A stretch of 32,000 bases of DNA from Candidatus Omnitrophota bacterium (GTDB lineage Bacteria > Omnitrophota > Gorgyraeia > Zapsychrales > JANLHA01): positions 3,210,001-3,242,000 of the forward strand of contig OY759724.1 in assembly GCA_963662715.1 (NCBI GenBank), given 5' to 3'. The stretch's first letter is position 1. Each line of letters begins with the position of its first letter. The notes under the pieces were generated by a model that was not told the DNA's origin, did no database searches, and saw only the letters and a list, made by a program, of their open reading frames with translations. A program made the translations under genes and the position numbers. Positions 1-32,000 of this stretch are shown one piece after another.

Positions 1-1046
1 GTGACACAAACGGCGGGACACTGCCCCAGGAAATTCAGAAAATCATGTCCGAAATACAGCAGGCCGTCACGGCGCCTCTGGGCATTCACACTCATAATGA
101 TCTTGATTTGGCGGTGGCCAACAGTTTAACAGCGATCGTGTCCGGCTGCACACAGGTTCAAGGGACATTCAACGGACTGGGAGAACGGTGCGGGAATGCC
201 GATCTGTGCACGATCATTGCCATCCTGCATTCAAAAATGAAAATCAAATCTATCCCGGAAAACAAGGTTAAACTTTTAACGGAGACCGCTTACTTCTTGA
301 GTGAAATCAGCAATATTAAGCTGGCGGATAATCATCCCTTTGTCGGGCACTCTGCTTTTGCCCATAAGGCCGGAGTTCATATCGACGCCATGTTAAAAAA
401 TCCTTTAGCCTATGAACACGCGGATCCGCAAATCGTCGGGAACCACCGTCGTTTTATCACATCGGAACTGGCCGGAAAAATGCCTATCATTATGAAAGCC
501 CAACAGATGGACACGTTCATCGATAAGAAATCACCGCAGGCCAAGAAACTGCTGAAAGAGCTGCAGGAAAAAGAACATGAAGGATATCAATTTGAAGCCG
601 CGGATGCCTCCTTTGAGCTTTTCATGAAAAAGGCCCTTAAAAAATATACGCCTTTCTTCAAGCTGGAGGGGTTTAAAACTTTTATTGAGAAGCGTTTTGA
701 CGGGAAGATCTTCGCGGAAGCATCTATACGGATCGATGTCAATGGACAAGAAAAATTCTCGGCGGCTGAAGGTGACGGACCCGTGGATGCTTTAGACCGG
801 GCCTTGAGGCTTGCCCTGGATAATTTTTACCCGAACCTTAAAGACATGCATCTGAGAGACTATAAAGTCAGGGTCATCGATTCCAAGGCGGGAACGGCCG
901 CCAAGGTAAGGGTTCTCATCGAATCGCAGGACAAAACGGATTCCTGGACAACGGTCGGCGTCCATGAAAACATCATCCAGGCCAGCTGGGAGGCTCTCAC
1001 GGACAGCATCGAGTATAAACTCATGAAAGACAGGAAAAAAAACTAA
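1..1046 (+). CDS. Citramalate synthase / 2-isopropylmalate synthase family protein (CimA/LeuA-like), 5'-truncated by the window edge
   Basis: The frame is open from nt 3 (DTNGGTLPQEIQKIM...), so the Met at nt 45 is internal. HMGL-type motifs GIHTHNDLDLAVANS and GERCGNADL are present. A LeuA-dimer-like C-terminal regulatory domain follows. Confidence 0.85.
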   Translation, partial: DTNGGTLPQEIQKIMSEIQQAVTAPLGIHTHNDLDLAVANSLTAIVSGCTQVQGTFNGLGERCGNADLCTIIAILHSKMKIKSIPENKVKLLTETAYFLSEISNIKLADNHPFVGHSAFAHKAGVHIDAMLKNPLAYEHADPQIVGNHRRFITSELAGKMPIIMKAQQMDTFIDKKSPQAKKLLKELQEKEHEGYQFEAADASFELFMKKALKKYTPFFKLEGFKTFIEKRFDGKIFAEASIRIDVNGQEKFSAAEGDGPVDALDRALRLALDNFYPNLKDMHLRDYKVRVIDSKAGTAAKVRVLIESQDKTDSWTTVGVHENIIQASWEALTDSIEYKLMKDRKKN

Positions 1047-1081
1047 ACCGCTACGACACGCATTAAGGGATTGTAGAAATC

Positions 1082-3751
1082 ATGAATGAATTACCGCCAC
1101 GTTTTATTTTTAATGATATTGAACCGAACTGGTGTTCGCTCTGGGAAAACACGAATATTTTCCACGGCTCGGCGAATCCGGCTAAAAAACCCTATTCCAT
1201 TGTCATTCCCCCTCCTAATGTCACGGGTATTCTCCATATGGGGCATGCTTTAAACAATACCCTGCAGGACATCATCATTCGCTACAAAAGGATGCAGGGC
1301 CATGAAACATGCTGGATGCCGGGGACGGACCATGCCGGTATTGCCACTCAAAATGTCGTTGAACGCCAGCTGGCACAGGAGGGGAAAACCCGTTATGATA
1401 TCGGCCGGGAGGAAATGCTCGCAAGGCTGTGGAAATGGAAAGAAGAATACGGAGGCACGATCATCAATCAGCTGAAAAAACTGGGATCTTCCTGCGACTG
1501 GGCACGGACACGGTTCACGATGGATGACGATTACAGCGACGCCGTGAAAGAAGTTTTTGTCCGGCTTTATGAAAAAGGCCTTATCTACCGCGGCAGATAT
1601 ATCATAAACTGGTGCCCCCGCTGCCAGACCGCGCTGTCTGATGAAGAAGCCGAACATCGCGAACAACAGGGCGCTTTGTATTACATACGCTATCCGTTGA
1701 AAAATGACGCCGGGCAATACGTCATTGTGGCGACGACCCGGCCGGAAACCATGCTGGGGGATACGGCCGTTGCTGTTCATCCGGAAGACCCCCGTTATCA
1801 ACACCTGATCGGGCAAACAATCACCTTGCCTATCATCAAACGGGACATTCCTGTGGTCGCGGACGCCTTTGTTGATCCGGCTTTCGGCACGGGAGCGGTC
1901 AAAGTCACTCCGGCTCACGATCCCAACGATTTTGAAATCGGCACGCGTCATAAATTAGCGTTCGTTAATATCATGCATGCCGATGCCGTCTTAAACGAAG
2001 CCGCCGGGGATTTCTCCGGGCTTGACCGTTTTGAGGCCCGGGAAGCGATCATTGAGACGCTCAAAGAGCTGAAGTTATTGGAAAAGGTGGAGCCCCATAC
2101 TCACGCCGTCGGACACTGCTACCGCTGTCATACTGTTGTCGAACCCTATCTCTCGCAACAATGGTTTGTTAAAATGAAACCCCTGGCGGAGCCGGCGGTC
2201 CAGGCTGTCCGGGAGGGAAAAATCAAATTCACACCCGAACGCTGGACAAAAGTCTATTTAAACTGGATGGAAAACATCCGGGACTGGTGCATATCGCGGC
2301 AGATCTGGTGGGGACACAGAATTCCGGTCTGGTATTGCCAGGACTGTGAAGAGGGGCAAAACATTATCGTTTCCAAGACAACGCCTGCAAGCTGTCCGCG
2401 CTGTCAATCCTCCCGGCTGATCCAGGACGAGGACGTTTTGGATACCTGGTTCTCGTCATGGCTCTGGCCTTTCGCTACTTTCGGCTGGCCGCGGCAGGGG
2501 GAGACCACGGATGACCAGATTAACGAGGTTAATAACGACCTGAGTTTCTTTTATCCGACCAAGGCCTTGTTCACCGCTTCGGAGATCATCTTTTTCTGGG
2601 TGGCCCGCATGATCATGGCCGGCCTTGAATTCATGGGAGAGATTCCTTTTTCCGATGTCTATATCCACGGAACGGTTCGGGACGCGCAGGGGCGGAAGAT
2701 GTCTAAGTCTCTCGGCAATGCGATTGATCCGCTGGAAATCATAAAAGAGTACGGGGCCGACGCTCTCCGTTTCAGCCTCATCATCAATTCGGGACAAGAC
2801 CTGTATATTTCTAAAGAAAAGTTCGAAATCGGCAGAAACTTCGCCAATAAAATCTGGAATGCCTGCCGGCTCGTGCTCTTGAATATCCCGCCGGAGAAAC
2901 GGGATCCAGAGTTCTTTCAAACTCTTGAAAAAGAGCAGATGGACTTACCCTCACGATGGATCCTGTCCCGGTTCTATACGACATTATCCCATGTCTCGCA
3001 GGCGATTGAAACTTACCGTTTTTCCGAAGCGGAAAATTTGATTTATGAATTCTTCTGGAAAAACTACTGTGACTGGTACCTGGAAATAAACAAGGCGAAC
3101 TTCAATAATGCCGGCATAAGCTCCATTATTTTTTTCATCCTTGAACAATCTATTCATCTGATCCATCCGTTTATGCCTTTCGTAACTGAAGAGATCTGGG
3201 ACCAGATAAAAAGGAATCCGAAGCCGCTCTCCGTGCAGGCCTGGCCGGGACACGGGCCTCAATGGGAGGACCAGAAAGCCGAGGATGACATGCAACTTCT
3301 TATCGACCTTATTACCGACATCCGCAACGTAAGAGCACAATGGCGCATCAAGCCGCAGCAGGAGATCGATTGTTTTCTGTCATCACAGGATGAGACGCAA
3401 ACCGCATTGCTGCAGGACAACGCGTCGCTGCTGAAAACGTCACTTAAAATAAGAAATCTGCAAATTGCCGAGAGTCTGCCCAAAAATGAAGGGAACTCAA
3501 CAGGAGTGGTCAAAAACGTCACCTTTGCCATACCGTTAGGAAACATCATCGATGTTCACGAAGAACAACTGCGCTTGCAAAAACAACATGCAGAGATTGA
3601 AAAGCTCATATTAAATCTGACGAAAAGACTTCAAAACGATTCGTTTATTCAAAAGGCCCCCGCCGATGTTGTGGAAAAAGAAAAAAACAGGCTGCAGGAG
3701 CTGGAAAACAAACAACAGGACATTAAAAAATTATTAGCATCTTTAGGATAG
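1082..3751 (+). CDS. valS: Valine--tRNA ligase
   Basis: 889 aa. Class I HIGH-type motif PPPNVTGILHMGHA and KMSKS motif (KMSKSLGN). CP1 editing-domain-like region and the C-terminal coiled coil typical of ValS. Confidence 0.97.
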   Translation: MNELPPRFIFNDIEPNWCSLWENTNIFHGSANPAKKPYSIVIPPPNVTGILHMGHALNNTLQDIIIRYKRMQGHETCWMPGTDHAGIATQNVVERQLAQEGKTRYDIGREEMLARLWKWKEEYGGTIINQLKKLGSSCDWARTRFTMDDDYSDAVKEVFVRLYEKGLIYRGRYIINWCPRCQTALSDEEAEHREQQGALYYIRYPLKNDAGQYVIVATTRPETMLGDTAVAVHPEDPRYQHLIGQTITLPIIKRDIPVVADAFVDPAFGTGAVKVTPAHDPNDFEIGTRHKLAFVNIMHADAVLNEAAGDFSGLDRFEAREAIIETLKELKLLEKVEPHTHAVGHCYRCHTVVEPYLSQQWFVKMKPLAEPAVQAVREGKIKFTPERWTKVYLNWMENIRDWCISRQIWWGHRIPVWYCQDCEEGQNIIVSKTTPASCPRCQSSRLIQDEDVLDTWFSSWLWPFATFGWPRQGETTDDQINEVNNDLSFFYPTKALFTASEIIFFWVARMIMAGLEFMGEIPFSDVYIHGTVRDAQGRKMSKSLGNAIDPLEIIKEYGADALRFSLIINSGQDLYISKEKFEIGRNFANKIWNACRLVLLNIPPEKRDPEFFQTLEKEQMDLPSRWILSRFYTTLSHVSQAIETYRFSEAENLIYEFFWKNYCDWYLEINKANFNNAGISSIIFFILEQSIHLIHPFMPFVTEEIWDQIKRNPKPLSVQAWPGHGPQWEDQKAEDDMQLLIDLITDIRNVRAQWRIKPQQEIDCFLSSQDETQTALLQDNASLLKTSLKIRNLQIAESLPKNEGNSTGVVKNVTFAIPLGNIIDVHEEQLRLQKQHAEIEKLILNLTKRLQNDSFIQKAPADVVEKEKNRLQELENKQQDIKKLLASLG

Positions 3752-3758
3752 TCAAATT

Positions 3759-4601
3759 ATGCAAACCGAAATAGACAAAGCCATTCGTCGAGCCCTTAAG
3801 GAAGACCATAGCGACAAGGACGTCACAACCCGGTGTCTCGTAAGCCCAAGTCAAATATCCCATGCCGCTATTATCACGCGGGAGGATTGTGTCATCTGCG
3901 GGTTATCTCTTATCATAACATTATTCCGCAGGCTTGACCGAGAGATAAAGATCACCTGCCATTATCAAGACGGAGACAATGTGAAAAAGAGCCAGAAAAT
4001 CATCACTTTTGAAGGGAAGACAAGGGCCTTGCTCTCGGGAGAACGCGTGGCCTTGAACTTTTTCTCTTATCTCTCCGGGGTTGCCACTCTGACCCATCGT
4101 TTTGTTGAAAAAGTGCACGACCTCCCGGTGAAAATCATGGACACCCGGAAGACAATCCCCGGTTTGAGAGCTTTGGTCAAAATGGCGGTGCGCAGCGGGG
4201 GAGGGGTGAACCATCGCTTTAACCTCAAAGAAATGGTCATCATCAAAGACAACCATCTTCTGGCCTATGAAAAAGATGCCACGATAAAAGATGCCATCCT
4301 TCATGTCAGAAGACAAACCAAGAAGCTTATTGTCGTGGAAGTAGACACTCTCACGCAATTTAAAGAAGCTTTGGAAGCGGCTCCGGATATTGTTCTTCTG
4401 GACAACATGAGCATTCCTGACATGCGGGAAGCCGTTCAACATAAAACAGATCAAAAAAGTCATTGCCTCTTGGAAGCTTCCGGGGGAATCAACCTGCATA
4501 ACGTCCGTCAAGTGGCGTTAACAGGAGTCGACCGCATCTCTATCGGGGCTTTAACCCATTCCCCCAGAGCCATTGACTTTTCTATGGAATTCGGAGAATA
4601 A
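3759..4601 (+). CDS. nadC: Nicotinate-nucleotide diphosphorylase (quinolinate phosphoribosyltransferase)
   Basis: 280 aa. Motifs LLSGERVALNF, DTRKTIPGLRALVKMAVRSGGGVNHR and LLDNM are typical of NadC. The start lies 7 nt after the valS stop. Confidence 0.93.
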   Translation: MQTEIDKAIRRALKEDHSDKDVTTRCLVSPSQISHAAIITREDCVICGLSLIITLFRRLDREIKITCHYQDGDNVKKSQKIITFEGKTRALLSGERVALNFFSYLSGVATLTHRFVEKVHDLPVKIMDTRKTIPGLRALVKMAVRSGGGVNHRFNLKEMVIIKDNHLLAYEKDATIKDAILHVRRQTKKLIVVEVDTLTQFKEALEAAPDIVLLDNMSIPDMREAVQHKTDQKSHCLLEASGGINLHNVRQVALTGVDRISIGALTHSPRAIDFSMEFGE

Positions 4602-4603
4602 TC

Positions 4604-5275
4604 ATGAAGTTATATTTTATCCTTTTTCTAACCATAAACATCGTCTGCTTTTCCCCCCGTCCTTTATCCGCTGCGGGGGAGGACTTTTTGGGGAACAGCA
4701 TTTTTGACGACAAACAACTGCTCAACGGTTATGCCGAGAAATATTCTACCGAGGACAAAGAGTTCCTCTTGGCCATCATTCAGGACGAAACCGTGACCCC
4801 CTTCAAGACCGCCGCCGCCGTCAGGGTCTTCCGGGAAAAGTATTGTCAGGAAATATTCACTAAGGAAAAAAAACAGGCTGAAAGGATACTGCTCCGCCGT
4901 TTAAACCGGACCGACTCGGCTTTTGTCCAGGTTGAAATCATGCATGCCCTTTGTCTCATGGACCGGTACAAATACTTCGACTCTATGATTCCCCTGCTGA
5001 TCAATAAAATGAATCACTATAATGACACGATCAACGAAATGGCTTTTGACGCTATTAACCATATTATTGAAAAAGGGAACAACCGTCCGAGGGAAGCCCG
5101 GATTGTCTTTAACACCTTGCGGAGATTCTTTTTCCTGTCCCGGAGACGCCTGGCCAATTTGGCCGAACCGGATTCCCGCCTCGTACAGAAATTCGAAATA
5201 CTTCGTTGGGCGCTCAAAGTCTTGGGGACTCAGGAGATCAGACGGTTACCGAAAGAAGTCATCAATCTGCTTTAA
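4604..5275 (+). CDS. Hypothetical secreted protein, possibly HEAT/armadillo-like helical repeats
   Basis: 223 aa with an N-terminal signal-peptide-like segment (MKLYFILFLTINIVCFSPRPLSAAG). Tightly packed 2 nt after nadC. No motif I recognise. Confidence 0.6.
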   Translation: MKLYFILFLTINIVCFSPRPLSAAGEDFLGNSIFDDKQLLNGYAEKYSTEDKEFLLAIIQDETVTPFKTAAAVRVFREKYCQEIFTKEKKQAERILLRRLNRTDSAFVQVEIMHALCLMDRYKYFDSMIPLLINKMNHYNDTINEMAFDAINHIIEKGNNRPREARIVFNTLRRFFFLSRRRLANLAEPDSRLVQKFEILRWALKVLGTQEIRRLPKEVINLL

Positions 5276-5311
5276 TAATTTTCAGGGCAGGACTTAAACA
5301 GGAATTTTACC

Positions 5312-7147
5312 GTGACAAAAAAACAGATATACTTTTTTATCAGTGCGACACTGTTAAGTATAGCCATCTGGTATAAATTCACCTATCCGCAATTTGCTTT
5401 CATTGATTTATCCGTAGATAAAAATACGGCCTTCCAGGTTGCCGAGAAATATCTTTCAGAAGAACTGCAGGTCGACACGACGCAGTACCGTCACGCCACC
5501 GCTTTCATCGGGAATATCAATGCGGACCGGTATCTGCAGAAGGCCATGGGATTCAACAAATCCTTAGAGTTTATTGAAAAACATGATTTTGAATACTTTT
5601 TCTGGAGGGTCCGTTTCTACAAAGAAAACGAAATTGAACAATACCGGGTGACCGTCAGCGCGGCGACAGGAGAAATCACAAACTTTACGCATAGCATTCT
5701 TGCCACCGAAGCCAGGGATGAAATAACGCAAACCCAGGCTCAGGAAAAGTCCGTTGAATTTCTCAAAAAAAAGTTCCAGTTTAATCCCGACGATTACATT
5801 CTGCACAGCCATTTCGAGAAGAAACATGACAACCGGACCGATTTTTCTTTTGTCTGGGAGAAAAAGGGCGTTTATATCCCCTGGAGCGACGAACCGAATA
5901 CCGGGGGGGCAAAACTCCTGGTCGGGACAAAAGTTTCCGGGGATGAAATCCTGACATTCAATAAAATGTCCCTGGATATCCCGCAGGAATTCCATGTTTA
6001 CCTTGCCCGTCTGAAAACGGTGGGGACGAATCTGGCTGTCGTTTTCCGGATGCTTTTCTTTCTTCTGTTAACGTCATCTATTTTCTACGTTGTCGTCCGC
6101 CGGAACGATCTTGTGATGCATACGACAAAAAAATTCTGTGTCGGCATAACACTTTTTATTTTCTTCCTGAACCTCCTGACCTATTTCAATGAATTCGAAT
6201 CGGTCCTGTATAATTACCGCCCGACATCTTCGTTTTCATCCTATCTCTGGAGGTCCATGACCCAATTCATTATGGACACCTTCATCGTTACCATCAGCAT
6301 TCTCATGCCCTGCTTAGCGGGGGAATCATTGCATTATGAGACTTTAAGAGAAAAAAAGGAAGGCAGCTTCCTGCACTTCATTCTTTCATCTTTTCAAAGC
6401 AGGAAAATTTCATCCCTGATCCTGTTGGGATATTTCGTCGCCATTATTATGATCGGCATTCAATCCTTTGCCTTCGAATTCGGACAAAGATATTTGAATG
6501 TCTGGGTGGAATACACCTGGATGGCCCAGCTCTCGTCCAGTTTCTTCCCGTTCTTAACGGCATTCATATTAGGTTTCGTTGCGGGGTCGACTGAAGAGAT
6601 CTGCTTCCGGCTTTTTTCTATCAGCTTTGGCAAAAAATTCCTGAAAAGCACGGTCTTAGCCGTGCTTTTCTCCTCGCTGCTGTGGGGATACGGGCACAGC
6701 ACATATCTGGTTTTTCCCATGTGGTTCCGGGGCCTGGAAGTCACTTTGATGGGAATCTTTCTGGCTGTCATTTACTTGCGTTACGGGATCGTCACGGTCC
6801 TGGTGGCCCACTACCTTTTTGACGTTTTCTGGGTCAGTTCAGCTTACTTATTAGGGACATCGACGCCCTACCATTTTTACAGCGCTCTGGCGATGCTCCT
6901 GCTGCCTTTAATTTATGCCGGCTATGCCTATCTTCGCAATGCCTCAACAGAAGAAAAACAAATGCACTGGAAATTAACGAAACATCAGTTGTTTAACCTG
7001 AACGTTCTCAAACATTATTTAAAGGACCACCCTGTTGACGTTTCCCGGCCGATAGAAGAGGTCAAACGGGAAATCAAGAATCACGGCTGGGACATCTCTG
7101 TGGTTGAACTTGCCCTGGAAGACCCCAGGAAACCTGAGAACAAATAA
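5312..7147 (+). CDS. CPBP family (CAAX/Abi-type) intramembrane glutamic endopeptidase with a large N-terminal extracytoplasmic domain
   Basis: 611 aa with a GTG start. One N-terminal TM segment is followed by a soluble region of roughly 200 aa and then a multi-TM region. The TM region carries CPBP motifs EExxxR (STEEICFR), GYGHS and HYLFD. Confidence 0.8.
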   Translation: MTKKQIYFFISATLLSIAIWYKFTYPQFAFIDLSVDKNTAFQVAEKYLSEELQVDTTQYRHATAFIGNINADRYLQKAMGFNKSLEFIEKHDFEYFFWRVRFYKENEIEQYRVTVSAATGEITNFTHSILATEARDEITQTQAQEKSVEFLKKKFQFNPDDYILHSHFEKKHDNRTDFSFVWEKKGVYIPWSDEPNTGGAKLLVGTKVSGDEILTFNKMSLDIPQEFHVYLARLKTVGTNLAVVFRMLFFLLLTSSIFYVVVRRNDLVMHTTKKFCVGITLFIFFLNLLTYFNEFESVLYNYRPTSSFSSYLWRSMTQFIMDTFIVTISILMPCLAGESLHYETLREKKEGSFLHFILSSFQSRKISSLILLGYFVAIIMIGIQSFAFEFGQRYLNVWVEYTWMAQLSSSFFPFLTAFILGFVAGSTEEICFRLFSISFGKKFLKSTVLAVLFSSLLWGYGHSTYLVFPMWFRGLEVTLMGIFLAVIYLRYGIVTVLVAHYLFDVFWVSSAYLLGTSTPYHFYSALAMLLLPLIYAGYAYLRNASTEEKQMHWKLTKHQLFNLNVLKHYLKDHPVDVSRPIEEVKREIKNHGWDISVVELALEDPRKPENK

Positions 7148-7176
7148 TATGTTCACGTTTTATCCGAGTCACTGTT

Positions 7177-8028
7177 ATGGATCTTAACCCTTTTCAATAT
7201 CACGCTCCGCAAAGTTTAAAAGAAGCTGCGGATTTATATTTCAAATTATCCCAGGTAAAACTTCTGGCCGGGGGGACGATGTTGCTGAACAGCCTGAAGA
7301 CAGCGAAAAAAAAGGGACTGAAAACCCCGCAACACATCATCAGCCTGAAAAGGATACCGGAACTGAAAGATATCCGGAGGGAAGAGGGGGGGCTCAGCAT
7401 CGGCGCCATGACGACCTTTGCGGACCTTATCCGCAGCCCTCTCGTAAGCCAGGAATTAAGAAACATCCTCCGGCAAATAGGAACAACCCAAATACGCAAT
7501 ATGGGAACGGCAGGGGGCAATCTGACCTGCCGCTATACATGGACGGAATTAGGAACGGTTATGATGTCGCTCAATGCTCTCTTGTCTTTTTATAACCCAA
7601 AGGGGGAAAGCTATACGGAAACGGCCGCCGAATTCTTTGCGAAGCAGGCAAAAACAAAAGACATTCTGACGCACATCCGTGTTCCCGGCCCAGAACCCCG
7701 GGCTGTCGGTTATTATCGGCTGCCGAAAACGTCTCCTTTGGACGTCCCTCTTTTTGCCGTGTGTATCAGTGCCGAATGCGCTAAAGGGACATTTCAGGAC
7801 ACCGTGATAACGATCAACAGAGGGACATCATTCCCTTGCCGGTACAGGGAACTCGAAGCACAATTAAACGGGAAAACAATGACGCCTGAAACAATCTCTG
7901 AAATGTATCCGCTCATTCAGCCGCAGGCTTTTGATCCGCATTGCGAAGGCTATAAAGGCCATATGTATAAAATAGGCATCCGGGATACTCTGAAGAATTT
8001 GATAAAAGGGCATCGAGATCATGGATAA
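7177..8028 (+). CDS. Xanthine dehydrogenase/CO dehydrogenase family, FAD-binding (medium) subunit
   Basis: 283 aa with the LLAGGTMLL and GTAGGNL motifs of the FAD_binding_5/CoxM-like fold. Overlaps the next gene by 8 nt. Confidence 0.88.
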   Translation: MDLNPFQYHAPQSLKEAADLYFKLSQVKLLAGGTMLLNSLKTAKKKGLKTPQHIISLKRIPELKDIRREEGGLSIGAMTTFADLIRSPLVSQELRNILRQIGTTQIRNMGTAGGNLTCRYTWTELGTVMMSLNALLSFYNPKGESYTETAAEFFAKQAKTKDILTHIRVPGPEPRAVGYYRLPKTSPLDVPLFAVCISAECAKGTFQDTVITINRGTSFPCRYRELEAQLNGKTMTPETISEMYPLIQPQAFDPHCEGYKGHMYKIGIRDTLKNLIKGHRDHG

Positions 8029-8509
8029 AAAACTGACGACACTCCATATCAATAAAACAAAATACCAACTGCCCCTGGAAGGCCACGAGACGCTCCTGGA
8101 AGTCCTCCGTGACCAGATAGGGTTAACGGGGACAAAATCCGCCTGTTCCGAAGCCGAGTGCGGCGCTTGCACCGTCTTAATAGACGGGCAGTCCGTCCTA
8201 TCCTGTATCACCTTGGCTTGTGATGTTGAAGGCCGGGACATCCTCACAATTGAAGGCTTGTCCCAGAACGAAGAGCTGCATCCTGTCCAGCAGGCCTTTC
8301 TGGAAAAGGGGGCCGTTCAATGCGGATTCTGTATCCCGGGGATGATTTTGTCTTCACATGCTTTACTTTCCGAGAATCCTCAACCGGAAACGGAACAAAT
8401 ACAAAAATCGATCGACGGGCATATCTGCCGCTGTGCGGGATATCATAAAATGATTGACGCCGTCAAATATGCCGGTGAACTTATCGCAAAGAAGGAACGG
8501 GAAAGCTAA
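8021..8509 (+). CDS. Xanthine dehydrogenase family, [2Fe-2S]-binding (small) subunit
   Basis: 162 aa. Two Fe-S cysteine clusters: CSEAECGACTV...C and CGFCIPG...CRCAGY. Confidence 0.93.
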   Translation: MDKKLTTLHINKTKYQLPLEGHETLLEVLRDQIGLTGTKSACSEAECGACTVLIDGQSVLSCITLACDVEGRDILTIEGLSQNEELHPVQQAFLEKGAVQCGFCIPGMILSSHALLSENPQPETEQIQKSIDGHICRCAGYHKMIDAVKYAGELIAKKERES

Positions 8510-8516
8510 TTCTCTT

Positions 8517-10868
8517 ATGAAAAATATTCCTCCAGAAGACCTTTACGTCAACCCTGTCGGAAAAAGCGTGGCCAGAATCGACGGGCGGGGACTTGTCACC
8601 GGGCAGGCGAAATACGTCTATGACCTGAAACTTCCCGGCATGCTCACCGGAAAAATGATACGCAGCCATGTCCCCCATGCGCTGATCAGGAACATTGATA
8701 CGTCAGCGGCAGAAAAATTGCCCGGGGTCAAGGCCATCATTACGGCCAAGGATACTTACAATATCAAATTTGGTTCCAATGAATTTTTCTTCCCGCACAC
8801 GGTCGACCAGATGGCCCTTGAAGCGGATAAAGTCCGTTATATAGGAGACGAGATTGGCGCCGTTGCGGCTATTGATGAAGACACCGCAGAAGCCGCATTG
8901 AAGCTTATTAAAATCGATTACGAACCTCTCCCGGCTGTTTTTGACATGATGGAAGCGATGAAACCCGGAGCCCCGCTTATTCATCAGGCTATGGGGAATA
9001 TCGGAGTCCTGTTACCGGTCAATTTCGGGAACCCCGACCGGGCGCTGAAGGAGGCAGACTACGTCAGAGAAGATACTTTTTACGCATCATCCGCCGCGCA
9101 CTGCTGCCTGGAGCCGCATAACAGCATCGGACAGTGGGAATCCTTCAGCGATAAAATCACTTTATGGACATCGACTCAAGCGCCCTTTAAAGTCCGGGAA
9201 GCCCTGGCCAAAACATTGCGGATGTCTTTGAATGATGTGCGTGTTATCAAACTGGCTGTGGGCGGCGGATTCGGCGGGAAACTGGAAATGCTTCCCATGG
9301 ACTTCGCAGCCTGTCTTCTCTCTAAGAAATCCGGGGGCCTGCCGGTGAAGATATGTTACAGCAGGGAGGAGGAGTTCGCCTTCTCCCGGCGGAAACACGC
9401 CATGCTATATAAACTGAAATCCGGAGTCAAGAAAGACGGCAGCCTTTCAGCCATTACCGGGGAAGTCTTCGCCGACGGCGGCGGCTACTGCAGCTACGGC
9501 CCTACGGTCCTGGCTGCGGCGATCATGAGGATTTTTATGGTTTATAAAATCCAGCACTTCCGCATCACGGGTTACCGCATCTATACCAATACGCCTATCA
9601 GCGGTGCGATCAGAGGGTTTGGCGGCGTGCAATCAGGCTTTGCCATTGAATCTCACATGGACCTGCTGGCCCGGGGGATCGGGATGGACCCGGTCGAATT
9701 TCGCCTCAGGAACATAACGTCTCCCAATATGACGACGATAAATAAGATGAAAATCACATCCAACGGCTTAAAAGAATGCATCACCCAGTCAACGGAAGCC
9801 GCCGGGTGGACGGACAAGCACGGGAAAAAACTCACAGGGAGAGAAAAACATCTTAAACGGGGAATCGGCATCGGAATCGCCGCAGATGTCATGGGCTCCA
9901 AAATGTATAAATCCCATGAATCCGCAGGATCCATTATTAAAATAGAAGAAGACGGTTCGGTTTATTTGTTTACAGGTGCGGCTGATACAGGGCAGGGGTC
10001 TAACACCGCTTTGTCCCAAATTGCAGCCCAGGCCCTGGGTGTCAGCTTTAAACGCATTAAGTGCCGGGCCGCTGACACGGAAATCACCCCTTTTGATACC
10101 GGGAGTTTCGCAAGCCGTGTCACATTCATTGCCGGAAACGCGACTTTGCGAGCCGCAAAAGATGCCAAACTCCAGATTCTTAAAATTGTCGCTGAAGAAT
10201 ATAAATGCGATATAAATCATCTTGATATTATCGCAGAAAATGTTATAAATTTAGAGGAGGATGTCGTTCTGATGAATTTTGATAAGGCCCTTGACTTGTG
10301 TTATTCTTTCGAATACGGCCAACAAATCATAGGAAAAGGGACTTATAATCCTACAACAACTCCGGTGGATTTCCGAACCGGCGAAGGGAATGTTTCCGGG
10401 AGTTACGGATTCGAAGCCCAGATAGCTGAAGTGGAAGTCAATACGGAAACCGGCGAAGTGCGAGTTATGAAGATGTGGGACGCCCACGATATTGGCAAAG
10501 CTATCAATCCCAGTTCCGTAGAATCGCAAATTGAAGGGTCCCTGGCTATGGGAATTGGCTACACATTTTATGAAGATCTGCAATTTAAAGAAGGCCGTGT
10601 CGCAAACGGGACATTTTCTCAATACCGTTTGCCGCGCGCCTATGGGATTCCGCCCATTGAAACGATCCTGATTGAAACGAATGATCCGCAAGGCCCCTTC
10701 GGGGCCAAGGGAATGGGGGAAGCCTCTCTCCTTCCAACGGCCGCGGCCATTGCGAATGCCATTCATGATGCCGTAGATGTTCGCATCAAAGATTTACCTA
10801 TCACTCCCCAGAAAATATTAAAAGCACTTGAAGAACAAAAATCCAAGAAGGAGGGAAGATCTCTATGA
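8517..10868 (+). CDS. Xanthine dehydrogenase/aldehyde oxidoreductase family, molybdopterin-binding (large) subunit
   Basis: The track ORF starts at 8454. I prefer ATG 8517 (MKNIPPEDL), which lies just after the small-subunit stop and has a purine-rich GAAGGAACGGGAAAG stretch upstream. Family motifs GAIRGFGGVQ and GMGEASL (catalytic Glu region) are present. Confidence 0.9.
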   Translation: MKNIPPEDLYVNPVGKSVARIDGRGLVTGQAKYVYDLKLPGMLTGKMIRSHVPHALIRNIDTSAAEKLPGVKAIITAKDTYNIKFGSNEFFFPHTVDQMALEADKVRYIGDEIGAVAAIDEDTAEAALKLIKIDYEPLPAVFDMMEAMKPGAPLIHQAMGNIGVLLPVNFGNPDRALKEADYVREDTFYASSAAHCCLEPHNSIGQWESFSDKITLWTSTQAPFKVREALAKTLRMSLNDVRVIKLAVGGGFGGKLEMLPMDFAACLLSKKSGGLPVKICYSREEEFAFSRRKHAMLYKLKSGVKKDGSLSAITGEVFADGGGYCSYGPTVLAAAIMRIFMVYKIQHFRITGYRIYTNTPISGAIRGFGGVQSGFAIESHMDLLARGIGMDPVEFRLRNITSPNMTTINKMKITSNGLKECITQSTEAAGWTDKHGKKLTGREKHLKRGIGIGIAADVMGSKMYKSHESAGSIIKIEEDGSVYLFTGAADTGQGSNTALSQIAAQALGVSFKRIKCRAADTEITPFDTGSFASRVTFIAGNATLRAAKDAKLQILKIVAEEYKCDINHLDIIAENVINLEEDVVLMNFDKALDLCYSFEYGQQIIGKGTYNPTTTPVDFRTGEGNVSGSYGFEAQIAEVEVNTETGEVRVMKMWDAHDIGKAINPSSVESQIEGSLAMGIGYTFYEDLQFKEGRVANGTFSQYRLPRAYGIPPIETILIETNDPQGPFGAKGMGEASLLPTAAAIANAIHDAVDVRIKDLPITPQKILKALEEQKSKKEGRSL

Positions 10869-11242
10869 CAAAAACGATAATCATTTTATTATGTGTTGTT
10901 TTTCTGACTTCCTCCTGTAGTATTTACCGCGTCAATTTCGAAGAAGTCACCGGTAATTACTACTCTGCCACAAAGCCGGAGGACGTACAGGTTGTAGAAC
11001 AGGTAAGTCAACCCCATGAAATTGTCGGATTCATTACGGTAAATACTGAACGGAATCAAAAGATGGAAGATGTTCTATACCGCATGAAGACAGAGGCCGC
11101 CAAGCTGGGGGGGGATGCCATCACCAATATCCAGTCGAACGCAACCGGATCCTGGAAAAAAGTGCCCGCGCAGAACCTGGTCGGGAATGCGTACGTACGG
11201 GCGAACTTTTCTGCCAGCGTTGTTGCTTTTCTTACAGACTAA
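10865..11242 (+). CDS. Small putative lipoprotein or secreted protein
   Basis: 125 aa. Signal peptide ends in LTSSC (lipobox-like). The start overlaps the Moco-subunit stop (ATGA), implying translational coupling. Confidence 0.65.
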   Translation: MTKTIIILLCVVFLTSSCSIYRVNFEEVTGNYYSATKPEDVQVVEQVSQPHEIVGFITVNTERNQKMEDVLYRMKTEAAKLGGDAITNIQSNATGSWKKVPAQNLVGNAYVRANFSASVVAFLTD

Positions 11243-11269
11243 TAACCTGTTTTTGCGAGGTTTGTAAAG

Positions 11270-11860
11270 TCAGGAGAGAAACCCTTTCAATTCCTCAAGC
11301 TCTTCCTGAGTATTAAAACTCAGACAGACTCCGGGATCAGCAACCGGCCAACATAATATCTCTTTCCTATGCCGTCGGGGGATTTCGTGACAGCCATTAC
11401 CGTGAGTTAAGGATTTGAACTCATCGATTAAGCTGTGATGGAAAAGCGGGGGATGCCCCTTACGATGGCCGAAAGTGGGGATAACGATCAAAGCCTTATA
11501 TTTAAAGTAAGCTTCTATAATGCTGTTGATTGTCTCTTTTTGGATCAAGGGATAATCAACGGGCAAAAGCATAACCCCCCGGCAGGCATCCGGACACCGG
11601 GCAATTCCGCATTGGAAAGAAGCTGTTTGCCCAAATTTATAATCTTTATTATAGACAACGCAAACCTTTTTGTGGTTTAATATGTACGGTTTGATATTTT
11701 GCCGATACGCGCCGGTAACGACATAAATGACGTCGACGTTTGAGTCAATGAGCATGGATAATTGACGTTCAATAACTGTTTTTCCCCCTAGTAATGCTAA
11801 AGCTTTGGGAGAACCGAATCGCTGGCTGAATCCAGCAGTCAATAATATACAGCTTATCAT
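11270..11860 (-). CDS. MobA-like NTP transferase, probable molybdenum cofactor cytidylyltransferase (MocA-like)
   Basis: 196 aa. The N-terminal ILLTAGFSQRFGSPKALALLGGKTVIE matches the MobA/MocA nucleotidyltransferase signature. Lies next to the molybdoenzyme genes. Confidence 0.82.
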   Translation of the reverse strand: MISCILLTAGFSQRFGSPKALALLGGKTVIERQLSMLIDSNVDVIYVVTGAYRQNIKPYILNHKKVCVVYNKDYKFGQTASFQCGIARCPDACRGVMLLPVDYPLIQKETINSIIEAYFKYKALIVIPTFGHRKGHPPLFHHSLIDEFKSLTHGNGCHEIPRRHRKEILCWPVADPGVCLSFNTQEELEELKGFLS

Positions 11861-11939
11861 GACATTATTATAGATTCAGCTTCTTTCATGTCAACAACGA
11901 TATGACAAGGGGCTGAAAGTCCGGAAGGAACAACATTCT

Positions 11940-13598
11940 GTGTACCTTATCTATATTGGGATAGGAATACTTGCGCTGGGAATCATTGCGGTTGTTTGGA
12001 TATTAACAGCCGACCGGAAATCATCAACAGCGCAGCCGAAGACAAACAGTGAACAGCAAGCTCTAACCACATCTCAAATATTAAACCAGCTGGGTCTCAA
12101 TGAAGAGGACCAGGACCCCGAACCTTCCCCCTTGCCCAAGAGCGCCGGCACCTCCGCCTCCGAGGAAAGCTCTCCCGATAACGTCTTCGCAGATAAAATG
12201 GGTGCGGAAGAAATTCTTAACGACGAGACAGCGGGGCTGCCGCCGTCTCACCGAGGGACAGCGGCCCTGAGGCTGGATGATGACGAGAACTCGGAATCAG
12301 AAAAAATCCTTGTCATGGAAAACGAACAGATCAAGAAACAAATCGAGGATGTGCGGACAAAAAATGAGAAACTCGAATCTATTCTCCAGGATAAAAATAA
12401 GGATATTGAACAGGTTAAAAATGACCTGGAAACGGAATTAAAAAGCCGTAAGGAATTTAATAAAATAAAGGATATTCTGGAAAAGGAACTTAAAGATTCC
12501 AAGGAAAAAAACCGCGCTCTGCAAATAGACCTCAACAACACGCAGACCGAAGCGGATTCTTTTTTAAAACGGGTGAAACAGCTGGAAGAAAAAATAAAAA
12601 AGCTGGAAGGCGAAGTGGAAGAAAAAGACGGCGTCTTAAAAACCCACCAGGCGGTTAACGAAAAAGACAAAAAAAACCTGGATCGTTTGGAGAAAAACTT
12701 AAAAGAGTTTGATCCCCTCATCAGAGAAAAAGATCAAAAAATCAACTCACTCGTCCCTCTGCTGAAGGATCTCCCGGAAGGAACGCCTGCCGCAACACCT
12801 GCAGGGGATGAAGAGAAGCCCAAGGAAGGGGAAACCGCAGGGTCACCGGAGACGGACGCTCCCCTGACAAAACCTCATTCCGAAAAGGGGGGAGAGGGGG
12901 AACAGCCCCCCACACAAGAACAGGTACAAAAGGGAGCAGACACGTCCGCCCCCGACGCCTCACAGGAAAAGACACAAGCCCCGGGATCCGTTAAAGAAAC
13001 GGATAAAAATAAAGGAGAGGAGAAGGCTGCTCCGCCAACAGCTTCAGAAGCTCAAATTCATCCGGAGATAAAAAAAATTGATGACATAGAAAAAATACGG
13101 AAATTAACAGAAACCGACAACTCGCCAAAGACAGCAACACCCCAGCCTCTTTTCGAGAGCCAGGATGTAAGTGAACCGGCTGTCGCCCCGCCCAGCGCTG
13201 CTCCCGGGAGCGGAAGAACGGAATCTCCTGATGACGCCCAAAATCACAAAACAGACATGACCCACAAGGATTTATTAAACACCATAGAGGCGGATATCAA
13301 AAATGGGCAGAAGGACACACCACCACCCGGGGCAGAAAACAGAGCGAATGAGGACGATCCCCCGGACAACACAAATAAATCCATGCTCCAGGAACAAATG
13401 CATGGCGACAAAAAGACAGAACAACCGTCAAAGGATACTGATCGTGCGCTGCATTTGCCCCCGGACATTGACCAGCAGCCGAAAAGAGGAACAGAAGGGG
13501 ACGGGATCATAAAAGATAACCTTAATACCGAGAAAAAAGAGGAGGACATAAAACAGAATTCGCCTGTTGAGCAGAAAGAAGAACCCAAAGAAAAATAG
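11940..13598 (+). CDS. Membrane-anchored coiled-coil / low-complexity (E, K, P-rich) protein
   Basis: 552 aa with a GTG start. One N-terminal TM helix ([21 protein letters not shown]). Roughly residues 120-270 are a heptad-like K/E-rich segment. The C-terminal half is P/E/K/T-rich and looks disordered. Confidence 0.7.
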
Positions 13599-13621
13599 AT
13601 ATACCAAGGAGAGAGCTTATC

Positions 13622-14188
13622 ATGCCAGCCAAAATTGTTAAATTAATAATTTTTATCAGCTTCTTCGGCTTTATTATGACAGGAACAGCATGTTCCCAAC
13701 AATCAACAGAAAGGACACGGCCCGTGGTTGTATTAGAAACAAATCAAGGAGATATTGAAATCCAACTTTTTAATGATGTGGCTCCTAAAACATGCGAGAA
13801 TTTTGTCGGCCTTATAAAGAAAAACTACTATGATGGGCTTATTTTTCATCGTGTTATTAAAAATTTCATGATACAGGGGGGCGACCCGACAGGAACAGGC
13901 AGAGGGGGCGAAAGTCTTTGGGGAGGAAAGTTCGAAGACGAAGTTTCTCCCAGTGTCACTTTTGATAAAAAAGGGCTGTTAGCCATGGCCAACGCCGGCC
14001 CCAATACGAACGGCAGCCAATTCTTTATTACCGTTGCTGCGACCCCCTGGCTGAACATGAAACATACTATTTTCGGTGAAGTTGTGGCCGGATATGATGT
14101 TGTCGAAAGTATTGAAAACACTGCTACAGGATCGGGAGACCGGCCTGTTGAAGAGCAAAAAATCATAAAAGCTTACGTAAAAGAGTAA
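13622..14188 (+). CDS. Cyclophilin-type peptidyl-prolyl cis-trans isomerase, exported
   Basis: 188 aa with a signal peptide. Cyclophilin core [27 protein letters not shown]...NGSQFFIT. Good SD (AAGGAGAG) upstream. Confidence 0.93.
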
Positions 14189-14233
14189 ATCTTTCGTCTT
14201 TCAAAAGAAATATGATAATGCCTGGTGTGAGTT

Positions 14234-15034
14234 ATGGACCCAGTAATTCTAGCGGCTTATAAAGCCGCCCAGCAAGAGCAAAGTTTTGCTTTTGCAACGA
14301 TCATTGAAACAAGTGTTAAAGGGACTCCACGGAAAACAGGAGCCAAAATGATCGTTTTAGAAAACGGAGAAATCGTCGGGACGATTGGAGGGGGGATTGA
14401 CGAAAAAAGGGTTATCGAAGAAAGTATCAAAGTCATAAAAAGGAACAAGCATCAATTATCCCGCTTTGAGTTAAGCGGAAAGTCAAACAGACCTCTTTGT
14501 GGCGGTAAATATACTGTTTTTATCGAACCTTTTATCAAGCAGAGGCATCTCATTATTTGCGGTGCCGGACATATTGCCTTGCCTTTATCCATCATAACCA
14601 AAATGCTGAACTTTAAGGTCTCTATTATTGACAATAGGAAGGCCTGGGCGAATAAAAAAAGGTTTCCTCATGCAGACCAGATAATAACCGGAGACTACGT
14701 TAAAAACCTTCAAAAAATCCCGATAAGCAGTAACACTTATATTGTCATCGTGACACACGGGCATGAATTCGATTACGATTGCCTTCAGCTTGCGATAAAG
14801 ACACCGGCAAAATATATCGGAGTCATTTCAAGCCACGCAAAAAGAAATAAGTTCATAAAAGACCTCCGGGAATCAGGATGTTCTCCCGGGCAGATTAAAA
14901 GACTAAGCATCCCGATAGGGATTGACATCGGAGCCCAAACCCCGGAAGAAATCGCCGTTTCCATCACTGCGGAACTGATTTCGAAATATAATGCCGATTG
15001 CCTGAACGCAAAAAAATTTAAAATAAAACAATAA
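14234..15034 (+). CDS. XdhC/CoxI family molybdoenzyme maturation protein
   Basis: 266 aa. N-terminal XdhC_CoxI-like region, then a Rossmann-like LIICGAGHIALPL segment and VIVTHGHEFD. Confidence 0.85.
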   Translation: MDPVILAAYKAAQQEQSFAFATIIETSVKGTPRKTGAKMIVLENGEIVGTIGGGIDEKRVIEESIKVIKRNKHQLSRFELSGKSNRPLCGGKYTVFIEPFIKQRHLIICGAGHIALPLSIITKMLNFKVSIIDNRKAWANKKRFPHADQIITGDYVKNLQKIPISSNTYIVIVTHGHEFDYDCLQLAIKTPAKYIGVISSHAKRNKFIKDLRESGCSPGQIKRLSIPIGIDIGAQTPEEIAVSITAELISKYNADCLNAKKFKIKQ

Positions 15035-15076
15035 AAAAACATCATCACGCTGACTTCCACAGGAAAGGAGCTCCAT

Positions 15077-15490
15077 ATGACCAGGGAGGAAGTTTTTGAC
15101 CTGATTAAAGATGCCGGATATTGTGTCCTTGCGACAATCAGCGAAAACAAACCAAAAGCAAGACCCATGATGCCGTTGTTAACCGATGAAGGCAAAATGC
15201 TGCTGGCATGTCTTTCAAGTTGCCGGACAATAGGCCAAATACAAGAGAATCCCAATGTCGAATTATGTTATATCGATAGGAAAATGAGATTCGCCAGAAT
15301 ATCCGGACAGGCTCACTGCAGTGAAGATAAAGACAAAAAAGAACACGTATGGACTGGTATCCCCATGTTAAGACAGTATTTTACCGGACCGGATGACGCC
15401 AATTTCATTCTTATAGAGATCGATATTGAAAAGGCAGAAATCATGACACCACAGCAGCAAACCCCGGAAAAGGTGAGTCTTTCAAACTAA
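15077..15490 (+). CDS. Pyridoxamine 5'-phosphate oxidase family (split-barrel flavin-binding) protein
   Basis: 137 aa. The pattern ...CVLATISENKPKARPM... is typical of PNPOx-like/general-stress-26-like proteins. SD AAAGGAG upstream. Confidence 0.75.
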   Translation: MTREEVFDLIKDAGYCVLATISENKPKARPMMPLLTDEGKMLLACLSSCRTIGQIQENPNVELCYIDRKMRFARISGQAHCSEDKDKKEHVWTGIPMLRQYFTGPDDANFILIEIDIEKAEIMTPQQQTPEKVSLSN

Positions 15491-15729
15491 ATAATACTGC
15501 TTGAACAAGAATTATTTTAATTTATTTACAAAAATAATTCACAAAACCACAAAAAATCAAACACACATAAAAGAGTCACTTTAGAGGCTGAGAGCGGCTC
15601 CTTTAAAAATGTTTCCTCAAGTTAACATAACATATATTATAGGAAGTTATGGAAGTATTTTTTTGGGCCTTTTACAGCCCATTCTCACGCCACCCCCAAA
15701 GGAAAAACAGATAAAGAAACCTGGCCGCG

Positions 15730-16200
15730 TCACATCATTCGCGCCGACCCCGGCTCCGCTTTTTGCCTTTCCATTATAACGTCTTCCTGCAAATCTTCAT
15801 CTTCAGCCGGATCGCCGACACTCTTCATAAGGTCTTTATGCTTCTGCTCAAACCGCTCAATTTCCTTCTTAAGAGTATCCTGAGTATACTCAATCTTCCG
15901 GACACCAACCTGCGCGTCACCCATGGTTATCTTAATGATTTTGCCGTTCACCAGCGCATCGGCAATCTTAAAGCGCGCCTCCCGCAGGATCCTGCCGAAA
16001 CTTGGCCTGGAGACGTGCATGGCCATGGCACCGTCCGATTGCGAAAATCCCTGAAAGTCCGCCAACTTTATCGCCTCAAACTGATCCAAGCTCAATTCAA
16101 CTTCATCCGGACGTCCAGGCTTACCTCGAGGGCTGAAAAGCATAATCTTGGGCATGCTTTGGATATAGCGAACTTTTTTCGGTCTTCCAACTTCAGCCAT
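15730..16200 (-). CDS. DUF134 (UPF0251) family putative DNA-binding protein
   Basis: 156 aa. GRPKKVRYIQSMP...F.P, then LSLDQFEAIKLADFQGFSQSDGAMAMHVSRPSFGRILREARFKIADALVNGK matches the DUF134 HTH core. An acidic C-terminal tail is added. Confidence 0.85.
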   Translation of the reverse strand: MAEVGRPKKVRYIQSMPKIMLFSPRGKPGRPDEVELSLDQFEAIKLADFQGFSQSDGAMAMHVSRPSFGRILREARFKIADALVNGKIIKITMGDAQVGVRKIEYTQDTLKKEIERFEQKHKDLMKSVGDPAEDEDLQEDVIMERQKAEPGSARMM

Positions 16201-16310
16201 TATAAAATCAACCCCTTTGATGATATGCCCAACCGCTCATTACAACCCGCAATTATTTATTAGCATATGCTCAAAATTAAATACACGTTAATTGCCTGCC
16301 CCAGAACACT

Positions 16311-17354
16311 CTAAATACTATGAATAGCCGTGGAAATCAATTTAGACAGGTGCTCCAGATTGCCGACGTTAGCGGAAATTTTTCCGCCGGCTTTTTCGGT
16401 GTGCAAGTTCAGCACACCGAAAACCCTGTTCTGCGCAGACAAAGGAACGATCATGGACTGCTTAATCGAAGATCTTTTCAACAAATGGCTAATACGGCTG
16501 TCTCCCTCCCGCCCGGAAATGACAAAGGAGGTGTTTTCCTGCGCCGCTATGCCTGCTATCCCCTGCCCAACCTTAACACGCGCACTCTGAGCAATCTCTT
16601 CCGGCATTCCCCGAGAAACCTTAACAGCCAACTCCCCCGTCCGCTCGTCCAGCAACATGATCGAACCGTTTTCTGCCTGCGTCAAATTCAACGCCACATC
16701 CAGTATGGTGATAAGCAACTCGTCAAGATGGATTGTCGCGTAAAGGTCTTTTGCCGTCTCGGCAATTTCCCTGGAGAACATTTCCTTATTATATCTTTTC
16801 TTGTGCAAACGCTTCATTTCCAAATTCAAGTCAACGATATCCTTCACGACTTTTGCCAAAAGGTCCAGGATGGCTTTCATAGACACGAAAGAAACGACCC
16901 TGATCTCAAGAATCCTGTCGATCAAATCCTCAAATTCCACATGCAGTCGGCTTGCCATATTTTCATAATCTTCATTATCCCATCTCTTGTTAAGTATGAC
17001 AGGGCCCACGATGAGGTAAGCGATCGTCTTGTCGATATCAGCCTTAACGGGGATGGCAAAAACATGAAAATCAAAAGGATCCTTAGCCTCCAGATACGGT
17101 CCATGCTGGATAAAATCCTCCATCATATTATATTCCTGCCCGGTAAAATCAAAATTAAACGACCCCGTCAGGAATTCCACCCCATAGCCCCGGTTCAGGC
17201 TATCCCTGTACGGAGGGACCAGCATTTTACCGGCATGATCCACAACAAAGATATTAATCCTCAGGACGTCAATAAATCTGCGGAGGAAATCCGCCCACTT
17301 ATTTTTAATGATCAAGCGATCTTGGAGATGAGACAGATACTCTTTGTTCTTCAT
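16311..17354 (-). CDS. PocR-like sensory domain + GAF domain protein (no output domain)
   Basis: 347 aa. The N-terminal half resembles PocR (FVVDHAGKMLVPP...FHVFAIPVKADIDKTIAYLIVGPVIL). The C-terminal half is a GAF domain (LDVALNLTQAENGSIMLLDERTGELAV...GQGIAGIAAQ). The start lies 14 nt after the response-regulator stop. Confidence 0.8.
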   Translation of the reverse strand: MKNKEYLSHLQDRLIIKNKWADFLRRFIDVLRINIFVVDHAGKMLVPPYRDSLNRGYGVEFLTGSFNFDFTGQEYNMMEDFIQHGPYLEAKDPFDFHVFAIPVKADIDKTIAYLIVGPVILNKRWDNEDYENMASRLHVEFEDLIDRILEIRVVSFVSMKAILDLLAKVVKDIVDLNLEMKRLHKKRYNKEMFSREIAETAKDLYATIHLDELLITILDVALNLTQAENGSIMLLDERTGELAVKVSRGMPEEIAQSARVKVGQGIAGIAAQENTSFVISGREGDSRISHLLKRSSIKQSMIVPLSAQNRVFGVLNLHTEKAGGKISANVGNLEHLSKLISTAIHSI

Positions 17355-17368
17355 TTCTGTAATAACCT

Positions 17369-18766
17369 TTAAATCTTATTAAATGAAATATTATATTTTT
17401 TCATCTTATTATACAAAGTCGTACGATTAATCCCCAGCACAGCTGCCGCCCGGTTACGATTCCAGCTGCATTCCTCCAGCACGGAAAGAATCATGTCCCG
17501 CTCCGGCTGTTCCAAAACTTTTTTCAAAGACTGGCCATCCACAGGTTTTGTGGCAGCGACAGAAAACTTTTCGGAATTGGGGATATCCCATTTATTAATC
17601 ACATCTGTGCGGCACATGACAACCGCCCCTTCAATCGCGTTCTCCAGCTCACGGATATTTCCGGGCCAATTATACAAAAGGAACATTTTACGGACTTCGT
17701 CCGAAACACTCCTCACGTTCTTATTGTTATTTTTATTATACCGGGCGATAAAGTGCTCTACGATCAATTCTATATCATCCTTGCGCTCCCTTAACGGCGG
17801 CATAGAAATATTGATAACATTAATGCGATAGAACAAATCCTCCCGGAAATCCCCCTGCGACACGAGGTCAACTAAGTTCCGATTTGTGGCGACGATGATT
17901 CGGGCGTCTGTCTTCCTGGTAATGTTATCACCGACACGCTCAAAAACACCGTCCTGCAAAACCCGGAGGAGCTTAACCTGCAAACTGGGGGAAAAAGCAT
18001 CTATTTCATCCAGAAAGACCGTCCCTCCCCTGGCATACTCGAACCGCCCCTCTTTATCCTTGATAGCCCCGGTGAACGCCCCTTTCATATGTCCAAAAAG
18101 CTCGCTTTCGAGCAAAGTCTCAGACAAAGCCCCGCAACTCACTTCGACAAAAGGCTTCTGGCTGCGATTTTGGTCGGTCTCATGGATAGCTCTGGCGACA
18201 AGCCCCTTCCCTGTCCCGCTCTCTCCGGTGACAAGAATCGTCGCGTTGGATGTGGCGACCGACTGAACAACATGATAAACTTTTTGCATTTTCTCACTGC
18301 CGCCGATCATGCTGCAGAAAGAAACCGGGTTGACTTCAGCAATGATCTCCCGCAAATCCCTGTTTTCCTGCAGGATTTCTTTTCGCTCAACAATCTTATT
18401 GATCATAAGTTTTATTTCATTATCATTGATAGGTTTTGTGACATAGTCATAAGCGCCTTTTTTCATGGCGTCAACCGCTGTTTCAATAGACCCGTAGCCG
18501 GTAATAAGAATCACTTCCGTATCCGGAGAAACTTCTTTGATCTTCTCAATCAGCTTCAAACCGCTCATCTCAGGCAGCTTCATATCCGTCAACACGATAT
18601 CAGGAGCATCTTTATTTAAAATTTCTTCATAGGCCTCCTCACCCGAGGCTGCCATACTTGCCCGGAAACCGTCAATCCGCAAAATCTCATAAAGAGATTC
18701 TCTGATAAGCGGCTCATCATCAACGACAAGGATGTTATATTTATTATTACGTTCTTTATTGTTCAT
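17369..18766 (-). CDS. Sigma-54-dependent response regulator (NtrC family bacterial enhancer-binding protein)
   Basis: 465 aa. REC domain (ILVVDDEP...VLTDMKLPEMSG). AAA+ domain with Walker A GESGTGKG and the sigma-54 contact motif GAFTGA. C-terminal Fis-type HTH (NRAAAVLGINRTTLYNKMKKY). Confidence 0.95.
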   Translation of the reverse strand: MNNKERNNKYNILVVDDEPLIRESLYEILRIDGFRASMAASGEEAYEEILNKDAPDIVLTDMKLPEMSGLKLIEKIKEVSPDTEVILITGYGSIETAVDAMKKGAYDYVTKPINDNEIKLMINKIVERKEILQENRDLREIIAEVNPVSFCSMIGGSEKMQKVYHVVQSVATSNATILVTGESGTGKGLVARAIHETDQNRSQKPFVEVSCGALSETLLESELFGHMKGAFTGAIKDKEGRFEYARGGTVFLDEIDAFSPSLQVKLLRVLQDGVFERVGDNITRKTDARIIVATNRNLVDLVSQGDFREDLFYRINVINISMPPLRERKDDIELIVEHFIARYNKNNNKNVRSVSDEVRKMFLLYNWPGNIRELENAIEGAVVMCRTDVINKWDIPNSEKFSVAATKPVDGQSLKKVLEQPERDMILSVLEECSWNRNRAAAVLGINRTTLYNKMKKYNISFNKI

Positions 18767-20099
18767 ATTTTGTCTTAACGGGTATAGAAATCGTAAAAGA
18801 TGTGCCTTTATTCAGGTCGCTTTCTACGTTGATCTGGCCATCATAACTTTTTATGATTTCCGTAACGATGGTCAAACCCAGTCCGCATCCTTTTTCAATA
18901 TCTTTGGTTGTAAAAAAAGGTTCAAAAATATCATCAATCTTATCCCCGGCAATACCACAGCCCGTGTCTGTCACAGAAAAGATAATGTGTCCGTCCATTT
19001 GGGTGGAACACACTTTTATTTCCCCTCCAGGCCCCGTAGCATCAATAGCATTCCGCAAAAGGTTGACCAACACCCGTTCCAGCCCCAGATCCGTAACTTC
19101 CTTGAGTTCGGGATCAAGCTCTTTAGAAACGATAATCCCTTTCTCCACAATATCCGTCTTCAGGCCTTGCAAGGCCTGTTCAACCGAAGAGTTCACGTTA
19201 ATCTTGTGCAGCGAGGGGCCGGACGTACGGGAACAAGCCAAAAGACTTTTTACAATATTGGCCATTCGGTTCAACCCGTTCTTTATTTCCAGAAGGTACC
19301 CGCGAACGACCTCATCGTCCTTTACGTGCTCCAGGCAAAGATTGGTATAACGCATAACCCCGTCCAAAGGGTTATTGAATTCATGAGCGATCCCGCCCGT
19401 TAATTTTCCGATGGTTGCCAGTTTTTCATGCAAAACGATCTGTTTTTTAAGATGACTGGCCTCTTCACTGCTCTTGCCGAGCTTATGTTTTAAATTCTGG
19501 GACTCTTCCTCTACGGATTTAAATTTTTGATAAAGCTGAATACGCCTATAATTCAAAGCGATCTGGCTTGAGAGAAAGTCCAATAGCTGCAATTCGTTGG
19601 AGTTGAAGTGACTGCCGCACTCTTTGTCAGAGAGACTTATAACACCAATAAGTTTATCTTTTATTAATAAGGGGGCACATATAAAAGAAGGTGTTTTATA
19701 ACTCGACCTTGCCTTATAATTCTTAAAACGGTTATCCTGGGCAATGTCTGTAACAAAGATAGGCTTTTTACTGGCGGCGACTCTCCCCACCACCCCTTCA
19801 CCGAGTTTTTTAACCAGGCGCTCCTGCTCCGTCAATTCCATGCCCTGAGCTATCTTAAGGATCAGATCCTTTTCATTGTCATCAAGGATATAAATTGACC
19901 CCCGGTTAGCATCAAACAACTCCATGGTCTTTTTCAGGGAAGTCTCCAAGAGCTCACGCGCGCTTGACACGGCATTCACGGCAGCGCAGATGTCCCCGAT
20001 CTTTTGGAACAGCTCCGATTCTGTAAACTGCTCAAATATATGTGCCTGACTTTTATTGTACATTTGGCTTCTTTTTAACAACAGGCTGCAAACGGACAT
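18756..20099 (-). CDS. Cytoplasmic GAF-domain sensor histidine kinase
   Basis: 447 aa with no obvious TM segment. Contains a GAF domain, an H-box (GGIAHEFNNPLDG), an N-box (LLRNAIDA) and G-boxes (DTGCGI, GCGLGL). The start may instead be Met 20063. Overlaps the response-regulator gene by 11 nt. Confidence 0.92.
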   Translation of the reverse strand: MSVCSLLLKRSQMYNKSQAHIFEQFTESELFQKIGDICAAVNAVSSARELLETSLKKTMELFDANRGSIYILDDNEKDLILKIAQGMELTEQERLVKKLGEGVVGRVAASKKPIFVTDIAQDNRFKNYKARSSYKTPSFICAPLLIKDKLIGVISLSDKECGSHFNSNELQLLDFLSSQIALNYRRIQLYQKFKSVEEESQNLKHKLGKSSEEASHLKKQIVLHEKLATIGKLTGGIAHEFNNPLDGVMRYTNLCLEHVKDDEVVRGYLLEIKNGLNRMANIVKSLLACSRTSGPSLHKINVNSSVEQALQGLKTDIVEKGIIVSKELDPELKEVTDLGLERVLVNLLRNAIDATGPGGEIKVCSTQMDGHIIFSVTDTGCGIAGDKIDDIFEPFFTTKDIEKGCGLGLTIVTEIIKSYDGQINVESDLNKGTSFTISIPVKTKYEQ

Positions 20100-20976
20100 C
20101 GACCCCCTTGTCTTTTAGAGCCCTTAATCCGTTGATTGTCTGCTGCAGATAACCATTATATTTATGAGTCGGATGCTGATTCAAAAAATCCTGATAAATC
20201 GCAATAGGAGTATCAAAGTCTTTTAGATTTGCGACAGACATCGTATTGATCGTTTTAACAGTCAACACCATTTGCTGTGATGTCAAATACTCACTATCGG
20301 CGTACTCTGTCAGCAGTCCCCCGAGCGTCGCTATGCCATTTTTAACGTCACGTTTTGCAAAATACGAAGCCGCAAGCAGCCTCTTGGATTTAAAAGCGAT
20401 CTCTGTTCCGGGATTAGCTTGCACCTTATTGCTGTAAAATGTCAACGCATCCTGCAACGCTCTCTTAGCGTCCTCCTGTTTATTGAGCTTCACGTACAGA
20501 TGCATAATATACAAGGGGATATTAACACCGAGATCCGTTGTCCCGTAGTCGTTCATCAGCCTCCGATAAGCCTGGACGGCTTCGTCATACTTCTTTTCCA
20601 TTTCAAAGCTTTGCCCGATAAGAATCAAGGATTTGGCGTGCGATTCATAATCATCCGGATATTGCGAGATCGTTTCCTGAAAACTCGATCGTGCCTTCAC
20701 GTAATCTTTCTTTAATATATAAATCTTCCCGATCTTGTTATGAATCTTTCGCGATAACACTGCCTCAGGGTGTTGTTTAAGAATTTTCCGGTATTGCGCG
20801 ATCAAATCTTCATAGTTTTGATCAGGAACAGCTTTGGGATCCTGCTCAATTTCTTTGAATTGTTTTTGGGCCTGCCAGAGCTTCTTTTCCAGCTTGTAAT
20901 CACTGGTATCCACCAGGGAAAGCCCCACGAATAAAACTCCGAGGATCACAACAAATAAAATGATTGTCTTTTTCAT
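20053..20976 (-). CDS. TPR-repeat protein with N-terminal membrane anchor or signal
   Basis: 307 aa. N-terminal hydrophobic segment (IILFVVILGVLFVGLSL) followed by repeated TPR-like helical pairs. The start overlaps the upstream gene's stop (ATGA). Confidence 0.75.
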   Translation of the reverse strand: MKKTIILFVVILGVLFVGLSLVDTSDYKLEKKLWQAQKQFKEIEQDPKAVPDQNYEDLIAQYRKILKQHPEAVLSRKIHNKIGKIYILKKDYVKARSSFQETISQYPDDYESHAKSLILIGQSFEMEKKYDEAVQAYRRLMNDYGTTDLGVNIPLYIMHLYVKLNKQEDAKRALQDALTFYSNKVQANPGTEIAFKSKRLLAASYFAKRDVKNGIATLGGLLTEYADSEYLTSQQMVLTVKTINTMSVANLKDFDTPIAIYQDFLNQHPTHKYNGYLQQTINGLRALKDKGVDVRLQPVVKKKPNVQ

Positions 20977-21851
20977 TGCTCTTCTTTCTTTAATAAATAA
21001 TAGGTTGTCATTGTCGTATAATGTATGGCATCAATAAAAACAGAAAGCAGGACAGCGATGACAGCGAGAGCACCAAACAATTCCGGATAGACATTTTCTT
21101 TAAAGAGATTGGAGGCAGATTGCAACACAATCATCGGTAAATACAGTAAAGCCGGCAGCAAAAGCATAAAAAATGTGAACCAAAATGACTTCCATAATGT
21201 TTTAAAATTCGCGGCAAGCGCCGGGAAAAATTTCTTTTTATCAACAATAATCGCCGGAAAAACATAAATAAAGAGTGTTGCTGAAAAAACAGCAAGCAAC
21301 AGGTTCATGTACGGAGCGCTGATCAAGACAGATTGCTTGATAATAAAATACATACCTGTCGTTGAGCGGATAATCAGCGCCCGGGCAATCACAAGCTGAT
21401 GAAGATAAGAAAGGCCCAGCATCGTGGCCACCGGCAAAGAAGCCCCTAAAAACAAGTGGACATAAAAGGAAGCCGCTCGCTTGAAAGCAGCCTTAAAAAT
21501 AGCGGGTTGATTACCGTTAATCGCATTAATGATCGCGATAGAGGTCCCGATAAAGACACTGTTAAATATCATAAAGAGAAAACTTTGCAAAACATTATTC
21601 TGGAACCATTTAGCTAAAATGTAATACGAAAAAGGGTAGTGCAGGAATACAGCTCCCTCTAAACGGCTGATAATCGGGCCGAAAAATTTAACAAGCGGAT
21701 ATCGAGGAGCGAAAAGGAGAATTTCAAAAATCAGCAATTCCACAAACATAATAATAATATAGGGAAAAAGAATCGCCGAATGAGAGAATAAAGTGTTAAC
21801 TGAAGTTTTTAGAAGAGCGAAAGGCTGCCTGGTTTTCTTTGTTGAGGACAT
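20973..21851 (-). CDS. Polytopic integral membrane protein of unknown function
   Basis: 292 aa with about 6-7 hydrophobic helices and no cysteine residues. SD-like GGGGGGAGA upstream of the ATG. First gene of the operon. Confidence 0.65.
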   Translation of the reverse strand: MSSTKKTRQPFALLKTSVNTLFSHSAILFPYIIIMFVELLIFEILLFAPRYPLVKFFGPIISRLEGAVFLHYPFSYYILAKWFQNNVLQSFLFMIFNSVFIGTSIAIINAINGNQPAIFKAAFKRAASFYVHLFLGASLPVATMLGLSYLHQLVIARALIIRSTTGMYFIIKQSVLISAPYMNLLLAVFSATLFIYVFPAIIVDKKKFFPALAANFKTLWKSFWFTFFMLLLPALLYLPMIVLQSASNLFKENVYPELFGALAVIAVLLSVFIDAIHYTTMTTYYLLKKEEQ

Positions 21852-21904
21852 ACGAAATCTCCCCCCATTATTTATTTAAATTAAATATTTTCAAATACTT
21901 AAAG

Positions 21905-21933
21905 ATAGTATCATAGCAAAACTTTCATGTCAA
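21905..21933 (-). promoter_or_regulatory. Candidate sigma-70 promoter for the membrane/TPR/HK/RR operon
   Basis: Minus strand reads TTGACA (21933-21928), a 17-nt spacer, then TACTAT (21910-21905). It lies about 55 nt upstream of ATG 21851. Confidence 0.5.
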
Positions 21934-21977
21934 ACATAATTGGCTTTGATTTATCAATCTTGATAAATATTAATAAA

Positions 21978-22009
21978 AATAAGACAGATCGTAGCCAACC
22001 TGTCTTATT
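21978..22009 (-). terminator. Candidate intrinsic terminator after the PEP-CTERM gene
   Basis: Perfect 10-bp inverted repeat AATAAGACAG/CTGTCTTATT with a 12-nt loop. On the minus strand it is followed by TTTTATTAATATTT. The stem is AT-rich, so the terminator would be weak. Confidence 0.45.
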
Positions 22010-22077
22010 ATTTATATTTCAACGAGTTTATATGACCATAAAAAAATATACTCGTTTTTAATCTTAAAATTTTTAAA

Positions 22078-22386
22078 TTATATCTTTGTTTTCTTTTTTA
22101 AGGTCTTCATGTAACTCATCGCCACAATACCACTTCCTAAAAGCAACATTGTCGCCGGCTCAGGATTATGAAGCTGCGTGATAATTTCATCCCCTCCTCC
22201 TGACGGTAAAGGATTCGTGCCAGTAGTGACAGAAGACGGGTCAGTTTCAAAAAGGCCACCCACAGACGGCTCACTGCCACCTCCGCCACTATTACACCCA
22301 TAGACAAATGGGAGCAACACGCTAAAAAGAAACAAATTATGCAAGCGAGCAATTAACGTTTTCATAAATTTACATTCTCCCTTCAT
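22078..22386 (-). CDS. Small PEP-CTERM sorting-domain protein with lipoprotein-like signal peptide
   Basis: The C-terminus NPEPATMLLLGSGIVAMSYMKTLKKKTKI has PEP, then a TM helix, then a basic tail. The N-terminal signal ends in FVYGC followed by a Gly/Ser-rich region. The true start may be ATG 22365 (MKTLIARL...), preceded by AAGGGAG. Confidence 0.85.
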   Translation of the reverse strand: MKGECKFMKTLIARLHNLFLFSVLLPFVYGCNSGGGGSEPSVGGLFETDPSSVTTGTNPLPSGGGDEIITQLHNPEPATMLLLGSGIVAMSYMKTLKKKTKI

Positions 22387-22424
22387 TTACACTAATTTTC
22401 TGATTGACTACACAGATATTATAA

Positions 22425-22439
22425 GCAATTAATGTGCCA
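22425..22439 (-). promoter_or_regulatory. Sigma-54 (RpoN) -24/-12 promoter
   Basis: Minus strand reads TGGCACATTAATTGC(T), an exact match to TGGCAC-N5-TTGCW. It sits about 40-60 nt upstream of the two possible PEP-CTERM start codons. Confidence 0.8.
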
Positions 22440-22570
22440 ACACGCTAGAAACCCCCTTTAAACCCTGCTCATAATGCAAACACTTATGTATTAATATGTT
22501 ACAACCAATAAATACATAACTCTGATATTCTGTCATACCATGTCCGTGACTGTCACCCCACAAAATGCGT

Positions 22571-25282
22571 TCATTTTTTTATACATTGTTGTTTTATAGC
22601 CCCCACCACATCCCGCAAACCGGCAGCGACACCGTCATACTCATTCCCCTCCCCCGAAATATCAGAAATCAAGGCATCAACAGTTTTCGGTGCTCCGATG
22701 AAAACCTTAACCGGGGCAGGTCTGGGGAAGCGGCGGGTTCTCGGCCATGCCTTATGAGAACCTTCAATGAAGACCGGGACGACAGGGACGGCGAGCTCTT
22801 TCAACAAGATTCCAACGCCTCTTTTGAATTGATTCATTTCTCCGTCAATGGATCTTTGACCTTCCGGGAAATAACACACGATCTTCCCCTGCCGGAGGAC
22901 AAAGGAGCATGCCCGCAGAGCTTCAATAAGGTTATGACTGATTTCCAGGGGAATCAGTCTGGCGATTTTAATAAAAGGCCTGAAATAAAACCGCTCAAAA
23001 AATTTGCTGTATCCGACAAAATATGTCTGCAAGGCTATTTTGTAAGGCAAAGAACACACAACAAACAAGCCGTCCAGATAACTGGCATGGTTTGGGCAAA
23101 TGAGATACGGCCCTTTCTCGGGAAGATTGTGCCCCCCTTCCGTTTTCAAAAAAAAGAATATCTTGAAGACCAGCTTACAAAGCGAGATAACAATAATATT
23201 AAAAATCAGGGCCAGAGGTCCGAAAAACAGCTTAATTCTGTTAATTGTGTTTTCCTGAGGACTTTCGAGCAGAATTTCTTCCCATCGGACGCTCTTGTCT
23301 TCTTTGAAGGATTGCTCGCCATCAGGAACAACGGTCTTAAGATGGTTCATGAGCTCCCGAATCGTGTTACACATAAAAAATTTCATGGACTGCTCGTCAT
23401 CGAGCTCTAGGTTCAACTGCTCCTGGATATTTAACAAAAGCTCAATTCTGCCCAAAGAATCCAGCCCCAAATCCAGCTCCAAATGGTCTTCTTCTCTGAC
23501 ATCTCTCTGTAAGGTTTCCCGGACAAACAACAAGGCGGACTGTGTCATGCTTTGAAAAGGGGCATCTCCCCCCCCACGGTCTCCCGGAGGATTATCCTGG
23601 CGCCCCGAGGTCTTTTGCCGGGAATAGAGGGGCTCCAGCTCATATCTTTTAATCTTGCCCAGACGGGTCCTGGGCAAAGGGGTCTGGGATATGGAAAATC
23701 CCTGTATCCGTTTGTAGGTCGGGAGCCTGACTGAAACATTGTCTATCTCCCACTTGATTTTCTCCCGGATATTTGAAACCTGCTGCAGACGGAAATACTC
23801 CTCATCAATGACGATTACAGCAACCAGTCGTTCACTCCCCGGGAAAAAAGCGCCTTCCTTGGAAACGAGCACGGCGAGCTCTTTAATAAAAGGAATCTGC
23901 TGGTACTCCCTTTCCACTTCTTCAGGATAAATATTCTTCCCGCTGCCGAGGACAATAAGCTCTTTCTTCCGTCCGGCAATAAACAGATAACCTTCCTCAT
24001 CCAGGCACCCCAGATCGCCGCTGAAGAACCACCCGTCCTTAAAGACCTCTTTTGTCTGCTCTTCTGCCTGATAATAACCTTTCATGACATTCGGGCCTTG
24101 AATAAGGATCTCCCCTACGCCGGCTTCATCGGGATCAAGAATCCTGACATCACATCCCGGCAAAGGCTTGCCCACCGACCCGACTTTAATGCCTTCCACA
24201 GGAGTAAAAGAAACAACGGGAGAGGTCTCGGTTAAGCCATATCCTTCCAGAATAGAGAAACCCCAGGACAAAAAAGAACGCGCGACTTGAGGATCCAATT
24301 TCGCCCCCCCGGAAACCAGGTGTCTCACCTGACCGCCGAAGGCCTGATGCACCCGGCCGAATAAATATTTATTAAAATTTCGCCCTGAGACACACCCCAT
24401 GGCCTGAAAAACAGGCGCCAGAAAGGAGAGGATAAAACGGGTAAAAAAAGGCAGCGAAGCGATCCGCTGCTTAATTGATCTTTCCAGGAGAAAAAAGACC
24501 TGAGGAACCCCGACCAGGAGAGTTGTCCTGGTGGCCTGCATAGCCTTTGCCAGTTCCAATGAACCGATCCCCTCCGGATAAACAACCTGAGCTCCCTTCA
24601 GAAGCGGAATTAATAACGTGGTTGTAAAAGCATAGGCATGATGCAAAGGAAGAAACGACAGAAGAATATCCTGACTCTGGATAATATGATAGGATTCAAT
24701 GGCCTGGCAGTTCGACAGCAAATTATGATGCGTCAGCATAACAGCTTTCGGGAGATCTGTTGTCCCGGAAGTATAAAAAAGGACAGCCAGGTCTTCCCCA
24801 TCCTCCCCCCTGGCCTCATTTTCGGAAAAACGATCACAAGCCCCGCCGCCCTGCCTTAAATGATCCAAGAATGATTTAGAGTCAACGGCAAGTAATGGAA
24901 TTCCGGTGATCTGCTCTCCCCATTTTTGAAACATTTTCTGCGATAAAATCACCATTTTCGCCTGAGAATGACGAATAACATTCTCAATCTGTTCCCTGGA
25001 ATATTGAATATCCAGCGGGACAGCTACCGCGCGCGCATACATAACCGCAAAAAATGAGAGAGAAAAACCAGTCTGATTGTCCAGCAAAAGGATGACCCTG
25101 TCCCCGGGAGAAACGTTCTTTGCTTTAAGGTGTTCCCCCAGACGCACGACGTCATCCAGAAGGTCTCGATAAGGGATAGAGCTAACAGACTCTTTCCGAT
25201 AAGACACTAGAGCGGTTTTATCTGAGTGAATTTGGGCAGAGTGCCGGAAAGCTTTAAAGATTTGCTGTTCGACAGTTGACAT
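22571..25282 (-). CDS. Tri-domain fusion: AMP-forming fatty-acid adenylase/ligase + acyl carrier domain + PlsC-type (LPLAT) acyltransferase
   Basis: 903 aa. Adenylation motifs YTSGTTDLPKAV, GYGLTET, GDLG...GRKKELIVLGSGKNIYPEEVE and LGKIKR. Carrier domain with LGLDSLGRIELL (phosphopantetheine Ser). A hydrophobic segment follows. Then acyltransferase motifs NHASYLD (HX4D), FPEGQRS and VPVVPVFIEGS. Confidence 0.92.
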   Translation of the reverse strand: MSTVEQQIFKAFRHSAQIHSDKTALVSYRKESVSSIPYRDLLDDVVRLGEHLKAKNVSPGDRVILLLDNQTGFSLSFFAVMYARAVAVPLDIQYSREQIENVIRHSQAKMVILSQKMFQKWGEQITGIPLLAVDSKSFLDHLRQGGGACDRFSENEARGEDGEDLAVLFYTSGTTDLPKAVMLTHHNLLSNCQAIESYHIIQSQDILLSFLPLHHAYAFTTTLLIPLLKGAQVVYPEGIGSLELAKAMQATRTTLLVGVPQVFFLLERSIKQRIASLPFFTRFILSFLAPVFQAMGCVSGRNFNKYLFGRVHQAFGGQVRHLVSGGAKLDPQVARSFLSWGFSILEGYGLTETSPVVSFTPVEGIKVGSVGKPLPGCDVRILDPDEAGVGEILIQGPNVMKGYYQAEEQTKEVFKDGWFFSGDLGCLDEEGYLFIAGRKKELIVLGSGKNIYPEEVEREYQQIPFIKELAVLVSKEGAFFPGSERLVAVIVIDEEYFRLQQVSNIREKIKWEIDNVSVRLPTYKRIQGFSISQTPLPRTRLGKIKRYELEPLYSRQKTSGRQDNPPGDRGGGDAPFQSMTQSALLFVRETLQRDVREEDHLELDLGLDSLGRIELLLNIQEQLNLELDDEQSMKFFMCNTIRELMNHLKTVVPDGEQSFKEDKSVRWEEILLESPQENTINRIKLFFGPLALIFNIIVISLCKLVFKIFFFLKTEGGHNLPEKGPYLICPNHASYLDGLFVVCSLPYKIALQTYFVGYSKFFERFYFRPFIKIARLIPLEISHNLIEALRACSFVLRQGKIVCYFPEGQRSIDGEMNQFKRGVGILLKELAVPVVPVFIEGSHKAWPRTRRFPRPAPVKVFIGAPKTVDALISDISGEGNEYDGVAAGLRDVVGAIKQQCIKK

Positions 25283-25293
25283 AAATGTCGAAT

Positions 25294-25998
25294 TTATTCT
25301 TTGGTCAAAGTTCCTTGATCAAGGTTTTCAATAAAGTACTCAAAAAACTTTGGAAATTTCCTCCGGACTTCCTGTTCCATCACAGGGAGCTTCCCGAGAT
25401 AAGGCTTAACAGGCCCGTAGACATCGACTTCTTCTCCGATGCAGTCAAATCTGAATCCATGAATCCGCAAGAGAAGCCATAAGCTTTTTTCCATTAACGC
25501 GTACCAATACGTAATGCCACGGCGCTTACTCTCATGATACAATTCCCGGTAGAGTCCAAAAGCCATGGGCTTGGCACGTCGGAGAAAATCATTTTGGGCC
25601 CCGTTAACTTTTTTATCGTCCACTTGCGGTTCATAGTACATTCCGTCATCGCGCCGACGCCGCAGTTGTTTGCTGATGACAAGCCGGGATATCTCGGCAT
25701 ACCCCATTTCCGGCAGAGGATCCGGTTTTATTGTGATATCCGGGCAATGCCTCTCAATAGGCAAATTCAACTCCCCCGGGACGATCATGCGCATAGTCCC
25801 GACAACATGCCCCGCATCGTTCAGAGCTGCAAAATGAACAGACTGGGCATCATATTCATCCTTTTCCAGGCACTGGGGATAATTTTCTTCTTTAATAAAA
25901 CCGCATTCCCGGCAATAGACCTGAAAACGCAACTTATAAACTTCCTGCATTAACTCATGCTCGTCGATATCAACTCTCTTAAATGTGAATTTTTCCAT
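25294..25998 (-). CDS. N-acyl amino acid synthase-like GNAT (LuxI/FeeM fold; PEP-CTERM/exosortase system-associated acyltransferase type), paralog 1
   Basis: 234 aa. LRFQVYCRECGFIKEENYP..LEKDEYDAQSVHFAALNDAGHVVGTMRMI ... AEISRLVISKQ ... ITYWYALME matches this family as I recall it. The stop lies 11 nt before the tri-domain gene's start. Confidence 0.8.
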   Translation of the reverse strand: MEKFTFKRVDIDEHELMQEVYKLRFQVYCRECGFIKEENYPQCLEKDEYDAQSVHFAALNDAGHVVGTMRMIVPGELNLPIERHCPDITIKPDPLPEMGYAEISRLVISKQLRRRRDDGMYYEPQVDDKKVNGAQNDFLRRAKPMAFGLYRELYHESKRRGITYWYALMEKSLWLLLRIHGFRFDCIGEEVDVYGPVKPYLGKLPVMEQEVRRKFPKFFEYFIENLDQGTLTKE

Positions 25999-26008
25999 GA
26001 CTGGTGTT

Positions 26009-26037
26009 ATGCTAACATATCATGTCCTACGTGTCAA
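26009..26037 (-). promoter_or_regulatory. Candidate sigma-70 promoter (extended -10) for paralog 1
   Basis: Minus strand reads TTGACA (26037-26032), a 17-nt spacer ending in TGT, then TAGCAT (26014-26009). Only 10 nt separate the -10 from ATG 25998. Confidence 0.55.
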
Positions 26038-26134
26038 CATGAACTCAACAGATCGCAGGGGATGTTTTAATATATATAATACTTACCTTAATTAATACGG
26101 GGGGGATCAGGGAGAGGCTCCCGCAGCCAGGCCT

Positions 26135-26839
26135 TTAATTAGCCCTCTGAAAGACAGGAACAAAATGGGATTCCAAAATAGGGCAATTATGTTGAAAAAT
26201 AAAATTCTGGATGGACCGCTCAATATCGGAAATTGAGACAACATAAGGGAAAACAGGGCCGAAATAGCTCACCTCCGGCCCGATGCAGGTGAACTTAAAG
26301 CCGTATTTGGCAAAAAGCACGTACAATTTCCTTTCCATCAAGGCATACCAATGGGTAATATCCAAACGCTTGCTTTCCGCAAACACGCTGCTACAAAGCC
26401 CTATAGTGATACACTTAGCAATACACCGGGACAGCGCATCAGAATACTTTGAGGGACAGTTCTTACTGTCCTCACACAAGCGCAGAAAATCCTTTTTCTT
26501 ACGGAACTTCTCGCTGACAATCAAACGCGAAATCTCGGCAAACCGCAGCTGGGGACATATCTTTCTGGGATTGAGGAACAGAGAACTCTTCTGTTCCAAA
26601 GGCAGCGGATGTCTGCCGGGCAGAATCAGGCGGATAGCCCCTACAACGTCTCCTTCACTATCAATCGCCGCAAAATGCTGGGCTTGCGAGTCATATTTAT
26701 CATGCTCTAAGCCGTCCGGGTAATCATCTGAATCAATATATCGGCATTCCTCTACATAGACATCATAACGCAAACGGAAAATCTGCTCCATCAGGTGAGG
26801 CTCATCAGAATATACTTTTTTGTATATCAACTCTTTCAT
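26135..26839 (-). CDS. N-acyl amino acid synthase-like GNAT (PEP-CTERM/exosortase system-associated acyltransferase type), paralog 2
   Basis: 234 aa, the same length as paralog 1 and by eye roughly one third to 40% identical. Shared blocks include LRYDVYVEEC, YP.GLEHDKYDSQAQHFAA, VVGAIRLILPG, FAEISRL, ITHWYALME and GFKFTCIGPEV. Confidence 0.8.
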   Translation of the reverse strand: MKELIYKKVYSDEPHLMEQIFRLRYDVYVEECRYIDSDDYPDGLEHDKYDSQAQHFAAIDSEGDVVGAIRLILPGRHPLPLEQKSSLFLNPRKICPQLRFAEISRLIVSEKFRKKKDFLRLCEDSKNCPSKYSDALSRCIAKCITIGLCSSVFAESKRLDITHWYALMERKLYVLFAKYGFKFTCIGPEVSYFGPVFPYVVSISDIERSIQNFIFQHNCPILESHFVPVFQRAN

Positions 26840-26851
26840 AGTTTAAGCGCC

Positions 26852-26880
26852 ATGCTAGCATCTGAACCTCAACATGTCAA
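26852..26880 (-). promoter_or_regulatory. Candidate sigma-70 promoter (extended -10) for paralog 2
   Basis: Minus strand reads TTGACA (26880-26875), a 17-nt spacer ending in TGC, then TAGCAT (26857-26852). 12 nt separate the -10 from ATG 26839. The -10 lies inside the perfect palindrome ATGCTAGCAT. Confidence 0.55.
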
Positions 26881-26892
26881 GGGACTCAACCT

Positions 26893-26937
26893 GGACACAG
26901 CCGGACAGGGACAACCCCAGACACACTGGGACAGACA
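26893..26937. repeat. Array of short GGACA/GACA direct repeats
   Basis: GGACA starts at 26893, 26903, 26909 and 26929. aGACA starts at 26919 and 26933. This gives two interleaved series with 10-bp spacing (26893/26903 and 26909/26919/26929). Confidence 0.7.
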
Positions 26938-26959
26938 AAAATAATACGGCATATTAAGG

Positions 26960-26984
26960 TGACCTGCCCCCATTAGTTGTGCCA
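26960..26984. repeat. IS terminal inverted repeat (orfB-proximal end)
   Basis: TGACCTGCCCCCATTAGTTGTGCCA pairs with the reverse complement of 28166-28191. Confidence 0.8.
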
Positions 26985-27824
26985 AAAGTTGTGAGAGTTT
27001 AACGGAGATGGCTGAAGCCATCTTGGTTGAATAGCTTCCGGTGCCGGAGGCTTATAACCCAATGATCCATGCGGACGGATCGTATTATATTCCCACCGCC
27101 AGCGTTCCACCAACACCTGAGCTTCATACAATGTATCAAAAATTTCCAGATTTAACAACTCATCCCGTAGTCGCCCGTTAAAGGATTCAATATATCCATT
27201 TTCCCAAGGGCTTCCCGGTTCAATATACAACGTTTCCACTCCGATCCTTCTCAACCACCAACGGACGCGTTCAGCGATAAATTCCGGCCCATTATCCGAA
27301 CGAATATATAACGGCACTCCTTTTTCAATAAACAATCGAGATAAAACATCAATCACATTCCTGGAATTGAGTTTGCGCCCAACTTCTATGGCCAGGCATT
27401 CCCGGCTATACTCATCAATGATCGTTAACATCTTTATTGGTCGGCCATTTGATGTCCGGTCATGAACAAAATCATAACTCCAGACGTGGTTGTGATGTTC
27501 TGGCCGTAATCGGATGCAGGAACCGTCATTCAGCCATAACCTCCTTCGTTTAGGTTGTTTCATCGGAACTTTAAGACCTTCCCGTCTCCATAAACGTTCG
27601 ACTCGTTTATCATTTAATGGCATCCAGCCCGATTCGCGTAACAATTCAGCAACTTTTCGGTATCCATACCGTCCATATTGCTTGACCATATTGATCATAG
27701 CCTCAACTAATGCTCCTTCATCATATCGGCCTGAACATCTATATTGCTGTGTTGATCTTGCTTGGCTAAGAATTTTACACAACCGCCTTTCTGATACTTT
27801 GGGGAATTTCTCCTTCGCCCACAT
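26973..27824 (-). CDS. IS3-family transposase OrfB (DDE/rve integrase domain)
   Basis: 283 aa from the first Met. The frame is open upstream to nt 27863. DDE-region motifs [15 protein letters not shown] and [10 protein letters not shown], plus [15 protein letters not shown]. Probably expressed as an OrfAB fusion. Confidence 0.93.
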
Positions 27825-27850
27825 AATCGCCCGGCGTTTCTTGGCCGGGC

Positions 27851-28126
27851 TTAGAAGTTTCCCTCATTGACTTCCTTCAAAATAGCGTTATCTAATGATA
27901 AGTCAGCCACCAGTTTCTTTAATCGGGTATTCTCCCGTTCTAGCTCTTTATACTTCTTGGCTTGATCTATTTTCATCCCGCCGTATGCCTTGCGCCAACG
28001 GTAATAGGTCTGTTCCGATATGCCCGCTTGTCGGCAGGCATCTCCGGTGTCCAGCCCTTTACCAAGGTGTATTTCAACTTCTCGTAATTTCGTAATTATT
28101 TCTTCTGATTTGAATCTTTTACCCAT
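27851..28126 (-). CDS. IS3-family transposase OrfA (HTH, leucine-zipper-like tail)
   Basis: 91 aa. ...[21 protein letters not shown]...[25 protein letters not shown] is typical of IS3/IS911-type OrfA. Confidence 0.92.
27857..27863 (-). other. Programmed -1 ribosomal frameshift heptamer G_GGA_AAC
   Basis: The minus strand reads GAG GGA AAC TTC TAA in the orfA frame. Slipping to GGG AAA C enters the orfB frame, which is open from this exact point. The site fits the X_XXY_YYZ pattern and lies 2 codons before the orfA stop. Confidence 0.7.
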
Positions 28127-28165
28127 TTTTGCCCCTTTCTGTTATCATTATTCTATCACAAAAAG

Positions 28166-28191
28166 TGGCTCAACTTTTGGGGGGTGGGTCA
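28166..28191. repeat. IS terminal inverted repeat (orfA-proximal end)
   Basis: The reverse complement is TGACCCACCCCCCAAAAGTTGAGCCA. Confidence 0.8.
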
Positions 28192-28371
28192 AAGGTACGA
28201 TAAAATTCATCAAGGATAATCTATTGAATACGAATCCTTCCGGTGGATTTTCGTTATACGTATACTGCAGCTCAGGGGAAAGAAAAGGCGAAGCGCACAT
28301 TAATAAGAATAATTTTTCTCTTTCCACCGCTCCCTCAAATAAAAGTAAGCAGCGAATATTTCTATTTGCAT

Positions 28372-28400
28372 TTGCATCTTAAAGTACCATATGCTAGCAT
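28372..28400 (+). promoter_or_regulatory. Candidate sigma-70 promoter (extended -10) for the LolA-like/ABC operon
   Basis: TTGCAT (28372-28377), a 17-nt spacer ending in TGC, then TAGCAT (28395-28400). The -10 is embedded in the same ATGCTAGCAT palindrome seen at 26852-26861. It lies about 40 nt upstream of ATG 28441. Confidence 0.45.
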
Positions 28401-28440
28401 AATTTCAAATCATTTTTGTTAATATTTTTCAGACTGGAAT

Positions 28441-29220
28441 ATGAAAATAAATCAGAAAATACGCAGTCATTTGTTGGGAGCAATCCTCTTTTCCCTTCTT
28501 TGCCCTTTAACAGTTGCCGGCGCACAGGAGGAAATTTCGGCCAAGGAATTTATTAAACGCTCCGATGACCTTATGCGGGGAGAAACGAATCAAGGCATCT
28601 ATTCCATGCGCATCAAGACTCCCAACTGGGAACGCACGCTGTCCCTGCAGGTTTACAATTCCGGGCGCAATAAGACGTTTATCCGCATCCTCTCTCCGGC
28701 CAAGGAAGCAGGTATCGGCACGTTACGGATCGATAATGAGATGTGGAATTACCTTCCCAATATAGAAAAAACGATTAAAATCCCCCCTTCCATGATGCTT
28801 CAGCCCTGGATGGGAAGTGATTTTGCCAATGATGATCTGGTCAAAGAAAGCAGCATTGTGGAAGATTACACGCATAGAATCGTAAGTCAACGCTCCTTCA
28901 AGGATAAAACCATTCTGAAAATTCAACTCACCCCTAAACCCGGAGCCCCTGTGATCTGGGGAAAAATATATCGCTGGATCCGGCAAGAAGATTATCTGCC
29001 TTTGAAAGAAGCCTATTATGACGAAAAAGGCAAACTGATTAAGACCCTTTATTATCTTAATGAAGGTCCGGTTTCTGACCGTGTCATTCCCAGGACCTGG
29101 ACCATGAAGTCAGAAGTCAAAGAAGGACACATGACCACGATAAAATTGCAGGATGTTGAGTATAATAAACCCATACCCGATGATATCTACACTCTCATAC
29201 ATCTTAAAAAAATCCAGTAA
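28441..29220 (+). CDS. LolA-like outer membrane lipoprotein-sorting protein family (periplasmic carrier fold)
   Basis: 259 aa with a signal peptide (…LTVAGAQE). The blocks FIRILSPAKEAGIGTLRIDNEMWNYLPNIEKTIKIPPSMMLQPWMGSDFANDDL are characteristic of the LolA_like family usually found beside FtsX-type ABC permeases. Confidence 0.82.
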   Translation: MKINQKIRSHLLGAILFSLLCPLTVAGAQEEISAKEFIKRSDDLMRGETNQGIYSMRIKTPNWERTLSLQVYNSGRNKTFIRILSPAKEAGIGTLRIDNEMWNYLPNIEKTIKIPPSMMLQPWMGSDFANDDLVKESSIVEDYTHRIVSQRSFKDKTILKIQLTPKPGAPVIWGKIYRWIRQEDYLPLKEAYYDEKGKLIKTLYYLNEGPVSDRVIPRTWTMKSEVKEGHMTTIKLQDVEYNKPIPDDIYTLIHLKKIQ

Positions 29221-29279
29221 TCAAATCTTTTTAAGAACGCAGGCAGCACTTCCGGCAAAACATTTCATAACTCATTACA

Positions 29280-30506
29280 ATGTTTACATTTATAAAAATT
29301 GCCATTCGGAACATCATTCGCAATAAAAAAAGATCACTGATCACGATCTCGGCTGTCGGTTTCGGATTAGGGGCCCTGATCTTCATCTGGGCTTTTGTCG
29401 AAGGCGCCCACAAACAAATGATCGAAAACTACACGTCGTATTTAACGAGCCATATTCTTATTCACCGAAAGGGTTATCAGCAAAAGAACAATCTGGAGAC
29501 CTATATTGAAATCCCCAGGAACATCCTCTCTTTTCTGCAACAAAGACCGGAAATTGCCGCGTTTGCCCCCCGGGTCAAAGCAGAGGGGTTATTAAGCTCT
29601 GCCGAATCTTCTTCCGGTGTTTTAATTTTTGGGATCGACCCTCTGCAGGAGACAAAAGTCAGCACATTAAGCAAACGCATCAAACAGGGCCGTTTTCTGA
29701 CCCCGGACAGTCATGACAATATCATTATCGGAGAAGCCCTGGCAAAAAACCTGAATGTCGGGCTGGGAGACAAGGTCGTGATCATGTCGCAGGCCCTGGA
29801 TGGCAGTATCGCCGCCGGAGCCTTCCGTATCCAGGGTTTGCTGGACACGGGGGTGGAAGAAATTGACAAAGGGGTCGTGCTGCTTCTGCTGCCGGACTCC
29901 CAAGAGCTTTTCGTTATGAACGATAAAATCTCGGAGATTGCCATTCGGCTCAAGTCTGTTGAGAAGGCAAAATCCGTCGCCAAAAAACTCAGCAGGGCCC
30001 TCCCTGCCTCTGAACTGGAAATACTGCCCTGGCAAACCATATCTCCCATGATGCAGCAATGGATAGAATTTGACAACGCTTTTATTTGGATCATCGTCAT
30101 CGTCGTCATGATTGTTGTCGCCATCGGCATCCTCAACACCGTTCTCATGGGCGTCTTGGAACGAACCAGGGAGTTTGGCATCCTGCTGGCCTTAGGAACT
30201 CATCACAAGCAAATCGTGGCGATGGTGGCCTGGGAATCCGTCTTCCTGGGGATTATCGGCAGCCTTTGGGGCCTGGCCTTAGGAGTATCATTAAGCAGTT
30301 ATTTCGGGAAAGTCGGTATAGATTTATCCTTATTCACCAGCGCCCTCAACTCATTTTATATGGACGCTTTTATTTATCCGGTCATTCATATGGGTTATAT
30401 ATCGGTATCTGTGGCCCTGGTTTTGTTTACAAGTATCCTCGTGTCAATCTATCCGGCCTGGCATGCGGCCCATTTAAAACCCGTTGATGCTATACGGACT
30501 ATTTAG
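29280..30506 (+). CDS. ABC transporter permease, FtsX/MacB/LolCE type
   Basis: 408 aa. N-terminal AIRNIIRNKKRSLITISAVGFGLGAL, a large periplasmic loop after TM1, and a C-terminal three-TM FtsX domain ending in SIYPAWHAAHLKPVDAIR. Confidence 0.9.
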   Translation: MFTFIKIAIRNIIRNKKRSLITISAVGFGLGALIFIWAFVEGAHKQMIENYTSYLTSHILIHRKGYQQKNNLETYIEIPRNILSFLQQRPEIAAFAPRVKAEGLLSSAESSSGVLIFGIDPLQETKVSTLSKRIKQGRFLTPDSHDNIIIGEALAKNLNVGLGDKVVIMSQALDGSIAAGAFRIQGLLDTGVEEIDKGVVLLLLPDSQELFVMNDKISEIAIRLKSVEKAKSVAKKLSRALPASELEILPWQTISPMMQQWIEFDNAFIWIIVIVVMIVVAIGILNTVLMGVLERTREFGILLALGTHHKQIVAMVAWESVFLGIIGSLWGLALGVSLSSYFGKVGIDLSLFTSALNSFYMDAFIYPVIHMGYISVSVALVLFTSILVSIYPAWHAAHLKPVDAIRTI

Positions 30507-30515
30507 TCTTTTATT

Positions 30516-31190
30516 ATGGCTCTTATAGAAACAAAAAATCTCAAAAAAGTCTACACGATAGGAAAAAACATCAGAGCCGAAGCTCTGCGCGGCATCAACC
30601 TGCAGATTACGGAAGGGGAATTCACGGCCATTGCCGGCCCTTCCGGTTCGGGGAAATCTTCCCTGTTAAATATCATCGGGGCTTTAGACACCCCCACAGA
30701 AGGCCTTATCCTTCATGACGGGCAGGATGTCAGCCAGAAAACCCCGAAGCAACTAGCCTCCTTCAGATTACGGCATATCGGATTTGTCTTCCAGGCCTAT
30801 AATCTTATCAACACATTGACCGCTCTTGAGAATGTTGAATACATTATGCTGCTGCAGGGCGTCAGCTGGCATACCCGCCAGAAACGCTCGAAAGAAATAC
30901 TAAAACGCGTCGGGCTGAACGACTACATCCACCGGTTCCCTAATGAGATGAGCGGGGGACAGCAACAGCGGGTTGCGGTGGCCAGGGCCATGGCCGCTGA
31001 ACCGCGCATAATCTTGGCTGATGAACCCACGGCCAATTTAGATTCAAAAACAGCACAGGAATTGCTGAATCTTATGCTAGAATTAAACGATGAAAAAAAG
31101 ATCACCTTTGTTTTTTCAACTCACGACAGCCTAATCATGGAACGGGCCAAACGTCTCGTAATCTTAAAAGATGGAGTCATTGTCTCATGA
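30516..31190 (+). CDS. ABC transporter ATP-binding protein (MacB/LolD-like)
   Basis: 224 aa. Walker A GPSGSGKSS, signature MSGGQQQRVAVARA, and Walker B ILADEPT. Confidence 0.95.
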   Translation: MALIETKNLKKVYTIGKNIRAEALRGINLQITEGEFTAIAGPSGSGKSSLLNIIGALDTPTEGLILHDGQDVSQKTPKQLASFRLRHIGFVFQAYNLINTLTALENVEYIMLLQGVSWHTRQKRSKEILKRVGLNDYIHRFPNEMSGGQQQRVAVARAMAAEPRIILADEPTANLDSKTAQELLNLMLELNDEKKITFVFSTHDSLIMERAKRLVILKDGVIVS

Positions 31191-32000
31191 AAAACTTTCT
31201 TTTGCTGGTATCCGTATTAATATTAGCCGTGACAACGGATGTTTTTGCCGAGGACTCAACGGACACTTTCAGTCTGAGCGGTTATTATAAAGCGCTCGTC
31301 GTCGGGAGCAAATCCCTGGCGACCAAGGAAAACATTTTTGCGGCGACCAACCGGCTCAGGCTGGAACTTAAAGCGCAAAAAGACCCTTGGCAGTTTTATT
31401 TGACCATTGACAACGAAGCTATTATCAATGACTTCGCCAATACGGCAGATTTCGCCTTTATCCGCTCACGCACCCAGGACAAAGTCGCGGCTATCGACGC
31501 AGACGTTGTTTCGGTCGACAACGACCATTTATACCTGAAACATTCCATCTACCGGGCTTTTATCAAATATTACACGCCGGAATTTCAGGCGGTGATCGGG
31601 AAACAACTCATCGATTGGGGACGTTTGAGGTTCTATTCTCCGGTCGACATCTTCAATTCCGTAGGTCCCGTCAATCTGGAACAAGACGAACGGATCGGGG
31701 TCGATGCCATCAACCTCAATTATTCCCCGGAGGCCTTCGTAGGCATCAATCTTGTCGCCGCTCCTGACAGCAAGGATGAAAATGCCAGCGGAGGGCTCAA
31801 GATTTATAAAACAATCTCGACATATGACCTGGCCTTGCTGGCGGCCTCTGTCCGTAAAGATCAGATATACGGGTTCTCCTTTGACGGCTACATTAAAGAT
31901 GCGGGATTCCGGGGAGAATTCACCTATACGGTTCAAGATGACAAACGGGAATTCCCCCGGGCAGCCCTGGGGATCGATTACCGATTCAATCCAAAATGGT
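31187..32000 (+). CDS. Exported protein, putative outer-membrane beta-barrel, 3'-truncated by the window edge
   Basis: Absent from the ORF track because it has no stop in the window. The ATG overlaps the ATPase stop (ATGA). Signal peptide MKNFLLLVSVLILAVTTDVFA/ED. The frame stays open for about 271 codons to the window end, with alternating hydrophobic/aromatic patterns (SLSGYYKALVV, RLRLELKA, FSFDGYIKDAGFRGEFTY). Confidence 0.7.
   Translation, partial: MKNFLLLVSVLILAVTTDVFAEDSTDTFSLSGYYKALVVGSKSLATKENIFAATNRLRLELKAQKDPWQFYLTIDNEAIINDFANTADFAFIRSRTQDKVAAIDADVVSVDNDHLYLKHSIYRAFIKYYTPEFQAVIGKQLIDWGRLRFYSPVDIFNSVGPVNLEQDERIGVDAINLNYSPEAFVGINLVAAPDSKDENASGGLKIYKTISTYDLALLAASVRKDQIYGFSFDGYIKDAGFRGEFTYTVQDDKREFPRAALGIDYRFNPKW

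Follow-up and report, generated by a model that had tools for sequence, protein, structure and literature searches.

A conserved Omnitrophota-type locus proposed to make and export a fatty-acylated amino-acid lipid

The stretch of DNA analysed here, a window of 32,000 nucleotides from a Candidatus Omnitrophota bacterium, carries a conserved Omnitrophota-type locus whose best explanation, held by us with about even confidence, is the synthesis and export of a fatty-acylated amino-acid lipid, wired into the surface and biofilm regulon of PEP-CTERM, a system that sorts surface proteins. From domain content, catalytic motifs, family membership, conserved gene order and a sigma-54 promoter we infer a route whose first step would be activation of a free fatty acid, long-chain and perhaps 3-hydroxy, by the adenylation domain of a tri-domain fusion, followed by loading onto the fusion's own carrier at Ser609. 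The acyltransferase GNAT_B would then N-acylate an amino acid from the acyl-carrier thioester, with an acceptor that may be basic, such as ornithine or lysine, by analogy with family precedent, while its paralog GNAT_A would probably perform the same reaction with another acceptor or acyl chain. A second acyl chain would then pass from the carrier to the N-acylated product through the membrane-associated PlsC domain of the fusion, giving an acyloxyacyl aminolipid in the manner of OlsB/OlsA, or some other O-acylated derivative. Movement of the lipid out of the inner membrane to the outer membrane would fall to a LolCDE-like ABC extractor, a LolA-like carrier and a barrel-like protein, and a GAF kinase, a sigma-54 regulator and sensory proteins would co-regulate envelope genes including a small PEP-CTERM lipoprotein. 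A sequence-only reading of this DNA had proposed a self-contained acyl-amino-acid or aminolipid pathway of four genes. The domains, motifs, GNAT family and gene pairing fit such a pathway, but the real unit is larger: genes for a membrane protein and a TPR protein, a set of kinase and sigma-54 regulator, and a divergent Lol-like operon accompany it.

The N-acyltransferases and the tri-domain fusion

All four open reading frames of that reading were recovered at the same coordinates on the minus strand. Two encode 234-residue N-acyl amino acid synthases (NAS) of the TIGR03694 type: GNAT_A (26135-26839), a variable second paralog, and GNAT_B (25294-25998), the conserved copy directly upstream of the fusion. 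In profile searches they score 163.8 and 185.4 bits, respectively, against a cutoff of 111.95, and the accession given earlier for the acyltransferase associated with PEP-CTERM/exosortase systems was the right one; both also match the Pfam families Acetyltransf_5, FeeM and Autoind_synth, and they are 40% identical to each other across 215 residues. Assignment as LuxI AHL synthases was rejected, because the cutoffs of 250-292 bits were far out of reach at 27.9, 24.9 and 18.5 bits. The structure model of GNAT_B (pLDDT 79.8) has LasI, RpaI and FeeM (2g0b, E 1.1e-7) as its top fold matches, in agreement, at the level of a predicted fold, with the LuxI/FeeM-like description given before. Glu102 of GNAT_B, within an AEISRL motif, is unchanged in 15 of 15 aligned sequences and retained in GNAT_A, making it the candidate catalytic glutamate; the equivalent residue is required for the activity of Nas354 (PMC4897644). 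Each GNAT has a predicted sigma-70-like promoter on the minus strand, both reading TTGACA-17-TAGCAT with a TG-extended -10: one for GNAT_A (26852-26880, 10 of 12 consensus matches) and one, also a consensus match, for the unit of GNAT_B and the fusion (26009-26037).

The start codon of the fusion (22571-25282, minus strand, 903 residues) follows the GNAT_B stop after 11 nt, exactly as had been reported. Pfam assigns residues 12-404 to AMP-binding (271.9 bits), 588-648 to PP-binding (31.8 bits) and 714-839 to a PlsC-type Acyltransferase (73.5 bits), corresponding to a long-chain acyl-AMP/ACS-type adenylation domain, an acyl carrier and a PlsC/LPLAT-type O-acyltransferase. Thr171 of the P-loop, Ser609 of the carrier GLDS motif, N731-H732-x4-D737 and the PEG at 806-808 are kept in nearly all of 120 homologs, and the architecture is common to more than 120 clusters, mostly from Omnitrophota.

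The pairing of NAS and fusion is strongly conserved. Among assessable GNAT-clade metagenome loci the fusion lies directly downstream of the NAS in 33 of 48, the 15 without it counting against the aminolipid reading; approached from the fusion, a NAS is found directly upstream in all seven distinct Omnitrophota-type loci (L001, L004, L081, L082/L083, L084, L085 and L086). Two of these, L084 and L004, carry a longer fusion with a NAS of another subfamily (FeeM-type, PF21926, 124.6 bits), so the pairing survives non-orthologous replacement. Orthologs of GNAT_A, at 62-65% identity, are found in the four loci of the closest clade (L001, L081, L088 and L089); other loci either lack a second copy or have one that is just 37-52% identical. 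The suggestion of one acceptor for each paralog is weak, since GNAT_B alone consistently adjoins the fusion, whereas the other paralog is not always present nor always in the same place.

The pairing also bears on the possibility, which we regard as unlikely, that the two genes are independent neighbours, the fusion being an Aas/ElbD-like scavenger of free fatty acids that re-acylates lysophospholipids or glycerol-phosphate in the course of ordinary membrane lipid synthesis and the GNAT drawing on housekeeping acyl-ACP to make N-acyl amino acids. Among curated families, both the fusion and its PlsC domain match Aas-type enzymes best: the isolated domain lies nearest to acyl-ACP-dependent (lysophospholipid) acyltransferases (101.7 bits, far under cutoff) and has no OlsA-specific match in profile searches, which we count against the aminolipid route. 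The tri-domain architecture has already been noted, as ElbD-like ACS-ACP-AGPAT homologues that lack the FAR domain and occur in several phyla (PMC9131029). Tri-domain proteins at 34-40% identity stand alone, without a GNAT, in four loci from other phyla (L002, L003, L005 and L087), and the fusion must therefore have a function independent of the NAS; this too weighs against the preferred reading. Known NAS enzymes, moreover, function in E. coli on host acyl-ACP (PMC4897644, PMC9762135). Against independence stand the 11-nt gap, the immediate adjacency in the majority of loci and its maintenance across the exchange of NAS type, and the Aas likeness of the whole fusion is distant (296 bits, cutoff 1221), with the domain order reversed relative to Aas.

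The divergent Lol-like operon and its proposed role in export

Divergently from the GNATs, on the plus strand, lie a LolA-like periplasmic carrier (28441-29220; PF17131, 184.2 bits), a LolC/E-like permease of MacB type (29280-30506; MacB_PCD and FtsX matches, 174.6 bits to TIGR02212 lolCE against a cutoff of 362) and a LolD-like ABC ATPase (30516-31190; TIGR02211, 223.6 bits, cutoff 307.75). LolCDE-like systems normally transport lipoproteins, not free lipids, whereas the cargo proposed here would be a lipid, a difference counted against the aminolipid reading. The last gene (31187-32000) is cut by the window end and gives the N-terminal 271 residues of a secreted barrel-like protein of about 380 residues, with a signal peptide and a presumed outer-membrane location. 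It is 75% identical to a 381-residue protein of L081 and belongs to no Pfam family; its family is found in 23 sources (22 loci and the window), and in relatives it is followed by a PaaK-like gene of about 475 residues (21 sources).

The LolA-like gene lies divergently to the GNATs in L001, L081, L082, L086, L088-L092, L094, L098, L101, L103 and others, and the set of LolCDE-like ABC transporter, LolA-like carrier and barrel-like protein recurs in more than 20 loci. A second set takes the same position in L084, with MMPL/RND, LolA-like/DUF1329 and DUF1302 genes, and LolA-like, DUF1302 and ThiF genes are present in L004; in L143, a canonical XrtA locus, a TIGR03694 gene stands beside LolA-like, DUF1302-like and HpnN-like RND genes. 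Two unrelated exporter sets of lipid type thus fill one position, which we count in favour of lipid export. For DUF1302, DUF1329 and RND proteins together, export of an envelope component has been proposed from mutant cofitness (10.1101/072470).

In the window an IS3-family element (26973-28126, minus strand; rve, HTH_21 and HTH_Tnp_1 matches) separates the GNAT and fusion half from the Lol-like half, and is likewise counted against the preferred reading. Its two transposase reading frames occupy 26973-27824 and 27851-28126, its terminal inverted repeats are near 26982-27000 and 28162-28180, and it is missing from the four syntenic loci of the closest clade, where the intergenic region spans about 370 bp. 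Both operons keep promoter-like elements; the predicted GNAT_A core promoter lies in the gap from the start of GNAT_A to the end of the IS3 element and so survives the insertion.

Regulatory genes and the small PEP-CTERM lipoprotein

Downstream of the fusion, on the minus strand, is a gene for a 102-residue PEP-CTERM lipoprotein with a signal peptide (22078-22386), whose true start may be a second ATG at 22365. It narrowly passes the family thresholds (TIGR02595, 17.2 against 16; PF07589, 20.8 against 20.7), and motif, hydrophobic helix and basic cluster are visible in its tail, NPEPATMLLLGSGIVAMSYMKTLKKKTKI, and retained in orthologs; the signal peptide has a lipobox-like LLPFVYGC that the earlier account lacked. 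Orthologs are confined to the closest clade (truncated in L001), and in more distant loci the fusion and the gene after it are 82-207 bp apart, with no gene in the gap. Of the trio of GNAT, tri-domain and PEP-CTERM genes, the first two are strongly kept and the third is lineage-specific, so that lipidation of the adjacent PEP-CTERM protein is not a general function of the locus. Larger PEP-CTERM genes lie within 10 kb in six of the seven Omnitrophota-type loci.

The assignment of a sigma-54 promoter to this gene stands up well. The -24/-12 element TGGCACATTAATTGC (22425-22439, minus strand; TGGCAC-N5-TTGC) has no other exact match in the window. The two candidate ATGs follow it at a distance of about 40-60 nt, and it precedes the orthologous gene in all four close relatives. 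A conserved palindrome, GTGACAGTCAC (22546-22556, minus strand), with GAC-A-GTC as its core, stands just past the fusion stop codon in the window and the same relatives, some 112 nt upstream of the -24 element, and may serve as an upstream activator site. A terminator-like hairpin follows the gene (21978-22009, minus strand; 14-pair stem, then a T-run).

Further downstream on this strand lie MEM292 (20973-21851), a TPR protein, two signalling genes and a PocR-GAF protein. MEM292 is a polytopic membrane protein of 292 residues with no match in Pfam or NCBIfam even at E<=5; it has no cysteine, its invariant residues include R50, H71, N112 and E257, and its all-helical model (pLDDT 76.7) has no significant match among PDB folds. 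It follows the fusion in L001, L004, L082-L086, L093, L094, L098, L108, L110-L113, L118, L121, L124, L127, L128, L135 and L138. The TPR protein (20053-20976; TPR Pfam matches, 27.6 bits to the PrsT model, cutoff 312) has an N-terminal hydrophobic segment and is syntenic in relatives. The GAF-domain histidine kinase (18756-20099) lacks a transmembrane segment and has AtoS, ZraS and PrsK-like matches, all sub-cutoff; the sigma-54-dependent response regulator (17369-18766) scores 455 bits to AtoC and 419 to PEP_resp_reg (TIGR02915, cutoff 502.6). They are syntenic at 35-88% and 50-86% identity, respectively, and the regulator likely activates the promoter at 22425-22439. The PocR-GAF sensory protein (16311-17354; Pfam matches) is syntenic in most loci.

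Such genes could also serve a signal synthase and sensor pair, an alternative to which we give little credence: the GNAT's product would be a diffusible N-acyl amino acid acting as a signal, the fusion supplying its acyl groups and the ABC transporter exporting it, and the GAF kinase or PocR-GAF protein would sense it, the sigma-54 regulator inducing PEP-CTERM and biofilm genes in a LuxI/LuxR-like manner. The modelled GNAT fold is that of AHL synthases, the synthase and sensor-regulator set is syntenic in nearly all loci and stays linked even where the order is permuted (L085, L135), the sigma-54 promoter and palindrome appear to drive the small PEP-CTERM gene, PilZ genes recur in the neighbourhood, and N-acyl amides of the TIGR03694 family signal through host receptors (PMC9762135). 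However, a signal leaves the conserved PlsC domain without a role, as it does the LolA-like carrier and barrel-like protein, which better fit a membrane-bound than a diffusible cargo; the GAF kinase is cytoplasmic, and no sigma-54 promoters were found ahead of the other PEP-CTERM genes of more distant loci.

Possible PEP-CTERM anchoring and known aminolipid pathways

A 2011 J. Bacteriol. paper from the Brady lab, its existence confirmed by the reference lists of other papers, reportedly linked synthases of long-chain N-acyl amino acids to PEP-CTERM/exosortase loci. The locus might instead supply a lipid that carries an amine, for instance ornithine or lysine lipid, as the nucleophile with which exosortase cleaves PEP-CTERM tails, leaving a C-terminal lipid anchor for Lol-like carriage to the outer membrane. 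TIGR03694 is defined by its PEP-CTERM/exosortase association, PEP-CTERM neighbourhoods occur here and at the canonical XrtA locus, and the exporter is closer to the lipoprotein extractor LolCDE with LolA than to a bulk lipid transporter. Yet no annotated locus has an exosortase gene within 10 kb, and Neisseria meningitidis has the enzyme but is not known to have a PEP-CTERM system; we hold this the least probable of the alternatives. The family product of N. meningitidis retains a free side-chain amine (PMC9762135), and the related archaeosortase and analogous rhombosortase are tied to C-terminal lipid attachment, the exosortase acceptor being unknown (PMC6098224, 10.1101/2023.06.07.544157); PEP-CTERM proteins are nevertheless described as heavily glycosylated and EPS-associated, not lipidated (10.1101/2023.06.07.544157).

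We prefer to think in terms of an exported lipoamino acid or acyloxyacyl aminolipid, for which the component parts are already known and the combination was not found in the searchable literature. The earlier view that it is undescribed holds within that literature, because a 2024 review knows no report of further acylation of NAS products (PMC11631085) and a 2026 review describes just three aminolipid routes and leaves PEP-CTERM unmentioned (PMC12971839). The 2024 review adds that the 3-hydroxyl required for a second acylation is often missing from NAS products (PMC11631085), a point counted against the proposal. The N. meningitidis enzyme annotated to the TIGR03694 family makes N-(3-hydroxyacyl)-ornithine and -lysine (PMC9762135); these are lyso-aminolipids, the substrate type of OlsA/PlsC-like O-acyltransferases. 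In established aminolipid pathways an N-acyltransferase is followed by a PlsC-type O-acyltransferase (PMC11631085, PMC12971839), and the pathway proposed here would follow the same order as OlsB/OlsA.

The synthases and their tri-domain partner

Four minus-strand open reading frames, which a sequence-only reading had proposed as a self-contained acyl-amino-acid or aminolipid module, are all found with exactly the boundaries it gave them. Two of these, GNAT_A (26135-26839) and GNAT_B (25294-25998), encode N-acyl amino acid synthases (NAS) that are 40% identical to each other and score 163.8 and 185.4 bits, respectively, as whole proteins against TIGR03694, both above the curated NCBIfam cutoff of 111.95, so that the family assignment made in that reading stands. 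The NCBIfam name of the family is “PEP-CTERM/exosortase system-associated acyltransferase”. Both proteins also match the Pfam families Acetyltransf_5 and FeeM and, in part, Autoind_synth, the last over profile positions 6-109 of 183 only. The GNATs do not behave as ordinary LuxI-type AHL synthases, scoring 18-28 bits where the AHL-synthase cutoffs lie at 250-292 (27.9 against 250; 24.9 and 18.5 against 292), and against the OlsB model NF052554 GNAT_A reaches 18.9 bits of the required 350 while GNAT_B gives no match. A PDB sequence search with the GNAT returned marginal matches only. A structure model of GNAT_B made from 15 homologs (pLDDT 79.8) has LasI, RpaI, FeeM, TofI and BjaI as its best PDB fold matches in Foldseek (LasI, E 5.5e-8; FeeM 2g0b, E 1.1e-7, TM 0.71), and because of these matches the description of the proteins as LuxI/FeeM-fold GNATs is correct. 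Glu102, within an AEISRL motif, is invariant in 15 sequences that include both paralogs, and the equivalent glutamate is needed for the activity of another NAS (PMC4897644).

The start of the next gene follows GNAT_B after the 11 nt that had been reported. Its product, a fusion of 903 residues (22571-25282, minus strand), consists by Pfam of an AMP-binding adenylation domain (residues 12-404), a PP-binding carrier (ACP) domain (588-648) and a PlsC-type Acyltransferase domain (714-839; PF01553, 73.5 bits). The P-loop T171, the carrier Ser609 in GLDS, N731-H732-x4-D737 and the PEG motif at 806-808 are all retained in nearly all of 120 homolog clusters. An N-acyltransferase gene is hence adjoined by a PF01553 O-acyltransferase with an HX4D motif, a match that shows superfamily membership only, and the isolated PlsC domain gave no OlsA-specific match. 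The best curated HMM matches of the fusion are Aas-type enzymes, far under the equivalog cutoffs (NF006386, 296.4 against 1221; NF005959, 165 against 886). Its named homologs come mostly from Candidatus Omnitrophota, and some metagenome bins are labelled Planctomycetales; the source is probably Omnitrophota or else belongs elsewhere in the PVC group. When a genome collection was scanned with the fusion protein alone, generic AMP-ligases made up most of the matches and only about six loci were full-length.

Gene maps around fusion homologs from 60% down to 40% identity place a NAS directly upstream of the fusion in the related loci L001, L004, L081, L082/L083, L084, L085 and L086. In most of these the genes for a polytopic membrane protein (MEM292 in the window), a TPR protein, a kinase and a sigma-54 regulator then follow; the exception is L085, in which the block is permuted and rpoN lies between halves that are still linked. 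The closest relatives, L001, L081, L088 and L089, hold all thirteen genes in the same order, without the IS3 element of the window. At 34-40% identity the fusion occurs without any partner genes in L002, L003, L005 and L087, whose bins are labelled Planctomycetia/Planctomycetales, Lentisphaerae and Methylomirabilales.

A metagenome scan with the GNAT alignment yielded 68 loci, 48 of which belong to the clade (at least 45% identity) and also extend far enough downstream to be scored. The fusion lies immediately downstream of the GNAT in 33 of the 48, and of the 15 in which it does not, at least five share another gene context that includes a GntR-like regulator and a MiaA-like gene; among 11 distant GNAT loci sampled it was found in none. 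An orphan lineage (L102, L105, L123, L126 and L130), with GNATs 51-56% identical to GNAT_B, has a conserved context of a divergent GntR-like regulator, class I fumarate hydratase-like genes, a MiaA-like P-loop protein and a downstream protein of about 440 residues, and the fusion, exporter and PEP-CTERM genes are not present in these five loci. The two-paralog arrangement proposed in the sequence-only reading holds in that both GNATs are real, and fails in that the second paralog varies among relatives.

The fusion is longer (985-998 residues) in L084 and L004, where a different NAS, a full-length FeeM-family protein (124.6 bits), precedes it; since these loci pair the fusion with a FeeM-type NAS, the pairing outlasts non-orthologous replacement. 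We regard this exchange of NAS type as the strongest single argument that NAS and fusion work together. It also bears on the alternative that the fusion is an Aas/ElbD-like housekeeping enzyme that merely adjoins a NAS, a reading that fits the Aas-type profile matches and the loci where the fusion stands alone, and that we consider improbable given how often, and with how different a synthase, the pair recurs.

Exporter, membrane protein and regulators

Divergent from the GNATs and past the IS3 element, a plus-strand operon encodes a LolA-like protein (PF17131 LolA_like, 184.2 bits against 30), a LolC/E-like MacB-type permease (lolCE, 174.6 against 362.45), a LolD-like ATPase (LolD, 223.6 against 307.75) and a secreted protein cut by the window end. 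Neither permease nor ATPase reaches its equivalog cutoff, and judged by these profile scores the putative exporter is Lol-like, not LolCDE. The same divergent operon is found in more than 20 loci, in the form LolA-like, LolCE-like, LolD-like, a secreted protein of about 380 residues and a PaaK-like protein of about 475, sometimes with ThiF. The last gene of the operon encodes the PaaK/F390-synthetase-like adenylating protein in 21 loci (L081:2757-4184) and a ThiF-family E1-like enzyme in 10 (L081:1909-2724); neither has a role in the proposed model. The PaaK-like neighbour was considered as a homologue of the GH3-like OlsH and rejected, having no Pfam match and only weak matches of PaaK and F390-synthetase type.

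In place of the Lol-like set, L084 has genes for an MMPL/RND transporter, ThiF, a LolA-like/DUF1329 protein, DUF1302 and PilZ, and L004 has the same replacement set except MMPL. A comparable neighbourhood is seen in a metagenomic XrtA/PEP-CTERM EPS locus of canonical type (L143:1-20642; pepcterm_export, 250 against 180; chain-length determinant, 605 against 279 bits), where the genes flanking that for TIGR03694 (286 bits) encode a ThiF-nitroreductase fusion of PRK08223 type, a LolA-like protein, a 795-residue DUF1302-like protein and an HpnN-like RND transporter; this locus has no tri-domain fusion. It suggests that the link between NAS and exporter is general, and the link seems to cross phyla. 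DUF1302, DUF1329 and RND proteins have been proposed from mutant cofitness to export an envelope component (10.1101/072470), and another group suggested an esterase role instead. Inner-membrane engines of two unrelated kinds, both accompanied by a LolA-fold carrier, adjoin the NAS, which suggests that the NAS product is membrane-bound and moved outward.

Genes for PilZ (c-di-GMP-binding) proteins recur by the module (L084:8677-9117, L004:7158-7580, and also in L082, L083 and L085), in L084 and L004 directly upstream of the FeeM-type NAS. These neighbours echo the NAS-PilZ fusion proteins Nas343 and Nas354 (PMC4897644).

Downstream on the minus strand are five more genes, for MEM292 (292 residues, 20973-21851), a TPR protein, a soluble GAF histidine kinase, a sigma-54-dependent response regulator and a PocR-GAF protein, so the four genes first singled out are not the whole unit, to which the exporter, MEM292 and the regulatory set belong too. 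MEM292 has roughly eight helices and is conserved adjoining the fusion across the clade, with only 12 homolog clusters in a word search of 5.8 billion proteins and no Pfam or NCBIfam match even at E<=5. Its invariant residues are R50, H71 (in an LHYP motif), N112 and E257, and it has no Cys. Its best fold matches are weak (E 0.35; TM about 0.5 to CTL1 and 0.49-0.60 to CysZ). It was rejected as an exosortase, since it contains no Cys, matches neither EpsH nor any other family at E<=5 and resembles no PDB fold significantly; the idea of a split PrsK sensor found no support either, with no PrsK or other family match at that threshold.

A histidine kinase, a sigma-54 response regulator and a TPR protein adjoining PEP-CTERM genes recall the XrtA regulators PrsK/PrsR/PrsT, whose equivalog cutoffs are not reached (PrsR, 419.3 against 502.6; PrsK, 90.9 against 300; PrsT, 27.6 against 312.2). 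The window kinase differs in being soluble with a GAF domain, not polytopic, and the window adds MEM292 and the PocR-GAF protein. Such a set of regulators beside proteins of LuxI/FeeM fold would fit a signal synthase with its sensor circuit, an explanation that we regard as unlikely, with the PlsC domain and the LolA-like carrier, to which it gives no role, on the other side.

The IS3-family element (26973-28126; OrfB 26973-27824, OrfA 27851-28126; inverted repeats near 26982-27000 and 28162-28180) sits where GNAT_A and the LolA-like operon diverge, in the promoter region that separates them. Its boundaries rest on the inverted repeats, the global alignment to L088 not being clean. The divergent intergenic region measures about 370 bp in L001, L081, L088 and L089, and the insertion is recent, since it is absent from these four syntenic close relatives; promoter-like elements remain on both sides of it, for both flanking genes.

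Elsewhere in the window lies the gene cluster of a three-subunit molybdenum hydroxylase (7177-10868, 11270-11860, 14234-15034, including nearby MocA-like and XdhC-like maturation genes), whose alpha subunit scores 699 bits as 4-hydroxybenzoyl-CoA reductase against a cutoff of 995. The hydroxylase is unrelated to the lipid module, and XdhC, PPIase and DUF134 genes are syntenic with the module in L081.

The small PEP-CTERM gene and the PEP-CTERM link

The last of the four genes (22078-22386, minus strand) encodes a 102-residue protein that passes both PEP-CTERM models narrowly (TIGR02595, 17.2 against 16; PF07589, 20.8 against 20.7), while a PEP motif, a hydrophobic helix and a tail rich in Lys can be read directly at the extreme C-terminus. 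This tail is kept in orthologs, and the signal peptide of the protein includes a lipobox-like LLPFVYGC. Upstream, the window's only exact sigma-54 element, TGGCAC-N5-TTGC (22425-22439, minus strand), bears out the claim that the gene has a promoter of its own, and a strong hairpin with a T-run lies 3' of the gene. This small sigma-54-driven gene occurs in the closest clade only; in the other loci 82-207 bp separate the fusion from the membrane-protein gene, with no gene inside. The supposed trio of GNAT, fusion and PEP-CTERM gene is thus conserved as the GNAT-fusion pair, in the 33 of 48 loci, and the adjacent PEP-CTERM gene is lineage-specific.

A scan of 16 related loci found no sigma-54 promoter consistently placed before other PEP-CTERM genes or operon starts. 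A palindrome, GTGACAGTCAC, with the core GAC-A-GTC (22546-22556, minus strand), begins, in the window, 14 nt downstream of the fusion stop codon; GGACA and GACA repeats come after it. All five close loci share this palindrome, which lies some 112 nt upstream of the -24 element and is a candidate activator site, likely one for an enhancer-binding protein. It is a better candidate for that role than the inverted repeat TTATGTATT-N18-AATACATAA, which is not conserved in relatives. A second palindrome, ATGCTAGCAT, was rejected as a shared operator, being the TG-extended -10 element (TGnTAGCAT) of ordinary sigma-70-type promoters, and an Rfam scan of the window gave no structured RNA at gathering thresholds. 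The small gene is shortened in L001 (12891-13091, 66 residues), and in L081 the membrane-protein and kinase genes are each in two pieces (13402-14279; 15150-16494), which may reflect assembly errors or decay.

Larger PEP-CTERM proteins are encoded within 10 kb in six of seven related loci (L004, L081, L082, L084, L085 and L086), often with a Bac_transf sugar transferase gene also within 10 kb, and these larger PEP-CTERM and Bac_transf genes are absent from the loci with the fusion alone. No exosortase is annotated within 10 kb in the related loci. A 611-residue protein encoded at 5312-7147 in the window ends in an intramembrane protease domain of CPBP/Rce1-like type (PF02517); Haft reportedly proposed this class as “myxosortases” for other C-terminal sorting signals.

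The PEP-CTERM neighbours admit a more novel extension of our preferred aminolipid pathway, motivated by the lipid attachment in archaeosortase and rhombosortase systems, in which the NAS-fusion pair would make an amine-bearing aminolipid, the acceptor onto which exosortase transfers PEP-CTERM proteins, and the Lol-like or RND and LolA-like machinery would then move the C-terminally lipidated proteins, or the lipid, to the outer membrane. If true, this would give a reason for TIGR03694 accompanying PEP-CTERM systems across phyla and for a lipoprotein-type extractor adjoining the synthase, and would name what exosortase attaches its substrates to. With the larger PEP-CTERM genes in its favour and no exosortase annotated nearby, we think it quite improbable.

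A proposed aminolipid pathway and its known counterparts

To a dedicated pathway for a lipoamino acid or acyloxyacyl-aminolipid, with export to the outer membrane, we give an even chance on the domains and gene order, and it is the reading we prefer; the chemistry and all functional roles are what we infer. The pathway sketched in the sequence-only reading is reasonable and came through the bioinformatic tests, save for the PEP-CTERM gene, the second paralog and the extent of the module. Each part belongs to a known family, and no description of the conserved combination was found in the searchable literature on Omnitrophota, exosortase and aminolipids. A paper of 2011 is said to have linked NAS to PEP-CTERM systems, and to our knowledge this link to PEP-CTERM/exosortase has been catalogued since then without a mechanism. 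The locus, from uncultured source organisms, connects those systems with a step of lipid synthesis and with an exporter of lipid or lipoprotein type.

The window GNATs resemble the TIGR03694 NAS family in their scores over the cutoff, conserved Glu, FeeM/LuxI fold and PEP-CTERM gene neighbours. The members described so far are single genes of proteobacteria and were studied in E. coli, where the host supplied the acyl-ACP, whereas the window NAS are coupled to a dedicated activation-carrier-O-acyltransferase fusion as well as to genes for an exporter and for regulators. NmNAT of N. meningitidis, annotated to the same family, makes the lyso-aminolipids N-(S)-3-hydroxyacyl-ornithine and -lysine (PMC9762135), and further acylation of NAS products is not reported, according to a 2024 review (PMC11631085). 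On the export side, the window shares a MacB-type permease, an ATPase and a LolA-fold periplasmic protein with LolCDE/LolA but adds a secreted barrel-like protein and a PaaK-like adenylating enzyme, while the alternative loci resemble DUF1302/DUF1329/RND export in using MMPL/RND with DUF1329-like and DUF1302 proteins.

Among enzymes of similar build, ElbD of Myxococcus xanthus, compared by its published description, carries ACS, ACP and an AGPAT-like acyltransferase in the same order on one polypeptide. The fusion lacks its N-terminal reductase domain, with AMP-binding starting at residue 12, and is partnered by a NAS, whereas ElbD acts in ether-lipid synthesis within the elb operon. The ACS-ACP-AGPAT architecture has been noted, with no lipid data, as “ElbD-like homologues lacking FAR1” (Lorenzen et al. 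2014, via PMC9131029). Aas likewise joins an adenylating fatty-acid activator to a PlsC-type domain that uses acyl-ACP made in situ, but in the order acyltransferase then synthetase and with no carrier, where the fusion runs synthetase, ACP, acyltransferase.

Aminolipid synthesis takes two steps, an N-acylation followed by O-acylation by a PlsC-like enzyme (PMC11631085), and the PF13444 N-acyltransferase beside a PF01553 O-acyltransferase follows the OlsB-then-OlsA logic of OlsB/OlsA and GlsB/GlsA. The window differs in that its GNATs are not OlsB and its O-acyltransferase is fused to adenylation and carrier domains, with no reliance on AcpP. A 2026 review that never mentions PEP-CTERM (PMC12971839) counts three ornithine-lipid pathways, OlsBA, OlsF and OlsH/OlsI (also PMC12493201). 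The domain set of the window is distinct from that of OlsF (Pfam 19576 with an OlsB-like domain) and that of OlsH/OlsI (a GH3-like enzyme with an alpha/beta-hydrolase). Because a NAS here lies 11 nt from a gene bringing a PlsC domain with its own activation and carrier domains, and because the pairing is kept across an uncultured phylum, the locus is a concrete, clonable candidate for a fourth aminolipid route.

Follow-up and report, generated by a model that had tools for sequence, protein, structure and literature searches.

The window analyzed in this study, a stretch of 32,000 nt from an Omnitrophota contig, contains on its reverse strand an open reading frame of 903 aa with an ATG start (22571..25282, −) that encodes an adenylation domain, an acyl carrier domain (ACP) and a PlsC-type acyltransferase domain. 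All three are matched by Pfam above the respective cut-offs: AMP-binding over residues 12-404 (E 1e-80, 271.9 bits vs. a cut-off of 29.9), PP-binding over residues 588-648 (E 1.7e-7, 31.8 vs. 20.8 bits) and the acyltransferase family PF01553 over residues 714-839 (E 1.8e-20, 73.5 vs. 23 bits). The full-length AlphaFold model has a pLDDT of 83.6, and a model of residues 560-903 reaches 86.9. Across a family alignment of 42 sequences, S609, H732, D737, F805, P806, G808, R810 and K543 are invariant, as are D423, R438, D608 and L610. With proteins clustered at 90% identity, more than 120 clusters from NCBI, JGI, ENA and Logan assemblies carry the tri-domain fusion, with homologues of 870-930 aa that share 61-39% identity with the query and cover 95-100% of it. 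The ACP-PlsC part is matched at E ≤ 1e-30 by 377 representatives (50% identity), in most cases within the stretch ~570-900 of a protein ~900 aa long. An assembly chimera or a fusion created by gene calling was considered and rejected with near certainty, because the frame is continuous and these independent clusters with the same fusion come from many assemblies. The covalent fusion of the carrier, claimed in a preliminary description of this DNA, thus holds, and at the sequence level the ORF is confirmed as a genuine fusion of predicted fatty-acid activation, acyl carrier and lipid acyltransferase domains.

The adenylate-forming (ANL) domain spans residues 1-560 (23603..25282, −). Its core motifs A3-A10, previously described as intact, are all present and were located by script, including A3 (YTSGTTDLPK, 170-179), A5 (GYGLTE, 347-352), A6 (GEILIQGPNVMKGYY, 390-404), A7 (SGDLG, 421-425), A8 (GRKKELI, 437-443) and A10 (PRTRLGKIKR, 537-546). 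Together with the Pfam score they place the domain in the ANL superfamily (PF00501). Between A4 and A5 the domain has an inserted helical stretch of some 45 residues (260-314). The A4 region reads LPLHHAYAF and the best NCBIfam matches are long-chain fatty-acid ligase and Aas models, which indicates a fatty-acid substrate. CoA ligases are the closest structures (Foldseek TM 0.85), and a FAAL structure (7R7E) appears at rank 38 of the Foldseek list, below many CoA ligases. FAALs reportedly carry a specific insertion of ~20 residues that follows A5 within the N-terminal domain; other traits are a specific helix and the closure of the CoA pocket by bulky residues (PMC8460268). The A5-A6 region of the ANL domain comprises 38 residues only and contains no FAAL-type insertion in either the alignment or the AlphaFold model: it aligns with the CoA ligase MatB and is modeled as a short loop. 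Judged by the absence of this insertion, a FAAL identity is unlikely, and the choice between FAAL and FACL type left to be made in the preliminary description leans towards a CoA-ligase-like domain. As the insertion is lacking and the closest structures are CoA ligases, the domain may use CoA and acyl-CoA may be a product, so that the transfer bypassing acyl-CoA that had been proposed is hypothetical.

The acyl carrier domain (residues 575-651; 23330..23560, −) was identified by Pfam, alignment, AlphaFold and Foldseek. Both AlphaFold models predict a four-helix bundle (575-591, 609-623, 629-636, 641-651) of the PF00550 type, in which Ser609, the predicted phosphopantetheine site within the DSL motif (608-610; codon at 23456-23458), opens helix 2. 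In both models the bundle has low-confidence linkers on either side (561-576 and 655-663). Superposition on type II FAS ACPs gives TM values of 0.75-0.81 and an rmsd of 1.5-2.0 A (Foldseek). A carrier with a modifiable DSL serine, the feature on which the earlier account could have failed, is thus borne out by fold and by the invariance of Ser609, and the fused carrier looks functional from sequence and model. No PPTase gene was found within the 32-kb window.

A single hydrophobic helix (residues 683-712; 23147..23236, −) forms the N-terminus of the acyltransferase domain and is the sole strongly hydrophobic stretch of the protein (Kyte-Doolittle about 2.3 over 19 residues). The stretch, formerly called a hydrophobic linker, is real and present in the AlphaFold model, with the hydrophobic helix at 689-710, but is not a spacer; it belongs to the PlsC domain as its N-terminal membrane-association helix and probably acts as a monotopic anchor. 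The LPLAT/PlsC domain itself (residues 713-903; 22574..23146, −), identified by Pfam, Foldseek and motifs, contains the HX4D motif NHASYLD (731-737; nt 23072-23089), FPEGQRS (805-811) and VPVVPV (832-837), so that the first two motifs are found as described before, with invariant catalytic residues. The best structure match is PlsC of T. maritima (5KYM; Foldseek E 1e-8; phmmer E 2.5e-9). Motifs I, III and IV, the PlsC fold and the membrane-association helix agree with a member of PF01553, and the predicted carrier and acyltransferase folds match ACP and PlsC structures, respectively. Among the NCBIfam matches to this domain, Aas-type and generic AGPAT models score best and no aminolipid O-acyltransferase model is found.

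Upstream of the tri-domain gene are two paralogous N-acyl amino acid synthase-like GNAT genes, NAS1 (25294..25998, −) and NAS2 (26135..26839, −), whose products are 40% identical and score 185.4 and 163.8 bits, respectively, against TIGR03694 (cut-off 111.95). Both match Acetyltransf_5, FeeM and Autoind_synth, and NAS2 also has a weak OlsB match (E 0.001). A gap of 11 nt separates the end of NAS1 from the tri-domain ORF. One or two FeeM-like genes are located directly upstream in ten out of ten sampled relatives of the window's clade, a count that takes in one relative predicted blind, while this adjacency is missing in the sister clade and in distant homologues. Downstream lies a multi-pass membrane protein of ~290 aa (20973..21851, −) with no detectable family, which directly follows the tri-domain gene or the small ORF in nine of the ten clade relatives. 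It is followed on the same strand by a TPR protein (20053..20976, −) with weak matches to PrsT/YbgF/BamD-type models, a GAF-domain histidine kinase (18756..20099, −; model matches), a sigma-54-dependent response regulator (17369..18766, −) matching the PEP-CTERM-box regulator model TIGR02915 over its full length (419 bits, below the cut-off of 502.6), a PocR-GAF sensor protein (16311..17354, −) found at the same position in relatives L003, L167, L168, L170, L172 and L175, and a DUF134 protein (15730..16200, −) that ends the cluster, as it does in L003 and L167. A ThiF (E1-like) gene is another recurrent feature.

The half of the cluster described so far is set apart from its divergent counterpart by an inserted IS3-family element (26973..28126, −), recognized by model matches and consisting of orfB (26973-27824) and orfA (27851-28126). 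The other half is a divergent export operon that opens with a LolA-like periplasmic protein (28441..29220, +; PF17131, E 2.5e-54) and continues with an FtsX/MacB-type (LolC/E-like) ABC permease (29280..30506, +) and a LolD/MacB-like ABC ATPase (30516..31190, +), both assigned by model matches. The 5′ part of a gene for a secreted protein (31187..32000, +) then leaves the window; in an unscored side-by-side comparison by eye, its translation closely resembles that of a 379-aa gene in L001, whose product has a hydrophobic leader at the N-terminus and Phe as last residue. The relative of this protein in L005 weakly matches an outer-membrane beta-barrel model. Most loci encode an export module, either LolA-like/ABC or, in some, an MMPL/DUF1302 variant, and the trio of TPR, GAF-kinase and sigma-54-regulator genes accompanies the tri-domain gene together with PEP-CTERM genes. 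The export and flippase roles of these neighbors, judged from family names, are putative, and the cluster would serve the synthesis and export of an acylated amino-acid lipid, with a link to PEP-CTERM protein sorting.

This link is visible in the window as a small PEP-CTERM protein (22078..22386, −; likely start at the ATG at 22365) that has a PEP-CTERM tail in addition to a lipobox-like Cys (VYGC) and a region rich in Gly and Ser. The 102-aa ORF passes both PF07589 (20.8 vs. 20.7) and TIGR02595 (17.2 vs. 16), so that PEP-CTERM sequence and TIGR03694 acyltransferases above cut-off occur at the same locus. An exact sigma-54 −24/−12 element, TGGCACattaaTTGC (22425..22439, −), is located upstream of the small gene and is kept at the orthologous position in L167 and, with one mismatch, in L175. 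This agrees with Haft's account of PEP-CTERM regulation (PMC1569441). The regulators resemble Prs models with scores below cut-off (419 vs. 502.6, 90.9 vs. 300 and 27.6 vs. 312). None of the scanned window ORFs matches an exosortase family; relatives L168 and L170 additionally encode EpsI, more PEP-CTERM proteins and rpoN, with EpsI near the L170 gene.

Domain identities, catalytic residues, folds, family size and gene linkage are direct results of the analysis; from them we infer substrate, acceptor, direction of transfer, export route and regulation of the tri-domain system as follows. The tri-domain enzyme would be a membrane-associated self-loading acyltransferase that O-acylates an N-acyl amino acid made by the upstream synthases, with export and co-regulation as outlined below, a proposal to which we give an even chance of being correct. 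The ANL domain would adenylate a free fatty acid, probably long-chain, and load it via the phosphopantetheine of Ser609 onto its own FAS-like ACP, which two flexible linkers hold in place. The PlsC-type domain, anchored by helix 683-712 on the cytoplasmic side of the inner membrane, would then use H732/D737 to shift the acyl group from the carrier to the hydroxyl of a lipid acceptor. In the window's clade, the most likely candidate for this acceptor is an N-acyl amino acid (lyso-aminolipid) from the two FeeM-like synthases, and the lyso-aminolipid already suggested in the preliminary description gains strong contextual support from these two genes directly upstream and their constant adjacency in the clade. 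Synthases and tri-domain enzyme would act like OlsB/OlsA or GlsB/GlsA, except that the O-acyltransferase here brings its own fatty-acid activation and carrier, and the same acyl-ACP may supply the synthases too. The product would pass to the ~290-aa membrane protein and be exported by the divergent LolA-like/ABC/outer-membrane-protein module, the cluster being co-regulated with PEP-CTERM proteins by the TPR/GAF-kinase/sigma-54 regulator set. Characterized TIGR03694-type synthases reportedly use ordinary acyl-ACP to make N-acylated aromatic amino acids; this counts against the proposed O-acylation, as the 3-hydroxyl on which OlsA-type enzymes act would be missing from these products. The same holds for the lack of aminolipid O-acyltransferase models among the PlsC matches and for the CoA-ligase-like A domain. 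Precedents exist for several steps: the homologous domains of ElbD showed ACS and ACP activities in vitro, while its acyltransferase activity was not detectable in vitro (PMC9131029); aminolipid pathways pair an N-acyltransferase of the same superfamily with a PF01553 O-acyltransferase, often encoded by adjacent genes (PMC11631085); and FeeM-type synthases use acyl-ACP as donor (PMC11631085; PMC4897644).

The enzyme might instead have an Aas-like housekeeping role, re-esterifying lysophospholipids with free or recycled fatty acids in membrane repair or remodelling via the fused ACP in place of free AcpP, with functionally independent synthases. Each half has its best NCBIfam match among Aas-type models and aligns with E. 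coli Aas, and lipase genes occur next to sister-clade and distant homologues (an alpha/beta-hydrolase overlapping the start codon in L173 and L174, a patatin directly upstream in L020), as would suit a cycle of deacylation and reacylation in the family at large. However, all Aas model scores are far below cut-off, and all ten sampled relatives of the window's clade have a FeeM-like synthase as partner, never a lipase or a lysophospholipid transporter. The short gap to NAS1 and the position within a regulated, export-linked cluster also speak against this role, as does the absence of an LplT-like gene; the MFS gene beside the distant homologue L088 is unlike E. coli LplT (E 0.59). We consider it unlikely, though not negligible.

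Quite unlikely, in our opinion, is a function in carrier supply, where the A-ACP part mainly loads a dedicated ACP with a particular fatty acid for the synthases, similar to FeeL serving FeeM, and the PlsC domain is only a membrane tether or serves an unrelated acceptor, resulting in a mono-acyl N-acyl amino acid. FeeM-type synthases can indeed have a dedicated ACP (PMC11631085; PMC4897644), and the A domain weakly matches TIGR03098 (161 bits), a model for a stand-alone ‘acyl-CoA ligase, exosortase A system-associated’ whose existence marks fatty-acid activation as a recurrent partner of PEP-CTERM systems. Yet the catalytic residues H732, D737 and F805/P806/G808/R810 of the PlsC domain are invariant in 42 homologues, as is not expected of a degenerate tether. 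An ElbD-like enzyme that acylates DHAP or glycerol-3-phosphate in the first step of alkyl-ether lipid synthesis would explain the collinearity and 30% identity with an ElbD-architecture protein of a Myxococcales MAG, and split elbD genes with a separate reductase gene are known (bioRxiv 10.64898/2026.06.23.733905). Nevertheless, the tri-domain protein has no FAR/NAD_binding_4 domain, its conserved partners are quite different, and no scanned window ORF matches FAR/NAD_binding_4, HAD or NAD-epimerase models, making this role very improbable.

With O-acylation of an N-acyl amino acid as the preferred function, a further role can be envisaged, although we regard it as a long shot: the cluster would supply the PEP-CTERM/exosortase system with its missing lipid partner, namely a (di)acylated amino-acid lipid that is carried to the outer membrane by the Lol-like/MMPL module and serves as exosortase acceptor or anchor, or as display lipid. 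By analogy with lipid II in the sortase reaction and the GPI anchor in the transamidase reaction, the aminolipid may be the nucleophile or anchor for cleaved PEP-CTERM proteins, or it may be a dedicated surface lipid needed for their display. The small lipobox and PEP-CTERM protein, whose gene has its sigma-54 promoter within the operon, could belong to the same process, as could the ThiF gene. In Omnitrophota, a large and almost uncultured phylum, the synthases are hard-wired to an enzyme predicted to activate, carry and esterify fatty acids, and are also tied to a putative trans-envelope lipid-export module and to PEP-CTERM-type sigma-54 regulation. NAS1, NAS2, the tri-domain gene and the gene for the ~290-aa protein form a compact, clonable set whose product can be determined by heterologous expression, and the tri-domain enzyme offers a natural reductase-free ElbD core in which the acyltransferase step could be assayed with a plausible acceptor. 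If the product were only a biosurfactant-type N-acyl amino acid ester, the gain would be limited to a useful annotation for several hundred entries named ‘AMP-binding protein’.

Compared to known systems, the protein resembles E. coli Aas in both catalytic domains (A domain: 26% identity, E 9e-36, query 31-458 vs. Aas 225-631; acyltransferase: 25% identity, E 6e-14, query 700-842 vs. Aas 8-140) and in the presumed shared chemistry from fatty acid via acyl-ACP to a lipid hydroxyl. In Aas, however, the acyltransferase comes first and the synthetase last, and free AcpP is used, whereas the order is swapped and the ACP fused in the query. E. coli has an lplT-aas gene pair, while the window cluster has no LplT partner and no MFS gene. 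Membership of Aas was rejected, given the reversed order, the inserted ACP, scores below cut-off (165 bits vs. 886 for NF005959, 296 vs. 1221 for one related model, 232 vs. 1349 for another) and the missing LplT pairing. The earlier label of an Aas-like enzyme with inverted order is thus correct in that both halves are homologous and swapped, but collinearity with the ACS-ACP-AGPAT part of ElbD describes the protein better.

NRPS/PKS A-PCP didomains such as McyG (PDB 4R0M; 695 columns aligned by Foldseek) likewise connect an ANL domain through a flexible linker to a carrier behind it, but the query carrier is nearer to type II FAS ACPs than to PCPs, and its downstream domain is a lipid acyltransferase instead of the condensation or ketosynthase domains of loading modules. 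FAAL-ACP loading systems differ by the FAAL-specific insertion; FAAL-like fusions to lysophospholipid acyltransferases were mentioned in a passing remark in a 2021 survey (PMC8460268). OlsB/OlsA and GlsB/GlsA share with the window an N-acyltransferase of the GNAT/FeeM/OlsB superfamily beside a PF01553 O-acyltransferase, as expected for a two-step aminolipid pathway, with NAS1 here adjoining the O-acyltransferase gene at 11 nt. Unlike in those systems, the O-acyltransferase has its own adenylation and ACP domains, and the N-acyltransferases are not OlsB but belong to the PEP-CTERM-associated family TIGR03694. This family comprises PEP-CTERM/exosortase-associated N-acyl amino acid synthases (Craig, Cherry and Brady 2011). 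The window agrees with such systems in the TIGR03694 pair, the PEP-CTERM gene with a sigma-54 promoter and the PrsT/K/R-like trio, and differs in regulators whose scores stay under the cut-offs of the Prs models. In the papers searched, there is no mention of the fused A-ACP-PlsC partner, the ~290-aa protein or the Lol-like/MMPL module.

Judged by sequence comparison, the closest studied relative is the ACS-ACP-AGPAT part of ElbD-type ether-lipid enzymes, since query residues 6-863 align with residues 570-1396 of a Myxococcales FAR-ACS-ACP-AT protein over 860 residues (30% identity, E 3e-114). The domain order is collinear with that in ElbD of Myxococcus xanthus (FAR-ACS-ACP-AGPAT), and the helical insertion of the A domain is common to the query and the ElbD-architecture Myxococcales protein. 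ElbD, by contrast, carries an N-terminal fatty-acyl reductase (FAR; NAD_binding_4/Sterile) and has elbB, elbC and elbE as neighbors, whereas the query lacks FAR and is accompanied by a conserved set of synthase, Lol-like exporter and sigma-54 regulator genes. Homologues of the ElbD-like type without FAR1 have been noted before, though not as objects of study (PMC9131029). The ACS-ACP-AGPAT-type architecture is hence already known, while the conserved gene cluster that surrounds it here is previously undescribed.

The tri-domain gene is one uninterrupted open reading frame of 903 residues on the minus strand, spanning exactly 22571-25282 with an ATG start. Three Pfam domains score above their curated cut-offs: AMP-binding (residues 12-404, E 1e-80), PP-binding (residues 588-648, E 1.7e-7) and Acyltransferase PF01553 (residues 714-839, E 1.8e-20). 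All motifs named in the preliminary description were located in this frame, specifically the adenylation motifs A3 (YTSGTTDLPK, residues 170-179), A5 (GYGLTE, 347-352), A7 (SGDLG, 421-425), A8 (GRKKELI, 437-443) and A10 (PRTRLGKIKR, 537-546), the carrier DSL (608-610), and NHASYLD (731-737) and FPEGQRS (805-811) of the acyltransferase. Among 42 homologues with 38-61% identity, no variation occurs in the carrier serine Ser609, the HX4D pair H732/D737, residues F805/P806/G808/R810 or the A10 lysine K543.

AlphaFold2 predictions based on the alignment of these homologues reached a mean pLDDT of 83.6 for the full-length protein and 86.9 for residues 560-903 alone. The carrier is modelled as a four-helix bundle (575-591, 609-623, 629-636, 641-651) with Ser609 at the N-terminus of helix 2, which bears out the expected ACP fold; its best Foldseek matches are type II FAS acyl carrier proteins (TM 0.75-0.81, rmsd 1.5-2.0 A). 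Only two segments have very low confidence (561-576 and 655-663), one on either side of the carrier, and the model suggests that they are its two flexible tethers. The last domain is most similar to the Thermotoga maritima PlsC structure 5KYM, which it also matches at the sequence level, followed by GPAT1, LpxM and PatA. Frame, domains, motifs and predicted folds thus confirm the three-domain organization. The sole strongly hydrophobic stretch of the protein (683-712) was earlier called a linker. The hydrophobic segment is indeed present, but it is modelled as a helix (689-710) and is the N-terminal helix of the acyltransferase domain, corresponding to the part of 5KYM that precedes the aligned catalytic core. 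Since the ACP has to serve the A domain in the cytoplasm as well as the HX4D site, this helix is, we infer, a monotopic anchor that does not cross the membrane.

The A domain resembles CoA ligases most closely (feruloyl-CoA synthetase, MatB and FadD13, TM about 0.85), while the best-placed FAAL structure ranks 38 among the Foldseek matches; the McyG A-PCP didomain aligns over 695 columns. The FAAL-specific insertion was looked for in the A5-A6 region by alignment to the CoA ligase MatB, and no additional residues were found, the distance being 38 residues in both proteins. By this insertion and by its structural matches, the domain looks FACL-like, which is the answer obtained to the FAAL/FACL question raised by the preliminary description. 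The A domain could also form acyl-CoA. Between A4 and A5 lies a helical, rather hydrophobic insertion of ~45 residues (260-314), which is absent from MatB and common to proteins with an ElbD architecture.

A word-indexed search recovered over 120 clusters, about 870-1000 aa long, sharing all three Pfam domains (39-61% identity, 95-100% coverage). They originate mostly from Candidatus Omnitrophota MAGs, so that the window too probably stems from an Omnitrophota genome, and none has a more specific name than ‘AMP-binding protein’ or ‘long-chain acyl-CoA synthetase.’ The ACP-PlsC part alone, used as query in an exhaustive HMMER search, yielded 377 representatives of 50%-identity clusters (E <= 1e-30), most of them about 900 aa long and matched at about residues 570-900. 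Given this recurrence, an assembly chimera is rejected and the fusion represents a real family. Among the matches listed, full-length relatives with 26-43% identity occur on contigs labelled as Planctomycetia, Nitrospirae, Spirochaetota, Acidobacteriota, Myxococcales, Melainabacteria and others. When the family alignment was used to scan genomes and metagenomes, the matches listed were mostly distant homologues (<= 43% identity), with only one additional close locus, L049, among them. Many representatives in the ACP-PlsC search are ACP-PlsC-only proteins of 340-460 aa, some of which may be truncated gene calls. Locus L151 encodes a separate 485-aa ACP-PlsC protein without adenylation domain (6502-7959), located two genes ahead of a complete tri-domain gene and adjoining genes for a GT4-hydrolase fusion and a GtrA-domain protein.

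Upstream on the same strand, the window contains two paralogous genes of 234 aa each, NAS1 (25294-25998) and NAS2 (26135-26839), whose products are 40% identical. Both score above the cut-off of TIGR03694 (‘PEP-CTERM/exosortase system-associated acyltransferase’) and match the Pfam FeeM, Acetyltransf_5 and autoinducer-synthase families. Only 11 nt separate the end of NAS1 from the tri-domain start codon. A sequence search of NAS1 against the PDB gave only marginal matches to GNAT and AHL synthase structures (E 0.004-0.3) and did not recover FeeM. Downstream, on the same strand, there are genes for a small PEP-CTERM protein, a 292-aa multi-pass membrane protein that matches no family, a TPR protein, a GAF histidine kinase, a sigma-54 response regulator, a PocR-GAF protein and a DUF134 protein. 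Over its whole length, the response regulator matches the PEP-CTERM-box regulator model, at 419 bits against a cut-off of 502.6. A divergent operon encodes a LolA-like protein (PF17131), a LolC/E-like FtsX permease, an ABC ATPase and the start of a secreted protein, which by eye resembles the gene at the same position in relatives; one of these relatives gave a weak hint of an outer-membrane beta-barrel. A Pfam search at E <= 5 with five proteins (window, L001, L003, L005), representing the ~290-aa membrane protein and two export-operon proteins, produced nothing consistent, with weak matches to GPDPase_memb/Choline_transpo and OMP beta-barrel families in single homologues only. No Rfam match was found in the whole window at the gathering threshold.

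The divergent promoter region, between NAS2 and the LolA-like gene, is occupied by an IS3-family element (26973-28126, minus strand; orfA 27851-28126, HTH_Tnp_1; orfB 26973-27824, rve). In relatives, this region measures only about 100-370 bp. The insertion may have disturbed expression of one or both operons. A 120-aa frame overlapping orfA in antisense (28020-28382) is probably spurious. Just outside the cluster lies a seemingly unrelated molybdenum hydroxylase set (7177-11860 and 14234-15034) with FAD, 2Fe-2S and Mo subunits (4-hydroxybenzoyl-CoA reductase/xanthine dehydrogenase-like), a MocA-like cytidylyltransferase and an XdhC maturation factor. Another gene, on the plus strand (5312-7147), encodes a 611-aa protein that ends in an Rce1-like CAAX protease domain (E 2.9e-11) and matches no NCBIfam model.

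The small PEP-CTERM gene (22078-22386, minus strand) encodes a protein of ~100 aa. An exact match to TGGCAC-N5-TTGC occurs only once in the window, about 40-60 nt upstream of this gene. The L167 orthologue (11853-12185; 65% identity) has an exact copy in the same place and that of L175 (9979-10302) a copy with one mismatch. When one mismatch is allowed, the window contains two matches, no more than shuffled sequence, so the evidence for a sigma-54 element is its conserved position and not its count. At all three loci, the gene lies between those of the tri-domain and ~290-aa membrane proteins, with the -24/-12 element ahead of it; it is absent from L001, L003, L005, L171 and L172. The protein has a lipoprotein-type signal with a lipobox-like motif (VYGC in the window and L167, LSGC in L175), a Gly/Ser-rich stretch and a PEP-CTERM tail. 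With anchoring or processing at either end, such a protein would be an odd neighbour for a Lol-like exporter. The locus arrangement matches the original description of PEP-CTERM genes as single genes behind sigma-54 promoters, under a trio of TPR protein, kinase and sigma-54 regulator (PMC1569441).

Among 13 relatives sampled for their neighbourhood, ten have a FeeM-like gene immediately upstream, with gaps of about 3-55 nt (L001, L003, L005, L049, L167, L168, L170, L171, L172 and L175). The gene for the ~290-aa membrane protein follows directly downstream in nine of these ten, and the TPR/GAF-kinase/sigma-54 regulator trio likewise occurs in nine. The export module takes a LolA-like/FtsX/ABC form in the window, L001, L005, L049, L167 and L171, and an MMPL, ThiF, LolA-like and DUF1302 form in L003 and L172; the flank of L175 is shorter and includes ThiF and DUF1302. 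L168 and L170 contain additional PEP-CTERM genes, EpsI, a priming glycosyltransferase and rpoN. The gene for ThiF, an E1-like adenylyltransferase, is found repeatedly at the border of the export half (L003 3457-4371; L167 924-1745; L172 1102-1980; L175 3159-4097), where a window equivalent would fall beyond base 32000. In the MMPL/DUF1302 variant, a PilZ-domain gene (c-di-GMP receptor type) directly precedes the synthase gene (L003 6677-7117; L172 4653-5099; L175 5574-6155); in L001 and L168, PilZ genes lie a few kb off. The three relatives without a synthase beside the tri-domain gene (L169, L173, L174) form a separate sister clade in a neighbour-joining tree. For one of the ten synthase-linked relatives, P0049, the linkage was predicted blind from the tree and then found, and no synthase neighbour occurs beside the distant tri-domain proteins examined (<= 39% identity). 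The linkage is thus conserved and clade-specific.

With fair confidence, we propose a route in which the A domain would adenylate a fatty acid, the acyl group would pass to the Ppant arm on Ser609, and the carrier would deliver it to the HX4D site, where the membrane-anchored PlsC domain would esterify a lipid hydroxyl; the precedents are the demonstrated ACS and ACP steps of ElbD and the chemistry of Aas. In the clade of the window, we infer that the acceptor would be an N-acyl amino acid from the adjacent synthases. The resulting pair would mirror the two-acyltransferase logic of ornithine, glycine and glutamine lipids, which combine an N-acyltransferase with a PF01553 O-acyltransferase (PMC11631085). 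The product would be exported by the Lol-like or MMPL module. The proposed mechanism has weak points. Besides the possible formation of acyl-CoA by the A domain, the PlsC domain shows no specific similarity to aminolipid O-acyltransferases in the profile comparison, and the synthases have characterised relatives whose products are N-acyl aromatic amino acids that are not hydroxylated.

Since FeeM-type enzymes use acyl-ACP (PMC11631085; PMC4897644), the same acyl-ACP may also serve the synthases as donor, and a pure carrier-supply role for them is a rival to the acceptor model. A second rival, an Aas-like role in phospholipid re-acylation, is plausible for some other family members. In two sister-clade loci an alpha/beta-hydrolase gene (Hydrolase_4; L173 5198-6004, L174 5237-6004) overlaps the tri-domain start codon, and some distant homologues adjoin a patatin lipase or other lipid-related genes, as in a Melainabacteria homologue with a patatin phospholipase gene directly upstream (L020 8785-9876). 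These neighbours suggest a deacylation-reacylation pairing. At the synthase-linked locus studied here, the re-acylation role is less plausible. An ElbD-like role in ether-lipid synthesis is a further rival, but neither a reductase nor elb partners were found among the window genes scanned. [quoted passage not shown] In the searchable literature we found none of three synthase partners mentioned, neither the A-ACP-PlsC fusion nor the membrane protein nor the export module. The conserved cluster offers a concrete experimental route into synthase function within PEP-CTERM systems.

The tri-domain protein was initially interpreted as an Aas-like enzyme with inverted domain order. BLASTP shows such a permutation directly, with residues 31-458 aligning to residues 225-631 of E. 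coli Aas (26%, E 9e-36) and residues 700-842 to residues 8-140 (25%, E 6e-14), and Aas-type NCBIfam models are the top match for each half, with scores far below cut-offs. At L088, a distant homologue, the MFS gene directly upstream is Atg22-like and unlike E. coli LplT (E 0.59), and therefore gives an Aas/LplT-type pair no support. The initial interpretation is thus partly supported: the Aas homology with swapped order stands, but an inverted Aas is not the best description, as ElbD is the closer relative. Three relatives of about 1430-1465 aa were found on Phycisphaerae, Acidobacteriota and Myxococcales contigs; in the latter two (L016 and L018, respectively), a FAR (NAD_binding_4/Sterile) precedes the AMP-binding, PP-binding and Acyltransferase domains, and the Myxococcales protein is collinear with residues 6-863 (30%, E 3e-114). 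According to a review on plasmalogen synthesis, Myxococcus xanthus ElbD is a FAR-ACS-ACP-AGPAT fusion for which in vitro work confirmed the ACS and ACP activities but did not detect the acyltransferase activity; outside its phylum, ElbD-like homologues ‘almost all lack a FAR1 domain’ (PMC9131029). As elbD variants with a split that separates the reductase from the A domain (2026 preprint, bioRxiv 10.64898/2026.06.23.733905) and lysophospholipid acyltransferase fusions, mentioned in passing in a 2021 FAAL survey (PMC8460268), are also described, the A-ACP-PlsC architecture as such is already on record and not new. A more fitting description of the tri-domain protein is an ElbD-type core that lacks the reductase and was recruited to a PEP-CTERM-associated cluster with N-acyl amino acid synthase genes.
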